In this document: one piece after another, positions 1 through 51,427 of the stretch
Layout of the letters: each line of letters opens with the position of its first letter
Position numbering within the stretch: the first letter of the stretch is position 1
NCBI GenBank assembly: GCA_964591325.1
Contig: CAZQAQ010000002.1
Location: 9,892 to 61,318, forward strand
DNA length: 51,427 bases
Direction of reading: 5' to 3'
Source: an uncultured Candidatus Saccharibacteria bacterium
Lineage (GTDB): Bacteria; Patescibacteriota; Minisyncoccia; Phycocordibacterales; PALSA-1337
The notes under the pieces: generated by a model
Databases searched by the model: none
Seen by the model: only the letters and a program-made list of their open reading frames with translations
What the model was told of the DNA's origin: nothing
Program-made: the position numbers and the translations under genes

Positions 1-806
1 TCAGAGGAAATGTTTATTACAGACAAGGACAGTTATCAATAGCTTTGCGTCTTATCCCAAAAAGCATAAGAACACTTTCTGAATTACACCTACCGCCAGT
101 ACTAGAATCTTTTACTAGAAAGCCACAAGGGTTCTTTCTTTGTGTGGGACCTATTGGTCAAGGTAAAACTACAACACTAGCTTCACTTATTGAAATAATA
201 AATCAAACAAGAAGTGAACATATACTTACAATTGAAGACCCTATCGAATACCTCTATGATTCAAAGAAATCAATCATAGATCAAAGGGAAATAGGTACGG
301 ACGCTCCAGATTTTCATTCTGCACTTACTGCAATGTTTAGAGAGGATATAGATGTTTGTCTTGTAGGGGAAATGAGAGATATACAGACTATATCTACAGC
401 TGTTACAGCTGCAGAAACAGGTCACCTTATATTTTCAACACTCCATACAAACAATGCCGCTCAGACTATAAATCGTATAATAGACTCATTTCCACCTTCT
501 CAACAGGATCAGATTCGTATACAGCTTGCTGGGAGTTTGACCGGAATATTCTCTCAAAGATTGATACCAAGAGTTTCTGGAGGTCTAGTTCCTGCTTATG
601 AGCTTCTTATAAATAACAATGCTGTTGCAAACCTAATAAGAGAAAAGAGAATACATGAAATAAATACAGTTATTGAAACAGGGCTTGGGGAAGGAATGGT
701 AGATATGAACCGTTCTCTCGCAGAACTTGTACGTATAGGTGAGATTACTGTTGATAATGCTTTCTTAAATTCATTTAACCCAAAGACACTGGAAAGAATG
801 ATATAA
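1..806 (+). CDS. pilT: Type IV pilus retraction ATPase PilT-like, 5' end cut by window edge
   Basis: The frame is open from base 3 (RGNVYYRQGQLSIALRLIP...), so the listed TTG at 45 is internal. Walker A GPIGQGKTT, Walker B/Asp box DVCLVGEMRD, His box TGHLIFSTLHT. pilC lies immediately downstream. Confidence 0.85.
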   Translation, partial: RGNVYYRQGQLSIALRLIPKSIRTLSELHLPPVLESFTRKPQGFFLCVGPIGQGKTTTLASLIEIINQTRSEHILTIEDPIEYLYDSKKSIIDQREIGTDAPDFHSALTAMFREDIDVCLVGEMRDIQTISTAVTAAETGHLIFSTLHTNNAAQTINRIIDSFPPSQQDQIRIQLAGSLTGIFSQRLIPRVSGGLVPAYELLINNNAVANLIREKRIHEINTVIETGLGEGMVDMNRSLAELVRIGEITVDNAFLNSFNPKTLERMI

Positions 807-810
807 AAAT

Positions 811-2019
811 ATGTTATTTATATACAAAGCAATAGACAATACAGGTGCAGAAAAATCAGGATCAATAGATGCTATAAATGTTGATATAGCGATTTCTTCA
901 CTTCAAAGAAGAGGTTTGGTTATCACATCTATAAATGAAGCAGACGCTGGAAAGGGTTTGTTTTCAAAAAATATTTCTTTCTTTGATAGAGTTTCAAATA
1001 AAGATGTTGTGATTTTGTCTAGACAATTGGCTACACTGTTTGAAGCGCAGGTTTCAGCTCTTAGAATATTTAGACTACTATCATCTGAAGCTGAAAATAA
1101 ATTCTTAGGTAAATCACTTGCTACTATTGCTGATGATCTACAATCTGGTAGTTCAGTTTCTGTTGCTTTGGGTAAGCATCCAAAGATATTTACAGAATTT
1201 TATACAAGTATGGTAAAAGCAGGTGAAGAGTCTGGAAAATTGAACGATACATTCAACTACCTAGCAGATTATCTAGATAGAACATATGCTTTAGTTTCAA
1301 AAGCAAAAGGGGCTTTGATATACCCAGCTTTCGTCATAGGAACATTTATAACCGTTATGATCCTTATGTTCACTACTGTTATTCCAAAGATCAGTGCAAT
1401 ACTTGTAGATTCAGGACAAGAGATACCTATATATACAAAAATAGTTTTGGGAATAAGTAATTTCTTTGTATCTTATGGATTTATTATGCTAGGTGTTGCT
1501 ATAGTCGGAGGATTTTTATTGGTTAGATATATAAGAACAAAAGATGGAAGAATGGCTTTTGATAAATTTAAACTAGCTATACCTTTTGTAAGTACACTAT
1601 TCAAGAAACTTTATCTTTCAAGACTTTCAGACAATATGAATACTATGCTTATGGCAGGTATACCTATGATCAGGGCTTTGGAACTAACTTCTTCAGTTAT
1701 AAATAACGTAGTTTATAAAGGAATAATATCTGATGCGGTGGAAGGTGTGAAAGCAGGTAAACCAATATCAGAATCACTATCAAACAATACTCAAATACCT
1801 GGAATTATGATTCAAATGATGAAGGTTGGAGAGGAAACAGGAGAATTGGGTAATATTTTGAAAACTCTAGCAACATTCTACTCAAGAGAGGTAACAACAG
1901 CAGTAGATGCTCTGGTGAGCCTTATAGAACCACTTATGATAGTCCTTTTGGGAGGAGGGGTGGCTGTATTGCTAGCTTCTGTACTTATACCTATATACAA
2001 TATCGCTTCTTCACAGTAA
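811..2019 (+). CDS. pilC: Type IV pilus platform protein PilC (GspF family)
   Basis: 402 aa polytopic membrane protein with the duplicated GspF-type motif (KAGEESGKL and KVGEETGEL). Sits between pilT and the pilin gene. Confidence 0.85.
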   Translation: MLFIYKAIDNTGAEKSGSIDAINVDIAISSLQRRGLVITSINEADAGKGLFSKNISFFDRVSNKDVVILSRQLATLFEAQVSALRIFRLLSSEAENKFLGKSLATIADDLQSGSSVSVALGKHPKIFTEFYTSMVKAGEESGKLNDTFNYLADYLDRTYALVSKAKGALIYPAFVIGTFITVMILMFTTVIPKISAILVDSGQEIPIYTKIVLGISNFFVSYGFIMLGVAIVGGFLLVRYIRTKDGRMAFDKFKLAIPFVSTLFKKLYLSRLSDNMNTMLMAGIPMIRALELTSSVINNVVYKGIISDAVEGVKAGKPISESLSNNTQIPGIMIQMMKVGEETGELGNILKTLATFYSREVTTAVDALVSLIEPLMIVLLGGGVAVLLASVLIPIYNIASSQ

Positions 2020-2070
2020 GAGGTTTTGCACTAGTTATCCACATTGGTATTTAGTTCACATAAACAACTT

Positions 2071-2079
2071 TGCTATAAT
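2071..2079 (+). promoter_or_regulatory. Candidate extended -10 promoter element for the major pilin gene
   Basis: TGcTATAAT at 2071-2079, about 45 nt upstream of the pilin ATG. Only a weak -35 (TTAGTT at 2051-2056). Confidence 0.35.
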
Positions 2080-2124
2080 AGTGTTCATAAGGTATTAAAG
2101 TTAAATTAATAGTAATTAAATAAA

Positions 2125-2649
2125 ATGAAAACATATTTAAATAGAGGTTTCACATTGATCGAATTGCTAGTTGTGATAGCAATCATCGGTATATTGTCAT
2201 CGGTTGTTCTTGCATCACTAAATACAGCAAGAGGAAAGGGATCTGATACAGCAGTAAAGGCAAACCTTGCAAATGTAAGAGCACAGGCAGAGATAATTTA
2301 TGACGGACAGAGTTGTTATTCAAGTGATGCTAGTACAGCATGTGCAGCAGCAGCTGTTAATGCCGTAGCTGCATGTCCAGCTGTCGGAGCAGGTACAGCA
2401 GGAACATTGTTTAGAAATGATACAGTAGCAAATCAGATAGCTTCTGCAAAAGCAGCAGCTGGAGGACTTACAGCTTGTGCTTCTACAGCAAATCAGGCTG
2501 CTTGGGCAATTGCTGTTCAGTTGAAACAAGATCTTAAGACAGCATGGTGTGTAGATAGTACAGGCGCTTCAAAGCAAATAGGTGATGCTTCAGCATATAC
2601 ACAAGCAACATTAACTGCAGATGTAGCTGGAGGAGTTTGTGGTTCATAA
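2125..2649 (+). CDS. pilA: Type IV major pilin (prepilin with class III signal peptide)
   Basis: N-terminus MKTYLNRG/FTLIELLVVIAIIGIL has the G/F cleavage site, Glu5 and a hydrophobic helix. Ala/Thr-rich globular part with several Cys. Strong terminator follows. Confidence 0.85.
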   Translation: MKTYLNRGFTLIELLVVIAIIGILSSVVLASLNTARGKGSDTAVKANLANVRAQAEIIYDGQSCYSSDASTACAAAAVNAVAACPAVGAGTAGTLFRNDTVANQIASAKAAAGGLTACASTANQAAWAIAVQLKQDLKTAWCVDSTGASKQIGDASAYTQATLTADVAGGVCGS

Positions 2650-2668
2650 TTTGATTTAGTTAGTAAAA

Positions 2669-2699
2669 CAAAAAACCACCTTTATGGGTGGTTTTTTTG
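2669..2699. terminator. Bidirectional rho-independent terminator between convergent pilA and the glycosyltransferase gene
   Basis: AAAAAACCACC-TTTATG-GGTGGTTTTTTT: G/C stem flanked by an A-run and a T-run. Confidence 0.7.
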
Positions 2700-2709
2700 T
2701 TTATGCTGC

Positions 2710-4092
2710 CTATTGAAATTTATGCCAGTTGATTAAAAGTCTACCAAACATATTTAACCAATTTCTGCATATTCCCATTCTATTTTCATTTGGGTCTTTT
2801 GTTATATCTGACATAAAGCTATTTGTATCAGGGTTATCTATGGTTTTTGATAATTCCTCCATATCTTTTCTCCATGGCTCAGCTACATTTGTGTTTGTAT
2901 TTGAAAGGTGTTTTGAATAATTACTGATTGATTTTAGTATTTTATAACAATAATCTTGCATTAGTAATTCAAATAATTGTGTGGGTTGGTCTGTAATATC
3001 TATGATCTTTTTTCCTATTTCGTTCATGTTTACCAAAGGGTCAATATTATTTACTTTCATATTTGAAATTATATTTGAAATTACTCGATCCATTTTTGTC
3101 AGCTCATATACACTATTGTTACCAACTGGTCTAGAACCACGAGGTCTTTCATGACCAATAATTAAGGGTGAAAAATACGACACTTTATCAGCAAACGCTT
3201 TCCACCTTAGGGTTCCATATACTAATTCATGGCCTCTACCGTTCGACATAAAAGGAGGTGTAAGTTTTCTATTATCTATACCCATAACTGTACATATACA
3301 CATTATTCCTTGATATATAGTTTCTGACATTGTTGACCACACTATTCTTCGAGTATTTTTTATATTTTTATATTCATCCGAAGTAATATTTCCTAGTTTA
3401 TTGAATACTTGTGGTAATAACATTAGTGGGGTATTTGATTCCATAGGAGAATCACCATATATACCCATAAAAGTATCTATAACAGAACTATCCTTTATGT
3501 ATTCAGGTGTATCTGCTTTAAATATTTCTGAGACTTTTTTGCCTAGTGCTTTTTCATGAATTGATAAAATGTCTATTTCTATAGGTTTAAATAAACTTGG
3601 AACATTTTCATCTTTATTTAAAAACCAAGTTTCAAAAGGGTTTTCTATTGTAAAGTTAGGTCTTGTCTGGTCTGGTGTAAAAAAATTAAATATTACATCG
3701 TAGTCTATTGAGATAATCAATTCACCTTTTGTGTTTGCTAAAAGATAATTTTGGCTCGACCCTACAGTATAAGCAGAGTTTTTGTCTCCACAAAATGCAT
3801 ATATACACACATCCTCTGGTATATTCTTTTCTTTTGATACTTTTATTGCATAGTTTCTCCTATCATCTCTATCAATAAATTCTATTTTTCCTTTATATCT
3901 GTCAACCACACCATTTATTATCTCTCTGTTTTTGGTTGTATACTGTTGTTCACTACAATCATCTATTACCATTATTCTTGGTGTTCGATTGTACTTATTT
4001 AAGTTATCTATAAGTCCATTTAGAGCCGATTTAACTGTTTCATTATCATTATATGCTGGTATACAGACTGTGGTAATTTTTTGATTTTCCAT
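2710..4092 (-). CDS. GT-A fold (family-2-like) glycosyltransferase with a long uncharacterised C-terminal region
   Basis: N-terminus VCIPAYNDNETV...RIMVIDDCSE and a later IDYD (DxD-like) motif. 460 aa. Antisense to and embedded in the pilus locus. Confidence 0.55.
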   Translation of the reverse strand: MENQKITTVCIPAYNDNETVKSALNGLIDNLNKYNRTPRIMVIDDCSEQQYTTKNREIINGVVDRYKGKIEFIDRDDRRNYAIKVSKEKNIPEDVCIYAFCGDKNSAYTVGSSQNYLLANTKGELIISIDYDVIFNFFTPDQTRPNFTIENPFETWFLNKDENVPSLFKPIEIDILSIHEKALGKKVSEIFKADTPEYIKDSSVIDTFMGIYGDSPMESNTPLMLLPQVFNKLGNITSDEYKNIKNTRRIVWSTMSETIYQGIMCICTVMGIDNRKLTPPFMSNGRGHELVYGTLRWKAFADKVSYFSPLIIGHERPRGSRPVGNNSVYELTKMDRVISNIISNMKVNNIDPLVNMNEIGKKIIDITDQPTQLFELLMQDYCYKILKSISNYSKHLSNTNTNVAEPWRKDMEELSKTIDNPDTNSFMSDITKDPNENRMGICRNWLNMFGRLLINWHKFQ

Positions 4093-4162
4093 CTCTATAT
4101 TATATCTATATTTATCCTATTATAAAGATGCTCTTTATCTCTTTATCTGTTAAAATGTATAT

Positions 4163-4627
4163 ATGAAAATATCTTTTAAAAATGGTTTTACTTTGATTGA
4201 GCTTATGGTGGTTATGGCAATTATTGCTATATTAACAGCGGTTGTACTTTCAAATCTTGGTCAGTCAAAGATGAAGGCGCGTGATGGTAAGAGGGTATCT
4301 GATATTGCACAGATACAGCTTGCTCTAGAACTATACTTTGATAGGTGTAATGCTTATCCAGGTAGTTTGGATTTAACAAATTCAAACACTACTTGTGCTA
4401 CAAACTCAAATATAAAATTAGGCAATTATATTACTGCAATTCCTACTGACCCAGTTACAAAGGTTGTTTATGATTATTCAGGCTCTGGTAGTCCAGTTGT
4501 TGATTATGTTTTAAGAACTAAACTTGAAACTAGCAATCAAGCACTAAGTGATGATGTTGATGGTACACAGCTGACACTTGATTGTTCAGACTCTCCAAAC
4601 TTTTACTACTGTGTAAAGCCAAAGTAA
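4163..4627 (+). CDS. Type IV pilin-like protein
   Basis: KNG/FTLIELMVVMAIIAILTAVVL prepilin signal with Glu5. 154 aa. Its stop overlaps the pilD start (TAATG). Confidence 0.8.
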   Translation: MKISFKNGFTLIELMVVMAIIAILTAVVLSNLGQSKMKARDGKRVSDIAQIQLALELYFDRCNAYPGSLDLTNSNTTCATNSNIKLGNYITAIPTDPVTKVVYDYSGSGSPVVDYVLRTKLETSNQALSDDVDGTQLTLDCSDSPNFYYCVKPK

Positions 4628-5421
4628 TGAATGTTTTATTTTTAGTATTTTCTTTTATACTAGGTACTCTTATTGGAAGCTTTTTGAATGTTGTATCTCT
4701 GAGGTTCAATACTGGTATGACACTGGGGGGTAGATCAAAGTGTTTTTCCTGCGGTAAAACACTTACATGGAGTGAACTTATACCGGTATTTAGTTTTTTA
4801 TTTCAAAGTGGTAAATGTAGAAAATGTAAAACAAAGATCTCATGGCAATATCCTATTGTAGAAACAATTTCCGGGATAATTTTTGTCTTAATATTTATAT
4901 ATTTTCCTCCGATTGGGGTATATGAGAGTATAAATACAGTATTTTATTTGGTTATAACATGTATATTACTTGTTATTACTGTTTACGATATAAAACACAA
5001 GATTATCCCAGATTCACTTTCTTATAGTTTTGCTATTATCGCTTTTATTCATATGTTTATATCAAAAGATCTTACTTTTATTATGCCACCAATATATGAA
5101 ATACTTGCTGGACCCATCATTGCTTCACCTTTTGTATTTTTATGGATTATTTCAAAAGGTAAGTGGCTTGGACTTGGAGATGCAAAACTGGTTTTGGGTA
5201 TAGGTTATACACTAGGGCTTTTTGCTTCTATATCTAGTCTTATATTGTCTTTTTGGATAGGTGCTTTTGTTGGAGTTGCTTATATGCTTTTTATTGTAAA
5301 AAAATATAAAAAGGGTTATGAACTTCCTTTTGGTCCGTATCTTATTCTTGGAATGTATATTGTTCTTTTTACAAACATCACAATTATCGATATTCCATCA
5401 CTAATTTCTCTAATAAAATAA
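4627..5421 (+). CDS. pilD: Prepilin peptidase / N-methyltransferase PilD (A24 family)
   Basis: Likely start is the ATG at 4627 (MNVLFLVFSFILGTLIGSFLNVV), not the listed 4582. Cys pairs CFSCG...CRKC. Conserved Asp contexts VYDIKHKIIPD and GLGDAKL. Confidence 0.85.
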   Translation: MNVLFLVFSFILGTLIGSFLNVVSLRFNTGMTLGGRSKCFSCGKTLTWSELIPVFSFLFQSGKCRKCKTKISWQYPIVETISGIIFVLIFIYFPPIGVYESINTVFYLVITCILLVITVYDIKHKIIPDSLSYSFAIIAFIHMFISKDLTFIMPPIYEILAGPIIASPFVFLWIISKGKWLGLGDAKLVLGIGYTLGLFASISSLILSFWIGAFVGVAYMLFIVKKYKKGYELPFGPYLILGMYIVLFTNITIIDIPSLISLIK

Positions 5422-5422
5422 A

Positions 5423-6055
5423 ATGCAATTAAAAAATAAAAATAAAATTAGATCAAGTATAAAAGGTTTTACTCTGGTCGAACTAGTCATATCTATAGGA
5501 ATATTCGCTCTTATGACTGGTGTCTTACTTTCAAAATACGGAAACTTCAATCAAGGTGTAATACTTACAAATCTTGCTTATGATATAGCATTGGCAATAA
5601 GGACTTCTCAGTCTTACGGTATAAATGTAAAAAGTGCTCCAACAAGTAGTGCAAATTATTCAAATAGCTTCCAATACGGGTATGGTATGCACTTTAGTAC
5701 TTTAAATGATACCGAGAAAAAGAAAATGACTTTTTTTGTTGATAAATCTCCAGTAGATAAGGTTTATAACAAGCCAGACGATGACGCTCCTTCATCAGGT
5801 GAGCTTATAACAGAATATTCAGTTAAAAGAGGGCTTAAAATAAATAAACTTTGTGTTGGCGCTGATATATCTACATGTATTGCAGTAACTTCTATGGATG
5901 TTATGTTTCTACGTCCTGATCCAAATGCTATAATTACTGCAAACGGAAATGGGGGAACTACTTATTCTTATGCTTATATAGAGATACTATCTCCAGACGG
6001 TACAAGTAAAAAGATAGAAGTAAGGAAAACAGGTCAAATTGAAATAACAGATTAA
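5423..6055 (+). CDS. Minor pilin / pseudopilin
   Basis: IKG/FTLVELVISIGIFALMTG prepilin signal. 210 aa. Confidence 0.7.
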   Translation: MQLKNKNKIRSSIKGFTLVELVISIGIFALMTGVLLSKYGNFNQGVILTNLAYDIALAIRTSQSYGINVKSAPTSSANYSNSFQYGYGMHFSTLNDTEKKKMTFFVDKSPVDKVYNKPDDDAPSSGELITEYSVKRGLKINKLCVGADISTCIAVTSMDVMFLRPDPNAIITANGNGGTTYSYAYIEILSPDGTSKKIEVRKTGQIEITD

Positions 6056-6056
6056 A

Positions 6057-6698
6057 ATGTTTTTATTTTTAAATAAAAAAAGTACATTCAAAAAAGGTTT
6101 TACTCTAATAGAGATAATAGTGTCTTTGGCTATTTTCAGTATCGTTTCAGTCATAGCTGTTGGTGCACTTCTAAAGATTATTGATGCAAATAAGAAATCT
6201 CAGTCACTTAAAACTGCAATAAATAATGTTAGTTTTGTATTGGAATCTATGTCTCGTGAATTAAGAGTTGGTACAAACTACTATTGTACAAAAACAAATT
6301 TTACTCTTTCTAGTGGTGCTTCTTTACCATCAAGACTTGGATGTTCTGCTGATGTGCAAGATTGGATAATTGCTTTTTATTCTTCAAATACAGCATCAAA
6401 TGGGGCTGGAGGTAATTGTCATCTAGTGTATGCTTATCGATTTGCAAATGGAACAATAGAAAAAGCAGAGCAAACAACATGCTCAGATTCACTTTCAAAT
6501 TCTTCATTTCACCCAGTTATATCTAAAGATGTTAAGTTTTCAAAAGCGAGTTTGGCAGTAAATGTCTCACCGGTAGGCTCTTTTATTGAAAAACAATCAT
6601 ATGCACTCATTCATTTAGTTGGTTATGTTGGTGGAAAAGAAAATGTTCAAACACATTTCGATGTTCAAACAAGCATATCTCAAAGACTTACAGATTAA
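6057..6698 (+). CDS. Minor pilin / pseudopilin
   Basis: KKG/FTLIEIIVSLAIFSIVSV prepilin signal. 213 aa. Confidence 0.7.
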   Translation: MFLFLNKKSTFKKGFTLIEIIVSLAIFSIVSVIAVGALLKIIDANKKSQSLKTAINNVSFVLESMSRELRVGTNYYCTKTNFTLSSGASLPSRLGCSADVQDWIIAFYSSNTASNGAGGNCHLVYAYRFANGTIEKAEQTTCSDSLSNSSFHPVISKDVKFSKASLAVNVSPVGSFIEKQSYALIHLVGYVGGKENVQTHFDVQTSISQRLTD

Positions 6699-6701
6699 TT
6701 T

Positions 6702-7310
6702 ATGAAAAATATTATTTATAAAAATAAAATATTTAGTTTAAAAAGCCTAAAAAATAATTCTGGTTTTACTATTGTAGAGACTCTTGTTGCAATTACTATA
6801 CTTATGATAGCTATTGCAGGACCACTAACAATTGCTCAAAAGGGTCTTACTGCATCTACTTATGCTAGAGATCAAATGATTGCATCATTTCTTGCTCAAG
6901 ATGGGCTAGAGTATGCAAAAAATATAAGAGATAATAATCTTAAAAATAGAGACCCGATCGACTGGCTATATGGACTGACTTCTTGTACATCACATGACCC
7001 TTGTAGTGTAAACACACTCGATGGAGATCCTACGTCAGATACAAGTCCATTAGGTGTAGATACTTGTCCTTCTGGTTACGATACAAGTTCAAACTATGAG
7101 TGTCCTTTGTACAAAAGTAGTACAAATAATGTTGGTTATACTCCTGACTCATCAAATATAGACGAAACACAGTTTAATAGAGTTTTTTATATAATACCTG
7201 ATCAATTGAATTCAAATAAAGCTAGTATGGTGGTAAAAGTATTTTGGTATAACGGAACAGTATCAAATGAGGTCATATATCAAGATGAAATTTATAATAT
7301 AAGACTATGA
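6702..7310 (+). CDS. Minor pilin / pseudopilin
   Basis: NSG/FTIVETLVAITILMIAIAG prepilin signal. 202 aa. Confidence 0.7.
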   Translation: MKNIIYKNKIFSLKSLKNNSGFTIVETLVAITILMIAIAGPLTIAQKGLTASTYARDQMIASFLAQDGLEYAKNIRDNNLKNRDPIDWLYGLTSCTSHDPCSVNTLDGDPTSDTSPLGVDTCPSGYDTSSNYECPLYKSSTNNVGYTPDSSNIDETQFNRVFYIIPDQLNSNKASMVVKVFWYNGTVSNEVIYQDEIYNIRL

Positions 7311-7810
7311 TAAATAAAAGAAGATTAAATATTATATATAGTAGGGGATATACGCTTTTATTTGCTGTTTTGGTATCATCTCTTGTTTTGGTTGTAGGTG
7401 TTTCTATACTTACAATAAGTAAAAAAGAATATCAATTGTCTGCTTCGGCTAGAGATTCGACCCTTGCCATATACGCAGCAGATGGTGCTCTTGAGTGTTT
7501 TGCATATGCTGATCAGGATACACAACCTGGAGAATTCCATTCTGATATGGCATGTGGAGAAGATAGAGGGTCAGTGTATATCTCAAGTACAGATCCACTA
7601 CTCCATACACTTTCATTTAAAGCAAAAATGGGTAAGGGTGCGGATGATAACTCTTGTGCAGATCTTTATGTGGAAAAAAGGTATTCAAATAATACATGGT
7701 CAACCGTTATACAATCTAGAGGATATAGTACTGGGTGGGATAGTAATAATCTAGATTGTGGCAAAACTAGTGCAAAGAAAGTTGAGAGAGCTATTAGACT
7801 TTCTTACTAA
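7307..7810 (+). CDS. PilX/GspK-like minor pilin lacking Glu5
   Basis: SRG/YTLLFAVLVSSLVLVVG hydrophobic N-terminus without Glu5. ATGA overlap with the preceding gene. Confidence 0.5.
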   Translation: MINKRRLNIIYSRGYTLLFAVLVSSLVLVVGVSILTISKKEYQLSASARDSTLAIYAADGALECFAYADQDTQPGEFHSDMACGEDRGSVYISSTDPLLHTLSFKAKMGKGADDNSCADLYVEKRYSNNTWSTVIQSRGYSTGWDSNNLDCGKTSAKKVERAIRLSY

Positions 7811-9841
<2,031 letters not shown>

Positions 9842-9873
9842 GTGGTTTTTTGTTAGACTTCATTTATAAAATT

Positions 9874-10167
9874 ATGATAACAAAAGCTGAAATAGAGAAA
9901 CTGGCTGATCTGGCTAGAATAAAGGTCTCTGAGGACGAAAAAGAGTCATTGGCAAATGATATTGGTGCCATTCTTTCATATGTAGATGAAATTAAAAAGA
10001 TAAATATGGATATTGATGCAAAATCAGACATTGGAGCAGTATCAAACGTTGCTAGAGAGGATGTTGTTGTTTCTTCATCGCCTCAAACTATAGAAAACAT
10101 AATGAATGAATCACCCGATAGAGAAGGTGATTTTATTGCTGTTAAAAAGATAATATCTCAAGACTAA
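9874..10167 (+). CDS. gatC: Asp/Glu-tRNA amidotransferase subunit C
   Basis: MITKAEIEKLADLARIKVSEDEKE is a typical GatC N-terminus. The listed TTG at 9850 (AGGTGG 5 nt upstream) is an alternative start. gatA is directly downstream. Confidence 0.85.
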   Translation: MITKAEIEKLADLARIKVSEDEKESLANDIGAILSYVDEIKKINMDIDAKSDIGAVSNVAREDVVVSSSPQTIENIMNESPDREGDFIAVKKIISQD

Positions 10168-10168
10168 T

Positions 10169-11599
10169 ATGATAGATATAAACAACATCACAATAAAAAA
10201 AGCTCATGAAGATATGAAAAGTGGCAAATATTCTGCCACTGATCTTGCTAAGGCATATCTTGAAAATATAAAAATAATAGATGATAAAATCCACGCTTAT
10301 CTAGAGGTGTATAATGATGTTTTGGAACAAGCTAGTATAGCTGATAAAAAGTTTAAAAATGGTGATTATACTCTTTTGACCGGAATACCATTTGCTATAA
10401 AAGACAATATTTTGGTTAAAGGCAAAATAGCAAGTTCAGCTTCAAAGATATTGGAGAATTATCATGCTAGTTATGATGCAACTGCAATAGAAAAATTAAA
10501 AAAGGCAGGAGCTGTACTCATCGGTAGAACAAATATGGATGAATTTGCTCTAGGCGGTTCTACAGAAAAATCTGCTTTTGGTGTTACAAGAAACCCTCAT
10601 GATTTAGATAGAGTTCCTGGCGGTACTTCTGGGGGTTCTGCAGCTTCAGTTGCTTCAAATACATCTCTTGTTGCTTTGGGATCAGATACAGGAGGATCTG
10701 TGAGACAACCATCTGCATTTTGCGGTGTTGTAGGTTTAAAACCAAGTTATGGCTCTATATCAAGATACGGACTTATGTCAGCAGTGTCTTCATTTGATCA
10801 GATAGGTCCTATCGGTAAAACAGTTTCAGATGTTGAAATAGTTTTTAATACAATAAAAGGAAATGATATTCATGATGGAACAAGTATTAAAAGTGATACA
10901 TATAAAAAGACCAGAATTGGAAAAAGTAAACCAGTTATAGGGGTTCCTGGATTCTTTATGAATATGGGCGGAATTAAAAAAGAAGTTTTGGATAATTTTA
11001 AACTTACTATAAATAAGTTTAAAGAACTAGGTTTTGAAGTAAAAGATATAGATTTGCCAAATGCTTCTTATGCACTTCCTGCATATTATATTGTAAATTT
11101 TGCTGAAGTTTCTTCCAATCTTGCAAGATTTGATGGTGTAAAATACGGTTTACATAAAGAAGGAAAAGACATAGTGGGGGATTATTTTGAAACAAGAGGT
11201 AGTGGATTTGGTAAGGAAGCCAGAAGAAGAATATTACTAGGTACATATGTACTTTCTTCAGGATATTATGACGCTTATTACAATAGAGCAAATAAATTGA
11301 GACAAGTTATCACCAACGACTTCATAAAAGCTTTTGAAAAAGTTGATATAATAATAACACCTACTACACCAAGTCCTGCTTTTAAAATAGGTGAGAAAAA
11401 CAATGATCCGGTTTCCATGTACCTAGAAGATATATTTACAGTCACAGCAAATCTTACAGGTTTACCAGCAATGTCTATACCATCAGGTACTGTTGATATA
11501 GAAGGAAAGAAATTACCTCTAGGTATACAGATTACAGGAAGACATGGTGATGAAGATACATTGTTTGAAGCGGGAAAGGATTTTCTAGGTGAAAAATAA
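10169..11599 (+). CDS. gatA: Asp/Glu-tRNA amidotransferase subunit A
   Basis: Amidase signature GGTSGGSAASVAS...GSDTGGSVRQP. 476 aa. Confidence 0.95.
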   Translation: MIDINNITIKKAHEDMKSGKYSATDLAKAYLENIKIIDDKIHAYLEVYNDVLEQASIADKKFKNGDYTLLTGIPFAIKDNILVKGKIASSASKILENYHASYDATAIEKLKKAGAVLIGRTNMDEFALGGSTEKSAFGVTRNPHDLDRVPGGTSGGSAASVASNTSLVALGSDTGGSVRQPSAFCGVVGLKPSYGSISRYGLMSAVSSFDQIGPIGKTVSDVEIVFNTIKGNDIHDGTSIKSDTYKKTRIGKSKPVIGVPGFFMNMGGIKKEVLDNFKLTINKFKELGFEVKDIDLPNASYALPAYYIVNFAEVSSNLARFDGVKYGLHKEGKDIVGDYFETRGSGFGKEARRRILLGTYVLSSGYYDAYYNRANKLRQVITNDFIKAFEKVDIIITPTTPSPAFKIGEKNNDPVSMYLEDIFTVTANLTGLPAMSIPSGTVDIEGKKLPLGIQITGRHGDEDTLFEAGKDFLGEK

Positions 11600-11604
11600 A
11601 AAAT

Positions 11605-12198
11605 ATGGATGATGCACATATTTCATTAACTATTCCAGGTATTGATATTCAATACTATATTTCTGCTATATGGGATTATATTTTGAATCATCAAGATAGC
11701 TTATATAGCTTTATAAAATCATGCATAGGTGGCGCAGTTGGTTTATCAATACCAATATCGGTATTCTTATTTATAGGAATAATAATAGCAGTTGAAGGTA
11801 TAAAGAGTGTTAGAAGAAAAGAGGAAGATGTTTATTATCCAAAACCGAAACAAGATACAGTAAAGGTAGAAAATGAAATATCTAAGAGGTGGGATATGGT
11901 AAAAAAGCACATTTCTTCAGAAAATCAAAATGATTGGAGACAAGCTATTATGGAAGCAGATATTATACTTGATGATCTATTAGTTAAGTTGGGATATAAA
12001 GGTGAAAGTATTGGTGAAAGGTTGAAAAGGGTAGCAAAAGGTGATTTTTTAACATTAAGTGATGCGTGGGAGGCACATAAAGTTAGAAATGAAATCGCTC
12101 ACGAAGGATCAAGTGTAGAATTGAATCATTTAGAAGCAAAAAGGGTTATTGGTCTATATAGAAAGGTTTTTGAAGAATTCTATCATATACACGATTAG
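11605..12198 (+). CDS. Hypothetical membrane-anchored protein
   Basis: One clear TM segment (AVGLSIPISVFLFIGIIIAV) followed by a soluble, charged C-terminal domain. No motif recognised. Confidence 0.6.
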   Translation: MDDAHISLTIPGIDIQYYISAIWDYILNHQDSLYSFIKSCIGGAVGLSIPISVFLFIGIIIAVEGIKSVRRKEEDVYYPKPKQDTVKVENEISKRWDMVKKHISSENQNDWRQAIMEADIILDDLLVKLGYKGESIGERLKRVAKGDFLTLSDAWEAHKVRNEIAHEGSSVELNHLEAKRVIGLYRKVFEEFYHIHD

Positions 12199-12269
12199 AG
12201 CTTTTGTATTAGCCATATTGTGAACTTTTGATATTGCATTTTATTTAGTGTGTGGTAATATATGTTTAT

Positions 12270-12341
12270 AGCGGGGTAGAGCAACAGTAGCTCGTCAGGC
12301 TCATAACCTGAAGATTGTCGGTGCAATTCCGACCTCCGCAA
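12270..12341 (+). tRNA. Initiator tRNA-fMet (anticodon CAU)
   Basis: AGCGGGG-TA-GAGC-AACAGTA-GCTC-G-TCAGG-CTCATAA-CCTGA-AGATT-GTCGG-TGCAATT-CCGAC-CTCCGCA-A. Close to E. coli tRNA-fMet as recalled. 1:72 mismatch (A x A) and A11:U24, both initiator hallmarks. No encoded CCA. Confidence 0.8.
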
Positions 12342-12357
12342 CAAGTATAAGTCAAAA

Positions 12358-12669
12358 ATGAATAATATAATTATTGAGATCGTAGTCCTATTTATCATCT
12401 TAGTGTTATATTTTTATACCGTTGATCCAAAAGATAATGTTAATTTTTTAAGAGCAATATTTTTATCTATTGTTCTAGTTTTTGCTAATTCATTACCTAT
12501 TTTTATGGGCGATTATAGTATTTTTGGTTGGGGAGTTGGTCTCATAATTTCACTTTATTCAATAATAAAAGTAACTGGACAAAGCGTAGTTGGTTCAATA
12601 TTTTTCCTTATAGTCTTAGAAATAGTTAGTTATGTCCTTCAAATTGGTTTAGTTAAATATATTCATTAA
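12358..12669 (+). CDS. Small hypothetical membrane protein
   Basis: 103 aa, three hydrophobic segments, starts 17 nt after the tRNA. No recognisable motif. Confidence 0.4.
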   Translation: MNNIIIEIVVLFIILVLYFYTVDPKDNVNFLRAIFLSIVLVFANSLPIFMGDYSIFGWGVGLIISLYSIIKVTGQSVVGSIFFLIVLEIVSYVLQIGLVKYIH

Positions 12670-12711
12670 ATATAGCTTTTTTTAGATATACAGTAGTGGT
12701 ATTATTGTGTA

Positions 12712-13413
12712 ATGAATTCAAAGGTTCGAAATGTTTCTGATAGTTTAATAAAAGATAGGCAAAATGGTTTGTCTATAATGGAACTTTCTTTAAAGTACAA
12801 TCTCTCTAAAAGTACTGTAAGTTTAATCTGTAAAAGGGTAGTAATGTCTAAAACTATAATCAATAAAAGGAAAAGACGTTGGTACGAATTAAATATTTTA
12901 TCTAGAAAGAAAGCAATAGAAAAAAATAAAAGTAATAGAGTTGAAAGAATAAAAAAGGAAAAATATATAGGGAGCAATATTGTGGGGGAATTATCGAATC
13001 GGGATTTACTAGTTGCTGGAATTTCTTTATATTGGGCTGAGGGTAGTAAAAAGGAAACAGGAGCTGGGTTTAATTTTATAAATTCAGATCCTAATATGAT
13101 ACTTTTTATGAATAACTGGTTAAAGAATGTCATAAACATTAAAAAACAAGACATATGCTTCAATTTGGTGATTAACTCTAGTCATAAATCAAGAGAAGAT
13201 CAGATATTGAAATTTTGGTCAAATTTGTTAGACTTGGAAATACAAGACTTTGGTAATACAGTATTTATCAATACAAAGTATAAAAGAGAGTATAAAAATC
13301 ATCAGGATTATACTGGAATGATAAGAATTAAAGTAAAGAAAAGTTCTTGGTTAAGAAGGAGAATTGTTGGTATGATAGACTCGTTTGGCGGTGGAGTAAT
13401 TAAGCCGATGTAG
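12712..13413 (+). CDS. HTH plus LAGLIDADG-like (homing-endonuclease-like) protein, paralog A
   Basis: N-terminal HTH-like segment (LSIMELSLKYNLSKSTVSLICKR) and a basic linker. Core LLVAGISLYWAEGSK...FINSDPNMILFMNNWL resembles the LAGLIDADG helix and following strand pattern. Paralogous to 13808-14368. The stop codon lies inside the next tRNA. Confidence 0.5.
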   Translation: MNSKVRNVSDSLIKDRQNGLSIMELSLKYNLSKSTVSLICKRVVMSKTIINKRKRRWYELNILSRKKAIEKNKSNRVERIKKEKYIGSNIVGELSNRDLLVAGISLYWAEGSKKETGAGFNFINSDPNMILFMNNWLKNVINIKKQDICFNLVINSSHKSREDQILKFWSNLLDLEIQDFGNTVFINTKYKREYKNHQDYTGMIRIKVKKSSWLRRRIVGMIDSFGGGVIKPM

Positions 13414-13477
13414 CTCAGGTGGCTAGAGCATCTCACTCATAAAGAGAAGGTCCCTGGTTCGAGTCCAGGCATCGGCA
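13404..13477 (+). tRNA. tRNA with anticodon CAU (elongator Met, or Ile2 if lysidine-modified)
   Basis: GCCGATG-TA-GCTC-AGGTGGCTA-GAGC-A-TCTCA-CTCATAA-AGAGA-AGGTC-CCTGG-TTCGAGT-CCAGG-CATCGGC-A. Perfect acceptor and T arms, one A x A mismatch at 31:39. Confidence 0.85.
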
Positions 13478-13582
13478 CACGTAAAATATAGCTATAATTT
13501 CACCCCTATTTTAAAAAATAGGAAATTGTGTATAATAGGAAAATAAGTATGTTTTATAGTAAAAACTATAGATATACCAAAT

Positions 13583-13656
13583 GCGCCCGTAGTTCAGCTG
13601 GCTAGAACGTTCCCCTGTCACGGGAAAGGCCGTGGGTTCGAGTCCCATCGGGCGCG
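13583..13656 (+). tRNA. tRNA-Asp (anticodon GUC)
   Basis: GCGCCCG-TA-GTTC-AGCTGGCTA-GAAC-G-TTCCC-CTGTCAC-GGGAA-AGGCC-GTGGG-TTCGAGT-CCCAT-CGGGCGC-G. Confidence 0.9.
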
Positions 13657-13807
13657 CAAATATAGTTAATGGGTTAAATTGGGACGAGAAAGCCGGACTG
13701 AGCAAAGGCGAAGGAGGCCGTTGCTATTTAGCGCTAAAATATAAAATTAAAAACCTATAATATATAATAAACTAAAAAATATAATATCACGTAAAAATTT
13801 ATATAAT

Positions 13808-14368
13808 TTGTATGTTAATGATAAGAAATCCACATTACAAATTGCAGAAATCTTATCTTGTTCTCAGGGTAAGATAAATTACTGGTTGAAAAAATATAAT
13901 ATACAAAAAAGAACAATATCTGATTCAATTTATCTTCTTAAAAATCCTAATGGTGATCCTTTTAAATTTAAAAAACCCTATAATATTAAATCTGGAATAT
14001 TATTTGGATTAGGGTTGGGATTATACTGGGGTGAGGGAGATAAGCGAGGTAATGAAGGTGCTAGATTATCCAATTCTGATCCAAAATTAATAAAGTCTTA
14101 TATAAATTTTTTGATTGAAACCTTAGGTATTGATAAAGAAAGATTAAGATTCAGTATTCAAATCCCACCGGATCTTTCATCTAAAGACACACTGAATTTC
14201 TGGATAAACGAGCTAAATTTAAATAAAAATCAATTTTATAAACCATATATTTTAAAAAAGAGAGGTAATGGTAGTTATAAAAATAAATCAAAATATGGAA
14301 CTATAATAGTTTATTTTAATAATATTAAACTAAAAAAACTAATTTGTAATCTAATTGATAAACTTTAA
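13808..14368 (+). CDS. HTH plus LAGLIDADG-like protein, paralog B
   Basis: STLQIAEILSCSQGKINYWLKKY HTH-like segment. GLGLYWGEGDK...LSNSDPKLIKSYINFLIETLGI aligns with paralog A. Only a TTG start and no obvious SD. Ends 24 nt before the intron-containing tRNA-Thr. Confidence 0.45.
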   Translation: MYVNDKKSTLQIAEILSCSQGKINYWLKKYNIQKRTISDSIYLLKNPNGDPFKFKKPYNIKSGILFGLGLGLYWGEGDKRGNEGARLSNSDPKLIKSYINFLIETLGIDKERLRFSIQIPPDLSSKDTLNFWINELNLNKNQFYKPYILKKRGNGSYKNKSKYGTIIVYFNNIKLKKLICNLIDKL

Positions 14369-14392
14369 TAAATAGACTATCATTAGAAATAA

Positions 14393-14645
14393 GCCGTTGT
14401 AGCTCAGTTGGTAGAGCACGTCATTGGTGGAACGTATAAATAACTGCCCATATATAGAGTAATTTATATATGAATCCCGAATTACGGTTAATAACCATAT
14501 TTATGGTCAAGACCGTGGCGTAAAAGCGCCCGAACGACTGACAAGGGTTTCCATAAAATTATGGAAAAAGATACAGGCTAGGCCTTTTTGTAAAAAAAGG
14601 TGTAAACGAATGACGAGGTCTCCGGTTCAATCCCGGACAACGGCT
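14393..14645 (+). tRNA. tRNA-Thr (anticodon GGU) interrupted by a 180-nt intron after position 36
   Basis: 5' exon 14393-14428: GCCGTTG-TA-GCTC-AGTTGGTA-GAGC-A-CGTCA-TTGGT. 3' exon 14609-14645: AA-TGACG-AGGTC-TCCGG-TTCAATC-CCGGA-CAACGGC-T. The joined exons give a canonical 73-nt cloverleaf with loop TTGGTAA, as in E. coli tRNA-Thr(GGU). Confidence 0.75.
14429..14608 (+). ncRNA. Compact ORF-less group-I-like intron in the tRNA-Thr anticodon loop
   Basis: U precedes the 5' splice site and the intron ends in G. Helices read by eye: P1 GGU/GCC (14426-28 with 14446-48), P2 14449-14472, P4 ACGGT/ACCGT (14484-88 with 14512-16), P5 ACCAT/ATGGT (14494-14507), P6 GGCG/CGCC (14517-14530), P8 TTTCCATA/TATGGAAA (14548-14567), an AAGATA J8/7-like string (14568-73) and P9 CCTTTTT/AAAAAGG (14583-14600). 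P7 (GACTG with CAGGC) is imperfect. Confidence 0.55.
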
Positions 14646-14668
14646 CTGTTTATTTCATTTCTATCTGT

Positions 14669-15730
14669 TTAAGGCTTATAAACACTTAAAACTATATCTT
14701 TTTTAGGATCAGCAATCCAAACATTTGTATTGTATGCAGGAACTGTAGATGTAACTTCTATTGTTTTTGGTCTAAGGATAATATCATCTGAATCACTGAT
14801 TTTAAATAAAACTATACAATCTTGTCTGCCAGATTTATCTGGGCCATCTTGTTTTGATGTTCCAGAGTACATAACAGTACCAAAAAAGCTTACTATGCTC
14901 ATTTTCATCTCTGAACACATAAGAGGTCTTTCTACTTTTGTGGTTATTTTATTATCACTTTTATCCAGTACAACTTTGTCACCTGAAAGGTGAATTTTAA
15001 CTGTAAAAGTTTTATTTCCGGAGTTCAATCTATTATCTCTAATTAAAAAATCATAAGTACTTCTAGCTGATATATCAATATATGTTGTAGTGTCCCCAAT
15101 TGTTGCGTCACCATTAAGTGATCCACCGCCGAGTAATAGATCAGATGGTGGGTATGATTGCATTGCTTCAGCACATGATGATATAGCATCATTTCCGAAG
15201 GTTTTTTTAGTTACGGGACCATTTCTATCGTCTGCATTATAGGTAAATTTTGACGCTGTCTTATCTATAAAGTTAAGTACGCAATTTTGATAAATATATG
15301 ATTTGCCATATGTTTTTTGATAAAATCCTGGAAGAGACTCTTTTTTATTGTAATTTTCTTTTGAATAGTCAATATCATCTGGGTCAATCTCGCTAGTATC
15401 ATCTCTGCTTTTTGTTACTTCCTGTTTAATTTTATTAGATTTTGAATATTCAAAATCTATTCTAGAAACATCGTTTCTGCTAGTGTTGGGGTTTAGTGAA
15501 TTTAGTTTTGTTTTTATAGTTTTTGAAAGTTTGTATGAGTACGTTGATGGGTATATATCTGCTCTAAGTGGCCAAGAACCACCAGCTTTTGCAAGTTGAG
15601 TATCGGTGTTTACAAGTCCTAATACTTTTTCTATATTGTTATTTGGTATGGTCCAGATTGATACCAATGATATGATTGCTAATATAAAAGCTGATAATAA
15701 TTTTTTAGTCTGACTATTTTTCTTACTCAT
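14669..15730 (-). CDS. Hypothetical secreted or membrane-anchored protein
   Basis: 353 aa. N-terminal signal/anchor LLSAFILAIISLVSIWTIP. Polar Ser/Thr/Asp/Lys-rich body. No motif recognised. Confidence 0.6.
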   Translation of the reverse strand: MSKKNSQTKKLLSAFILAIISLVSIWTIPNNNIEKVLGLVNTDTQLAKAGGSWPLRADIYPSTYSYKLSKTIKTKLNSLNPNTSRNDVSRIDFEYSKSNKIKQEVTKSRDDTSEIDPDDIDYSKENYNKKESLPGFYQKTYGKSYIYQNCVLNFIDKTASKFTYNADDRNGPVTKKTFGNDAISSCAEAMQSYPPSDLLLGGGSLNGDATIGDTTTYIDISARSTYDFLIRDNRLNSGNKTFTVKIHLSGDKVVLDKSDNKITTKVERPLMCSEMKMSIVSFFGTVMYSGTSKQDGPDKSGRQDCIVLFKISDSDDIILRPKTIEVTSTVPAYNTNVWIADPKKDIVLSVYKP

Positions 15731-15799
15731 TGTTATGTATAAAATGATAATGTTGATATTATAGCATTATCAGAAAGTTTACTGCTGTGCAATATAATT

Positions 15800-15828
15800 T
15801 TGACTCAAACCTAGTTGTGCTGTATAGT
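15800..15828 (+). promoter_or_regulatory. Near-consensus sigma-70-type promoter
   Basis: TTGACT (15800-15805), 17-nt spacer, TATAGT (15823-15828). Lies 16 nt upstream of the small-ORF ATG (15845), which is preceded by an AGGAGG SD. Confidence 0.5.
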
Positions 15829-15844
15829 ATTGTAGGAGGTAAAA

Positions 15845-16039
15845 ATGAAAACTAAAAACAACTACGGTGTGTCATCGTCTGACAGTAATGCAATTACGAT
15901 CGTCTGGTTGTTGTTGGTCGCGACAATGTCTTTGGTATCTTTTTTTACAAAATCTTTTTCGTGCACAATCTTTTCAGTAATATGCCTTTTCTTTGGCAGG
16001 CAATATGTTTTGTGGGTCATCCGGGGATGTCGCCGGTAA
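15845..16039 (+). CDS. Small hydrophobic protein (64 aa), function unknown
   Basis: AGGAGGTAAAAATG start context, promoter upstream and hairpin terminator downstream. Two hydrophobic segments and a basic C-terminus (RGCRR). A 65-aa antisense ORF (15862-16059) is an alternative reading. Confidence 0.4.
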   Translation: MKTKNNYGVSSSDSNAITIVWLLLVATMSLVSFFTKSFSCTIFSVICLFFGRQYVLWVIRGCRR

Positions 16040-16042
16040 AAC

Positions 16043-16080
16043 ATAGGGGTTCGGATCATTCCGCACCCCTATTGATTTAT
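16043..16080 (+). terminator. Hairpin terminator after the small ORF
   Basis: ATAGGGGT-14 nt-ACCCCTAT followed by the T-rich TGATTTAT. Confidence 0.5.
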
Positions 16081-16183
16081 ATAATTTACCAGTACATTTT
16101 ATTTACATAGTTGATACTTTGTGTTTTGCTATTTAATTTTAAATATTGTTGTAACATTTAACTCTCTGTAAGAGTTATAATAT

Positions 16184-16789
16184 ATGAACGCCAATAACAA
16201 TATGAAAACACAATTAACAATAGATTATTCGGCGCTTGCCGACGAGGAAATATTTACTCAATCAATAGAAAAGCCTGAGCTTTTCAATGAAATAGTATTG
16301 AGGTATAAAAAGCCATTTCGTACGGCCGCTAGACGTATCTTAGGCATTGAAGATGCTGAAGATGCAGTACAGGAAGCATTCGTACGTATGTATATGAATT
16401 CTTCTAAGTACACAAAAAAAGAGGGAGTAAAGTTCTCTTCGTGGGCTTATTCTATACTTGTTAGAGTTTGCTATACGATGTATTCAAAAAATAAGAAGAG
16501 AATGACTTTTTCTCTTGATCCAGAAGTTGTAGGTGAAATAGAAGATTTCAATGTAAAAGATTTAAGAGAGTATGGTCTTGATAAAGACTATCTGTTGTCC
16601 CTTATCTCAAAATTACCTGTAATGCTAAAGAGGACTCTAGAACTATATATATTTGATCATAAAAGTGAAAAAGAAATTGCAAAACTTGAAGGAGTGTCTT
16701 ATGGGGTTGTGCGAACTCGTATTTCACGTGCAAAGGACAAACTCAAAGAACTTAATGTGGTATACTCAAAATATGAATATGAATCTTGA
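16184..16789 (+). CDS. ECF-type sigma-70 family RNA polymerase sigma factor
   Basis: Region 2 (DAEDAVQEAFVRMYMN...WAYSILVRV) and region 4 HTH (EKEIAKLEGVSYGVVRTRISRAKDKLKEL). Confidence 0.8.
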   Translation: MNANNNMKTQLTIDYSALADEEIFTQSIEKPELFNEIVLRYKKPFRTAARRILGIEDAEDAVQEAFVRMYMNSSKYTKKEGVKFSSWAYSILVRVCYTMYSKNKKRMTFSLDPEVVGEIEDFNVKDLREYGLDKDYLLSLISKLPVMLKRTLELYIFDHKSEKEIAKLEGVSYGVVRTRISRAKDKLKELNVVYSKYEYES

Positions 16790-17129
16790 AAATAGAACTT
16801 CAGAAGAAATAATGATGCGTATAAGTATGATATACAAGATAAAACGCATAGCTTTTTCTGAGTATACAAATACCTTTTTACTTTGTGGCCTTTTAGTGTA
16901 TACATTTTTTGTTGTTTCAGTTATAGATGTCTTTACAAATGCACTATCAGTACATTCTGTTTGGGGATCAATAATGTATTTTGCAAAATCACTCATTCAT
17001 TCTCAGTTTTCAGTTCAAATACTTGCTGGTTTAATACTCGTTGTATCACTCAGGTTTGCTATAAATTCTATTAGAAAAATATCAAGTTCAAATCTTGTAT
17101 CAAGACTTGCCACAAGAAGAGCAGTTTAA
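16773..17129 (+). CDS. Putative membrane anti-sigma factor
   Basis: ATG at 16773 overlaps the sigma factor stop. Short cytoplasmic N-terminus then two TM segments. The call rests on position only. Confidence 0.35.
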   Translation: MNMNLENRTSEEIMMRISMIYKIKRIAFSEYTNTFLLCGLLVYTFFVVSVIDVFTNALSVHSVWGSIMYFAKSLIHSQFSVQILAGLILVVSLRFAINSIRKISSSNLVSRLATRRAV

Positions 17130-17192
17130 TAAATTTTGTAGAAATTTTAATGCATTTATTTAAATGCAATTTTAAGTATATAATAGGTCATT

Positions 17193-18203
17193 ATGACCAA
17201 AAATATCAAAGAATTAGCTCCAAAAGTACTTGAATATATAAATAATTCAAAGTCTATACTTTTGCATTGTCATCCATCTCCAGATCCAGATAGTGTTGGT
17301 TCAGTTTTAGCAATGAAGTTTGTCCTAGAGAGTCTAAATAAAAAAGTAACAGTAATAAAAGGGGATTCAGATATTCCAGAAGCATTTAGTCATTTTCCTG
17401 GGTTCAGTGATATTGTTCAAAAGAATTATTTTGAAATTAATAAACAAGATTTTGATTTATTTTTGATTCTAGATTCTGGATCAATAAACATGGTGAGTAT
17501 GAAAGATGAGGTTAAGTTTGAAAATATGAAGACTGTTGTTATAGATCATCATTTTTCAAATAAAGGTTTTGGAGACTTTAGTTTAATAGACAGTAGCTAT
17601 ACTTCTACTGGTGAAATGCTTTTTGATATATTTAAATGTTGGAATATAGAAATTGATCACAATATTGCGGTAAATTTGTTTGTTGGTATGTATACCGATA
17701 CTGGAGGTTTCAAATACGAGGCTGTAACAATAAATACATATGAAATTGCTGCAAACTTGGTTAGAATTGCTCCAGATTTCCATAAATATTTATTTATAAT
17801 GGAAAATAGCAATAAGCCAGAAGATCTTAGGTTTCAGGGTTTGGCACTGTCGTCTATTACAAATTATTTAAATGACAATATAGCTATATCAGCTATCCCA
17901 TTAAATAAGCTAAAAGAAAATAACCTTTTGAATGCAAATCAGAAGATGTCACTACATAGTATTTCAAATATGTTAAAGTCGGTTATGGGTTGGAATATAG
18001 GGATATCATTGATAGAGCTAGAGCCAAATATTGTAAAAATAAGTTTTAGAACAAGAGATTCAGACATCTTTGATGTATCAAGATTAGCCGTGGCTTTGGG
18101 TGGAGGAGGTCATAAAGCAGCAGCAGGAGCAACACTCAAAATGTCTTGTGATGAAGCTGTAAAAAAAGTAGTTGAAACAGCTAAAATAATATATAATCTT
18201 TGA
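17193..18203 (+). CDS. nrnA: DHH/DHHA1 phosphoesterase (NrnA-like)
   Basis: HPSPDPDSVGS, DHH motif (VIDHHFS) and DHHA1 motif GGGGHKAAAGA. Confidence 0.8.
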   Translation: MTKNIKELAPKVLEYINNSKSILLHCHPSPDPDSVGSVLAMKFVLESLNKKVTVIKGDSDIPEAFSHFPGFSDIVQKNYFEINKQDFDLFLILDSGSINMVSMKDEVKFENMKTVVIDHHFSNKGFGDFSLIDSSYTSTGEMLFDIFKCWNIEIDHNIAVNLFVGMYTDTGGFKYEAVTINTYEIAANLVRIAPDFHKYLFIMENSNKPEDLRFQGLALSSITNYLNDNIAISAIPLNKLKENNLLNANQKMSLHSISNMLKSVMGWNIGISLIELEPNIVKISFRTRDSDIFDVSRLAVALGGGGHKAAAGATLKMSCDEAVKKVVETAKIIYNL

Positions 18204-18204
18204 T

Positions 18205-18873
18205 ATGGAAAATGATAATAATCAAAATGTAGATAATGGTAACACTAGGCTAGCATTCGGTTTATTCTTTGTGGCTATAATAGTCTTAATAATTGGGTAT
18301 TTCTGGTGGTCAGGAAAAAAACAGGATATACCAAGTAGTCAAAATAGTCAGATAACACAAAATAATCAAACAATACCAAATAAAAATTTTATGCATAAAG
18401 TAACAATTGAAACAAATAAAGGAGTTATAGTTTTTGAAACATATGATTTAGACGCACCTAAAACAGTTAAAAACTTTATTGATCTAGCAAATAAAGGCTT
18501 TTATGATGGAGTAATATTTCATAGAGTAATAAAGAACTTTATGATTCAAGGAGGTGATCCAACAGGAACAGGTATGGGTGGTCCTGGATATACTTTTGAA
18601 GATGAACTAAATTCTACAACACCATCATATATAAATGGTTATAAGAGAGGAGTTGTTGCTATGGCAAATGCTGGTCCAAATACAAATGGAAGTCAGTTTT
18701 TCATTCTTCATAAAGATTATCCTCTACCTCATAACTACACAATATTTGGAAATGTTACAAAAGGTATAGAAGTTGTAGATGCTATAGCAAATGTAAAGAC
18801 AAATGGTTCACCATACGATAAGCCTATAGAAAATGTAACAATGAATAAGGTTACGGTTGAAGAGGTTAAATAA
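18205..18873 (+). CDS. Membrane-anchored cyclophilin-type peptidyl-prolyl isomerase
   Basis: N-terminal TM anchor, then FHRVIKNFMIQGGDPTGTGMGGPGY...NGSQFFI. Confidence 0.9.
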   Translation: MENDNNQNVDNGNTRLAFGLFFVAIIVLIIGYFWWSGKKQDIPSSQNSQITQNNQTIPNKNFMHKVTIETNKGVIVFETYDLDAPKTVKNFIDLANKGFYDGVIFHRVIKNFMIQGGDPTGTGMGGPGYTFEDELNSTTPSYINGYKRGVVAMANAGPNTNGSQFFILHKDYPLPHNYTIFGNVTKGIEVVDAIANVKTNGSPYDKPIENVTMNKVTVEEVK

Positions 18874-18885
18874 ATAGTTCTATAA

Positions 18886-19755
18886 ATGAATAAAAAGAGA
18901 GATAAATACAGTGCGGTCTGGGTTTCTCATTCTTCTATGGGGGATTTTTTGAAATGCCCTTATGCTTATTATCTCCATAACATATACAAAGATCCTAAAA
19001 CTGGTAGAAAAATAAATATAGTAAACCCAAGTTTATCTCTAGGAGTTGCTGTTCATGAGGTACTAGAAGGTCTCGCAGATTTTCCTTTTGACAAAAGGTT
19101 TGAAAGGCCACTCTTGGAGACACTTGAGACAGAGTGGAAAAAAGTAAGTGGAAAAAAAGGCGGGTTTAAGACTATTGAAGAAGAAAATCAGTTTAAAGAA
19201 AGAGCTATTGGTATGATAAATAGAGTAGATAATAATAGAGAACCACTTTTACACAAGACTGTTAAAATAAAAGAAGGAAATAATGGTATGCCTCCAAATT
19301 TCTATCTTTCTGAAGAAGAAAATATTATTTTATGCGGTAAAGTAGATTGGCTTATTTATATACCACAAGATGATAGTGTACATATATTAGATTTTAAAAC
19401 AGGGAAAAATGAAGAAGACTCAGAATCATTACAATTACCTATTTACTCACTGTTATTGCATAATCTTCAAAAAAGAAAAGTTAGTGGTGCAAGTTACTGG
19501 TATATAGATAGAGATGATAAACCGATAGAAGTTGATCTGCCTAGTATAGAAGAATCGTATGAAAAGGTTTTTAAAGTAGCTCATAAAATCAGCAAAGAAA
19601 GAGAAATAGCAAAAGAAATACCGCCTGAAGAAGTATTTTTGTGCCCAAGAGGCGAAAAAGGATGTTTTTCTTGCAATCCTTTTAGGAAAATTATAAAAGG
19701 GGAGGCAAACTATATTGGTGTTGGAGATATGAGGCAAGATTTGTACATGTTATAA
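18886..19755 (+). CDS. PD-(D/E)XK nuclease with Cas4/AddB-like Fe-S cysteines
   Basis: One N-terminal Cys (KCPYAYY), GKVDWL...ILDFKTGK, QLPIYSLLL (QxxxY), and a C-terminal CPRGEKGCFSC. Confidence 0.6.
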   Translation: MNKKRDKYSAVWVSHSSMGDFLKCPYAYYLHNIYKDPKTGRKINIVNPSLSLGVAVHEVLEGLADFPFDKRFERPLLETLETEWKKVSGKKGGFKTIEEENQFKERAIGMINRVDNNREPLLHKTVKIKEGNNGMPPNFYLSEEENIILCGKVDWLIYIPQDDSVHILDFKTGKNEEDSESLQLPIYSLLLHNLQKRKVSGASYWYIDRDDKPIEVDLPSIEESYEKVFKVAHKISKEREIAKEIPPEEVFLCPRGEKGCFSCNPFRKIIKGEANYIGVGDMRQDLYML

Positions 19756-19763
19756 AATACATT

Positions 19764-20660
19764 TTATAAAGGTAATAAAATTGTAAAACATACCAACATT
19801 TTTCCATCCACCTTTTTATTTTCTACACTTATTTTTCCATGAAGTTTTTCTTCAACTATAGACTTCACAATAGATAAACCGATTCCCAATCCTCCGTCTC
19901 TATCCTTTGTACTAAAGAAAGGATCAAATATTTTTTGAATTATATTTTCTGGTATTTCGGGTCCATTATTTTCTATTGTTATGTAATGATTATTATTAAG
20001 ATCGTACTGAGTGATTATGATCGTATTATTTTTATTTAAACTATTCTTTTCAAACGCATCTATAGAGTTTGATATTATATTTGAAAATATTTGTTGGATG
20101 TATAAAGGCTTACCGTGCCATATATAATCATGTTTTGTATCTTGTAGTATTTTAATATTATTTTTCCTTATTCTGTATAAAAGTAAGTCTAAAACACTTT
20201 CAATCTCTTCTGATATTGTACAGATCTTTGAATTATCTGATTCAGTTAAGTTTGATTTTATACTATCAAGATATCTACCAGCCCTTTCGGTTGCATCTAT
20301 AGCATTTTCTAAAGCAAGTTTATCAGTTTTATTTAAGTTATTATTTTTCTCTAGAGATTTAACATATAGAATAAGTGATGAAAATGGATTTATAAGGTCA
20401 TGAAATAGACCCTTTGAGATTTTACCAAATTCGGCCATTCTGTTTATTTCCATAAGCCTATCTTTTTGTTTGTCTACAATCTCTTTATTCATTGTCTTCA
20501 TTTCCTCCTCTACCTTTTTTCTAATCATAAGCCTTTCAGAAGCACTTATAAGACCCCTAGATCTCCTAATCTCATTATTTATTATGTATATAAGAAAAAC
20601 CATTAATGGTAACAGGGCAAATATGGTATAGGTATGAAATAGGTATGTAATAATTTCCAT
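19764..20660 (-). CDS. Sensor histidine kinase
   Basis: N-terminal TM, H-box GLFHDLINP, and an ATPase domain with N, G1 and G2 boxes (NGPEIPE...DGGLGIGLSIV). Confidence 0.8.
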   Translation of the reverse strand: MEIITYLFHTYTIFALLPLMVFLIYIINNEIRRSRGLISASERLMIRKKVEEEMKTMNKEIVDKQKDRLMEINRMAEFGKISKGLFHDLINPFSSLILYVKSLEKNNNLNKTDKLALENAIDATERAGRYLDSIKSNLTESDNSKICTISEEIESVLDLLLYRIRKNNIKILQDTKHDYIWHGKPLYIQQIFSNIISNSIDAFEKNSLNKNNTIIITQYDLNNNHYITIENNGPEIPENIIQKIFDPFFSTKDRDGGLGIGLSIVKSIVEEKLHGKISVENKKVDGKMLVCFTILLPL

Positions 20661-21329
20661 CTATGCATCTATAATATAACCTCTACCTGGGATATTTCTT
20701 ATAATATCCGCATCATCAATTGTCTGTATCTTTTTTCTTAAATTTAAGATGTGAGCCTCGACAGTATTTGAAAAAGGATCTGCATCTGCATTCCAAACGT
20801 GTTCCATTATCTGACCTCTAGAGAGTATCATACCCCTGTTTCTAACCAAGTATTCAAAAAGGCTATATTCTTTTCTGGTTAGATGGATAACTATATTTTT
20901 TCTGAATACCAAGTGTTTTTCTATATCTAAAGTTAGACTACCTATTTCTATAACTGAATTCTCTATCTCTTTCGGTCTTCTTAAAACAGTTTTTACTCTA
21001 GCTTTTAGTTCATCAAAAGAAAATGGTTTTGTAATATAATCATCTGCACCTTTGTCTAAAGCAATAATCTTTTTGTTTGTGTCACCTATAACTGATAAAA
21101 ATATTATAGGCGTATTTATTCCTTTTTGTCTTATTTCTTGTAATACTTTTATCCCATCTCTCTTTGGTAGGGAATAATCAAGTATTATGATGTCATAATG
21201 ATTTGTTCTTGCTGAGTACGAACCACTCTCTCCATCTTGTGACACGTCCACTATATGTGAATCTGCCTCAAAACCCATTCTTATGAAGTTTGCCATAGGT
21301 ATATCGTCCTCAACAATCAGAATTTTCAT
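20661..21329 (-). CDS. OmpR-family response regulator
   Basis: Likely start MKILIVEDD. Receiver Asp in IIILDYSLP. Winged-helix C-terminus (LTRKEYSLFEYL...RGYIID). Confidence 0.9.
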   Translation of the reverse strand: MKILIVEDDIPMANFIRMGFEADSHIVDVSQDGESGSYSARTNHYDIIILDYSLPKRDGIKVLQEIRQKGINTPIIFLSVIGDTNKKIIALDKGADDYITKPFSFDELKARVKTVLRRPKEIENSVIEIGSLTLDIEKHLVFRKNIVIHLTRKEYSLFEYLVRNRGMILSRGQIMEHVWNADADPFSNTVEAHILNLRKKIQTIDDADIIRNIPGRGYIIDA

Positions 21330-21448
21330 GTAATGATTATAATACAATCAACATTTCACTCAATATTTTTAGGGGAAATCTTTGATAATATTTTTATCAC
21401 TTCTTTATTTACAATATGATATACTTTATAAGTATATTGCACTTATTT

Positions 21449-21883
21449 ATGAAGAATCAAAAAATTAGTTTAAAAATTGTTTTTGTAATTTTATCAACTC
21501 TAAGTTCGTATATCTTTACGACCATACTAAAAGAGTTTTTTATGAGGGTTAGACCTGATAATATATATGGTCTTACTGACTATAGTTTTCCTTCTGCTCA
21601 TTCATCACTTTCAACTGCTTTTTTTGTCTCAGCTTTTATTGTTATTTCACCTTATATAAAAACAAAGTTTGATAGAGTTTTTCTTGATCTGATATGTATA
21701 ACTTTCCCTCTAGTCATAGGTGTGAGTAGAATAGTTATGCACGTACACTGGGTTTCGGATGTTATATGCGGATGGATACTAGGTTTTATATGTGTTGCTA
21801 TGTCTTACTATTTAGTTTGTATCTTTTATGGTGAAGGCTGGAATGGTGGCAAGAAGACACATAAGTCCAACAAGCGTAAATGA
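21449..21883 (+). CDS. PAP2-family phosphatase (short form)
   Basis: KEFFMRVRPD, PSAHS and SRIVMHVHWVSD motifs. The 3' end overlaps the convergent MFS gene by about 70 nt. Confidence 0.7.
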   Translation: MKNQKISLKIVFVILSTLSSYIFTTILKEFFMRVRPDNIYGLTDYSFPSAHSSLSTAFFVSAFIVISPYIKTKFDRVFLDLICITFPLVIGVSRIVMHVHWVSDVICGWILGFICVAMSYYLVCIFYGEGWNGGKKTHKSNKRK

Positions 21884-23002
21884 TGATTGTTGTCCGAAGC
21901 CTAGTACTAGACTAAGGCTAGTTATAAAAGGAGCAATAAAGTAGGCAATTGGCCTTGTTGCTCTGAATACTCCGAGCATACTAGAGTCGTCTGCTCTAAC
22001 AGTTTTAAAGAAATATATTTCAATCATGGTTTCAGAGAAGGCAGCACCAACTCTAGTTAGAAAAAGAGCAGTTGCCCATATCCATATACTATGAGAAGTT
22101 ATCATACTCATAACAATAGTAGTAATACCCATTATTATAAAACCAATTGTCATAATTTCTTTTTCTCCATATTTATTGTCTGCAAGTCTACCTAAAGGCC
22201 ACTGGAGAATAGGGAAAGGAATTAACATTATTGTAAGTATAATTCCTATTTCAAACCAATTTAAACCTATTACACTGTGTAAATATATTGGACTATATAC
22301 AACCATCCAAGCATAGAATGTTTGCAGTGCTATGTTTGATAAGAAAAGTTTTCTATTATTTTTATCTTTTTCTACGTGTAGTAGTGTATGCCAAATAGAT
22401 ATATGGTTATAGTTTGGATCTTTAAACCTAGGGAAGTTTTTGTATATTAAATAAAGTAGCGGTATAAGAACATATAAACTAGCAGTATAAACACCCTTGT
22501 AATCATCAGCACCATCTATGATCATAGTTCCTATAAATGGGGCAATGATCCAAGCAGTATTTATTGTAGTTAAATACATACCTCTTATTTTTCCTTCACT
22601 ACCATGTTCAGAATATACCTCTAGAAATACATCTAGTGATATACCTATCATCGATATAACCGCAGTATGCAATACAAAGAGCGTTGTAAGCATTATAGGG
22701 TCACTTGAGTGTGTAAGTCCGTATAGGAAACATATATCAAGCACTACAGCCCACATAGCCAAGGTGTAGTTTCCCATTATCCTCAGAAAACTAGGTATGA
22801 ATAAAAAGGCTAAAGAGGTAACAGCAGCACCTATCATGTATATGATTCCAACTGTATTTTGATTTGCAAACAAACTTAAGAAACTCGAGTTTGAATACAT
22901 CGGCATCACAAGAGATATAGTATATACAAAACCTATTATGGCTATTGTATATATTTTGTGATTATTTCCTTTCGCAATACCTAGTGATGAGTGATGTTTC
23001 AT
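21812..23002 (-). CDS. MFS-type transporter
   Basis: 396 aa, about 12 hydrophobic segments in a 6+6 arrangement. Confidence 0.7.
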   Translation of the reverse strand: MKHHSSLGIAKGNNHKIYTIAIIGFVYTISLVMPMYSNSSFLSLFANQNTVGIIYMIGAAVTSLAFLFIPSFLRIMGNYTLAMWAVVLDICFLYGLTHSSDPIMLTTLFVLHTAVISMIGISLDVFLEVYSEHGSEGKIRGMYLTTINTAWIIAPFIGTMIIDGADDYKGVYTASLYVLIPLLYLIYKNFPRFKDPNYNHISIWHTLLHVEKDKNNRKLFLSNIALQTFYAWMVVYSPIYLHSVIGLNWFEIGIILTIMLIPFPILQWPLGRLADNKYGEKEIMTIGFIIMGITTIVMSMITSHSIWIWATALFLTRVGAAFSETMIEIYFFKTVRADDSSMLGVFRATRPIAYFIAPFITSLSLVLGFGQQSSFTLVGLMCLLATIPAFTIKDTN

Positions 23003-23040
23003 TCACTAATTATAGCAATAAAACAAAAGGTTTCGCTAGG

Positions 23041-25011
23041 TTATACAGACAAAAGTACTGGGATAACTATAGGTCTCTTTGCAGTTTTCTGTAATAGGAA
23101 TTTGCTTACATTATCTGTAATATTTGTCTTTACATACTCAACATTTATTGGATTCATTCCTTTTGTTGATTCTTCTACTGTATTTTTTATAACTATTCTT
23201 GCTTGATGTAGAAGTTCTTGTGACTCACGAAGATAAACGAAACCTCTAGATATGATATCAGGTGATTTCTTAAGCTTTCCAGTCTGGTTGTTTATGATTG
23301 CAAAGACGATAAATATTCCATCTTGTGCAAGCATTTGTCTGTCTCTGATAACTACATCTTGTATATCTCCAACTGAGAATCCATCAACCATAACTATTCC
23401 TGATGGCGCTTTCTCTTTCAATTTAACAATTTTTTTACCTTCATCTTGAATTTCAACTACAGATCCATTGTCTGGTATTACTATGCTTTCTTCAGGTAGA
23501 TTGTTTGCTTCTTTTGCAATATCACCATGTACTCTAAGCATGTAGTGATAACCGTGAACTGGCATAAAGAATCTTGGATTTATCTTTTTGTGTATCCAAG
23601 CTGTTTCATCTCTGTTTGCATGTCCAGATGAGTGAACATCAGCTATTCTGTAGTGAATAATATTTGCACCTTGGCGTGATAGATTGTCTTTTAGTTTTTG
23701 AACTGCACGTTCATTTCCTGGAATAACTGAAGAAGATAGAAGTATAGTATCTCTTTTTGTTATCTTTATATATTTATGTGTTCTATTTGCTATACGCATC
23801 ATTGCTGCATATTCATCTCCTTGAGCACCTGTAGCAAGAACTACTATTCTTTCTGGTGGATAGCTATCCATTTCTTCTACGGTAATAAGTGTATCTTTTT
23901 TTGGTTTAAGTAGACCTAGGTGACGACATATCTCTATGTTTGTCTTCATGCTTCTACCTTCAACTACTACTTTCTTTCCGTATTTTTCAGAGTAATCAAT
24001 TATCTTTAGCATTCTTTCAAGTAGGGAAGCAAAAGTTGCTATAACCAATCTTCCTTTTGCATTTTTGATTATTTCTTCAATATTTCTATGAACAACTTTT
24101 TCTGGAATAGAGAAACCTGGGTTTTCTACGTTTGTAGAATCTGCCATAAGTAAAAGCACATTTCTATTTTTGAAAGCTCTTTCATATTCTTTTTCCTCTT
24201 CTTCAGTTGGCACTCCGTCAACGTGATCTAGTTTCAAGTCTCCAGTGTGAACTATAGAACCATGAGGAGTTTCTACAATAATTCCCATTGCATCAGGAAT
24301 AGTGTGTGTAACTGCAAAGAATTTAACTTTAAGTGCTCCAAGAGTTATTGTTTCATCTTTTTCAACTACCTTTATATCTAGAGGTGGTACATGAGCAAAT
24401 TCCTCTTGTCTCTTTTTAACCATAACAGAAGTTAGCATACGAGTATAAAGTGGAGGATTACCAATTCTTGGCATAACATAAGGTATACCTCCTATGTGGT
24501 CTAGGTGTCCGTGAGTTATTATCACTGCTTTTATTTTATTTTTTCTTTCTTCAACATATCTAGTGTTTGGAAGTATATAGTCAATTCCTGGAGTGTTTTC
24601 ATCTTTGAATTGAAACCCTATATCTATAAGTATGATGTCATCACCATATTCGATCATGGTCATGTTTTTACCGATTTCTTCTACTCCTCCTAGTGGAACG
24701 ATACGAATATTGCCTTTTTCTAGAGCTGGTATAACATCCTCAGGTTTTTTATTTGAACCCTCTTCCTTTTTTAGTGGATGAACTTCTCTTGGCATCTTAT
24801 CTTTCATTCTTCCAAGTGTTCTGTGGCCTTGTGGTCTTCTTGGTCCACGATTTGTATTTCTATGATCATGAGATCTTAGACCATGTGAAGGCCTTTTATC
24901 CGTATCTTTTGTAGCTTCAGGTGAATTTACTTTTGTTTCATTTACCTGCATTTTTTCTACCTGTTTATCCAACTGTTTGTCTATTTTATTGTCTAAATTT
25001 TGTTTTTCCAT
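23041..25011 (-). CDS. rnj: Ribonuclease J with a basic N-terminal extension of about 100 aa
   Basis: Metallo-beta-lactamase motif ITHGHLDHIGG, beta-CASP region, HSSGHA. The canonical core starts near IRIVPLGGVEEIG. Confidence 0.9.
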   Translation of the reverse strand: MEKQNLDNKIDKQLDKQVEKMQVNETKVNSPEATKDTDKRPSHGLRSHDHRNTNRGPRRPQGHRTLGRMKDKMPREVHPLKKEEGSNKKPEDVIPALEKGNIRIVPLGGVEEIGKNMTMIEYGDDIILIDIGFQFKDENTPGIDYILPNTRYVEERKNKIKAVIITHGHLDHIGGIPYVMPRIGNPPLYTRMLTSVMVKKRQEEFAHVPPLDIKVVEKDETITLGALKVKFFAVTHTIPDAMGIIVETPHGSIVHTGDLKLDHVDGVPTEEEEKEYERAFKNRNVLLLMADSTNVENPGFSIPEKVVHRNIEEIIKNAKGRLVIATFASLLERMLKIIDYSEKYGKKVVVEGRSMKTNIEICRHLGLLKPKKDTLITVEEMDSYPPERIVVLATGAQGDEYAAMMRIANRTHKYIKITKRDTILLSSSVIPGNERAVQKLKDNLSRQGANIIHYRIADVHSSGHANRDETAWIHKKINPRFFMPVHGYHYMLRVHGDIAKEANNLPEESIVIPDNGSVVEIQDEGKKIVKLKEKAPSGIVMVDGFSVGDIQDVVIRDRQMLAQDGIFIVFAIINNQTGKLKKSPDIISRGFVYLRESQELLHQARIVIKNTVEESTKGMNPINVEYVKTNITDNVSKFLLQKTAKRPIVIPVLLSV

Positions 25012-25053
25012 TTTTTTATTTTAATTTCTTAATTTTATTTATTTCTATTTCAT

Positions 25054-26820
25054 CTATATTTTATTGACGAATATTTTCCATACATCCTCTGTCTCCACAT
25101 ACCATTTTTCAATATTGTAGAATCTATCGGAAATAGTCGTAATATCTTTTAAATCAATCCCACCAACTTTTTCTGGAACTATGTACATAAATTCCGGTGA
25201 ATAAAGGAAAATAGCTGGTACATCTCTCTCGATTATTTCATCGAATTGTGAATATAGCTTCGTTCTCTCCTTCTCATCAAAAGTAACCCTAGCATCTTCT
25301 AGTAGCTTATCCGTTCTACTATTTACATACATAGCTACATTGAGACCTGGGGCAGTTCTTTGTGAAGAATGCCAGAATGCATATAGGTCTAGATCTTTTC
25401 CGACAAATTCACCAAAAAGTAGCGCATCATACTTTCTTGTAGATATTATATTTTGATATAGGTCGCCGTATTCAAATATTTTTACATTTACTTTTGCGCC
25501 TATAGCTTCCCATTGAGCTTTTATTATTTCTGCAGTCTCTTTCAAATCAGGTGTGTCTGCTGTTGCAATAGAAAATTCTAATTTCTTTGTATTTTTTCCT
25601 TCTTTTTTCTCTAGAACCCCATCGCTGTTTAGTGTCCAACCTGCTTTTGCCAATATATCTTTTGCTTTATCAACATTGGCTTTATTTACTTTATCTTTAT
25701 TTATATTTTTATAAAGTATTTGATCGGGTATAGGGCTATCGATTTTTACACCATAGCCGAATAACACTCTTTTGATTATATAATCTTTATCTACCGCAAG
25801 ATCCAAAGCCTGTCTTACTTCTATAGAAGAAAATACTGTAGCTTGGTTTTGATTTAGGAATACTCCAAATATTCTTGGTAAAGGGAAGTGAAGTATTTTT
25901 GCATTTGGTACTCCTGAAGATATGCTACTTGCTTCTTTTGGAGATATTCCTGCTACACTTTCTATTATTCCTTTTTTATATGAATCGATTGCATCTTTTT
26001 CGCTAGGGAAGAAATACAATACAAACTTTGTTATATAAGCTTCTTCATTGTGATATCTTTGCCAAGCAGTAAGTTCATAATATTCTGGTATTCCGTCACT
26101 ATTTTTCTTTATTGAAGATATCTTATATGGACCTGATCCTATTGGTTCTACATTGTTTTGACTAAATACAAATTGTGAAGAATCAACTTTTGACCAGATA
26201 TGTTCAGGCAGTATACCTATTGTAGTATTTGTAATAAAAGGTGTGTATATTTGTTTTAAAATAAATTGAACTTCATAATCATTTATTATCTTTACACTAA
26301 CATTTGCCCAATCTGCTTTTTTTGGATTCTTTATATTTGCATCTTGAATCTTTTTTATTGTAAATTCAACATCTTTTGCTGTAAGTGGAACTCCATCATG
26401 GAATCTTACATTTCTTTTTATTTTAAATGTGTATACCAAACCATCATCTGAGACTTTATAACTTTCAGCAACATCTGGTACTAGATCCCCATTTTTATAT
26501 CTCATCAAACCAGAATATATAAGTGTATCAAGATCTCTATCTACATCAGTAAAAGCTAGTACAGGGTTAATAGAATGGGGTAGACCAATAATTCCTTCTT
26601 TTAATTCACCACCATAAGCTGGTACTGGTACAAGAAAATAATTGTTTACATAAGATGCTAGGGCTATAGATCCCATAAATAACAATAATGTAAAAAAACC
26701 AAATATAACCTTTTCGGTCATTGAAAATTGTCGAATAATGGCAAGTATCTTATCGCCACCTCTAATTCTTAATTCTTTATTAATTGTCTCTTTTTCTGTG
26801 TTCACGGAAGTATGCGCCAA
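25054..26820 (-). CDS. ABC-transporter substrate-binding protein, family 5 (peptide/nickel type), membrane-anchored
   Basis: 588 aa. N-terminal TM anchor and family-5-type length and sequence pattern. Start codon uncertain (TTG listed). Confidence 0.75.
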   Translation of the reverse strand: MAHTSVNTEKETINKELRIRGGDKILAIIRQFSMTEKVIFGFFTLLLFMGSIALASYVNNYFLVPVPAYGGELKEGIIGLPHSINPVLAFTDVDRDLDTLIYSGLMRYKNGDLVPDVAESYKVSDDGLVYTFKIKRNVRFHDGVPLTAKDVEFTIKKIQDANIKNPKKADWANVSVKIINDYEVQFILKQIYTPFITNTTIGILPEHIWSKVDSSQFVFSQNNVEPIGSGPYKISSIKKNSDGIPEYYELTAWQRYHNEEAYITKFVLYFFPSEKDAIDSYKKGIIESVAGISPKEASSISSGVPNAKILHFPLPRIFGVFLNQNQATVFSSIEVRQALDLAVDKDYIIKRVLFGYGVKIDSPIPDQILYKNINKDKVNKANVDKAKDILAKAGWTLNSDGVLEKKEGKNTKKLEFSIATADTPDLKETAEIIKAQWEAIGAKVNVKIFEYGDLYQNIISTRKYDALLFGEFVGKDLDLYAFWHSSQRTAPGLNVAMYVNSRTDKLLEDARVTFDEKERTKLYSQFDEIIERDVPAIFLYSPEFMYIVPEKVGGIDLKDITTISDRFYNIEKWYVETEDVWKIFVNKI

Positions 26821-26851
26821 CCAGAGTATAAACTAGGATGTATACGCTTCT

Positions 26852-27082
26852 TTATATTAGTGAAATAAGTGATGCAATAACAAATAGTATAGATATAACT
26901 ATAGTTAAAATGAAGAGAGTCTTTTCAAGTCCTCTACGAGTATGGTAAGCAGAGCTGAAGTTATCGCCTCCACCGAAAGCTCCACCAATCTGAGAACCAG
27001 TTCTTTGTAGAAGAATGGCCACAAGAAGTATTACCGATAAAATAATCTGCACATAAGGCAGAATTGATTGAATAGTCTTCAT
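26852..27082 (-). CDS. secG: Preprotein translocase subunit SecG
   Basis: Likely start MKTIQSILPYVQIILSVILLVAILLQRTGS..GGAFGGG, then a second TM. 76 aa. Confidence 0.8.
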   Translation of the reverse strand: MKTIQSILPYVQIILSVILLVAILLQRTGSQIGGAFGGGDNFSSAYHTRRGLEKTLFILTIVISILFVIASLISLI

Positions 27083-27133
27083 TGGGATGTAATATAGCAT
27101 AGAGATTTTTGCTATGCAAGTTGTATAAATCAT

Positions 27134-27171
27134 AAAAAAGCCCCGCTCACCTCAAAGAGGTAGAGCGGGGC
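27134..27171 (-). terminator. Rho-independent terminator downstream of the ABC exporter gene
   Basis: GCCCCGCTC-14 nt-GAGCGGGGC with a T-run on the minus strand (A-run at 27134-27139). Confidence 0.7.
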
Positions 27172-27185
27172 ACTTTACTGTTTTT

Positions 27186-28973
27186 TTAACTCCTATTTCC
27201 AGAGACGGTACTCATAGCACGTAAGAGTCTATTAAACTCAGGACAAGTCCTTGTTAAATACTCATGACTGCCGTTTCCAACAATTTTGCCATTTTCAAAT
27301 ACAAAAATTGTATCAAATAGTGGTAATAAATGAAGTCCGTGAACAATTGAAATTATCGTTTTATCACTAAACCCAGAGAAGATCCTTCGACAAACTTCAA
27401 GTTCAGTAGCTTTATCCAAACCACTTGTTTGTTCATCAAGCAGAATTATATCTCTATTTCTTGATGCTAAAAGACCTCTAGACATTGCGAGTCTTTGTTG
27501 TTGTCCACCAGAAAGGTTTACACCTTTTTCTTTTGTTGAAGATTCTAGACCCTTTGGTAATCCTGATATAACCTCACTGAAACATGCCATTTCAGCATAT
27601 CTGTTTATATATTCTTCACCTACATCTGGATCATACATCGTGATATTTTCTCTGATTGTACTTGCGAATATTTCAGGATTTTGAGGAATAAGTGCAATCG
27701 CATCTGATATTCCTGCAAACCCATCAGGTATAGGTGAACCATCAACACTTAATTTTAGAGATTGAGGATGATATAGATTTCTAAGTATCCTCATCATTGT
27801 GGTTTTTCCACCACCTGTGTGTCCAATAAAAGCGATTTTTTGACCACGCTCTATTGTTGCAGAATTTACTTCAAGATGGATTTCTCCTTCTTTTCCACCA
27901 GAGTAGGAGAATTCAAGATTATTAATCCTAATATTTCTCCAAAATTTTGGTAGAACATGTTCCACTTCTTTCTCTTGTGTAAATTGTGAAGCGATAGTTT
28001 CTACATTTGCAACCTTTGATCTTTGCTTCACTACATTGCCATATGTATTAGCAAAATAAAAAAACAAGTTTTCTATTTTGCCTAGATAATTAAGTAGTAG
28101 ATATATACTGCTTATAGCTATCACTTGCCCAGATTTACTTATTTGCCAAAAGTGCGTTCCTAGGACAAGTACAGTTGTTATAGAACTGCATATTGCAACT
28201 AGACACCACTTCATTTCATTTATACGATTATTACGCATCTGTAATTCGTACGGTCTTTCTATATCTTGTGATATAGATCCGAAGAAGTGTTTTTGAACTC
28301 TTAATATAATTATTGTTGATATATTTCCTATAGCGTCCTGTATTCTTTCGGACACTTTATTGTCATTCTTATTTAGAATGTCATATTGTTTTACCAATAC
28401 TTTATCAAAAGCAATTGTTATCGCTACTGATATTGTAAGCATTGTTGTAACAATAAATATAGAAGAGTGGCTAAAGTACACTAGCATTGAATAGCTAGCA
28501 ATTAACCTCATGATTGCATATATGACTTGGAATGAATCAGATGAAAAATCATACAGTGCCTCTCGGCCACCTTTGATCTTATCAACTGTATCACCAGAAT
28601 GATTGTCGACATGCCATTGCATTGGCAATTTCATTACACCGTCAATTAAGAATCTCGTATAGTTCGCTCTTAATTTAAATGCATTTCTTAATTCCATGCA
28701 TCTTGCTGGTCCATGAAATACCCAAAATAAAACTGTAGTTGCAAACAATAGACTAAGCATGACCAAGATTGAGCCAATGTTTTCTTTATTAACTCCTTGG
28801 CTTTGTACCTTATCCATTATCCTTGCTAGTAGTAGTGGGTATAAGAATGTATCAATACATTCCGCCAATAAAAAGAAAATCCAATAACTTACGATATTCT
28901 TTTTATTATTTGAGTGTTGCCAGACTTTACCAAAAAGGTAAAGCAATGGATTCCTTTCGTTTACTGCTTTCAT
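27186..28973 (-). CDS. ABC exporter, fused permease and ATPase (MsbA/multidrug type)
   Basis: Six-TM N-terminal half. Walker A GHTGGGKTT, signature LSGGQQQR, Walker B ILLDEQTS. Strong SD (AGGAGGTAAAATG). Confidence 0.85.
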   Translation of the reverse strand: MKAVNERNPLLYLFGKVWQHSNNKKNIVSYWIFFLLAECIDTFLYPLLLARIMDKVQSQGVNKENIGSILVMLSLLFATTVLFWVFHGPARCMELRNAFKLRANYTRFLIDGVMKLPMQWHVDNHSGDTVDKIKGGREALYDFSSDSFQVIYAIMRLIASYSMLVYFSHSSIFIVTTMLTISVAITIAFDKVLVKQYDILNKNDNKVSERIQDAIGNISTIIILRVQKHFFGSISQDIERPYELQMRNNRINEMKWCLVAICSSITTVLVLGTHFWQISKSGQVIAISSIYLLLNYLGKIENLFFYFANTYGNVVKQRSKVANVETIASQFTQEKEVEHVLPKFWRNIRINNLEFSYSGGKEGEIHLEVNSATIERGQKIAFIGHTGGGKTTMMRILRNLYHPQSLKLSVDGSPIPDGFAGISDAIALIPQNPEIFASTIRENITMYDPDVGEEYINRYAEMACFSEVISGLPKGLESSTKEKGVNLSGGQQQRLAMSRGLLASRNRDIILLDEQTSGLDKATELEVCRRIFSGFSDKTIISIVHGLHLLPLFDTIFVFENGKIVGNGSHEYLTRTCPEFNRLLRAMSTVSGNRS

Positions 28974-29000
28974 TTTACCTCCTATTTTGTTGTAAAGAAC

Positions 29001-29029
29001 TAAAAAATGCCGCTTTGCGCGGCATTTTA
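29001..29029 (-). terminator. Terminator-like hairpin inside the 5' leader of the ABC exporter gene
   Basis: On the minus strand: ATGCCGC-GCAAA-GCGGCAT followed by TTTTTT. Ends about 20 nt before the SD of the exporter gene. Confidence 0.5.
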
Positions 29030-29225
29030 AGTATTCAATTCAATAGATTAAAAACTTATAACACAGCGCAATATAGCCAGTTTCCTGGACGACTATATGT
29101 ATTTAGCTTTTGTGTATTTATTTTCATATGCTTTTTTACGATAGCTTATTATAACCAATAAGTCAAGTTGTATATGCCCAAGCCTTATATATAATACGAA
29201 TACATTATTAGCTAAATAAAACTAT

Positions 29226-29588
29226 ATGAAAAAGAAGACACAAAAAAAGATTTTTAAGAAAAAAGTTTCATCAGAACCAAAAGTAGTTGAGTCTTTATAT
29301 CCTATAGAACCACTTTCAGATAGAGTACTTATAAAAGAAGATAATGAGAGTAAAGAAAAGACAACTGCTTCAGGAATAATAATTCCTTCAACTGTAGTTG
29401 AAGATAAAAGTGGAAAGAGAGGAGTTGTTATCGCCATTGGCAAAGGTAGATATGAAGATGGAAAATATATTCCTTTGTCTGTAAAAGTTAACGATAAAGT
29501 TTTATTTCAATGGGGAGACAAAATAGTTGTAGACGATACAGAGTATTTTGTGGTTAGAGAGTCAGAGATTTTGGCTATTATCAGATAA
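29226..29588 (+). CDS. groES: Co-chaperonin GroES with a Lys-rich N-terminal extension of about 24 aa
   Basis: IEPLSDRVLIKE...ASGIIIP...GVVIAIG...GDKV core. No internal start codon near the canonical N-terminus. Confidence 0.9.
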   Translation: MKKKTQKKIFKKKVSSEPKVVESLYPIEPLSDRVLIKEDNESKEKTTASGIIIPSTVVEDKSGKRGVVIAIGKGRYEDGKYIPLSVKVNDKVLFQWGDKIVVDDTEYFVVRESEILAIIR

Positions 29589-29604
29589 ATATAAAAATAA
29601 AAAC

Positions 29605-31245
29605 ATGGCAAAAAAGATTCTATATAATGAAGAAGCAAGAAAAGCTCTAAAAAAGGGAATAGATGCTGTTGCTGATGTTGTAAAAATAACTATTGGTCCA
29701 AGAGGTAGAAATGTAATACTAGATAAAGGTTATGGTACACCCACAATAACAAATGATGGAGTATCTATAGCAAAAGAAATATCTCTAAAAGATAAGTTTG
29801 AAAATATGGGTGCTGAGATAATAAAAGAAGTAGCAGAGAAAACAAATAGTGTTGCAGGTGATGGTACAACAACAGCCACAATACTCACTCAAGCAATCAT
29901 AAATGAAGGAATGAAACAGACAACTATGGGAGTAAATGCTATGGGTTTAAAGTCTGGTATTGAAATGGCTTCAAAAGATGTTGTGACAGCATTGAGATCA
30001 ATTGCTAAGCCAATAAAAACTGATGAAGAGATAAAACAAGTTGCAACTATATCTGCAGAATCAGTAGAACTAGGCACAATCATTGCTGATACAATAAAAA
30101 AGGTTGGTAAAGACGGAGTAGTTACTGTTGAAGAATCCCAATCTACATCGCTAGAATCAGAAATAGTTGAAGGAATGGAATTCGACAAAGGATACATATC
30201 TGCTTATATGATTACAAACCCAGATAGACTGGAAGCAGAAATGAATGATCCATATATTTTGGTAACTGATAAAAGAATATCATCTATAAAAGAGATACTC
30301 CCATTACTTGAATCTATTGCTCAAACTGGAAAGAAGGAATTGGTAATAATTGCAGAAGATGTAGATGGTGAAGCGCTGACAACACTCGTTGTAAATAAAC
30401 TTCGCGGAGCATTTAGCGTTCTTGCAATAAAAGCACCGGGATATGGAGATAAAAAGAAAGAAATACTTTCTGATATTGCTGTAACAATAGGTGCAACTGT
30501 CGTTTCAAGTGATATTGGTATAAAACTTGAAAATGCTGATATTTCTCTTTTGGGTAGAGCCCGAAAAGTTATATCAAAGAAAGACAATACTATAATTGTA
30601 GGTGGCAAGGGTAAAAAAGCTTCGATAGACGAAAGGGTGGCACAGATAAAGAAGCAAAGAGATAATACTGATTCAAAATATGAAAGAGAGAAACTAGATG
30701 AAAGAATAGCAAAACTTTCTCTTGGAGTTGCTGTTATAAGGGTAGGAGCGGCGACTGAAACAGAGATGAAGTATTTGAAATTAAAGATCGAAGATGCTGT
30801 AAATGCAACAAAAGCTGCAATTGAAGAAGGAATAGTTCCTGGAGGTGGAGTTGCACTTATAAAATCTTCAGTTGAAATTACAAAAAATCTTTCACAAAAA
30901 AAGAATATAACAAAAGAGAATGAGCTTGGATACAATATAGTAATAAAAGCTCTAGAAGCTCCACTAAAACAGATTGCTATGAATGTTGGTAAAGAAGATG
31001 GATCTGTAATAGTTGATAAAGTAAAAAATGGTAAAGGGAATTATGGTTATGATGCATTAAAGGATGAATTTGTTTCAGATATGATAGCTTCAGGAATAGT
31101 TGATCCAGTAAAAGTAACAAGGCTAGGAGTTGAGAATGCTTGTTCAGCGGCATCTATACTATTAACAACAGAAGTTGCGGTTGCTGAAGAACCAAAGGAT
31201 GATAAGTCTTCAAATCAGAATCAGGCTTCAGATATGGGGTATTAA
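29605..31245 (+). CDS. groEL: Chaperonin GroEL
   Basis: MAKKILYNEEARKAL..., GDGTTTATIL, AAIEEGIVPGGG. Start taken at the ATG at 29605 rather than the listed 29548. Confidence 0.97.
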   Translation: MAKKILYNEEARKALKKGIDAVADVVKITIGPRGRNVILDKGYGTPTITNDGVSIAKEISLKDKFENMGAEIIKEVAEKTNSVAGDGTTTATILTQAIINEGMKQTTMGVNAMGLKSGIEMASKDVVTALRSIAKPIKTDEEIKQVATISAESVELGTIIADTIKKVGKDGVVTVEESQSTSLESEIVEGMEFDKGYISAYMITNPDRLEAEMNDPYILVTDKRISSIKEILPLLESIAQTGKKELVIIAEDVDGEALTTLVVNKLRGAFSVLAIKAPGYGDKKKEILSDIAVTIGATVVSSDIGIKLENADISLLGRARKVISKKDNTIIVGGKGKKASIDERVAQIKKQRDNTDSKYEREKLDERIAKLSLGVAVIRVGAATETEMKYLKLKIEDAVNATKAAIEEGIVPGGGVALIKSSVEITKNLSQKKNITKENELGYNIVIKALEAPLKQIAMNVGKEDGSVIVDKVKNGKGNYGYDALKDEFVSDMIASGIVDPVKVTRLGVENACSAASILLTTEVAVAEEPKDDKSSNQNQASDMGY

Positions 31246-31322
31246 AATACCTATAAAAAGTTGATTTTGTGATATAATGAGATTATTATACCTATATAAA
31301 AGGTAATTAGTATTAAATATAT

Positions 31323-31994
31323 ATGAAAAAATCAATAACAATAATAGTGCTTCTTGTAGTTGTGGGTGGTTTGGCTTGGCTATTGGGCGGTGATAAGAAA
31401 AAGACAGATCTACCACCAGGAGATACAAGTCCTACAGTTTCTGCTCCAGTAGTAGAAAATACAAAGGTAAGTGATAAGCTTTCAGAATATAAAAATGAAG
31501 AATTGGGATACTCAGTAAAATACCCATCTACATGGACATTGTCAGACAAAGAGGGTGTGGTTTCATTTGCAATACCAGTAGGAAAGTCAGATACAAGTAC
31601 AGTTAACAAACTAGAAGCAAAAATAACTTTTGCTCCTGGAAAGTGTTCTTTCCCTCCAGTTACAACAATAAAGGATAGAACAACATTGAAGTCAGGTGAT
31701 CTAACATTTAGCGCAATATCAATGACAAATTCTGTACAAGGTAAATCTTATTTCGATAAGATGTATTCTCTACAGAAAGATAGCGTATGTTATTTCTTTA
31801 GCCTATCTACAATCACAGATAGTCCAGCTTCAAAGGGTCTAAAGGGTTCAGAAGCTACAAAGATGGCAAATAACAATAAAGCAATTATCGATGGAACAAC
31901 AGAAGCATTCACTTCTCTTGTAAAATCTTTTGCTTTCGTAGTTGGTAAAGAAGGACAAGATGAAGCTTCAGTAAGACCAGCAACAACAAAATAA
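31323..31994 (+). CDS. Hypothetical membrane-anchored or secreted protein
   Basis: N-terminal anchor ITIIVLLVVVGGLAWLL. 223 aa. No motif recognised. Confidence 0.6.
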   Translation: MKKSITIIVLLVVVGGLAWLLGGDKKKTDLPPGDTSPTVSAPVVENTKVSDKLSEYKNEELGYSVKYPSTWTLSDKEGVVSFAIPVGKSDTSTVNKLEAKITFAPGKCSFPPVTTIKDRTTLKSGDLTFSAISMTNSVQGKSYFDKMYSLQKDSVCYFFSLSTITDSPASKGLKGSEATKMANNNKAIIDGTTEAFTSLVKSFAFVVGKEGQDEASVRPATTK

Positions 31995-32001
31995 ATATAT
32001 A

Positions 32002-32556
32002 ATGAAAAAACTAATTGCTATTATAATAGTAGTTGTTGTAATACTTGGAGTATATGCAACTACTACATATAACTCACTTGTAAATCTTAGTGTATCAGCT
32101 GATACACAATGGAAGCAGGTTGAAGTAGATTATCAGAGACGTTTTGATCTTATTCCAAATCTAGTTGCTTCAGCAAAAGGAGTAATGAAACAAGAAGTTG
32201 CTGTATTTACAGCTATTGCAGATGCAAGAACAAAATATTCTGGAGCAAGTACAGTAGATGAAAAAGCTCGTGCAGCAGGACAAGTAGAAAGTGCCCTAGG
32301 AAGACTTCTAGTTATTACAGAAAATTATCCTGAATTAAAATCTTCAAATACAGTAAATAACCTAATGTCACAACTTGAAGGTACAGAAAATAGAATAAGC
32401 GTACAAAGAATGAGATTCAATGAAGTTGTAAAGTCTTATAACCTTAAGGTTATGAGATTCCCAAGCTCAATAATTGCAAAGATATTTGGTTTTGGCGAAA
32501 GATCATACTTCAATTCTGAAGCGGGTTCAGACAAGGCTCCAGTTGTAAGTCTATAA
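32002..32556 (+). CDS. lemA: LemA family protein
   Basis: N-terminal TM then YNSLV...W.QVE..YQRR.DLIPNLV pattern. Confidence 0.85.
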   Translation: MKKLIAIIIVVVVILGVYATTTYNSLVNLSVSADTQWKQVEVDYQRRFDLIPNLVASAKGVMKQEVAVFTAIADARTKYSGASTVDEKARAAGQVESALGRLLVITENYPELKSSNTVNNLMSQLEGTENRISVQRMRFNEVVKSYNLKVMRFPSSIIAKIFGFGERSYFNSEAGSDKAPVVSL

Positions 32557-32562
32557 ATAAAA

Positions 32563-33474
32563 ATGAAAAATACTGCTTTAAAGTCTAGTTATTTATATAG
32601 ACTAAGCAGTATTTTCATTTTATATATATTATTTTTAATTCCTGTATTTACTTTCGCTTTTACAAATCCAGGTAAACCAAAAGGATTCGTAAATGATTTT
32701 GCAAATATTTTAAATGAAAATACAAAATCAAATCTAGAATTAAAATTAAATCAATACGAAAAACAAACAGGCAATGAAATATCAGTTGTTACTGTAAAAT
32801 CACTAGAAGATGAAACTATAGAGACATATGCAGTAAAACTGTTTGAAGTGTGGGGTATAGGTAAAAAAGGTGCTGATAATGGTGCATTGTTGCTCGTGGC
32901 ACCAAATGAAAGAAAAGTTAGGATTGAAGTGGGTTATGGTTTGGAAGGTTACCTTACTGATATAAACTCAAGTGTAATAATACAAGATTATATTTTACCT
33001 GAATTTAAAAAGGGAAACTATGATACTGGTGTAATAGCTGGGGTTGATAAAATGATATCAGTCATCGGTGGGGAAAGACTTTCTCAATCAACACCTTTAG
33101 TAAAAGATATAAAGTATATGATCTTTAAGGATTGGATATTTTTCCTATTTTTTGTACCACTTTGGCTCGCTAGTGTGCTTGGTGCAAGTAAATCTTGGTG
33201 GGCAGGTGGAGTGCTGGGTGGGTTTATAGGTATTTTAATTGGTTTTATAAATCAATCTTTTGCTAAGGGTTTAATATATACTATTTTATTTATCATCGGA
33301 GGATTAATATTTGATTATATATTTTCTAAAATGTATAAAAATAGTATGGATAAAAATGGTAGGGCTCCTTGGTTTTTTATGAATAGTAGAGGTGGAGGCG
33401 GTAGCGGTGGTGGAGGTTTTGGAGGATTTGGCGGGGGTGGTTCTGGTGGTGGGGGAAGTAGTGGTAGTTGGTAA
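32563..33474 (+). CDS. TPM-domain (YgcG-like) membrane protein with a Gly-rich tail
   Basis: VNDFANILN...QTGNEISVVTVKSL TPM pattern, TM segments, and a C-terminal GGGGSGGGGFGGFGGGGSGGGGSS tail. Typical partner of lemA. Confidence 0.8.
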   Translation: MKNTALKSSYLYRLSSIFILYILFLIPVFTFAFTNPGKPKGFVNDFANILNENTKSNLELKLNQYEKQTGNEISVVTVKSLEDETIETYAVKLFEVWGIGKKGADNGALLLVAPNERKVRIEVGYGLEGYLTDINSSVIIQDYILPEFKKGNYDTGVIAGVDKMISVIGGERLSQSTPLVKDIKYMIFKDWIFFLFFVPLWLASVLGASKSWWAGGVLGGFIGILIGFINQSFAKGLIYTILFIIGGLIFDYIFSKMYKNSMDKNGRAPWFFMNSRGGGGSGGGGFGGFGGGGSGGGGSSGSW

Positions 33475-33499
33475 AAGAGAATATTGGTATAATATTCTC

Positions 33500-35062
33500 A
33501 TGACTCCAGAGCTCCATCTTATATTGCATAATGCTGGCTTTATTGCATCATCGGTTGCTGGTATTGGGATGGCACTGTACTGTTTTTTAAATAATCCAAA
33601 TAGAGTTGCAAACATTACTCTTGCTCTTACTATGCTCGCAATCACTACTTTTTGTATTTCACATTTATTTGGAGTAAATACTCATGACCCTATTGAATCT
33701 AGAAATATATTGATGTTTAATGTGAGTATAATATACACAGCATTATTTAACTTACACTGTGTACTAGCTCTACTTGGAAAAGATAAAGAGAGAAAAAATA
33801 TTTTGATTTTTATATATACAGTTTCTATAGCACTTACAGCATTTTATATAATAAATCCAGATAATTTTCTTTATCTTTCTATTCCAAAAATGTATTTCCC
33901 AAACTATTATGTTCCGGGGGAATTTCATTGGGTAATGAGGCTTATATTTAACATTGTTATTCCAATATATTTCTTTACTGAACTTGTACTTTCTTATAGA
34001 AAAGCCAGTGATGTTATAGAAAGAAATCGTATATGGTATTTCTTTTTTGCAGCAATAGTTGGCTATATTTTGGGCTCAATTCCTATACTTCTTGTATTTA
34101 ATATAAATATTGATCCTGCATGGGGAAGTCTCTTTATATTTTTCTTGGCTATACCTTACGTATATGCAACGGTAAGGTATGAACTTATGGATATAAGAAT
34201 AGTTGCAAAGAAAGCATTTTTCTACGCTATTTCTATAGCATCTGTTGGTGGTCTTATAATATTCTTTAATTATTTTGGTGAATGGTTAAAGATAAATTAT
34301 ACAGATATTCCATTTTGGATCAGTCCACTCATTTCATCTGTTCTCATTGTTCTTATAACCGTCATAGTCTGGAGACAGTTGAGACAAGGTGATGTGCTTA
34401 AATCTGAATTTATTCATATAGTCATGCATAAATTCAGAACTCCACTTACTAGGATAAAGTGGGCTTCAGATGAACTTTCAAAAGAAAAACTTTCCGAATC
34501 TGCATATTCAGAACTTGAACATATAAAGCTTGCAAATACAAAGCTTGTCGAACTTACAAATCTTCTTGTGAATGTAGATGAAGCTGATGGTGTTCATACA
34601 TATAGAATAGAAAATAAAAACTTATCTATTATTACGGAAGAATTGATAAATTCACTATCACATCAATTTAAAGATAAGAATATAAAACTAATCCATGATA
34701 TGGATAATGATGTGATGGCAAAATTTGATGAAGAGAGAATAAAATTTGTCATGCAGGTGTTTATCGAGAACGCTATAAATTATTCAAATAAAGATAGTGA
34801 AATAAAAGTTGAATTAAAAAAAGAGACAAATAAAGTCTTATTCTCAGTGTCAGATAAAGGTATGGGTATATCAAAAGAAGAAATAAATTTTATATTTACA
34901 AAGTTTTATAGAGGAAATGGTGCGCAAAGCAGAGATACAGAGGGTATGGGTATAGGATTATTTATTTCAAAAAAGATAATAGAGAATCATAGTGGTGATA
35001 TAGGGGTAGATTCTGATGGTGTAGGTAAGGGAAGTAAATTTTATTTCAGTTTACCTATTTAG
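33500..35062 (+). CDS. Orphan multi-TM sensor histidine kinase
   Basis: Likely start is the ATG at 33500 (MTPELHL...). The upstream part of the listed ORF is an out-of-frame read of the Gly-rich tail. H-box HKFRTPLT, G-boxes DKGMGI and GMGIGL. Confidence 0.8.
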   Translation: MTPELHLILHNAGFIASSVAGIGMALYCFLNNPNRVANITLALTMLAITTFCISHLFGVNTHDPIESRNILMFNVSIIYTALFNLHCVLALLGKDKERKNILIFIYTVSIALTAFYIINPDNFLYLSIPKMYFPNYYVPGEFHWVMRLIFNIVIPIYFFTELVLSYRKASDVIERNRIWYFFFAAIVGYILGSIPILLVFNINIDPAWGSLFIFFLAIPYVYATVRYELMDIRIVAKKAFFYAISIASVGGLIIFFNYFGEWLKINYTDIPFWISPLISSVLIVLITVIVWRQLRQGDVLKSEFIHIVMHKFRTPLTRIKWASDELSKEKLSESAYSELEHIKLANTKLVELTNLLVNVDEADGVHTYRIENKNLSIITEELINSLSHQFKDKNIKLIHDMDNDVMAKFDEERIKFVMQVFIENAINYSNKDSEIKVELKKETNKVLFSVSDKGMGISKEEINFIFTKFYRGNGAQSRDTEGMGIGLFISKKIIENHSGDIGVDSDGVGKGSKFYFSLPI

Positions 35063-36094
35063 TATAAATTCTTTTTCTTTACCAAGGATATTTAGTGTTT
35101 TATTGGTATCTGTTTCATTTGAAATGCTCAATACTGTATATTCTGAACTTAAAGGTATTATATTGAATCTTTGTTCTTTTGAATCAATATTCAATTCCAC
35201 TGCAAAGCTGTGTTTTGTTTCATAAGAGAAATCTTGATCAAAAACAAAGTTACCTAGAGAATAAAATATTGCTTTGTTTCTATAAATTTCTATTGGTTGT
35301 ATTACGTGTGGGTGAGCACCTATCACAAGATCTGCTCCAGTATCTATAAATTTATGTGCAAGCTCGATTTGTCTTTCTGATGCATAATTTTTATACTCAT
35401 TACCCCAATGTGCAAATATTATTTGGTAATTACAACTATCTCTAGTATTTTTTATTTCATCTAGTATTGGATTTTCATTAAAAGTGTATAGATCGTGATA
35501 GCCTATAAAACATATTTTATTATTATTTACTTCAATTGATTCTGATATATTCTCATTATTATATGCAGAACCAAAATATTTTAAATTAGCATTTGAAAGA
35601 TTTGATATTGTCTCGTCGTAACCAGTTTTATAGAAATCCATACTGTGGTTATTTGCTAAGCTAAATATTGTAAAACCAATATCTTTTAGTTTGGTAGCGT
35701 ATTCTTTATTGAATGTAAATCTAAGAATATTGTGATCAACTTCTGATATAGAAGGGTTGTTTGTTATATTTCCTTCGAGATTTCCAACGACTATATCTTT
35801 GTTTTTGAATATTTGATGTATATCTTTAAATATCGTGTCAAAACCATTTTTTCTTATTCTACGTGCAACATTTCTATCAAGCATTATGTCACCAACAAAG
35901 AGTATTGATATTGATTTTTCTTTTACTTCCTCTTTCCTATCTTCATTTGGTAGAGTGGTGCTTGCTTCGTATATAGTTATTTCATTTTTATTATATATGT
36001 AATCGTTTTTGTTATATACACTATAAATATAGTATGTTCCGTATATTAAACATAAAGTTATGAGTAATAGGTTGGCAAAAGTTTTTGTATTCAC
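35051..36094 (-). CDS. CapA/PgsA-family metallophosphatase-like protein
   Basis: N-terminal TM. ILFVGDIMLDR, SLANNHSMDF, FAHWGNEY, GAHPHVIQP. Confidence 0.8.
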   Translation of the reverse strand: MNTKTFANLLLITLCLIYGTYYIYSVYNKNDYIYNKNEITIYEASTTLPNEDRKEEVKEKSISILFVGDIMLDRNVARRIRKNGFDTIFKDIHQIFKNKDIVVGNLEGNITNNPSISEVDHNILRFTFNKEYATKLKDIGFTIFSLANNHSMDFYKTGYDETISNLSNANLKYFGSAYNNENISESIEVNNNKICFIGYHDLYTFNENPILDEIKNTRDSCNYQIIFAHWGNEYKNYASERQIELAHKFIDTGADLVIGAHPHVIQPIEIYRNKAIFYSLGNFVFDQDFSYETKHSFAVELNIDSKEQRFNIIPLSSEYTVLSISNETDTNKTLNILGKEKEFILNR

Positions 36095-36184
36095 ATATAA
36101 ATGTTAGCATTTATATTACACGGTGGACAGATTTATAATATTGGTTTATAGTCTTCAGTCGATAGCAACAAATGGAGGTTTATT

Positions 36185-36490
36185 ATGACGAAAGCCAGAA
36201 TCATTATTCCACCAAGGTCTTCACATCCAGCCTGGGTGGTTGCCTGTTTCATTGGGGTGAATTGTCATGTCAAACAAATTGGCCCAGTTACCAAGCCTGA
36301 CGGAGGTCGATCTGTTATTGACTATGTCAGCTTTGATCGAAGGGAAGTGATGACCCAGATCTTCGCTTCTGGTCCTGAGGGTCGGAATGCGGTTAATTGG
36401 CTCAGTCAGAATACTACATGGGATTCGCTCGATCGGGTGATATTCCCAGTGACTTGTATTCAGGACACAAGTTACGAGAGTGAGTTATAA
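36185..36490 (+). CDS. Hypothetical protein in the G+C-rich island
   Basis: GGAGG SD 7 nt upstream of the ATG and a strong terminator downstream. About 50% G+C in the first 60 nt, against about 23% in a 60-nt sample of the adjacent CapA gene. No motif recognised. Confidence 0.5.
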   Translation: MTKARIIIPPRSSHPAWVVACFIGVNCHVKQIGPVTKPDGGRSVIDYVSFDRREVMTQIFASGPEGRNAVNWLSQNTTWDSLDRVIFPVTCIQDTSYESEL

Positions 36491-36498
36491 TTTTTTTC

Positions 36499-36545
36499 AG
36501 ACCGTCACGAAATGTGTCATCACACAGCGTGACGGTTTTTTATTT
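36499..36545 (+). terminator. Rho-independent terminator
   Basis: ACCGTCACG-18 nt-CGTGACGGT followed by TTTTTT. Confidence 0.7.
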
Positions 36546-36726
36546 TAATTAGGGATTCATCGACTAAAACTGCGCTGTTAAGGGCATCGTGAGTTCAGTG
36601 AAATAGCAGTGATACAATGTAAGGCCATATTAGTATGTTTTCATGATTTAGAATTAGGCATGTGGGCTGGACAAAGTTGGACATATTGTGATAATTATGT
36701 TATTCTCTAAGGAGAAAGGAAACCGC

Positions 36727-37083
36727 ATGGAAAGCCAACCTTGGAACGCTCGTACTATAGTTTCAACTGAAATATCTGACACTGAATGGGAAAAGTTGTT
36801 TTCTGTAACTCCGGAAAACAAGAAGTATTTACTGAGGACATTAAGAGTCTCGAAAAATGCCCCTGTGGAGTGGAATGTATTCTGTGAAGCAAAACAAGCT
36901 TCTTTAGTGGACTCCGGTGTAAAGAAAGTCTCTCGAGCTGATATTTTTCAAGATATAAATGGTCTCAAAGCTATTTTTCGGCAACGGAAACTGTCTTTTG
37001 CAATTCGAGTCACCGAGGGTATATACTCCCGAAATTCAAAATATCAGATGTGCAAGGTAAAACCGAAGGCTCTGCAACAATAA
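36727..37083 (+). CDS. Hypothetical protein in the G+C-rich island
   Basis: AAGGAG SD upstream of the ATG at 36727 (MESQPWNART...). 118 aa. No motif recognised. Confidence 0.45.
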   Translation: MESQPWNARTIVSTEISDTEWEKLFSVTPENKKYLLRTLRVSKNAPVEWNVFCEAKQASLVDSGVKKVSRADIFQDINGLKAIFRQRKLSFAIRVTEGIYSRNSKYQMCKVKPKALQQ

Positions 37084-37146
37084 TGCAGGGTCTTCTTTTT
37101 ATAACTTATTTAAGTTCGTGGGTCGCTCTCGGGGCGCTATATTCTA

Positions 37147-37170
37147 TAGAGAGAAAGGAATTCGGTCACA
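37147..37170 (-). repeat. Decayed copy of the tRNA-Ser 3' end (possible att-site remnant)
   Basis: GAGAGAAAGGAATTCGGTC versus GAGAGAAAGGGATTCGAAC in the tRNA-Ser gene (37315-37333): 16 of 19 identical, same orientation, about 140 nt beyond the tRNA 3' end. It cannot fold as a T arm. Confidence 0.45.
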
Positions 37171-37308
37171 GATAATTTCCTCGCCGTCGCTTGGAAATTT
37201 CTGCGATTCCGGCTCGCGGCCTCGCATACTTGCTCGGCTCGCTCCGCCTTTCTCATCCCATTCTCACTCGAAGCTAACTTCACCGAGCTGTGCTCGGTTC
37301 AGTTATCT

Positions 37309-37398
37309 TGGCGGAGAGAAAGGGATTCGAACCCTTGATACCATTTCTGATATACAACCTTTCCAGGGTTGCCCATTCGACCGCTCTGGCATCTCTCC
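37309..37398 (-). tRNA. tRNA-Ser (anticodon GGA) with encoded CCA
   Basis: Reverse complement: GGAGAGA-TG-GCC-AGAGCGGTCGAAT-GGC-A-ACCCT... The anticodon arm CAACC-CTGGAAA-GGTTG is clear, as are the long variable arm TATATCAGAAATGGTATC, T arm AAGGG-TTCGAAT-CCCTT, acceptor TCTCTCC-G and CCA. D-arm boundaries are approximate. Confidence 0.9.
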
Positions 37399-37564
37399 AT
37401 ATATTGACCTTAACTTAACACTTTTAAATTAACAAAAACTAATTTTACATATCTAAATAGATATTGTCTACAAAATATTTTATTAAAATTTTATCTTTTA
37501 TTTAATAGTTCTTTATTTCCGTATGTGAATATTTGCCTATTACAGATAAAAAATAAATGGTAAT

Positions 37565-37771
37565 ATGCATATTAAGTTCACATATCATTCAATAGAGAGA
37601 TCAAATTCCAGAGAGATATCTATTGAGGAAATTAAAAAAGTAGTATTGTCTCCAGATAGTATAGTATTATCAAACGATTTGTATATCTGTAAGAAGAGGA
37701 TTGATAAAAGAATATTAACCGTCGTTTATAGAAAAATTATTAATACAGCAATTATTATTACAACTTATTAA
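37565..37771 (+). CDS. DUF4258-like small protein (putative toxin)
   Basis: 68 aa. FTYHSIERSNSREISIEEIKKVV resembles the H-A-x-E-R...I-s-x-e-E-v N-terminus of DUF4258 proteins, as recalled. A partner gene is 3 nt downstream. Confidence 0.5.
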   Translation: MHIKFTYHSIERSNSREISIEEIKKVVLSPDSIVLSNDLYICKKRIDKRILTVVYRKIINTAIIITTY

Positions 37772-37774
37772 AAC

Positions 37775-37987
37775 ATGAAAATAAAATATGATAGTTTGGC
37801 ACAAGCAGTTTATATGGGATCAAAGAAGAAAAAGATCAGCAAAACATTGTGTATCGACAATGAATTTATTGTTGATATAGGTACAAAAGGGGATATTGTT
37901 GGTATTGAAATTTTAAACGTTAAGGGAAAATCATTATCCAGTAGTATAAACAAGATCATAAAAAATAATAAGAAAGTAATAGCTTAG
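37775..37987 (+). CDS. DUF2283-like small protein (putative antitoxin)
   Basis: MKIKYDSLAQAVYM...GDIVGIEILNVKG matches the DUF2283 pattern (Y-D-x-x-x-D-A-x-Y ... G-x-I-V-G-I-E-I-L). Confidence 0.55.
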   Translation: MKIKYDSLAQAVYMGSKKKKISKTLCIDNEFIVDIGTKGDIVGIEILNVKGKSLSSSINKIIKNNKKVIA

Positions 37988-38030
37988 TTTGTGAATTTGT
38001 GATTGCTTAAAACTGTGTTATAGTAAATAC

Positions 38031-39074
38031 ATGAACGTTCAATCCTCACATTACTTTTTTACCGGTTTATTACTCTCTGTAGCTGTTTTGGTAGTTTTGA
38101 TCTTCCTACCTTTCTTAACACCTATCATCATAGCTATGGCTCTTTCAGTTATATTCGGTAAATTCCATAGTTATTTATTAAAAAAGTTTTTTAAGAATAA
38201 AGAGAGAAGTATATACGGTGCTCTACTTTCTACTTTTATCATAGCAATTATTGTTCTTATACCATCAATATTCATAGTAGGTAAAATATATAATGAAATT
38301 CAAGATACATATTTTTATTTTACTGAAGAGACAAATCAATCTAGTGTCGTTAAATTATTAAATGAAACTAGCGCATGGATATCTACAAAATTCTTCGATA
38401 TTTATCCTACATACTCATTTGAGACTATAAACATTACAGAATATATACAAAGGGGACTAGAATGGTCTTTCTCACACGTAGATACACTATTTAGTAGTTT
38501 GAGTAAGATAATAGTTGGTATATTTATTACATTCTTATCACTATTTTATTTCTTTAGAGATGGAAAGGAATTAAAGCGACAAGTGATCGCTCTTAGTCCT
38601 CTTGGAGATACTAATGATGAAAGAATACTGAATAAACTTGAACAAGCTATTTATTCTATAGTTGGAGGTAGCCTATTGGTCGGTCTTATACAGGGTATAC
38701 TTACAGGTATCGGCTTTCTAATATTTGGTGTTCCAAACCCAGCAGTATGGGGAGCTACAGCAGCAATTGCTGCTCTGGTGCCAGGTATTGGTACATCTCT
38801 AGTTTTGGTTCCTGGAATACTGTATCTATTCTTCACTGGTGCAACTGGTCACGCAGTAGGATTGTTAATATGGGGACTTCTTGCGGTTGGACTTATCGAT
38901 AACGTGCTTGGACCGATACTTATAAATAAAGGTATAGATGTTCACCCACTTATCATTTTGCTTTCTGTACTTGGAGGATTGGTATTCTTTGGTGCTATAG
39001 GTTTTATACTAGGACCACTCACACTTGCATTTTTCTTCGCTCTACTAGATATTTATAGAACTTCCAAATTATAA
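38031..39074 (+). CDS. AI-2E family (PerM/YhhT-type) transporter
   Basis: 347 aa, about 8 TM. The Gly-rich C-terminal half (GGSLLVGLIQGILTGIGF...VPGIGT) is typical of UPF0118. Confidence 0.75.
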   Translation: MNVQSSHYFFTGLLLSVAVLVVLIFLPFLTPIIIAMALSVIFGKFHSYLLKKFFKNKERSIYGALLSTFIIAIIVLIPSIFIVGKIYNEIQDTYFYFTEETNQSSVVKLLNETSAWISTKFFDIYPTYSFETINITEYIQRGLEWSFSHVDTLFSSLSKIIVGIFITFLSLFYFFRDGKELKRQVIALSPLGDTNDERILNKLEQAIYSIVGGSLLVGLIQGILTGIGFLIFGVPNPAVWGATAAIAALVPGIGTSLVLVPGILYLFFTGATGHAVGLLIWGLLAVGLIDNVLGPILINKGIDVHPLIILLSVLGGLVFFGAIGFILGPLTLAFFFALLDIYRTSKL

Positions 39075-39083
39075 TCAAATACA

Positions 39084-40055
39084 ATGGCATTAATAGATGA
39101 ATTAAAGATCCACATAAAAGCTGGTAATGGTGGCGACGGCGTCGTTAGATGGTTACATGAAAAAAGTAGAGAATTTGCTGGACCTTCTGGGGGAAATGGA
39201 GGACGTGGTGGAGATGTTTATGTCAGAGCAATACGTGATCTAGCAATATTAAATAGATATAGAAATACAAAAGAATTTTCAGCCCCAAAGGGTGAAGATG
39301 GTTTTAGAGATAGTATGGATGGAAAAGAGGGTGAAGATTTGATAATAGATTTACCTATTGGATCAGTTATTACAGATATGAGAACCGAGAGAAAGGTTCA
39401 GTTACTTGAAGAAGGTAAACTTATAAAAATATTGAATGGTGGAGCTGGTGGTCGTGGTAATGAACATTTCAAGTCATCTACAAATACTACTCCTATGGAA
39501 TCTACTCCAGGTAAAGAAGGAGATGAGGCAGATTTTCTTATTGAACTTGAACTCGTAGCAGATGCCGGTCTTATAGGATTACCAAATGCTGGTAAATCAT
39601 CACTTTTAAATGCAATTACAAATGCAAATGCAAAAGTAGGAAATTATGCTTTCACTACACTTGAGCCAAACTTAGGTGCTCTACCTGGAGGATTTGTTAT
39701 AGCAGACATTCCTGGACTAATAGAAGGAGCTTCAGAAGGAAAGGGTCTTGGACATAAATTCTTAAGACATGTTAAAAGAACAAAAAGACTGTTCCATCTT
39801 GTTTCACTAGAAAATGAAGATGTTGTTTCAGTTTATAAAACTATAAGAAAAGAACTTGAATCTTTCGGACAAGATCTAGATAAAAAAGAAGAGACGTTAA
39901 TACTAACAAAAACTGATGCAGTATCGCCATCTGTTATAGAAGATGCAAAAAATAAACTTAGTGAATTTAATAAAGATATAATTGCAGTTAGTATACTAGA
40001 TGATGCTGCTATAAAGAGACTATCTTTTGACATAGTAGAGAGGTTGAGGAAGTAA
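39084..40055 (+). CDS. obg: GTPase Obg
   Basis: Gly-rich Obg fold (GNGGDGVV, GGNGGRGGDV, GGAGGRGN). G1 GLPNAGKSS, G3 DIPGLIEGA, G4 TKTD. Confidence 0.95.
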   Translation: MALIDELKIHIKAGNGGDGVVRWLHEKSREFAGPSGGNGGRGGDVYVRAIRDLAILNRYRNTKEFSAPKGEDGFRDSMDGKEGEDLIIDLPIGSVITDMRTERKVQLLEEGKLIKILNGGAGGRGNEHFKSSTNTTPMESTPGKEGDEADFLIELELVADAGLIGLPNAGKSSLLNAITNANAKVGNYAFTTLEPNLGALPGGFVIADIPGLIEGASEGKGLGHKFLRHVKRTKRLFHLVSLENEDVVSVYKTIRKELESFGQDLDKKEETLILTKTDAVSPSVIEDAKNKLSEFNKDIIAVSILDDAAIKRLSFDIVERLRK

Positions 40056-40078
40056 GATAAATAAAGTAGACTAAAGGA

Positions 40079-41521
40079 ATGAAAGAGTATATTCCTACAA
40101 TTGGACTAGAGATACATGCAGAATTGAAGACAAATTCAAAGATGTTTTGTGCATGTAAAAATGATCCAGATGAAGAAAAGCCAAATAAAAATATTTGCCC
40201 AGTGTGTATGGGGCATCCAGGTACATTGCCTGTTTTAAATAAAGAAGCAATAAAACATGTCATAAAAGTTGGTTATGCAGTAGGTGGAAATATAGCTGAT
40301 TTTACAGAATGGGATAGAAAGAATTATTTTTATCCTGATATACCAAAAGGCTATCAGATAAGTCAGTATAAATATCCGCTAGTAAGTGGTGGAAATATTG
40401 CTGGAGTAGATATAACTCGCATACATCTTGAAGAAGACACAGCTCAATCTACTCATGATTTACATGAAAAGAGCCTTGTTAATTTCAATAGAGCAGGTGT
40501 TCCACTAATGGAGCTTGTTACTGAACCGGTTATCCATGATGCGGATACAGCAGTTAAGTTCGCAAAGGATTTGCAACTTTTGCTTAGATATCTCGGAGTA
40601 GGGGAGGTAAATATGGAGAAAGGGGAGATGAGAGTAGAGGCAAATATATCTATTGCAAGTAAGTCTGATACAGAAAATAAGAAGTTCGGTACAAAAACCG
40701 AAGTAAAGAATTTAAACTCATTTAAGGTTGTTGAGAAGGCTATTTTATATGAAATAAAAAGACAAACAGAATTATTAAACAAAGGTGAAAAAGTAATACA
40801 AGAGACAAGAGGCTTCGATGAAAATACTGGTAAGACATATTCACAAAGAGTAAAAGAAAGTTCACATGACTATAGATATTTTCCTGATCCTGATATTCCA
40901 AAGATGAAGGTAAGTGAAATACCAGAGTTTGGAAAGGATATAGTTAAGAAAGACATGCCAGAATTGCCTTGGGAGAAAAGAGAGAGATTTACAAAAGATT
41001 TTGGAATGACTGAAAAAGAAGTTGCGGTTTTTGTTGATTCTCCAAAGATAGCAAAGTATTTTGAATCGGTAATAGATAAAAAAGAGAGTGATAAAAAGTT
41101 TGTTAAATTGGCATTAAACTATATTCTTTCAGACTATATAGGAATAATAAAAAAGGATACAAATGACATTGAAGCTAATATAGAAAAGATAAGTTCAAAT
41201 ACATTTTCTAAACTTATCGATATGATTATTTTAAATAAAATTTCATCTAGAGGTGCAAAAGATTTGCTTGCACTACTATATATAAATGATACAGATCCAG
41301 AAGTATTAGCAAACGAAAAAGGTCTTATACAAAAGAGTGATGAAGGAGAGATAAAGAATATTGTTGCCGGTATAATAAATGCAAACCCAAATGTAGTAAA
41401 TGACTATAAAAACGGTAAGATTTCGGCTTTACAGTACATAGTAGGGCAGGGTATGAAGGCCACAAAGGGAAGTGCTAACCCAGAAGTATTAAGAAAGATA
41501 ATTGAAGAAATGTTGAAATAG
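40079..41521 (+). CDS. gatB: Asp/Glu-tRNA amidotransferase subunit B
   Basis: IGLEIHAEL...KMFC.C, CPVCMGHPGTLP, EEDTAQS, NRAGVPLMELVTEP, and a C-terminal YqeY-like tail. Confidence 0.95.
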   Translation: MKEYIPTIGLEIHAELKTNSKMFCACKNDPDEEKPNKNICPVCMGHPGTLPVLNKEAIKHVIKVGYAVGGNIADFTEWDRKNYFYPDIPKGYQISQYKYPLVSGGNIAGVDITRIHLEEDTAQSTHDLHEKSLVNFNRAGVPLMELVTEPVIHDADTAVKFAKDLQLLLRYLGVGEVNMEKGEMRVEANISIASKSDTENKKFGTKTEVKNLNSFKVVEKAILYEIKRQTELLNKGEKVIQETRGFDENTGKTYSQRVKESSHDYRYFPDPDIPKMKVSEIPEFGKDIVKKDMPELPWEKRERFTKDFGMTEKEVAVFVDSPKIAKYFESVIDKKESDKKFVKLALNYILSDYIGIIKKDTNDIEANIEKISSNTFSKLIDMIILNKISSRGAKDLLALLYINDTDPEVLANEKGLIQKSDEGEIKNIVAGIINANPNVVNDYKNGKISALQYIVGQGMKATKGSANPEVLRKIIEEMLK

Positions 41522-41649
41522 GTACTCTATTGTGATAGTTTGATGAAGGAAAATTCCAATATTATCTCCGTATTTATTTAGCTATTATATAGTGAGTGCT
41601 ATATGAATTGTTAAATTAATACAAAAAAAGATGATATAGAAAGGTCATT

Positions 41650-42687
41650 GTGAATAATAGTGTTGGACTTAATAATTCGTTTCCGGTGTACAAGAACTCT
41701 TCACTTGTTCTTGAAACAATGTGGGGAAGTAGTCATAGGGCTGAAGAGGGATTTGAATATCCAGTGTATCTTAGGGAAAAGAAGAATATATACTGGCTTT
41801 TCATCTTCCTCTCGGTTGCTACGTTACTAGCTATTCTAGCGAGTGCGGTGATGGCGTTTGTGTACGTAGATGTTTTAGGTGAGACTGTATCAAAAGTTTT
41901 TTTTATCAGTATACTCTTTTATTTTGTTGCGTTTACTTTATGCATCCATGAAGTTTATGTTCTATACAATCTGCTTAAAAAGTATAGAGCTGATCTCGCA
42001 CTTTTAAGTTTGGTGTATGGAAACATACCCTTTGGAGCTAAGGCATACAATGAAATGAGTCGAGAAGAACTCCAATCTACACTCATGAATATCTTTTATT
42101 TTCATGTGATGAAATATCAGTTAGACATGAGTAATGAAGAGAATGAAAAGGAGCTAAATAAAATACTCAGCTTACTTAAAAGGTTTGGAATCATAAACTA
42201 TAATAGTGGAGTGGGGGAGTATATATTTCTCAGGCCGCTCAATCCAGATGAAGATATTTCAATAACTATAAAGGCTTCTTATCTTGAAGGCTCAATACGT
42301 ACTCTCGGTAAAATTTTACCTAATGAAATTTTAGCGATGGTAGGCAATTTTTATTTTATATCAGGTAATCCCGATAGGGTGATCGGATTGGAATTTTATG
42401 AAATTACAAAGCCAGTTAACCTAAAAGATGTGCATATGAGGGGGTTTAAACAGGATGAAGGTACTGCCATGTACTTCACACTTTGTTTATTAAAAAAGAA
42501 TCCTCACATTACAAGTGGTAAGTATGGAAAAGAGTTTTTGATTTGGGCAGCATCAATTTTTGGCACGCGATACTATATCGCCACACTAACTGAAGACGTT
42601 GTTCAAGGAAAGAATCAGGTTAGTGTAAAACCCTACTTTTTGCCAACAGTTAAAAAGGGGGTAAGGGTGGTCATAGTTAGTATATAA
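41650..42687 (+). CDS. Orphan membrane protein (2 TM plus a soluble domain of about 230 aa)
   Basis: GTG start with GAAAGG upstream. Two TM segments at residues 47-105. No motif recognised. A perfect terminator follows. Confidence 0.5.
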   Translation: MNNSVGLNNSFPVYKNSSLVLETMWGSSHRAEEGFEYPVYLREKKNIYWLFIFLSVATLLAILASAVMAFVYVDVLGETVSKVFFISILFYFVAFTLCIHEVYVLYNLLKKYRADLALLSLVYGNIPFGAKAYNEMSREELQSTLMNIFYFHVMKYQLDMSNEENEKELNKILSLLKRFGIINYNSGVGEYIFLRPLNPDEDISITIKASYLEGSIRTLGKILPNEILAMVGNFYFISGNPDRVIGLEFYEITKPVNLKDVHMRGFKQDEGTAMYFTLCLLKKNPHITSGKYGKEFLIWAASIFGTRYYIATLTEDVVQGKNQVSVKPYFLPTVKKGVRVVIVSI

Positions 42688-42692
42688 AACAA

Positions 42693-42727
42693 ACCGGTAT
42701 GCACACTGCATACCGGTAGTTTTTTAT
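42693..42727 (+). terminator. Rho-independent terminator
   Basis: ACCGGTATGCA-CAC-TGCATACCGGT (11-bp perfect stem) followed by AGTTTTTT. Confidence 0.85.
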
Positions 42728-42751
42728 TAAACACATTCCTCATAAGTCAGC

Positions 42752-43009
42752 TTAATCCATACTTTCATCTCCACCCAAAGACTTAACTATAAGCTTCCTA
42801 ACCTCACCCTTACTTGGCTTTCTTTTACCACGATTAGCCTCAATCTCAATAAGTATATTTTCTATATCTTCAACTTTATAAACCCTATAGTTACTTATAG
42901 GATGTCTGCTCGCTTCGAACTTTCCAGAGTTATCCCAGTTACGTAAAGTGAGGGGTGTTACTCCCAAAATCTTCGCTGCTTGCTTGATTGTTATGTATTT
43001 ATTTTGCAT
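42752..43009 (-). CDS. Excisionase/MerR-type (HTH_17-like) DNA-binding protein
   Basis: YITIKQAAKILGVTPLTLRNWDNSGK...YRVYKVEDI. 85 aa. Confidence 0.7.
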   Translation of the reverse strand: MQNKYITIKQAAKILGVTPLTLRNWDNSGKFEASRHPISNYRVYKVEDIENILIEIEANRGKRKPSKGEVRKLIVKSLGGDESMD

Positions 43010-44018
43010 ATATAAACTTTAATAAACCTTAATAAAGATTATATCAAATAGTATAAGATATTAATAATGAGTTATACACATTATCAAGGTTTTATAATAT
43101 AAAATAAAACCAGCAAAATAATTTAAATTACGAGGTTTATAGTAATTTGTTCATGATAAGATTGTCGAACAATTCTTGTATATATTCAAAATATTTTATT
43201 TTAACTATGTCTCTATTTGAGCTTAGGGAATAGTTTAATACTTCGCTCAAATGTCTGCATTTAATAAAAGATCGAGTTATATTTCCACATGTTTTATTTT
43301 GTTTATTCATAAAAGCGCTAATTGTACATATATAACTTCGTATTACTTGATTTAATCAGTTTAAATTGCTGGCACGTGCTTCTGTATACTTGTAGGGGCC
43401 TCAGTTTATATTCCTTTTAATAAACTAAATACATATTTTATATCACTATAAATATAAGTATCACTGCCATATATCTATATTAGCTAGGTATCAATAATGT
43501 ATTGAAACGCTTTAAATACAGACTTACATTATCTATACAATTTTATATGTAATTTTCCTTTTTATTATACGGCTAATATTCGTTATCTCGTGAACCCGAG
43601 ATGATATTTTAAGCCATTATTTTGTATATTGATTAAATGAGCGAGAAGGCTATATAGAGGTATATTTTGGGATATGAATTCACGTAATTTTGAGTAATTC
43701 TTATGTATTATGTTTATATGTTAATACTCAATTTAAGCTTATACCGATCTACATACTTACTATATTTAACTATATCTGTAATACCTAGAGCTTTTGATTT
43801 GCGTGTATGTGAATTTTATCGAGCTAAATCTACTTTTAATGTATGGATAGTTAAATTTTCTATTTGTATGATTGAAATCTAGTCGCGTCGCGTCATTTAT
43901 TTGATATATAAATATTTGTTAATTAAAATTTTGTTTTTTCTAATAGAAAGTATCAGACTTATCCACATTTTTATTGCAACAAATGACCCGAGATGGGTTA
44001 TAATTGTAATAAATAAAT

Positions 44019-45026
44019 ATGAAAGATAGTCTTATTTTTGAACATAAAAAATACATCTCGGCTAAACGAGCTTCTGAGCTTGTTGGTTACACTCGCGACT
44101 ATGTTGGTCAACTATCTAGAGAAGGAAAGATTGATAGCAGAATGTTTGGTCGTTCATGGTTCATTTCTGAAGAATCAATTTTGAGTCACAAAGCTCAAAA
44201 TGCTCTTAACAATAAAAAGAATGCAGAATTACTTTTGGCAAATAAGAAAAATGCTAAGACATCACAAATAGTTGAAACAACATCAAACCCAGTTATAGTA
44301 GTTTCAAATCCAATTCTTCCAGTTGTCAAATCAGTTCCATCACCACTAATTGATAAGAATATTTTTTCTGGAATTTCTGGAACTGTTTCAAACAATATTG
44401 TTAATCCAGTAAAGTCCGCAATAAATAATTCTCAAATTATTTCAGGTATGCCTCAACTTTCAGTTGCAGGTAGTTCTGTAAAATTCGGTCAGACAATAAA
44501 TTCAAAGTCTGGATCAATTGCGAATACTTCAAAACTTTATACAAAAGAAAATATAGCAATGGCATTTATGTCACTAGTTATAGTTTTTAATATTTTCTTT
44601 ATAAAGGATAATTTTATAAATAATTCAAATAAAAATGTTGCTGGTGTTTCAGAAGCATTGAGTATTGAATCAATAAAACATTTTGCTTCAACACTAGCAA
44701 GAGGATTTGGAATCATATCAGAAAGAATTGCAATGAGACTTAATCTAGGTGAAAAGTCTTATTCAGTTGTAAATTCGAAACCTGTTGTTGCAAAGAATGA
44801 TGACGCAAATGATGTTGGTTATGCTGGTATAGCAGTTCTACCATCAACAAATTCACTAGAAAAAGATGAGATTATAAAACAACATATAAAAGATACATTC
44901 TCTGATGAGGTGAATGTAAGACCGGACCCTTCAGGTAGTGCTGGGGTCATAACCCCGGTATTCAAGAAAGCAACGAAAGATAGTTATATATATGTTTTGG
45001 TTCCGACGGTTGAAGAGAAGAAGTAG
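44019..45026 (+). CDS. Membrane-anchored protein with an N-terminal excisionase/MerR-type HTH
   Basis: KYISAKRASELVGYTRDYVGQLSREGKIDSRMFGRSWFISEESI, then a Ser/Asn/Val-rich linker, one TM (IAMAFMSLVIVFNIFFI) and a C-terminal domain of about 140 aa. Confidence 0.6.
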   Translation: MKDSLIFEHKKYISAKRASELVGYTRDYVGQLSREGKIDSRMFGRSWFISEESILSHKAQNALNNKKNAELLLANKKNAKTSQIVETTSNPVIVVSNPILPVVKSVPSPLIDKNIFSGISGTVSNNIVNPVKSAINNSQIISGMPQLSVAGSSVKFGQTINSKSGSIANTSKLYTKENIAMAFMSLVIVFNIFFIKDNFINNSNKNVAGVSEALSIESIKHFASTLARGFGIISERIAMRLNLGEKSYSVVNSKPVVAKNDDANDVGYAGIAVLPSTNSLEKDEIIKQHIKDTFSDEVNVRPDPSGSAGVITPVFKKATKDSYIYVLVPTVEEKK

Positions 45027-45056
45027 AAGTAGAGGTTTGAGAGATTAAATAATAAA

Positions 45057-46256
45057 ATGAAAAATAACAATAGAGTACAAAATAATAAAGTAAATACAAC
45101 TATATCTAAAATAGTAGGTATTATTGTTTTGGTTTCTCTATTTACACCTATATATAGTGTGTTCGGTGAAGTTATGACAAGTGGAAATTACAGACTACAA
45201 AGTGATAGTTTAAATTTCTCTGGAAATAGATCAGGTTCATATTCATATAATATAGAAGACACACAAGGTGAAATAGGTACTGGTGAACAAGGAAGCAATA
45301 GCAATATAGTAAGAGCTGGATACCAACAAGCAGATACTGCTTCTGCAGGTTCTGCTTCAGAAAATGTATATAGCGGAGGAAGAGGTTCAGGTTCAGATAT
45401 AAATAATTCAGCAATAAATGTTATTGAATTTATTGCTATACCTCTTTCAAAATCAATATCATTAAACTGGTCATATCCAGCAGGTGTAGGTATAGAGTCT
45501 GTAAAAATAGTTCGTTCAGATAAATTCTATCCAGTAGATATGAATGATGGTGAAGTTATATTTGAAGGAGTTGGAACTGGTGCTATAGACAATGATGTTG
45601 TACCAGGTAAGACATATTATTATGCACTATTTACAAAGAATTCTTTGGGCGAATACTCATCTGGAGTTTTGGCAAAAGCTATTATATTAAAAGATGGTGA
45701 AAAGCCTTCTGATATAGAACTTGATCCTTTTGCAAATATCCCAAATGCTTTGGCGGTAGATAAATTGATACAAGGGTTAACACTTCTAGATTTTGATTTT
45801 ATACAAGATGGTAAATACATAGATCATACAGTAGGTATAGTTCCAATAGATGGAAAAAAGAATTTAACAATAAGTCTAGACTATAAAAAGGTTCCAGAAG
45901 TTCTAAAGACAATTGCTATCACTCTCGTAGATCCAGATGATAGTACAAAAATATTTACATTCTTGTTGAGAGTAAATAAAGATAAGACTGCTTATGAAGC
46001 TACAATAGCTCCATTAAAGAAGAGTGGAAATTACAAGATAAATATCATCATACTTGATTATAAGAATCAGGGATTAAAGAGAATAAGTGGTGATATCAAG
46101 GCCGTTGTTTTTGAAGGATTCCTAAAGGCAATTTCAAATATAGATATAAGAGAACATAAGAAATTATCACTAGGAATACTAATATCTATTATTGCTATCT
46201 TTATGATCCTTATAATAAAGATAAAGAATAAATTACAAGAAAAATATGAAATATAA
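45057..46256 (+). CDS. Bitopic surface protein with an FN3-like domain
   Basis: N-terminal anchor/signal and a SGNYRLQSDSLNFSG...YSYNIEDTQGEIGTGE...RAGYQQ motif. FN3-like stretch LNWSYP...VKIVRS...GKTYYYALFTKN. C-terminal TM. The 3' end overlaps the giant ORF start by 11 nt. Confidence 0.6.
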   Translation: MKNNNRVQNNKVNTTISKIVGIIVLVSLFTPIYSVFGEVMTSGNYRLQSDSLNFSGNRSGSYSYNIEDTQGEIGTGEQGSNSNIVRAGYQQADTASAGSASENVYSGGRGSGSDINNSAINVIEFIAIPLSKSISLNWSYPAGVGIESVKIVRSDKFYPVDMNDGEVIFEGVGTGAIDNDVVPGKTYYYALFTKNSLGEYSSGVLAKAIILKDGEKPSDIELDPFANIPNALAVDKLIQGLTLLDFDFIQDGKYIDHTVGIVPIDGKKNLTISLDYKKVPEVLKTIAITLVDPDDSTKIFTFLLRVNKDKTAYEATIAPLKKSGNYKINIIILDYKNQGLKRISGDIKAVVFEGFLKAISNIDIREHKKLSLGILISIIAIFMILIIKIKNKLQEKYEI

Positions 46257-49200
46257 TATTCAATACAAAGGAATATTGATTTTCATAGCAGTTATGACTG
46301 CAGTATTTGGACTATATGGTTTTAATTTCAATACTGCAAAAGCGGTTATAAATAAACAAATAAACTATCAAGGTAAGTTATTTACAGGAACAAATACTCC
46401 AGTTACTGACGGTGGATACAATGTAAAGTACAGACTATATACAACAGCAACTGGTGGAAGCCCAATATGGACAGAAACACTTTGTTATTCATCTGATAAT
46501 GGAAATACTTGTGATGGTACAGGTACAGACAATCGTGTTTCAGTATCAAATGGTTTGTTCAGTACAATGCTAGGAAGTGTAACTTCACTTGATGCAGTTA
46601 ATTTCAATCAAACACTTTACCTTGGAGTAGAGATCGGGGGAAATAGTGCTTCATCAGCTACTTGGGACGGAGAAATGACACCTAGAAAGAAAATAGGAGC
46701 AGTTCCAGCTGCCTTCGAAGCAGATAAACTAGATGGACTATCAAGTGAACAGTTTATAAGATCTGATGCTGACAATGCCACAACTTCATCATCAACTTTC
46801 TTGAATGTAATTCAAAATGGAGCAGGAAAGGTTGCAGAATTTATAGGACAAAGTTCAGCAAGTGTACTATCTATACTTTCTGATGGAAAGGTTGGTATCG
46901 GAACAACAACTCCTACTGATGTGCTTTCAGTAAATGGTCCTATATACCTTGCAAATACATCTCCAGTATCAACAGCAAATCGTATATATGCAAATGGCGG
47001 TAGTTTGTACTATGCTGGTAATCTAATCGGAGGTGCTACAGTTGGAAATTGGACAAGCAATGGTACAGATGTTTGGAGACCAACTGGAAATGTCGGTATT
47101 GGTACTTCATCACCTGGGCAACTATTAGAAGTCTATAGTAATTCAACAAATCCGGTTATAAAAATAAGTAACGGTCTTTCTGGTAGTTTTCCAGTAATAC
47201 AGCTTGCTGACACAAGAACAAATGGACATACATGGAATATTGAATCCGGTAGGACATTAGGGCAACTTAGCTTCAGAGATGGAACTGCTGCTGTAGAAAG
47301 GATGACTATAAATGGTGATGGTAATGTTGGTATCGGTACAACATCCCCATACGCAAAACTTTCTGTAACATCAACATCAGTTGCTTCTACAACTCTAGCT
47401 CTACGTTCTGTATCATCACAGACCGCTAATCTACTGGATCTATTTAATGGATCAGGATCTTTAGTGAGTGTAATAAATACTTCAGGATTTATTGGTTTGG
47501 GTTCAACTACTCCAACAGGTATGCTAACTATCACAAATACAGGAACAACATATCCTTCATTTGTAGTTGAGGATAGTGCATCACCCGATGCATCTCCTTT
47601 CTTGATTGATAACGCTGGATTGGTTGGTATCGGTACTTCAACTCCAGATACACAACTTACAATAGCAGGTGGTTCAGCAGTAGACAAAGATGCAATATCT
47701 ATTTCTGGTTTCAATGGTAGTAACACAGAAAAAACTATGATAAGGATGATGAACGGAAATAGAAACTACACCTGGGGTTTAAGATTTGGTGCGGCAAGAG
47801 ATGTTTCTACAACTGGAGGTGCAACTGCAGGTGATGCTTTTGTTGTAAATACAAAAACAAATGGTGGTACAGAAACAGAAAGATTTAGAATTAGTAAAGA
47901 TGGGGATGTGGGAATTGGTACAACAGCACCACTGGCTCGTCTAGATGTTGTTGGAGCAAGTAGTGGAACAAGACCAATATTCCAAGTTTCAAGTCTTTCA
48001 GGTTTTTCTACAACTACAAGATTTGTAGTTGATGGTAGTGGAAATGTGGGAATTGGAACAAGTTCACCCGCTACTAAGCTTGAGGTTTCTACTGGAACAA
48101 ACCAAGCCACTCTTATTGGTGACCAGACCTCTTACGCAGCAGCAGGTCTTGGTTTGAGTAATGTTTCAAGCGGTATCGGATTTCGTAGATCTACCGATGG
48201 GATTGTTTCTACTGGAATGTTCAATTATAACGATACCGGAGGTGTTCCTGATTTGGGATTTAGAGCTCGCGGAGGATTCGGATTCTTTAATGGGGCAAGT
48301 GGTACACAGAATATGACATTAACCTCAGCGGGCAACGTTGGTATTGGATCAACAACACCGCTTGCTCAGCTATCAGTCGGAGGTAATTCAACTTCAAATA
48401 CTCTATTTGCTCTAGACGCTCTATCAGGACAAACACAACCAATACTAGATGTAAAACTAGCAAGTACATCGAAGTTTATGGTTGATAGTAGTGGAAATGT
48501 GGGAATTGGCACAACTACTCCAACAGCTCTACTATCAATCACTACACCTAATGCCGGAACAGGACAAGCACTACAGTCATGGTCATTTGGTGGTTCAACT
48601 GCAAACAGCACAAACTATAATCTAGCTATGAAGCAGGTAGTGACTTCAGGTGTTGTTGCTTGGGTATTTGATCAGAAGAATAACGGTACATCATATTCAA
48701 ATGTACTTGCATTCGATAGAGGTAATATCGGTATCGGCACCACCTCTCCAGGTCAGAAACTCTCAGTAGCAGGGGATATCCTCGGTAATGCATTTATCGG
48801 TTCATACTTCACCGCAACTTCAACTACACAAGCCTCCACATTCCCATATGCTTCTACGACCGGATTCACTTCGAGCGGCAATACATTCCTTGCAACAGTA
48901 GGCGGAAGTGTAAGTATAGGTACAACCACTTCAAGTCTCGCAACTCTTAACATCCAGGCCTCTGGAGGAGCGTCCATCAATCTTAACAACTCTTCAACTG
49001 CTATTACTACGGGAAATATCCTCGGTAATATCGATGCATACTCTCTTGATACTTCAACAGGCATGGCAGGTCTCTTCGGTCGCATCCGCTTTGCCGCAAC
49101 GACACTTTGGGATGGTACACAAGACGATGGAGCTGATATTATCTTCTCCACAAGGACTGTTGCGGATGCAACATCAACTCCGCTTGATCGTATGGTCATT

Positions 49201-51427
49201 ACCGCCGCTGGAAACGTCGGTATAGGTACAACAACTCCAGAGTCATTATTCAATATAAGAGGTTCATTACCAACATTTACAATTACAGATACATCAAATA
49301 CATCTGGGTCTGTTGGAGATTCGCTTTCAAATATTAATTTTGTAGGTGAAGATACATCATCTGGTCTTAATGGAACTGTCAGAGCTTCAATAGGTACATA
49401 TGCAGCAGATGTATTCAGAGCACAAGTGGGTCTTAATTTTATGACAAGGAATGGTGCCACACTTTATAATCGAATGGTTATAGAGCCAAATCTTGGAAAT
49501 GTTGGTATAGGTACAACTACTCCAGGTCAGAAACTTGAAGTTATGGGTATAGGTCGTTTCGATGGTACAAACACATTTTCTATAGGTAGTGATACAAATT
49601 ACAAGAGAATAGACACTGCTGGTACTGGTTCAGAAATATTCCGTTTTTTAAGTTCTGGTAATAATCTTGCTGGTTTACGAGCGGGAAGTGCTATTATTGG
49701 TTTGACTGCACCTTTTACAACTGCAACTGCACCAACGTCAGGTCTTTTGGTTCAAGGAAATGTGGGAGTTGGAACAACATCTCCGTACTCTCAACTTTCT
49801 GTTAGTGGACTTTCTGCTGCTACAACTCTCTTTGCTCTAGATGCTCTATCAGGTCAAACAGCTCCAATACTAGATGTTAAACTGGCAAGCACAACAAAGT
49901 TTGTAGTTGATGCTAGTGGAAATGTTGGGGTTGGTGTTACTACACCCACAGCAAACCTAGTAGTTAGTAAATCTTATGCAGAGCCTGCAGCAGGTATTGC
50001 TTCTACTACAGTTGCGGTTTTTTCTAATAATAATACAGCAAATGCTTCATCATCAATTTCTATACTATCTAGAAGTTCAGCAATCTCTAGTTTAAATTTC
50101 GGAACTCAATTAGGAGAAAGATCTGGATTTATAGATTACGGTATTGCTGCTGGTTCATATCAAGGATTAGCATTTGGTACTTTAGGTACTGAAAGAATGA
50201 GGATTGATGGAAATGGATATGTTGGTATTGGTACTACAACTCCAATAGGAAATCTTGATATAGCAGCTTCAGCTCCAGTGCTTAGACTAAGTGGTACAAA
50301 TACATCTATTTCAGCTGGTGGAACATATGGTGATATCGAATACTATACATCTGATACAACTGCGCAGGGAGTAATGGCAAGAATCAGAGCTAAGGGAAAT
50401 GATAGTAATGTTGGTGGCGATTCAGATTTATCATTCTGGACATTTACAGGTGGAGGATCATTAACAGAGAAGATGAGACTTATGAGTACAGGAAGATTAG
50501 GGATTGGTACAACTTCACCAGATAGACTTCTGACAGTTAGCGGCGCCACATCTGCTACAACTACAATAGAAACTACGACTGCAAATACAACTCCAGGACT
50601 AGAATTAAGATCAAATGTAACAGGTAATAACGTAAATATAGGTAATATATCATTTATAAATAGTTCAAACGGAAATAGTACATTAGCAAATATTACAGGA
50701 TTTCAGGGTGCTTCTGCTTCTTTGGGTGCGTTGATATTCAATACTAGAGCAGCATCTAATTACGGAGAAAGAATGAGAATTGATGTAAATGGAAACGTTG
50801 CAATAAGTACTTCTACAGCTAGTGAAAAGTTATCAATTCTTTCAGCAGACAATGTTCAAGCAACAAATATATTTGCAGTAAGAGCTAACAACCTTTCACA
50901 GGGTATAGGTATTGGTTATGATAGTATACGTCAATTGGGTGGTAGCGGTTCTCTTCTTTTGGATTCTAATAATTCTGGCCGTCTTCTTCTTCAAACAAAT
51001 GGAGGTACAGGTAATGTTGGTATAGCTACCTCAACTCCATGGGCTACATTATCTATAACAAACACAACTACAAATCCTTCATTCGTTGTAGAAGACTCAA
51101 CTTCACCTGATACCACTCCTTTCATAATTGATGCTAGTGGAAATGTTGGGGTTGGTATTTCAACACCTCTATATAAACTTGATGTGGATGGTTCTATGAG
51201 ACTTGGTGCTTCAAGTGGTTCAGTACAACCGATACTTGGAAGAAATACTAGTGGAGGTTTGAGTATTGATAGTACTGGTGCTGTTTCATCATCAAACAAT
51301 CTACTAACCGTAGCGAATAATGGGGGTACGGCACTGGTAACAGTATTAGGAGGAGGTAATGTTGGTATTGGAACAACATCACCAGATATATATTCACTTG
51401 GTCTAACAAAACATTTAACTTTGTCAA
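46246..51427 (+). CDS. Giant repeat-rich surface protein (tail-fibre-like), 3' end beyond the window
   Basis: I translated every codon from the ATG at 46246 to base 51427: 1727 sense codons and no stop. This ORF is absent from the supplied track. Signal peptide ILIFIAVMTAVFGLYGFNFNTAKA. The N-terminal module INYQGKL...GYNVKYRLYTTATGGSPIWTE...NGLFSTMLGS...PRKKIGAVPAAFEADKLDG is followed by at least 20 G-N-V-G-I-G-T-T-x-P motifs. Confidence 0.85.
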   Translation, partial: MKYNIQYKGILIFIAVMTAVFGLYGFNFNTAKAVINKQINYQGKLFTGTNTPVTDGGYNVKYRLYTTATGGSPIWTETLCYSSDNGNTCDGTGTDNRVSVSNGLFSTMLGSVTSLDAVNFNQTLYLGVEIGGNSASSATWDGEMTPRKKIGAVPAAFEADKLDGLSSEQFIRSDADNATTSSSTFLNVIQNGAGKVAEFIGQSSASVLSILSDGKVGIGTTTPTDVLSVNGPIYLANTSPVSTANRIYANGGSLYYAGNLIGGATVGNWTSNGTDVWRPTGNVGIGTSSPGQLLEVYSNSTNPVIKISNGLSGSFPVIQLADTRTNGHTWNIESGRTLGQLSFRDGTAAVERMTINGDGNVGIGTTSPYAKLSVTSTSVASTTLALRSVSSQTANLLDLFNGSGSLVSVINTSGFIGLGSTTPTGMLTITNTGTTYPSFVVEDSASPDASPFLIDNAGLVGIGTSTPDTQLTIAGGSAVDKDAISISGFNGSNTEKTMIRMMNGNRNYTWGLRFGAARDVSTTGGATAGDAFVVNTKTNGGTETERFRISKDGDVGIGTTAPLARLDVVGASSGTRPIFQVSSLSGFSTTTRFVVDGSGNVGIGTSSPATKLEVSTGTNQATLIGDQTSYAAAGLGLSNVSSGIGFRRSTDGIVSTGMFNYNDTGGVPDLGFRARGGFGFFNGASGTQNMTLTSAGNVGIGSTTPLAQLSVGGNSTSNTLFALDALSGQTQPILDVKLASTSKFMVDSSGNVGIGTTTPTALLSITTPNAGTGQALQSWSFGGSTANSTNYNLAMKQVVTSGVVAWVFDQKNNGTSYSNVLAFDRGNIGIGTTSPGQKLSVAGDILGNAFIGSYFTATSTTQASTFPYASTTGFTSSGNTFLATVGGSVSIGTTTSSLATLNIQASGGASINLNNSSTAITTGNILGNIDAYSLDTSTGMAGLFGRIRFAATTLWDGTQDDGADIIFSTRTVADATSTPLDRMVITAAGNVGIGTTTPESLFNIRGSLPTFTITDTSNTSGSVGDSLSNINFVGEDTSSGLNGTVRASIGTYAADVFRAQVGLNFMTRNGATLYNRMVIEPNLGNVGIGTTTPGQKLEVMGIGRFDGTNTFSIGSDTNYKRIDTAGTGSEIFRFLSSGNNLAGLRAGSAIIGLTAPFTTATAPTSGLLVQGNVGVGTTSPYSQLSVSGLSAATTLFALDALSGQTAPILDVKLASTTKFVVDASGNVGVGVTTPTANLVVSKSYAEPAAGIASTTVAVFSNNNTANASSSISILSRSSAISSLNFGTQLGERSGFIDYGIAAGSYQGLAFGTLGTERMRIDGNGYVGIGTTTPIGNLDIAASAPVLRLSGTNTSISAGGTYGDIEYYTSDTTAQGVMARIRAKGNDSNVGGDSDLSFWTFTGGGSLTEKMRLMSTGRLGIGTTSPDRLLTVSGATSATTTIETTTANTTPGLELRSNVTGNNVNIGNISFINSSNGNSTLANITGFQGASASLGALIFNTRAASNYGERMRIDVNGNVAISTSTASEKLSILSADNVQATNIFAVRANNLSQGIGIGYDSIRQLGGSGSLLLDSNNSGRLLLQTNGGTGNVGIATSTPWATLSITNTTTNPSFVVEDSTSPDTTPFIIDASGNVGVGISTPLYKLDVDGSMRLGASSGSVQPILGRNTSGGLSIDSTGAVSSSNNLLTVANNGGTALVTVLGGGNVGIGTTSPDIYSLGLTKHLTLS
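46888..51385 (+). repeat. Array of about 21 coding repeats of the motif G-(N/D)-V-G-(I/V)-G-T-(T/S)-x-P, spaced irregularly at about 150-300 nt
   Basis: Motif codons (gga aat gtt ggt att ggt aca aca .. cca and variants) start near 46888, 47086, 47321, 47487, 47617, 47901, 48040, 48331, 48491, 48721, 48904, 49211, 49494, 49757, 49917, 50215, 50491, 50791, 51011, 51139 and 51356. Confidence 0.85.

Follow-up and report, generated by a model that had tools for sequence, protein, structure and literature searches.

A compact group I-like intron family in tRNA-Thr(GGU) genes of Patescibacteria, including a copy with two private substitutions

Bacterial tRNA introns and the interrupted tRNA-Thr(GGU) gene

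The four classical classes of bacterial tRNA intron, Leu.3Ug, Arg.5Ug, fMet.2Ug and Ile2.5Ug, are all of type IC3, and a more recent compilation lists 21 classes, with Thr.5Ug among them (Williams 2020, bioRxiv 10.1101/2020.01.27.920355). In that scheme site 5 follows the fifth nucleotide of the anticodon loop and so separates tRNA positions 36 and 37; classes Ile2.5Ug and Arg.5Ug also use it. The seed alignment of the same study holds Phe.2Ug and Rba53.Thr.5Ug introns, so a tRNA-Thr intron at 36/37 was already on record in 2020. Its row for the Azoarcus tRNA-Ile intron, from which we took the sequence of that intron, parses to exactly 205 nt. Splicing of the Azoarcus intron has been proven by experiment, and its structure is solved.

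The DNA analyzed here (51,427 nt, "the window") contains a tRNA-Thr(GGU) gene at 14393-14645 whose tRNA positions 36 and 37 are separated by 180 nt of inserted sequence. The features of the gene are as follows; within the intron, position i corresponds to window position 14428+i.

14355-14383, + strand: sigma-70-like promoter match TTGATA-17-TATCAT, 10/12 matches, ending 9 nt before tRNA position 1
14393-14428, + strand: 5' exon, 36 nt, tRNA-Thr positions 1-36, ending in the anticodon GGU; U36 is U-1 of the 5' splice site
14429-14608, + strand: group I intron, 180 nt, no ORF
14609-14645, + strand: 3' exon, 37 nt, tRNA positions 37-73, forming the anticodon stem with the 5' exon across the intron

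When the exons are joined, ARAGORN returns a canonical 73-nt tRNA-Thr(GGU) with the anticodon loop UUGGUAA, and for the unspliced sequence, with introns allowed, its call is tRNA-Thr(ggt) i(37,180). The exon and intron coordinates given in an earlier note on this DNA are therefore exact, and its description of the intron as free of ORFs is borne out. That note also named 36/37 as the site of the Azoarcus tRNA-Ile intron and of a bacterial tRNA-Arg intron, in agreement with site 5 of Williams (2020). The gene is called neither by ARAGORN with default settings nor by Rfam at its gathering threshold, and no second tRNA-Thr was found elsewhere in the 51-kb window. Promoter-like matches are no commoner in this AT-rich region than in shuffled expectation, and the one listed above is weak evidence for a promoter.

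The window is a segment of a bacterial chromosome with 33% G+C. Among its genes are those for LigA, GatC, GatA, an ECF sigma factor, a DHH phosphoesterase, a cyclophilin and a PD-(D/E)XK nuclease, and synteny together with 50-75% amino-acid identity links the segment to Patescibacteria (CPR) MAGs labelled Nomurabacteria, Paceibacterota or Saccharibacteria. Contigs 99.3-99.9% identical to the window occur in several public metagenome assemblies. A phage origin was considered and rejected; the window has no match in the phage collection and its genes are those of a bacterial chromosome.

The insert has the properties that define Thr.5Ug: a tRNA-Thr host, insertion after the fifth loop nucleotide, U at -1 and a terminal ωG. 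Compared with the Williams (2020) seed alignment, its helices also correspond to the Azoarcus-like architecture of IC3 introns, with a P2, no P5abc, no P7.1/P7.2, and P9.0 followed by a short P9. It is thus an IC3-like group I intron and a new member of a catalogued host/site class.

A homologous intron family and its structure

The search covered a single genome of each GTDB species and looked for 5' halves of tRNA-Thr(GGU) that continue, directly behind the anticodon, with a base other than A. This gave at least 119 stretches, and after the 3' exons had been located, at least 55 non-redundant loci proved to carry a homologous insert at the identical tRNA-Thr site, an agreement in position and sequence that lies far beyond chance. 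Among the matches listed, the inserts are 70-83% identical to the window's intron and 176-266 nt long, most of them 176-214 nt (a single member has 266 nt); several measure 176-180 nt, and the shortest, L018 and L043, have 176 nt. The named hosts among these matches all belong to Patescibacteria lineages except for one Bdellovibrionales-labelled MAG (L046), which matches the "Saccharibacteria" MAG L075 exactly in its intron and flanking exon sequence. A covariance model built from the family sequences gives 174-209 bits to members and 187.5 bits to the window, where it finds a single copy, and adds five members that the exon finder had missed (L039, L053, L057, L062 and L082). The family is large and apparently vertically inherited, and we found no paper describing a compact CPR tRNA-Thr intron family in the literature searched.

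Rba53.Thr.5Ug resembles the window's intron in its tRNA-Thr GGU host, site 36/37, U-1, ωG and a GCC-type guide that pairs with GGU. It is, however, 258 nt long and typical of IC3 in its core, GUAGAGACCA...AUGGUCCAG, whereas the CPR introns of 176-214 nt (one of 266 nt) have the core CGAACGACUG...ACAGUCUAG and a P3 of 3 bp. Alphaproteobacterial-type tRNA-Thr introns in our set receive only 14-17 bits from the CPR family model. This weak cross-detection and the different core indicate that the CPR family is a distinct compact lineage within a known class. Among nine seeds from the 2020 alignment, those that give the top global alignment score with the window's intron are Tyr.4Ug (Mba143) and Thr.2Ug (Pgr210). 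Both share with it GUCAA(G/U)ACCGUGG (J5/4-P4'-P6), an ACGGU/ACCGU P4 and the J8/7 sequence AAGAUA, but they differ in host tRNA and site, in length (205 and 235 nt), and in having a 6-bp P3 and a P6a extension.

The elements of the window's intron are listed here in order, with compensatory changes counted across the family.

14426-14448, + strand: P1; exon GGU and intron G1-G2 pair with C16-U17-G18-C19-C20, with the guide GCC at 14446-14448 and a U-1·G18 wobble
14449-14472, + strand: P2, 10 bp, with GUAA tetraloop L2 at 14459-14462
14476-14478, + strand: P3 5' strand CCC, pairing with 14545-14547; P3 has 3 bp and forms a pseudoknot with P7
14484-14488 / 14512-14516, + strand: P4, invariant, enclosing J4/5, the P5 hairpin and J5/4
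14494-14507, + strand: P5 hairpin, compensatory changes in 5/5 pairs
14517-14530, + strand: P6 hairpin, 5 bp, compensatory changes in 3/5 pairs
14536-14540, + strand: P7 5' strand GACUG; G108 (14536) pairs with C150 (14578)
14545-14547, + strand: P3 3' strand GGG, pairing with 14476-14478
14548-14567, + strand: P8 hairpin, 8 bp, tandem C-G pairs, compensatory changes in 8/8 pairs
14568-14573, + strand: J8/7, AAGAUA in 50/53 members and AAUAUA in L020, L091 and L115
14574-14578, + strand: P7 3' strand, CAGGC in the window and CAGUC in all relatives
14581-14582, + strand: P9.0 5' strand, pairing with 14606-14607; both pairs covary (GC/AU and CG/UA/UG)
14583-14600, + strand: P9 hairpin, 7 bp, with GUAA tetraloop L9 (14590-14593), compensatory changes in 5/6 outer pairs
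14606-14608, + strand: P9.0 3' strand AC and terminal ωG (14608); G at the last intron position is invariant

These helices were evaluated on a MAFFT alignment of 53 distinct sequences made with no structural input, in which the row of L001, a near-identical assembly, carries T at both of the positions where the window's copy is peculiar (the T/T allele; see below). A hand-drawn group I model of 55 pairs was mapped onto it. Standard pairs occupy 90.4% of the cells, as against 74.9% in column shuffles (0/500 as high); both-side changes occur in 35/55 pairs, as against 27.9 in shuffles (0/500); and the covariation score is 0.428, where shuffles give 0.146 and slid partners 0.06-0.12. A count of pairs justified from anchors, which involves no folding model, agrees with this helix picture, and RNAalifold with no structure supplied recovers the anticodon stem, P1, P2, P4, P5, P6, P7 enclosing P8, and P9. 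The exon-exon anticodon stem shows compensatory changes across the intron in 5/7 pairs family-wide. The group I-like character proposed in the earlier note is thus upheld by at least 55 non-redundant homologues at the same site and by covarying helices, and the order P2-P4-P5-P6-P8-P9 that it gave agrees with both the alignment and RNAalifold.

Covariation is heavy in P2, P5, P6, P8, P9, P9.0 and the P1 extension, and P3 (CCC/GGG), P4 and P7 hardly vary. In P2 it extends to 9/10 pairs with up to six pair types per column, and L2 is a GNRA tetraloop in 52/53 members. In P9.0 the dinucleotide that follows CUA (GU, GC, AC or AU) covaries with the one that precedes the terminal G (AC, GC, GU or AU). 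The U·G pair and two G-C pairs of P1 are invariant in 53/53 and its two extension pairs covary (GU/UA/GC and GC/AU), so the pairing of U-1 with the G of a GCC guide, recognized from the window alone, is a constant of the family, as is the terminal G. P3 and P7 (GACUG/CAGUC) can both form, are 99% paired and are (near-)invariant, leaving no covariation to observe. Since P3, P4 and P7 do not vary, the P3/P7 pseudoknot is backed by homology and invariance and not by covariation. P3 is unusually short; its three pairs are C-G in 53, 53 and 50 of 53 members, plus 2 U·G, and in L106, changed on both strands, P3 has 4 bp. Positions 47:120, which flank it, show no covariation, and a longer P3 (44-47 with 120-123) was rejected because 120-123 covary with P8 and not with 44-47.

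The block CGAACGACUGACAAGGG, which covers J6/7, the P7 5' strand, J7/3 and the P3 3' strand, does not vary in the family apart from one A116-G117 change, found in L106, and GAGACUA/UAGUCC of Azoarcus in the 2020 seed alignment (Williams 2020, bioRxiv 10.1101/2020.01.27.920355) is its homolog. Within P7, G108-C150 is invariant and, by homology to Azoarcus and Tetrahymena, the likely guanosine-binding pair, and A106-U151, with C107 bulged, may form a sixth pair. The hexamer AAGAUA just 5' of the P7 3' strand, to which the earlier note had drawn attention, matches the Rfam consensus gAAGAUAUAGUC, and the block formed by J8/7 and the P7 3' strand, AAGAUACAGUCUA, shows no variation from AUACAG on other than at the window's position 149.

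Two tetraloop contacts seem to brace the structure. An 11-nt-receptor-like P8 motif, CUAAG...UAUG, is frequent among members whose L2 is GAAA and is present only together with such an L2 (17/17 receptor-bearing members), whereas the 29/29 non-GAAA members (26 GYAA, 2 GCGA and 1 GGCGA) have a plain C:G-rich P8. P8 is therefore the probable receptor of L2, and shared ancestry may account for part of this co-variation. In the window both L2 and L9 are GUAA, and both P8 and P5 have tandem C-G pairs. A rule reportedly due to Costa and Michel matches GUAA loops with CC:GG receptors, and the loops and pairs in the window are consistent with it. Together with the L2/P8 co-variation, the sequence fits the presence of both L2-P8 and L9-P5 braces in the window's intron.

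Two private substitutions in the window's copy

The window can be compared with six near-identical assemblies (three JGI samples, two SRA runs and one ENA assembly, comprising at least three haplotypes), which we surveyed through exact-protein look-ups of neighboring genes. All six carry the T/T allele, and their introns differ from the window's at exactly two positions, both T→G:

14577, + strand: G149, T in all others; changes the A109-U149 pair of P7, beside the G-binding pair, to A·G
14582, + strand: G154, where the others have T or C; disrupts pair 154:178 of P9.0 by a G·A opposition

The 109:149 pair is A-U in 52/53 distinct family members, with the window as the sole A·G, and 154:178 is a standard pair in 52/53, again with the window as the sole exception. 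The former we take to be the counterpart of Tetrahymena A265:U310. Together the two substitutions cost 10 bits against the family model (187.5 versus 197.6). RNAfold recovers P2 and P4-P9 from the T/T allele. In the minimum free energy fold predicted for the window's allele P7 is missing, since its new GGC is paired with the GCC guide; G154 can also add a G·U pair to P9, at a cost to P9.0. Provided that the changes are real, they disrupt one of the two pairs of P9.0 as well as the P7 pair adjacent to the guanosine-binding one, and the window's copy probably splices less well.

It is conceivable, if doubtful, that the family is functional and that this one copy is a splicing-impaired or decaying allele, in which U149G weakens the guanosine-binding site and U154G weakens, through P9.0, the docking of ωG and the 3' splice site. 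Such a strain would make little or no mature tRNA-Thr(GGU) and would rely on another tRNA-Thr. The uniqueness of G149 and G154 among 53 distinct members, the T/T state of the six near-identical assemblies, the loss in model score and the predicted loss of P7 to a pairing of GGC with the GCC guide all point this way, as does the density of changes, 2 SNPs in the 180-nt intron versus 8 in about 5.2 kb of flanking sequence (compared with L001). The U of this P7 pair is moreover kept in all of the rows of the Williams seed alignment that were compared (Williams 2020, bioRxiv 10.1101/2020.01.27.920355). On the other hand, a scan of JGI metagenomes for non-U at 149 revealed four independent family members with C (A·C) and none with G or A, so the pair tolerates some deviation and is not strictly Watson-Crick. 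Moreover, the intron is otherwise undamaged, as are both exons, a second tRNA-Thr is absent from the 51-kb window, and the energy differences are small, with a shift of about 1 kcal/mol in the native fold from the two substitutions.

Alternatively, both Gs could be consensus errors of the window's assembly, the true sequence being T/T, which we consider unlikely. Both are T→G transversions that lie 5 nt apart in the same AG_C context; they appear in no other assembly, and there is no other G/T difference between the window and the contigs of L001-L005. The other differences from related contigs nevertheless resemble ordinary strain SNPs. A systematic AGTC→AGGC assembly error was also considered and is excluded, as AGTC occurs 217 times in the window. 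We also note one further G/T difference, at 16898, in comparison with the more divergent L135.

Proposed splicing, size and detection of the family

The insert in the window is very probably a group I intron of a large homologous family that splices in the manner of the Azoarcus intron. This assessment draws on the exon/intron boundaries, the homologous family, the covariation-based secondary structure and the invariant splice-site nucleotides; from these we infer catalysis, the tertiary contacts and which P7 pair binds the guanosine. The two introns share site 36/37, a P1 with a 2-bp extension, a GNRA-looped P2, P3-P9 and P9.0, as well as a 5-bp P7 of the GACUR/YAGUC type (GACUA/UAGUC in Azoarcus), a GNRA L9, reliance on the anticodon stem and the lack of an ORF. 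The window's intron is 25 nt shorter because its P3 has 3 bp where that of Azoarcus has 6 and because its P5 and P6 consist of simple 5-bp hairpins that lack the P5 receptor extension and P6a of Azoarcus. In addition, the window's subfamily has GUAA loops with CC:GG helices, whereas Azoarcus has GAAA loops with 11-nt receptors.

By homology with Azoarcus pre-tRNA-Ile, splicing would proceed as follows. The anticodon GGU and the GCC guide of the intron would form P1, with the U36·G wobble at the 5' splice site, while the exon-exon anticodon stem keeps both exons together. P3-P9 would fold into the catalytic core, braced by contacts of the GUAA loops L2 with P8 and L9 with P5. An external guanosine held at the P7 pair G108-C150 would then attack after U36. 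In the second step the terminal G180, placed by the 2-bp P9.0, would succeed the external guanosine, and the 5' exon would attack after G180 to give the mature 73-nt tRNA-Thr.

It is also imaginable, but rather improbable, that the family is group I-derived and no longer autonomous, needing a host protein or chaperone for folding and splicing in vivo. Its 3-bp P3, minimal P5 and P6, and lack of the peripheral extensions of Azoarcus (P5a and P6a) would accord with this, and dependence on protein is common among group I introns (review PMC3984707). However, both Azoarcus tetraloop-receptor braces are apparently retained, one of them co-varying, the core junctions are invariant in the family, and no candidate cofactor gene is linked to the locus. 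Finally, the failure of standard annotation tools to call the gene could suggest a tRNA-Thr pseudogene broken by an unrelated insertion, or an archaeal/eukaryal-type protein-spliced intron, but these readings can practically be dismissed given the recurrence of the insert at exactly this site in at least 55 genomes, the covariation of its helices and of the exon-exon pairing, the presence of group I core motifs in a bacterial host, and a site at 36/37 where PMC4090602 gives 37/38 as the canonical position of protein-spliced archaeal and eukaryal tRNA introns.

The earlier note placed the 180-nt intron below the 205 nt of Azoarcus, which it gave as the smallest natural self-splicing group I ribozyme usually cited; the comparison with Azoarcus stands, but introns of less than 205 nt were already in the 2020 seed alignment, where two seeds have about 193 and 196 nt (Williams 2020). 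The 176-180-nt introns of the family are shorter than all nine introns that we measured from that alignment, and we found no statement naming the smallest natural group I intron in the literature searched. On sequence length a size "record" for the family is plausible, though it would not in itself advance the concept of these ribozymes. A bolder proposal, which we put forward tentatively, is that the CPR family is the smallest natural lineage of protein-independent self-splicing group I introns, some 25-30 nt below Azoarcus, and that the window's strain is a natural double mutant of it. If true, the family would supply a new minimal model ribozyme with a 3-bp P3 and bare P5 and P6 hairpins, and U149G and U154G would attenuate or switch off maturation of an otherwise essential-looking tRNA. 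If self-splicing is confirmed, the 176-180-nt introns would be attractive for minimal-ribozyme biochemistry and structure work, for which the family offers a secondary structure determined by covariation and a clean tetraloop/receptor switch, and the G/G allele, if real, tests how much damage to the guanosine-binding site and P9.0 is tolerated in vivo. The known principles of group I introns are left unchanged by the tRNA-Thr finding; G149 and G154, present in the window only, are new here, and the intron class itself has been catalogued since 2020.

The Rfam search suggested in the earlier note gave a divided result. RF00028 (Intron_gpI) is the best Rfam match at the locus, at 24.3 bits (E=2.8e-4 in a 351-nt search), which is below the gathering cut-off of 50. 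Two other family members reach 23-24 bits in an E-value scan and 0/12 tested members pass the cut-off, whereas unrelated tRNA-Phe introns score 86 and 76.6 bits in the same search. Because the whole family is sub-threshold while these introns pass, the low score reflects the model and not decay of the intron; the Rfam group I seed is described as lacking bacterial introns (Williams 2020, bioRxiv 10.1101/2020.01.27.920355). J8/7, the P7 3' strand and P9 of the window's intron do align to the Rfam consensus, but the P3-P6 region is pushed into an insertion, so the Rfam alignment is structurally incorrect for the CPR family. In view of the sub-threshold score we used covariation within the family as the decisive test instead.

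The compact intron family is widespread and yet missed by standard annotation. Here tRNA-Thr(GGU) goes unseen by both default ARAGORN and Rfam at its gathering threshold, and Rfam misses it in 12/12 relatives tested. Many Patescibacteria genomes thus probably seem to lack tRNA-Thr(GGU) because the gene escapes standard detection. Lui et al. (2021) remark in passing on the difficulty of detecting CPR tRNAs that contain group I introns. The family is also larger than our count, since a later metagenome scan found members with A32 in the anticodon loop, which our first search pattern excluded.

Sequence variation within the CPR tRNA-Thr intron family

The window's copy of the intron differs from all other members of the CPR tRNA-Thr family by two T to G changes, at window positions 14577 (intron position 149, in P7) and 14582 (intron position 154, in P9.0). 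Together these private G's turn CAGUCUAGUCC into CAGGCUAGGCC at window 14574-14584, and the altered segment is predicted to gain a hairpin in which A147-C150 pairs with G154-U157 (4 bp) around a 3-nt loop. The same change creates a GGC, which is the complement of the internal guide GCC and resembles the 5′ exon.

Position 149 also varies elsewhere in the family. Four members, all on JGI metagenome contigs (L126-L129), have C rather than U there, which sets A opposite C in P7. A32 in the anticodon loop is a second peculiarity of three of these (L126-L128), and the scan pattern YTGGTB therefore undercounts the CPR family. One further member, a 266-nt intron at L054:4295-4580 on the minus strand, has an insertion of about 85 nt within P9, which is below the size of a homing endonuclease ORF; no other family member has an insertion as large.

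Group I introns in other tRNAs and other hosts

The tRNA-Thr search also recovered, as chance by-catch, a separate family of introns of 219-255 nt whose first bases are GGUUUUCGG, with 25 loci among the matches listed:

L012:4048-4279, minus strand, tRNA-Phe intron
L014:6171-6406, plus strand, tRNA-Phe intron
The other 23 loci, tRNA-Phe introns: L007, L013, L021-L023, L025, L032, L034, L038, L063-L065, L073, L074, L077, L078, L088, L101, L102, L105, L107, L124, L125

Splicing gives a sensible product only as tRNA-Phe(GAA), not as a tRNA-Thr; the intron lies between U33 and G34, with U-1 and ωG. Rfam Intron_gpI (RF00028, cut-off 50 bits) gives above-threshold scores of 86 and 76.6 bits within this family, whose host MAGs bear the labels Bdellovibrionales, Gammaproteobacteria, Moranbacteria and Magasanikbacteria. 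The family is the counterpart of the Phe.2Ug class of Williams (2020; bioRxiv 10.1101/2020.01.27.920355).

Two of the CPR MAG loci hold an additional group I intron:

L115:224-491, minus strand, in a gene called by ARAGORN as tRNA-Leu(cag) i(34,264); RF00028 38 bits
L049:1-220, plus strand, truncated by the contig end, with AAAGAUAUAGUCC and a GAUAACGGUG-type P4 present

CPR genomes seem to contain several intron-split tRNAs.

Longer introns, of 204-267 nt, interrupt tRNA-Thr(GGU) at the same 36/37 site in six loci (L011, L048, L070, L083, L108 and L119), mostly from Alphaproteobacteria, with L011 labelled Bacillaceae. Their kinship to the CPR family is weak (14-17 bits with the CPR family covariance model). 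Two of the hosts are cultured isolates, Crenalkalicoccus roseus (L083) and Pseudaestuariivita rosea (L119), and these introns, those of the two isolates included, are possible wet-lab material for studying splicing of the Thr.5Ug class.

Genes upstream of the split tRNA-Thr

Two neighbouring features in the window deserve mention:

11605-12198, plus strand, 197-aa ORF immediately 3′ of gatC-gatA, in the place expected of gatB
12270-12342, plus strand, the first of two tRNA-Met(CAU)

The ORF has no Pfam match and is kept at about 50% identity in three related CPR loci (L094, L076 and L039). The tRNA-Met is part of a cluster that lies some 0.7-2 kb upstream of the split tRNA-Thr and also includes a tRNA-Asp and the second tRNA-Met. 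At its 1:72 position cmscan flags an unpaired A·A; a mismatch there is a trait of bacterial initiator tRNAs.

Follow-up and report, generated by a model that had tools for sequence, protein, structure and literature searches.

A conserved patescibacterial operon joins a membrane-tethered winged-HTH protein and an FN3-type anchored protein to a giant tail-fibre-like protein

What holds together a membrane-tethered helix-turn-helix (HTH) protein, an FN3-type anchored protein and a giant secreted protein that are encoded one after the other on the same strand? The three genes that raise this question (ORF1, ORF2 and ORF3; Table 1) lie at the end of a window of 51,427 nt, the whole stretch of DNA that was analysed. 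The original prediction read them as a functional module of sensor or regulator, anchor and fibre, and both its coordinates and its spacings of 30 nt (ORF1-ORF2) and -11 nt (ORF2-ORF3) agree with ours; the ATG of ORF3 at 46246 does lie inside the end of ORF2 (ATGAAATATAA), with an overlap of 11 nt. A terminator scan found no terminator-like site at the intergenic junctions of the three ORFs. Upstream of ORF1 are 1009 nt of non-coding DNA (43010-44018; 25% GC), followed by a small divergent MerR-family gene and a hairpin that closes both this gene and the upstream unit. The predicted kilobase without genes is therefore present, but it is a peculiarity of this lineage, being the longest among 69 loci with a median of ~350 nt. 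Rfam models matched only four tRNAs elsewhere in the window, and nothing between 42.6 and 44.1 kb, the spacer included.

Table 1. Features of the ORF1-ORF2-ORF3 locus and its upstream region (positions counted from the first letter of the window; a slash marks the cleavage site)
Feature	Position (nt)	Residues	Strand	Description
Bidirectional terminator-like hairpin	42693..42717		both	11-pair stem, 6 GC pairs, T-runs on either strand
Small MerR-family HTH gene	42752..43009	85 aa	-	Pfam MerR 38.8 bits (cut-off 28.2); divergent from ORF1
Perfect palindrome	43585..43602		+	ATCTCG-tgaacc-CGAGAT, in block ~43575-43665 conserved with nearest relative
Promoter box	43959..43967		+	TTATCCACA; identical to DnaA-box consensus; 40 nt before -10
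Core promoter	43974..44004		+	TTGCAA 43974-43979; 19-nt spacer; TATAAT 43999-44004
Spacer palindrome	43986-43998		+	ACCCgagatGGGT; includes CCGAGAT 43988-43994
ORF1	44019-45026	335 aa	+	Membrane-tethered winged-HTH protein
ORF1 HTH	44019-44198	1-60	+	Long helix then runs to aa 81
ORF1 linker		after helix ending at aa 81	+	S/N-rich, low-complexity, variable
ORF1 TM helix	44547-44603	177-195	+	Single hydrophobic segment
ORF1 C-terminal domain	44811-45023	265-335	+	Conserved orphan domain
ORF2	45057-46256	399 aa	+	Type I anchored stalk protein
ORF2 signal peptide		about 1-36	+	Cleavable-looking, SVFG/EVMTSG
ORF2 PamT-like motif	45168-45341	38-95	+	Strand-rich, ~55 aa; S/G linker follows
ORF2 FN3-like domain 1	45417-45686	121-210	+	AF2 and Foldseek
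ORF2 FN3-like domain 2	45789-46106	245-350	+	AF2 and Foldseek
ORF2 C-terminal TM	46167-46223	371-389	+	Basic cytoplasmic tail follows
ORF3	46246..51427	1727 codons	+	5' part of giant secreted fibre gene; open at window end

The AF2 model of the ORF1 HTH (pLDDT ~95) has the order b-b-a-a-b-b-a of a winged-helix fold (strand, helix-turn-helix, beta-hairpin wing). Its best Foldseek neighbours are Pukovnik Xis (TM-score 0.70, rmsd 1.6 Å), BldC, TraN (31% identity), RacA and RdfS; the TM-scores of ~0.7 are normalised to the target, and the E-values for this 60-residue domain are weak (0.02 or higher). We assign the domain with confidence to the winged HTHs of the Xis/BldC/MerR type. Profile searches of ORF1 gave weak signals for HTH_17 (PF12728; 16.0 bits, below the Pfam cut-off of 27) and for the excisionase model TIGR01764 (18.6 bits, below the cut-off of 28.8), and some family members (P0128, P0129, P0140 and P0143) have precomputed PF12728 matches, while Pfam gave no match in ORF1 to Trans_reg_C, the OmpR/PhoB winged helix. 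Unlike MerR proteins, ORF1 lacks the coiled-coil dimerisation helix and the effector-binding region, its HTH being followed by a single helix, the linker, the TM segment and an unrelated domain, and unlike ORF1, none of the proteins from Xis to RdfS is membrane-tethered or carries an ectodomain. Across the family no part of ORF1 is better conserved than the HTH, which has ten invariant residues, some of them in the recognition helix, and a second tandem HTH is found in 11 of 73 members, a duplication that recalls TraN.

ORF1 has no N-terminal signal peptide, and the flanks of its TM segment differ in charge: the mean K/R count across family members is 2.68 on the N-terminal and 1.09 on the C-terminal side, with the N-terminal flank the richer in 59 of 69 members and the reverse in 2. 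By the positive-inside rule this places the N-terminus, and with it the HTH, in the cytoplasm, as the original prediction of a single TM helix and a ToxR-like layout with a different DNA-binding fold had it. The conserved extracytoplasmic domain is smaller than the ~140 aa first proposed: conservation outside the membrane is limited to the last 65-70 aa and the conserved stretch measures only ~65 aa. This domain occurs in at least 698 sequence clusters and is C-terminal in every match listed. Its AF2 model has pLDDT below 55, for which reason a fold assignment was dropped, and its profile found no relative among PDB sequences; because it is poorly modelled and has no PDB relative, to call it a sensor is only a guess. 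ToxR, CadC and TfoS (PMC7888679, PMC11856585) have the same layout, with an N-terminal DNA-binding domain in the cytoplasm that a flexible linker and one TM helix join to a C-terminal domain outside it, and ORF1 is likewise encoded at the head of the locus that it would control; beside these regulators we cite transertion at T3SS2 (PMC9977878). ORF1 differs from them in its fold, which is not of the OmpR/PhoB type, in its ectodomain, a 65-aa orphan, and in that its DNA binding and its signal are putative.

ORF2 had been described as bitopic, but its N-terminal hydrophobic stretch resembles a cleavable signal peptide (in relatives the cleavage sites read AYA/Q or AQ/VM). Because this stretch is a signal peptide and not a second TM segment, ORF2 is a type I membrane protein of the FN3 type with a C-terminal anchor, around which the family mean K/R counts are 1.55 before and 4.12 after. 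AF2 predicts two beta-sandwich domains (pLDDT > 90) and a C-terminal helix, whereas residues 31-115 have a pLDDT of ~30. Foldseek aligned the model with pairs of FN3 domains in tandem and with RbmA of V. cholerae (E ~1e-6; 4e-6 among the RbmA matches); PDB sequences gave a weak FN3 match only, and the window protein has no Pfam match, PF00041 being found in many homologues. The FN3 fold and the membrane anchoring that had been proposed thus stand, with two domains in place of one, and the SGNY...AGYQQ motif is real and conserved, but in only about one third of the family.

The reading frame of ORF3 opens with a signal peptide (AKA/VINKQINYQGKL), and its 1727 residues are rich in G, T and S and include at least 16 'GxVGIGT' repeats. 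The conserved mature N-terminus of the fibre reads INxQINYQGKL. We set aside the idea that INYQGKL acts as a donor strand: tail-fibre-like proteins of other phyla commonly have this motif as an N-terminal domain. No Peptidase_S74 domain was found in these 1727 residues, and the gene runs past the window end before the S74 region; the domain scores above the Pfam cut-off in four of six complete orthologues, in which it lies 300-370 aa before the C-terminus. ORF3 has the signal peptide of a Sec-exported protein and resembles a phage tail fibre. A domain that acts as intramolecular chaperone in tail fibres and endosialidases is present in its orthologues, which makes a trimer probable. It shares with those proteins its great length and its repetitive, G/S/T-rich composition, and differs from them in that it is chromosomal, in a housekeeping gene context, and exported by a signal peptide, and in the position of the S74 domain. 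The most likely role for such a protein is that of an adhesin or host-contact fibre.

To see how widely the three genes travel together, we compared 80 species-level representative genomes, reached through ORF2. Of the loci, 76 include upstream DNA, and every one of these begins its cluster with an ORF1 relative; a relative of the giant protein is adjacent to ORF2, or fused to it in frame, in at least 79 of the 84 loci with room for it; a homologue of the giant N-terminus is adjacent in 58 loci, with gaps from -56 to +103 nt. The order ORF1-(extras)-ORF2-giant was recovered in three independent look-ups as well as in the 80 genomes. As the original prediction proposed, the three genes therefore form a conserved functional module, their families co-occurring in related genomes. 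In at least 21 loci ORF2 and the giant gene are fused in frame, and in these fusions the ORF2 TM helix leads through a short basic loop into the retained fibre signal peptide, an arrangement that is topologically consistent and argues for co-assembly. Genes, domains, topology signals, synteny and fusions, like the promoter architecture described below, were read directly.

Compact genomes with frequent short gaps or overlaps between genes are typical of Patescibacteria, which would suit the view that the three genes are neighbours by chance or compaction and functionally unlinked. The flanking Obg and GatB genes are likewise syntenic, with no obvious functional link. Yet the order and tight spacing are kept across 80 species despite 40-60% protein divergence, the in-frame fusion recurs, the ORF1 family is confined to its own ectodomain architecture, and a dedicated conserved promoter precedes ORF1, with no internal terminators. 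Synteny and fusions already contradict such an accidental association, to which we give next to no chance.

About 55 of the 80 loci have a longer form, in which the operon also contains one or two PamT-like genes and a WxLIP-like gene; some 24 species have a short form without these, with ORF1, ORF2 and the giant gene intact. Because most relatives carry the extra genes, the window locus is a reduced ('short') form of a surface-fibre operon conserved across Paceibacteria-type Patescibacteria. The WxLIP-like protein of the long form, with two Ig domains and a C-terminal TM, adjoins small secreted beta-rich proteins; it is homologous to E. faecium WxLIP1 (PDB 9i25, E 8e-9), and Pfam WxLIP_PGBD (PF06030) matches 20 of 26 members. 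The window contains no WxLIP gene (DUF916-DUF3324-TM). The separate PamT-like proteins match NF058579, 'CPR-type pilus protein PamT', with a best E of 9e-14 (51 bits). Against PDB sequences neither a PamT-like protein nor the profile gave anything beyond weak FN3 matches, and the best 120 matches listed for a profile of 30 such proteins were only close 'hypothetical' orthologues. ORF2 itself is related to them: its N-terminus is 39% identical (E 1e-18) to a separate PamT-like protein of long-form loci, its signal peptide and 55-aa motif match NF058579 (20.5 bits, E 2.6e-4, covering aa 21-94 only), and the NCBIfam PamT model recognises 11 of 31 members of its family (best E 1.2e-10).

In the Pam pilus of Ca. 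Mycosynbacter amalyticus, PamT is the tip subunit and PamR the anchor, and a tail-fibre-like gene is conserved near pam operons (bioRxiv 10.64898/2026.03.03.709456). With its N-terminal extension, two FN3 domains and C-terminal TM, ORF2 fits PamR (WP_260763282.1), compared here by its published description, and both systems are CPR-specific with a tail-fibre-like gene nearby. The locus could be a strand-complementation surface system of Pam/WxL type, in which ORF2 is the PamR-like terminator and anchor of a short PamT-like pilus, the WxLIP-like protein its membrane chaperone, the giant gene a co-transcribed cargo and the window a decaying remnant; the long-form loci, with both PamT-like genes and a WxLIP1 homologue, speak for this. 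However, all PamT scores lie far below the NF058579 equivalog cut-off of 240 bits; the homology is real but partial. Major pilins of the PamA, PamB or PamE type were not found in 44019-51427, nor were PamC and PamD. All NCBIfam Pam matches among the locus proteins scanned were to PamT (the library may lack models for the others), and the ORF2 and WxLIP-like families had no NCBIfam Pam match besides PamT. The genomes here are of Paceibacteria type, in contrast to the Saccharimonadia and Microgenomatia of Pam; the Pam description includes no HTH-TM protein; and the main product here is that of a giant monomeric fibre gene and not a polymer of small pilins.

The WxL/WxLIP clusters of Firmicutes (PMC10599100; PDB 9i25, EfmWxLIP1) share with the long form a WxLIP homologue and, as proposed for them, the logic of inserting a beta-strand to stabilise and anchor surface proteins non-covalently. 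They differ in having neither a membrane-tethered HTH protein nor a giant tail-fibre-like gene, and a Pfam search of 30 PamT-like proteins, with E values up to 1 allowed, gave no WxL match. Against a decaying Pam- or WxL-type remnant we also count the short form, which is kept intact in too many species for sporadic decay, and the ORF2-giant fusions, which occur in short and long forms alike and tie ORF2 to the giant protein. We consider this Pam/WxL-type reading as a whole quite improbable; even so, because most relatives carry the PamT-like and WxLIP-like genes, ORF2 may primarily anchor their products and not the giant protein, and the WxLIP-like protein of relatives may be a PamC/PamD analogue. 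The suggestion that this is not a described system accordingly stands in part: the literature searched gave no description of the triad, the ORF1 family or the ORF1 promoter, but the PamT and WxLIP links lead to systems that have been described.

The spacer upstream of ORF1 bears on how the operon is controlled. Conservation with the closest relative is confined to its final ~65 nt and two further blocks, and the promoter block 43959-44004 is conserved with L007 while its flanks have diverged. Of 69 MerR-ORF1 spacers, 65 contain a box TT[AG]TCC[AC]CA on the + strand; outside them, 1.2 Mb yielded only 36 matches, about the chance expectation. The variants of this box across loci are TTATCCCCA and TTGTCCACA, and in 49 of 61 loci TATAAT follows it at an offset of 39-41 nt. 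Visual inspection of box variants against tandem-HTH forms of ORF1 for covariation is confounded by relatedness. The conserved cis elements sit 20-60 nt upstream of the ORF1 start codon (the box at 50-60 nt), which itself follows the -10 by 14 nt in the window and by 6-8 nt in many loci; the mRNA is thus predicted to be leaderless or nearly so. In 19 loci CCGAGAT is found 28-32 nt downstream of the box start. The promoter in the window has a -35-like TTGCAA and TATAAT 19 nt apart, with ACCCgagatGGGT between them; targets of MerR proteins have a 19-20 bp spacer with a dyad operator, and either the small MerR or ORF1 may bind here. Most loci have no clear -35. The palindrome farther upstream could represent a second copy of the operator; its ATCTCG-N6-CGAGAT form recurs within the ORF1 promoters of L068 and L053.

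Several other candidates in the spacer were rejected. The best hit of a sigma-70 scan (43901-43929) is not conserved in the nearest relative, and the scan total was no more than in shuffles; small ORFs (e.g. 43137-43310 on the - strand and 43703-43882 on the + strand) are not genes, the stretches being deleted or diverged in L007; and an oriC was discounted for want of a dnaA gene, box clusters or a skew switch in the spacer, with no dnaA gene, oriC or box clusters in the window or any locus examined.

More than one protein is a candidate for reading the box. A small MerR homologue in like position and orientation is present in 69 loci, but it is not required for the box, because the box is retained in loci without it. 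The box equals the DnaA-box consensus and is found, with the same layout and spacing, ahead of type IV pilin genes too, both in the window and in 9-10 of 15 related loci; not ORF1 but DnaA or some other global factor may therefore bind it. HTH domains with the fold seen in ORF1 can have functions other than regulation: RacA anchors DNA and TraN serves a secretion system, and the HTH of RodZ binds MreB. ORF1 could accordingly be an assembly or positioning factor whose HTH binds DNA non-specifically, or binds a protein partner, and which tethers the apparatus or the nucleoid to the membrane, with DnaA or a global regulator reading the box and controlling pilin and fibre genes together. Such a role would fit the presence of RacA and TraN among the closest folds, the identity of the box with the DnaA-box 9-mer, its variants (TTGTCCACA), likewise known DnaA-box forms, its sharing with pilin promoters and its persistence without the small MerR gene; the family-restricted ectodomain, always C-terminal among the matches listed, would suit a dedicated structural contact. 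What makes it rather unlikely in our view is that the HTH is the best conserved part of ORF1, down to invariant recognition-helix residues, that HTH and near-invariant box co-occur in every locus, and that the tandem-HTH variants look like sequence-specific binders. The lack of dnaA and box clusters indicates that these loci are not origins and is neutral on DnaA binding.

We lean, if only slightly, towards a single explanation of the whole locus: a surface-fibre operon with a tethered regulator, an FN3 anchor and a giant fibre, which probably builds and controls a host-attachment fibre. ORF1 would be a transmembrane one-component regulator, with a cytoplasmic HTH held by a long flexible tether and a conserved 65-aa ectodomain outside; it would sense an outside cue, such as the status of fibre or anchor or contact with a host, and act at the operon's own promoter. 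That promoter is likely of activator type, with the box TTATCC(A/C)CA, ~31 nt, TATAAT and usually no good -35. The divergent small MerR would be a second local regulator, its likely site being the CCGAGAT or ATCTCG-N6-CGAGAT element in the 19-nt spacer. On the outer face, the two FN3-like domains of ORF2 would form a stalk anchored by the C-terminal helix, with a short basic cytoplasmic tail. Its 55-aa strand-rich segment, apparently derived from a PamT-like pilin gene and predicted to be disordered alone, may dock onto a partner by beta-strand complementation and so hold the fibre at the cell surface. As a possible by-product, ORF1 could keep the locus at the membrane during synthesis and export of the giant protein. 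Of this scheme, we infer the DNA binding of ORF1, the pairing of protein and site, the contact between ORF2 and fibre, and the cue.

A bolder version, which we advance only tentatively and think doubtful, would make ORF1 a new class of transmembrane regulator that binds TTATCC(A/C)CA at both fibre-operon and type IV pilin promoters and holds the giant gene at the membrane, where transcription, translation and export would be coupled. If true, one membrane sensor would couple an outside cue to both attachment organelles.

Patescibacteria, which account for much of bacterial diversity, probably live attached to host cells; little is known of the means of attachment or of its control by so small a set of regulators. 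The locus offers a tangible candidate that is conserved in many species: a tail-fibre-like surface protein of giant size, an anchor dedicated to it and repeatedly fused with it, and a membrane-tethered HTH protein from a family of at least 698 sequence clusters that has been without annotation. Its sharply defined promoter shares a key element with type IV pilin genes and thereby raises the question of whether fibre and pilus are co-regulated, and with it the questions of whether ORF1, the small MerR or DnaA recognises the box and of whether PamT-type strand-rich segments serve as fibre anchors. Pam pili, WxL/WxLIP clusters and phage-type fibres, each described separately, are linked here by one operon family.

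The three reading frames, which encode a membrane-tethered HTH protein (ORF1), an anchored FN3-like protein (ORF2) and a giant tail-fibre-like protein (ORF3), lie exactly where the original prediction had placed them, and the spacings it gave were also correct: ORF1 and ORF2 are separated by 30 nt, and ORF2 and ORF3 overlap by 11 nt, with the ORF3 ATG contained in the final ORF2 codons (ATGAAATATAA). No terminator-like sites were found within this triad. The 1009 nt 5' of ORF1 (43010-44018; 25% GC) gave no match in Rfam. Outside the triad, the window is ordinary chromosomal DNA: besides tRNAs and a cluster for type IV pili, it encodes LigA, GatA, GatB, Obg, RNase J and GroEL. A 345-aa ORF (41650-42687, + strand) with two predicted TM helices and only weak matches (CoA_binding_3 and a retron St85 effector family) separates GatB from the small MerR gene; it was seen among 87 loci only in the window and in its nearest relative, L007, and is probably a lineage-specific insertion.

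Coordinates of the triad, its promoter elements and other features of the window
Feature	Position	Remarks
PilC	811-2019	type IV pilus gene cluster at 45-7310
Pilin genes	2125-2649 and 4163-4627	type IV pilus gene cluster at 45-7310
Glycosyltransferase	2710-4092	strand opposite to the type IV pilus cluster
Three consecutive genes with prepilin-type N-termini	5423-7310	
Bidirectional terminator	42693-42717	ends the preceding unit
Small MerR gene	42752-43009	minus strand; 85 aa; divergent from ORF1
Box	43959-43967	TTATCCACA; conserved block before ORF1
TTGCAA	43974-43979	followed by a 19-nt spacer containing ACCCgagatGGGT
TATAAT	43999-44004	14 nt before the ORF1 ATG
ORF1	44019-45026	335 aa
ORF2	45057-46256	399 aa
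ORF3	ATG at 46246	open through 1727 codons to the window end

Relatives of ORF2 number in the hundreds, every one of them in Patescibacteria and none annotated, and all homologues of the triad proteins are 'hypothetical' in the source databases. For distant ORF2 relatives, three of three look-ups showed an identical neighbourhood: AI-2E transporter, Obg and GatB, then the small MerR gene in reverse orientation, a gene for a 320-340-aa protein in which an HTH is faintly detectable, from none to three additional genes, the relative of ORF2 and lastly the giant gene. Scanning one genome per species gave 80 loci, which were then mapped with profiles; the taxa named for the informative ones are Taylor-, Nomura- and Zambryskibacteria, Paceibacteria or Parcubacteria. 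A large number of loci, all from one bulk submission, carry the label 'Saccharibacteria', although their named relatives are Paceibacteria-type. The full Patescibacteria-type operon at L079 (DATGWK010000115.1) is in a MAG whose label, 'Candidatus Nanoarchaeia archaeon', probably reflects an error of binning or labelling.

The co-occurrence of the three families in related genomes, on which the idea of a module depended, was borne out. In every one of the 76 loci with upstream DNA the cluster starts with an ORF1 relative, and a homologue of the ORF3 N-terminus lies directly next to ORF2 in 58 loci (gaps of -56 to +103 nt), is fused to it in frame in at least 21 more, and is missing from only 3 loci with room for it. 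In these fusion proteins the TM helix of ORF2 leads, through a short basic loop, to the fibre signal peptide with its AxA site and the conserved mature N-terminus, (A/V)INxQINYQGKL; the protein would thread out-in-out, with signal peptidase cleavage still possible. Such fusions, as evidence of the Rosetta-stone type, argue for a joint function of the two products. Chance juxtaposition of the triad genes is excluded, and that they constitute a conserved module is nearly certain.

In ORF1 the best-conserved part is aa 1-56, with ten invariant residues in the family alignment. Sequence models gave only sub-threshold HTH_17 and excisionase signals; the AF2 model of aa 1-60 (pLDDT ~95) has a strand, a helix-turn-helix and a wing, followed by a helix to aa 81. 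The nearest solved folds are mycobacteriophage Xis, BldC, TraN (31% identity), RacA and RdfS, with TM-scores near 0.7 and E-values that are weak because the domain is small; resemblance to the 85-aa MerR neighbour is marginal. A tandem second HTH copy is present in 11 of 73 members. The linker, rich in S, N, I and V, varies in length and sequence across the family and leads to a single hydrophobic helix (aa 177-195) and then, past a variable stretch, to a C-terminal block of ~65 aa that is sharply conserved (GIAVxPS...FSDEVxVxPDxSGTxGVITPVFKK...YxYVLVP). K and R around the helix stand at 2.68 on the N-side versus 1.09 on the C-side (N>C in 59 and N<C in 2 of 69 members), an enrichment that places the HTH in the cytoplasm, as had been predicted, and the C-terminal block outside. 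A profile search of the PDB found no relative of this block, and a search of 1.84 billion representative proteins found it in 698 clusters, always C-terminal in the matches listed, in proteins mostly of 250-430 aa; by these searches it is an orphan domain specific to the ORF1 family. ORF1 thus shares its layout with ToxR but not the ToxR fold.

Aligned with L007, the 1-kb spacer upstream of ORF1 is mostly diverged or deleted, apart from three conserved blocks: the 100 nt next to the MerR gene, ~43575-43665 and the final 65 nt before ORF1. The last of these contains the box, TT[AG]TCC[AC]CA, which is found on the coding strand in 65 of 69 MerR-ORF1 spacers (80 matches in total); elsewhere in 1.2 Mb there are 36 matches versus the ~34 expected by chance from base composition. 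It starts 39-41 nt ahead of a TATAAT-like hexamer in 49 of 61 loci, and in most loci the -35 is not recognisable, suggesting an activator-dependent promoter. Where the locus is of the long form, carrying extra PamT-like and WxLIP-like genes, the ATG lies 6-8 nt past the -10, so the ORF1 mRNA would be leaderless, and in many species ORF1 appears to be translated from such a message; in the clade of the window, the distance is 14 nt with no Shine-Dalgarno, and the leader in the window is near-absent. In 19 loci the sequence CCGAGAT is found 28-32 nt downstream of the start of the box; in L068 and L053 it is part of a palindrome, ATCTCG-N6-CGAGAT, within the ORF1 promoter. A perfect copy of this palindrome, ATCTCGtgaaccCGAGAT, is also located in the window at 43585-43602, ~400 nt 5' of ORF1, conserved with L007 amid diverged DNA; it could be an additional operator, a decoy operator or what is left of a duplicated promoter. 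The small MerR protein would be a second local regulator, acting at the dyad in the 19-nt promoter spacer. The box is retained in four loci lacking the small MerR gene, in three of which a second HTH-TM paralogue replaces it. In three species missing the divergent MerR gene, represented by L037, L040 and L083, the ORF1 paralogue (4660-5493, 4334-5263 and 4776-5453, respectively) lies upstream on the same strand, has an HTH and a TM helix, and is without the conserved C-terminal domain.

The sole other exact box in the window (2035-2043) is located 39 nt before a TATAAT (2074-2079) and precedes the first type IV pilin gene, itself after PilC. Among metagenomic relatives of this pilin, 9-10 of 15 loci have the box or a one-mismatch variant at the same spacing to TATAAT (L087, L091-L093, L095, L096 and L099-L101). 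At least two kinds of genes for surface appendages thus have this control element in common, which suggests a shared regulon. The sequence of the box in the window, TTATCCACA, matches the DnaA-box consensus exactly; also present among the loci are the variants TTGTCCACA, the actinobacterial DnaA box, and TTATCCCCA. As no dnaA gene or box cluster was detected in any locus examined, and no skew switch in the window, these loci are not origins; DnaA is a possible binder of the box and transcription factor at the fibre promoter. This bears on the main alternative, which leaves the module in place and makes ORF1 a positioning or assembly factor, with the box read by DnaA or another global factor; it has the consensus match in its favour, and we consider it rather unlikely. 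By analogy with ToxR, CadC and TfoS, ORF1 would instead be a transmembrane regulator at its own promoter, a role to which we give about even chances. Bound to its own operon, membrane-bound ORF1 would also hold the gene at the membrane, as has been argued for T3SS2 in Vibrio (PMC9977878).

ORF2 had been described as bitopic; its N-terminal hydrophobic stretch instead closes with a signal-peptidase-like site (family consensus ...A-x-A/Q / VM(S/T)S, with the predicted cut after A/Q), and K and R about the C-terminal helix (4.1 after versus 1.6 before) point to an ectoprotein with a type I anchor and a short tail in the cytoplasm. In the AF2 model, aa 31-115 are unstructured (pLDDT ~30), aa 121-210 and 245-350 form beta-sandwich domains (pLDDT >90), and the C-terminal helix spans aa 364-397; Foldseek returned tandem FN3 pairs and RbmA, a matrix protein of V. 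cholerae (E ~1e-6). The motif that had been noted at aa 38-95 is real, but it is conserved in only about a third of the family; members without it have one or two further FN3 domains in its place. It matches NCBIfam 'CPR-type pilus protein PamT' (E 2.6e-4 for the window, down to 1.2e-10 for relatives) and shares 39% identity (E 1e-18) with the N-terminus of a 245-290-aa PamT-like protein that is encoded separately, directly 5' of ORF2, in the loci where ORF2 lacks the motif.

About 55 of the 80 loci are of the long form, in the order ORF1, an optional 225-aa PamT-like paralogue, a 310-370-aa protein, the PamT-like protein, ORF2 and the giant gene. In the 310-370-aa protein, two beta domains lie between a signal peptide and a C-terminal TM helix; it is a homologue of WxLIP from Enterococcus (E 8e-9 for its profile against PDB 9i25; Pfam WxLIP_PGBD in 20 of 26 members), which makes it a WxLIP-type protein beyond Firmicutes, in Patescibacteria. 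Across L003, L005 and L027-L086 (for example, 7522-9992 of L003), the ORF1-ORF2 interval encodes one or two secreted PamT-like proteins with a conserved Cys pair, together with this DUF916-type homologue. The short form, about 24 loci including the window, is without the extra genes, and its ORF2 opens with a signal peptide and motif that belong to the PamT-like gene; most simply, a deletion would have fused the 5' end of that gene with the core of ORF2. In one relative, P0023, the motif is followed by FN3 and the core. Since the short form is intact in many species, it is a working variant rather than debris.

ORF3 has a canonical signal peptide (AKA / V), is rich in G, T and S, and contains at least 16 'GxVGIGT' repeats at irregular spacings of 43 to 265 aa. 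Pfam gave no match for the window fragment; four of six complete orthologues (1519-2497 aa) have Peptidase_S74, the intramolecular chaperone of phage tail fibres and endosialidases, 300-370 aa from the end. Laminin_G_3 proteins often come after the giant gene.

What is observed is a conserved operon behind a dedicated promoter: its products are a winged-HTH protein tethered N-in to the membrane, a type I anchored protein with tandem FN3 domains and a giant protein that is exported and resembles a tail fibre, and the ORF2 and fibre genes are recurrently fused. We infer that the fibre is a surface adhesin and that ORF2 would be its membrane-proximal holder, the strand-rich motif, unstructured alone, ordering on a partner; this anchor role is probable, and it parallels the logic proposed for PamR in the CPR Pam pilus and for WxLIP/WxL. 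With the Pam pilus the locus has in common a PamT-like motif, a PamR-like architecture and a tail-fibre-like neighbour, but it has no major pilins or other Pam matches and its scores are far below cut-off, so that on the membership criteria that were run it is placed outside that system; with Firmicute WxL clusters only the long form has something in common, the WxLIP homologue, and no WxL domain was detectable in the PamT-like proteins. That ORF2 chiefly anchors a small Pam/WxL-type assembly strikes us as improbable. For the combined picture of fibre adhesin, ORF2 holder and ORF1 regulator we have a slight preference. The triad was absent from the published literature searched, in agreement with the original view that it is not a described system, pieces shared with the Pam and WxL systems aside. 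What is new is a fibre operon extending across Paceibacteria, with a defined promoter and a membrane-tethered HTH protein of a new type; all that we infer about its function is open to sharp and cheap tests, and in this lies its importance for CPR biology.

What the first reader, a model, noticed from the sequence alone, without database searches (positions are those of the whole stretch)
46246..51427. Giant open-ended ORF missed by the ORF track: signal peptide plus at least 20 GNVGIGTTxP repeats
The track lists no plus-strand ORF for the last 5.2 kb. Reading codon by codon from the ATG at 46246, which overlaps the stop of the upstream gene, gives 1727 sense codons to the last base with no stop. 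The product has a cleavable-looking signal peptide (…FNTAKA). It also has an N-terminal module that I recognise from tail-fibre-like and large surface proteins of uncultured bacteria (INYQGKL…YRLYTTATGGSPIWTE…NGLFSTMLGS…PRKKIGAVPAAFEADKLDG).

The rest is dominated by G-N-V-G-I-G-T-T-x-P motifs embedded in Ser/Thr/Gly/Asn-rich beta-type sequence. That motif is characteristic of phage tail-fibre and endosialidase-chaperone-type fibre proteins. In a reduced, probably episymbiotic genome, a secreted fibre of this size is a prime candidate for a host-attachment organelle. The true length, C-terminal domain and any downstream partner genes are outside the window.
Basis: partly seen in the sequence, partly recalled or inferred. 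Interest (0 to 1): 0.8.

Follow-up and report, generated by a model that had tools for sequence, protein, structure and literature searches.

The report
Giant phage-fibre-like surface fibre gene
The last 5.2 kb of the window really is one huge, unfinished gene for a secreted fibre related to phage tail fibres and to the prey-grabbing fibres of Bdellovibrio; it sits in a conserved three-gene cassette of an ultra-small (Patescibacteria-type) bacterium and is its best candidate for a device that grips other cells.

Summary
Frame 46246-51427 (+) has 1727 sense codons and no stop (P about 1e-53). It starts with a signal peptide and carries 20 G-x-V-G-I-G-T-T-x-P motifs, 7 of them strict. Independent assemblies confirm the sequence.

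It is a chromosomal member of a very large family: 8270 clusters in the representative library, whose named members in the first homologue search are all Patescibacteria. The layout is signal peptide, a conserved ~140-aa all-beta N-domain, then a repeat shaft. The closest characterised relatives are Bdellovibrio MAT (mosaic adhesive trimer) fibres. The shaft matches solved MAT beta-helices, and the N-domain is a distant homologue of the MAT N-domain (hhalign E 2e-5; below NCBIfam's cutoff). Phages share the shaft repeats but not the N-domain.

- The fibre is always preceded by, or fused to, a membrane protein with tandem FnIII domains (orf399, 45057-46256). An HTH-plus-TM protein (orf335) usually comes before that.
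- In fused homologues the fibre's signal peptide is internal.
- Between near-identical strains the N-terminus is 94-98% conserved, while the shaft collapses to 21-58% identity.

The best reading is a Sec-exported, probably trimeric surface fibre, docked by its N-domain and variable for target recognition. The C-terminus lies outside the window (orthologues end in Peptidase_S74). Function is inferred, not shown.

The parts
46246..51427 (+). Giant fibre gene, 5' part only (at least 1727 codons; runs off the window, no stop seen)
   Evidence: Independent support from L014, L009 and L001-3.
46246..46344 (+). Sec-type signal peptide (residues 1-33, predicted cleavage AKA|V)
   Evidence: Read from the sequence. 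AXA-like site in 158/184 family members and a hydrophobic segment in 175/184 at the same offset from INYQG. It is equivalent to the internal TM2/signal peptide of the fused homologues.
46345..46764 (+). Conserved all-beta N-domain (residues 34-173, INYQGKL...PRKKIGAVPAAF...LDGL), the proposed cell-proximal docking domain
   Evidence: AF2 pLDDT above 90 for mature residues 1-120. No significant PDB fold match (best E 0.048). hhalign against the Bdellovibrio MAT N-domain profile: 76% probability, E 2.2e-5. NCBIfam Bdello_MAT_N: E 5.5e-4, 19.8 bits, whole model covered. 8270 representative clusters. Absent from phage genomes and IMG/VR. 94-98% identical in the sister strain.
46765..47115 (+). Neck plus the first two repeat motifs (residues 174-290), still conserved between strains
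   Evidence: 82-98% identity to L009 over residues 151-300. The DNA identity block ends at 47114. Three other assemblies end at 46946, just after the first motif at 46885-46935.
47116..51426 (+). Hypervariable repeat shaft (residues 291-1727) with 18 of the 20 GxVGIGTTxP motifs; inferred trimeric beta-helix with capping loops
   Evidence: PDB sequence hits to the beta-helix regions of Bd1334 (8oml, E 9e-6) and Bd2133 (8ond, E 8.5e-5). BLASTP 7e-12 to a full Bd1334 orthologue. PHROG tail-fibre families. 21-58% identity to the sister strain, apart from a 77-80% island at residues 451-550. Cassette replacement in L014 at 48741-49215. Internal 224-nt duplication at 48331-48554 and 49756-49979.
45057..46256 (+). 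orf399, the conserved partner. N-terminal TM/signal helix (residues 7-29); low-confidence SxNYxLxxDSxN segment (residues ~35-96, nt 45159-45344); tandem FnIII-like domains (residues 121-350, nt 45417-46106); C-terminal TM helix (residues 367-394, nt 46155-46238)
   Evidence: AF2 model. Foldseek finds tandem FnIII and RbmA. Directly upstream of, or fused to, the fibre in 8/8 loci. Weak PamT-like N-terminus.
44019..45026 (+). orf335. Excisionase-type HTH (residues ~10-58), single TM (residues 177-200), extracytoplasmic tail with a conserved last ~60 aa (residues 268-329)
   Evidence: Homologues sit upstream of the fibre cassette in L004-L007, with a short version in L012. The HTH-TM module is fused directly to fibre repeats in P0056, P0069, P0073, P0112 and P0120.
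43010..44018 (.). 1-kb AT-rich non-coding gap upstream of the three-gene unit; probably holds the promoter
   Evidence: No ORF and no Rfam hit. Promoter-like sites are not above chance. There is no + strand terminator between orf335, orf399 and the fibre gene.
42693..42717 (.). Bidirectional intrinsic terminator closing the upstream genes (orf345 on +, MerR-like on -)
   Evidence: 11-bp stem with 6 GC pairs and T-runs on both strands.

Best explanation
The ORF encodes the first 1727 or more residues of a cell-surface fibre of a Patescibacteria (Parcubacteria/Paceibacteria-type) bacterium. It is a distant, much longer relative of the Bdellovibrio MAT (mosaic adhesive trimer) fibres and shares its shaft repeats with phage tail fibres.

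Proposed mechanism:
1. Transcription. The gene is transcribed with orf335 and orf399 as one unit. Gaps are 30 nt and -11 nt, and there is no terminator between them.
2. Export. The Sec system exports the protein, and signal peptidase cuts after AKA33. This step is inferred; the site is conserved across the family.
3. Docking. The new N-terminus is a ~140-aa beta-sandwich domain that stays next to the cell and docks the fibre non-covalently. The best candidate socket is the co-encoded membrane protein orf399, which has tandem FnIII domains held by a C-terminal TM helix. In 13 of 184 relatives the N-domain is internal, behind an internal signal peptide; in the seven of these that were aligned, the upstream part is an orf399 homologue in the same polypeptide. 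orf335 (cytoplasmic HTH, TM, external tail) is a second basal component. This step is inferred.
4. Shaft. The rest folds as a long homotrimeric beta-helix in which each GNVGIGTTxPxxxL motif forms a capping loop, as in solved MAT structures. Scaling from MAT dimensions gives at least 70-120 nm. This step is inferred.
5. Tip. The missing C-terminus probably carries a Peptidase_S74 intramolecular chaperone that drives trimerisation and cuts itself off, exposing the binding tip, as in the orthologues. This is outside the window.
6. Variation. The shaft, and presumably the tip, are swapped by recombination between strains, which changes binding specificity while the anchor stays constant. The variation pattern is shown; its purpose is inferred.
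For: - Real gene.
- Chromosomal, not phage: the window encodes a type IV pilus cluster, LigA, GatA/GatB, Obg, RNase J and GroEL, and no phage genes. The same order (AI-2E transporter, Obg, GatB, MerR, HTH-TM, FnIII-TM, fibre) recurs in L004, L005, L006, L007 and L009.
- MAT relationship, shaft: PDB sequence hits to Bd1334 and Bd2133 beta-helices and BLASTP 7e-12 to a full-length Bd1334 orthologue.
- MAT relationship, N-domain: hhalign 76% probability, E 2.2e-5 over 125 columns, starting right after the signal peptide in both families. NCBIfam Bdello_MAT_N covers model positions 8-160 of 162 at E 5.5e-4. The N-domain is confidently all-beta with no PDB fold homologue, which is what PMC10769870 reports for the MAT N-domain.
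- Phage comparison: phages share the shaft but not the N-domain.
- Partner linkage: an orf399-type gene is adjacent or fused in 8/8 loci, across four different genomic contexts.
- Internal signal peptides with AXA sites in fused proteins.
- orf399 fold is tandem FnIII plus a C-terminal TM helix, the same architecture as the proposed pilus tether PamR.
- Conserved anchor, variable shaft.
- S74 in orthologues and in 61/120 homologues.
Against: - There is no experimental or expression evidence of any kind.
- The C-terminal tip and any S74 domain are outside the window. Pfam finds nothing in the 1727 residues.
- Trimerisation and beta-helix geometry are inferred from about 27-30% identity to MAT fragments. 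The monomer AF2 model is poor beyond the N-domain (pLDDT below 50 for model residues 205-246).
- The N-domain match to Bdello_MAT_N is far below NCBI's cutoff (19.8 vs 60 bits).
- Docking to orf399 rests on gene adjacency and fusion only; no complex could be modelled. In fused proteins the TM hairpin could anchor the fibre directly if the internal site is not cleaved.
- The host or target is unknown, and some Parcubacteria are argued to be free-living (title of PMC12625730, seen).
- Bdellovibrio MAT genes lack an orf399-type neighbour (L008).
Confidence: 0.6

Rival explanations
1. It is a surface fibre of the same build, but its job is not host recognition. It could be a structural coat, a cell-cell or matrix cohesion fibre, or a variable shield or decoy against phages. 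In that case the hypervariability reflects evasion, not target switching.
For: The build and the anchor evidence are the same as for the best explanation. Extreme strain-level variability is equally typical of antigens and phage receptors. RbmA, a matrix scaffold, is among the fold matches of the partner protein. Some Parcubacteria are proposed to be free-living (title of PMC12625730).
Against: The only characterised relatives, MAT fibres, bind prey surfaces and terminate in adhesive tips (PMC10769870). The phage proteins that share the shaft repeats are annotated as tail fibre or virion structural proteins, and tail fibres are receptor-binding proteins (general knowledge). Downstream genes in orthologous loci are LamG lectin-like proteins.
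Confidence: 0.2
2. It is an enzymatic tailspike-like protein. The beta-helix or the unseen C-terminal part would carry a depolymerase that digests a host capsule or cell wall, as in endosialidases and P22-type tailspikes.
For: S74 chaperones in orthologues are classically attached to enzymatic spikes (K1F endosialidase, discussed in PMC10769870). The best monomer match for the Bd3182 beta-helix is the P22 tailspike.
Against: No glycosidase, lyase or peptidase domain is detected in 1727 residues by Pfam or NCBIfam. The architecture is dominated by thin fibre repeats rather than one large catalytic beta-helix. MAT fibres were not reported to be enzymes in the passages read.
Confidence: 0.1
3. 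It is a phage or prophage tail-fibre gene (a virion part) that happens to lie at the contig end.
For: Strong PHROG tail-fibre hits. Weak excisionase-type HTH matches in orf335 and HTH_17/MerR Pfam hits in the small minus-strand ORF of the matching loci. NCBI names relatives 'tail fiber domain-containing protein'.
Against: It has a Sec signal peptide. There is no capsid, terminase, portal or tail gene in the 46 kb upstream. The locus is syntenic next to Obg and GatB in at least five genomes. The N-domain is absent from 50,697 phage genomes and from IMG/VR but is shared with cellular MAT fibres.
Confidence: 0.04
4. It is an assembly artefact or a decaying pseudogene made of collapsed or chimeric repeats.
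For: Several assemblies break inside the gene. The repeats are numerous.
Against: The frame is open for 1727 codons with a strong codon-position signal. A JGI contig is 99.65% identical over the first 2.5 kb of the gene. DNA repeats are only 60-80% identical, too diverged to cause collapse. Orthologues of 1769-2803 aa are intact.
Confidence: 0.02

Closest known systems
Bdellovibrio bacteriovorus MAT (mosaic adhesive trimer) fibres: Bd1334, Bd2133, Bd3182 (Caulton et al. 2024, PMC10769870; PDB 8oml, 8ond, 8onc)
   Same: Signal peptide, then a conserved beta-rich N-domain of ~130-140 aa with no PDB fold homologue, then a shaft with VGIGTxxPxxxL capping-loop motifs, then (in orthologues) an S74 chaperone or another tip. 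The genes are chromosomal and cellular. Tips and shafts are mosaic and swappable. Sequence similarity is shown for the shaft and, more distantly, for the N-domain.
   Different: The host is a Patescibacteria-type bacterium, which is generally held to lack an outer membrane, not a diderm predator. The protein is at least 1727 aa, and family members reach 7725 aa, against about 1000 aa for MATs. It has 20 motif copies, against 4 in the Bd1334 orthologue. The N-domain scores far below the Bdello_MAT_N cutoff. There is an obligatory FnIII-TM partner gene, sometimes fused through a TM hairpin and internal signal peptide, and an HTH-TM partner; neither is seen next to the Bdellovibrio gene. Patescibacteria do not appear in the supplementary files of that paper that are held as text, including its table of MAT proteins from other organisms.
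Phage tail fibres and tailspikes with a C-terminal intramolecular chaperone (Peptidase_S74, PF13884), e.g. K1F endosialidase and T5 pb1; PHROG 9942 and 18345
   Same: The shaft repeats are shared (14 phage records). Orthologues end in PF13884.
   Different: This protein has a Sec signal peptide and a cellular N-domain in place of a virion-attachment domain. The N-domain is absent from phage collections. It sits in conserved chromosomal synteny with no virion genes. No S74 domain lies within the window.
NCBI 'tail fiber domain-containing protein' and hypothetical proteins of Candidatus Paceibacterota, Kaiserbacteria, Nomurabacteria, Campbellbacteria and related groups (uncharacterised)
   Same: This is the direct family of the window protein: same signal peptide, INYQGKL N-domain and repeats, with about 50-67% identity in the N-domain.
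   Different: Only annotation exists. No study of these proteins was found in the searched literature. The one mention is a 'tail fibre-like protein' co-localising with pam operons (bioRxiv 10.64898/2026.03.03.709456).
CPR-type Pam pilus components PamR (RbmA-like tandem FnIII plus C-terminal TM tether) and PamT (tip pilin) (bioRxiv 10.64898/2026.03.03.709456)
   Same: orf399 has PamR's architecture: an N-terminal extension, two FnIII-like domains and a C-terminal TM helix. Its N-terminal ~75 residues weakly match PamT. Full PamT-like genes lie in the fibre operons of other lineages.
   Different: Scores are far below the equivalog cutoffs (20-44 bits against 240). No PamA, PamB, PamC or PamD genes are in the window. 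The similarity is one of architecture; membership is not shown.

Membership tests
MAT (mosaic adhesive trimer) fibre superfamily | N-terminal Sec signal peptide | tested here: met
   n/h/c regions and AKA|V are read from the sequence. The AXA-like site and hydrophobic segment are conserved in 158 and 175 of 184 relatives. No dedicated predictor was available.
MAT (mosaic adhesive trimer) fibre superfamily | Conserved beta-rich N-domain of ~130 aa immediately after the signal peptide | tested here: met
   AF2 gives an all-beta domain with pLDDT above 90. Profile-profile hhalign against Bdellovibrio MAT N-domains gives 76% probability, E 2.2e-5, 125 columns in register from the cleavage site. 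This is remote homology only.
NCBIfam NF053851 Bdello_MAT_N (subfamily domain) | Score at or above the curated cutoff of 60 bits | tested here: not met
   19.8 bits, E 5.5e-4, although model positions 8-160 of 162 are covered. It is a distant relative, not a member of this subfamily.
MAT (mosaic adhesive trimer) fibre superfamily | Beta-helix shaft with capping-loop motifs | tested here: met
   Sequence matches to the beta-helix parts of 8oml and 8ond (E 9e-6 and 8.5e-5) and to a full Bd1334 orthologue (7e-12). The VGIGTTxPxxxL motif is identical in both.
MAT (mosaic adhesive trimer) fibre superfamily | Homotrimeric assembly along the whole fibre | not testable with these tools
   Only monomer prediction was available. 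The monomer model is low-confidence beyond the N-domain.
MAT (mosaic adhesive trimer) fibre superfamily | C-terminal S74 chaperone/protease or an alternative adhesive tip | not testable with these tools
   The C-terminus is outside the window, and three attempts to extend it failed. Syntenic orthologues carry PF13884 (weak).
MAT (mosaic adhesive trimer) fibre superfamily | Surface display and a role in recognising another cell | not testable with these tools
   This needs experiments.
Phage tail fibre (virion receptor-binding protein) | Encoded in a phage or prophage structural module | tested here: not met
   The context is housekeeping and type IV pilus genes with no virion genes, and the chromosomal synteny is conserved.
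Phage tail fibre (virion receptor-binding protein) | Fibre repeats shared with phage proteins | tested here: met
   phrog_9942 at 2.2e-59 and phrog_18345 at 6.6e-54. 14 phage records by tblastn.
Phage tail fibre (virion receptor-binding protein) | N-terminal domain of a type found on virions | tested here: not met
   The N-domain has no match in 50,697 phage genomes or in IMG/VR. A Sec signal peptide is present.
Peptidase_S74 (PF13884) intramolecular-chaperone proteins | PF13884 domain with a catalytic Ser-Lys (SDxxxK) motif | tested here: not met
   There is no Pfam hit in residues 1-1727. It could still lie in the unseen C-terminus; 61/120 homologues have it.
CPR-type Pam pilus (for partner orf399) | Equivalog-level match to PamT, or presence of PamA/B pilins and PamC/D chaperones | tested here: not met
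   PamT scores 20.5 bits against a cutoff of 240, and only for residues 21-94. No family B or D genes are in the window by tblastn.

The most novel reading that the evidence does not exclude
The three genes orf335, orf399 and the fibre gene may form a Patescibacteria-specific envelope organelle. A phage-type trimeric fibre would be plugged by its MAT-type N-domain into a membrane socket made of a tandem-FnIII protein. The socket's disordered SxNY N-terminal segment might complement the N-domain in a donor-strand-like way, as proposed for PamR. The HTH-TM protein would couple fibre engagement outside the cell to DNA binding inside it. If so, this would identify the long-sought surface receptor for MAT-type N-domains, and it would show that Pam-like (and perhaps WxL-like) surface systems and phage-like fibres work as one attachment machine.
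Probability: 0.15. Interest if true: 0.8.

Novelty: new variant of a known kind. Interest (0 to 1): 0.55.

Why it matters
How most Patescibacteria outside the cultured Saccharibacteria find and hold on to partner cells is unknown. Type IV pili and, recently, Pam pili are the only structures studied.

This locus shows that a huge and very common family of Patescibacteria proteins (thousands of clusters) belongs with the fibres that the predator Bdellovibrio uses to recognise prey. The two groups look like an independent or shared recruitment of phage receptor-binding architecture by bacteria that live on other bacteria.

The fusion evidence nominates a concrete membrane partner for the fibre's conserved N-domain. 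For Bdellovibrio MATs the authors state that this surface element is still unidentified.

The pattern of a conserved anchor and a swappable shaft between 98-99% identical strains predicts strain-specific partner ranges. It also explains why such genes break metagenome assemblies, so they are probably under-reported.

All of this can be tested by complex prediction, by long-read assembly, and by cryo-ET or proteomics of enrichment cultures.

Tried and rejected
**Extending the gene**
- The exact 95-mer from the window's end is absent from genome contigs and metagenome contigs. A 37-mer is also absent.
- Look-ups of the exact partner proteins returned only shorter contigs. The 61,318-bp NCBI contig recorded for them was not retrievable.
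- The window's first ORF (45-806) matches only positions 134-281 of the 370-position T2SSE profile, so it looks cut by the window start. I therefore think the extra ~10 kb lies upstream and the contig ends inside the fibre.

**Profile and fold searches**
- Pfam and NCBIfam on the whole 1727-aa protein gave no hits. Only a scan of the first 251 residues (46246-47000) exposed the Bdello_MAT_N match.
- Foldseek of the N-terminal model against PDB found nothing significant. Against BFVD there were only weak matches with very low TM-scores (0.2 or less) to long phage proteins.

**Other checks**
- The promoter scan is not above chance.
- Rfam finds only the four tRNAs.
- The literature searches found no description of these fibres in Patescibacteria.
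- The profile of the PamT-like family against PDB sequences gave nothing significant. The orf399 profile gave only marginal FnIII hits.
- I considered programmed frameshifting across the 11-nt overlap to make a fusion protein. I set it aside because the split arrangement is conserved in diverged genomes: 11-14 nt overlaps in L005, L007 and L009, and directly adjacent genes in L006. The fibre also has its own ATG and signal peptide.
- I considered a diversity-generating retroelement as the source of the variability. None of the larger window ORFs scanned against Pfam is a reverse transcriptase (the scan did not cover every ORF), and the variation is by blocks and indels, which points to recombination.

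Full report
**1. Observation**

Translating window 46246-51427 on the + strand gives 1727 codons and no stop. The other five frames of the same stretch contain 33-148 stops. With the region's base composition the chance of such an open frame is about 2e-53, and GC at the three codon positions is 46/54/18%.

The ATG at 46246 is the first start codon after an in-frame stop 7 codons upstream. It overlaps the stop of the preceding 399-aa ORF (45057-46256) by 11 nt. The ORF lister omits this ORF only because it does not report ORFs that run off the end.

The product begins MKYNIQYK / GILIFIAVMTAVFGLYGF / NFNTAKA|V, a standard Sec signal-peptide layout.

A loose pattern finds 20 G-x-V-G-I-G-T-T-x-P motifs 43-102 aa apart, of which 7 match GNVGIGT[TS]xP exactly. 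At the DNA level the copies are only 60-80% identical and every spacing is a multiple of three. The motif is therefore maintained in the protein and is not a recent duplication.

Independent assemblies support the sequence:
- Three contigs are identical over the first 701 nt of the gene.
- A JGI contig (L014) is 99.65% identical through residue ~832 and open for 1028 codons.
- A sister strain (L009) is open for 1275 codons.

**2. Context**

The window is ordinary chromosome of a small, 33% GC genome. It holds a type IV pilus cluster (45-7810), LigA, GatA, tRNAs, RNase J, GroEL, an ABC transporter, a histidine kinase, an AI-2E transporter, Obg and GatB. None of the larger ORFs scanned is a phage gene.

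Upstream of the fibre lie, in order:
- a bidirectional terminator (42693-42717);
- a small MerR-like gene on the minus strand;
- a 1-kb AT-rich gap;
- orf335 (44019-45026), then orf399 (45057-46256), then the fibre gene.

No terminator lies between the last three.

**3. Family**

A homologue search returned 1947 proteins. All named hits are from Patescibacteria (Paceibacterota, Kaiserbacteria, Campbellbacteria, Vogelbacteria, Yonathbacteria, Taylorbacteria, Nomurabacteria). Typical lengths are 1000-3000 aa, and NCBI often names them 'tail fiber domain-containing protein'.

By my count of the table, 61 of the 120 carry Peptidase_S74 (PF13884).

An exhaustive search with the N-domain alone (residues 34-170) finds 8270 representative clusters at E <= 1e-3 and 2033 at E <= 1e-10. 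Members reach 7725 aa.

- 158 have an AXA-like site exactly five residues before INYQG;
- 175 have a hydrophobic segment just upstream.

**4. Nearest characterised relatives**

Pfam finds nothing in the 1727 residues. PHROGs places the repeats in two families annotated as tail fibre (E 2.2e-59 and 6.6e-54).

A sequence search of the PDB hits only Bdellovibrio proteins Bd1334 (8oml, 8on4) and Bd2133 (8ond), at E 9e-6 to 1e-3. These are the MAT (mosaic adhesive trimer) fibres of Caulton et al. 2024 (PMC10769870). That paper describes:
- a signal peptide;
- an invariant beta-rich N-domain of ~130 aa, with no PDB homologue, that 'would presumably tightly bind a surface element' still unidentified;
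- a trimeric beta-helix with capping-loop motifs;
- an S74 chaperone or another adhesive tip.

I recovered a full Bd1334 orthologue from a B. bacteriovorus genome (L008). Its shaft aligns to the window protein at BLASTP 7e-12 and has identical VGIGTTxPxxxL motifs.

Evidence on the N-domain:
- AlphaFold2 with 28 homologues gives pLDDT above 90 for an all-beta domain, mature residues 1-120.
- Foldseek finds no significant PDB match (best E 0.048).
- A profile of Bdellovibrio MAT N-domains aligns to the Patescibacteria profile with 76% probability and E 2.2e-5 over 125 columns, in register from the cleavage site.
- NCBIfam's own Bdello_MAT_N model is covered end to end, but at 19.8 bits against a cutoff of 60.

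So the window protein is a distant MAT-superfamily relative and not a member of the Bdellovibrio subfamily. Patescibacteria do not appear in the supplementary files of that paper that are held as text, including its table of MAT proteins from other organisms.

**5. Cellular fibre or phage part**

The shaft (residues 541-1100) matches tail-fibre or virion proteins in 14 phage genomes. The N-domain matches none of 50,697 phage genomes and no IMG/VR contig. Together with the signal peptide and the chromosomal synteny described below, this argues against a virion component.

**6. Partner genes (new here)**

*orf399 is fused to the fibre in other genomes.* orf399 homologues (30-56% identity) are fused in-frame in front of the N-domain in seven of the fibre homologues. 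The alignment shows this order in the fused proteins:
- signal peptide;
- SxNY segment or extra FnIII domains;
- the conserved orf399 body;
- TM1, then a short basic loop;
- TM2 ending in A-x-A, then (A/I/F)N-x-x-INYQGKL.

The fibre's own signal peptide therefore corresponds to an internal signal peptide in these proteins. Thirteen of 184 relatives have such an internal N-domain, each with a hydrophobic segment and an AXA site.

*The gene order is conserved.* In L004, L005, L006, L007 and L009 the same order recurs: AI-2E transporter, Obg, GatB, MerR on the minus strand, HTH-TM, orf399-type, fibre. The fibres are 1769-2803 aa, or fused into one 2285-aa gene in L004. Start/stop overlaps are 11-14 nt in L005, L007 and L009, and the genes are directly adjacent in L006. 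LamG proteins often follow. In three other genomic contexts (L011, L012, L013) an orf399-type gene again directly precedes the fibre. That makes 8 of 8 loci.

*orf399 structure.* The AF2 model has:
- an N-terminal helix;
- a low-confidence segment at residues 31-115 that contains the SxNY motif;
- two confident beta-sandwich domains;
- a C-terminal TM helix.

Foldseek matches tandem FnIII pairs, and V. cholerae RbmA is among the top hits. This is the architecture proposed for PamR, the membrane tether of the CPR Pam pilus (bioRxiv 10.64898/2026.03.03.709456). The same preprint notes a 'tail fibre-like protein' co-localising with pam operons.

*orf335.* It has an excisionase-type HTH, one TM segment and an external tail with a conserved end. 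The same HTH-TM module is fused directly to fibre repeats, without an INYQGKL domain, in five other proteins.

**7. Variation**

Comparison of the window with sister strain L009:

| Protein or region | Identity |
|---|---|
| AI-2E transporter, Obg, GatB | 98-99% |
| orf335 | 93% |
| orf399 | 94% |
| Fibre residues 1-200 | 94-98% |
| Fibre beyond about residue 300 | 21-58%, many indels (one 77-80% island at 451-550) |

DNA identity is 91% over 9.4 kb and ends abruptly at 47114. L014 is 99.65% identical up to 48740, then carries a different ~0.5-kb cassette and rejoins the window sequence at 49216. Three other assemblies stop at 46946, just after the first motif.

The anchor end is conserved, and the shaft is exchanged in blocks.

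**8. Mechanism**

*Shown:*
- an intact, very long secreted-type ORF in an operon-like unit with two membrane proteins;
- homology to MAT shafts and, more remotely, to the MAT N-domain;
- a conserved or fused partner;
- the variability pattern.

*Inferred:*
- Sec export and cleavage after A33;
- docking of the N-domain at the cell surface, most likely on the FnIII-TM protein, with the HTH-TM protein as a second basal part;
- a homotrimeric beta-helix shaft in which the motifs form capping loops;
- a length of at least 70-120 nm;
- a C-terminal S74 chaperone and adhesive tip, as in the orthologues;
- recombinational switching of binding specificity.

The length estimate scales from two figures in PMC10769870: 142 Angstrom for 370 residues of Bd2133, and ~550 Angstrom for a full-length model of Bd3182 (self-cleavage at S782).

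I put about 0.85 on 'MAT-like surface fibre', about 0.5 on 'recognition of another cell' and about 0.45 on 'docked by orf399'. My overall confidence in the combined statement is 0.6.

**9. Novelty and score**

The fibre type is known (phage fibres, MAT fibres), and this exact family is already annotated generically in databases. What I did not find described is:
- the Patescibacteria branch as MAT relatives;
- its much greater length;
- the obligatory FnIII-TM and HTH-TM partners, and the fusions through a TM hairpin with an internal signal peptide;
- the sharp boundary between conserved anchor and variable shaft among near-identical strains.

I class it as a new variant of a known kind, with interest 0.55. 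It gives a concrete, testable candidate for host attachment in uncultured Patescibacteria and a candidate receptor for MAT-type N-domains. But the function is inferred and the tip is missing.

Noticed in passing
window 45-7810 (+): A type IV pilus gene cluster. It holds a T2SSE-type ATPase that looks cut by the window start (45-806), PilC (811-2019), five N_methyl pilin-like genes (2125-2649, 4163-4627, 5423-6055, 6057-6698, 6702-7310) and a prepilin peptidase (4582-5421). The same 51 kb therefore encodes two different surface-filament systems.
   Followed up: partly
L004 6075-12932 (protein P0013, residues 1145-1479): The orthologous, fused fibre of GCA_039740755.1 carries an intein (PF14890, E 7e-21) containing a NYN nuclease-like domain (PF01936, E 7e-16) inside the secreted shaft. 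P0064 and P0079 also have PF14890. An intein in a Sec-exported fibre would have to splice before export.
   Followed up: no
L006 7528-10004; L011 2399-4812; L012 429-3609; L013 2201-4616: In other lineages the fibre operon is longer. It has one or two ~215-260-aa secreted proteins distantly related to the Pam pilus tip protein PamT (NF058579, E 1e-9 to 1e-11). It also has a ~330-aa protein with a signal peptide and a C-terminal TM helix whose profile matches Enterococcus faecium WxL-interacting protein 1 (PDB 9i25 and 9i1y, E 1.3e-6; compare PMC10599100). This hints that CPR Pam-like operons, Gram-positive WxL clusters and these fibres are linked. In the window, only an ~80-aa PamT-like segment remains, fused onto orf399 (45105-45344).
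   Followed up: partly
P0056, P0069, P0073, P0112, P0120 (homologues); window 44019-45026: A cytoplasmic excisionase/MerR-type HTH followed by one TM helix is fused directly to 1700-2800-aa fibre-repeat proteins, without the INYQGKL domain. In the window it stands alone as orf335. Why a DNA-binding-type domain sits at the cytoplasmic end of an extracellular fibre is unexplained.
   Followed up: partly
window 41650-42687 (+): orf345, a membrane protein with no family match, is only 68% identical between the window and sister strain L009, while its neighbours are 98-99% identical. It is absent from the syntenic loci L004-L007. It is a second variable gene in this locus.
   Followed up: no
window 43010-44018: A 1-kb AT-rich stretch with no ORF of 60 aa or more and no Rfam hit lies between the divergent MerR-like gene and orf335. 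The equivalent gaps are about 230-1070 nt in the related loci.
   Followed up: no
L004 12940-15069; L007 11890-16583; L012 11911-14025; L006 18825-21623: Large secreted Laminin_G_3 (concanavalin-like lectin) repeat proteins lie directly downstream of the fibre gene in several related loci. The window ends before this position, so a similar partner may follow here.
   Followed up: no
window 46946 (= ends of L001, L002, L003): Three independent short-read assemblies all terminate at the same base, 701 nt into the fibre gene, just after the first repeat motif and just before strain divergence begins. Genes of this family are likely to be systematically truncated or missing in metagenome-assembled genomes.
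   Followed up: yes
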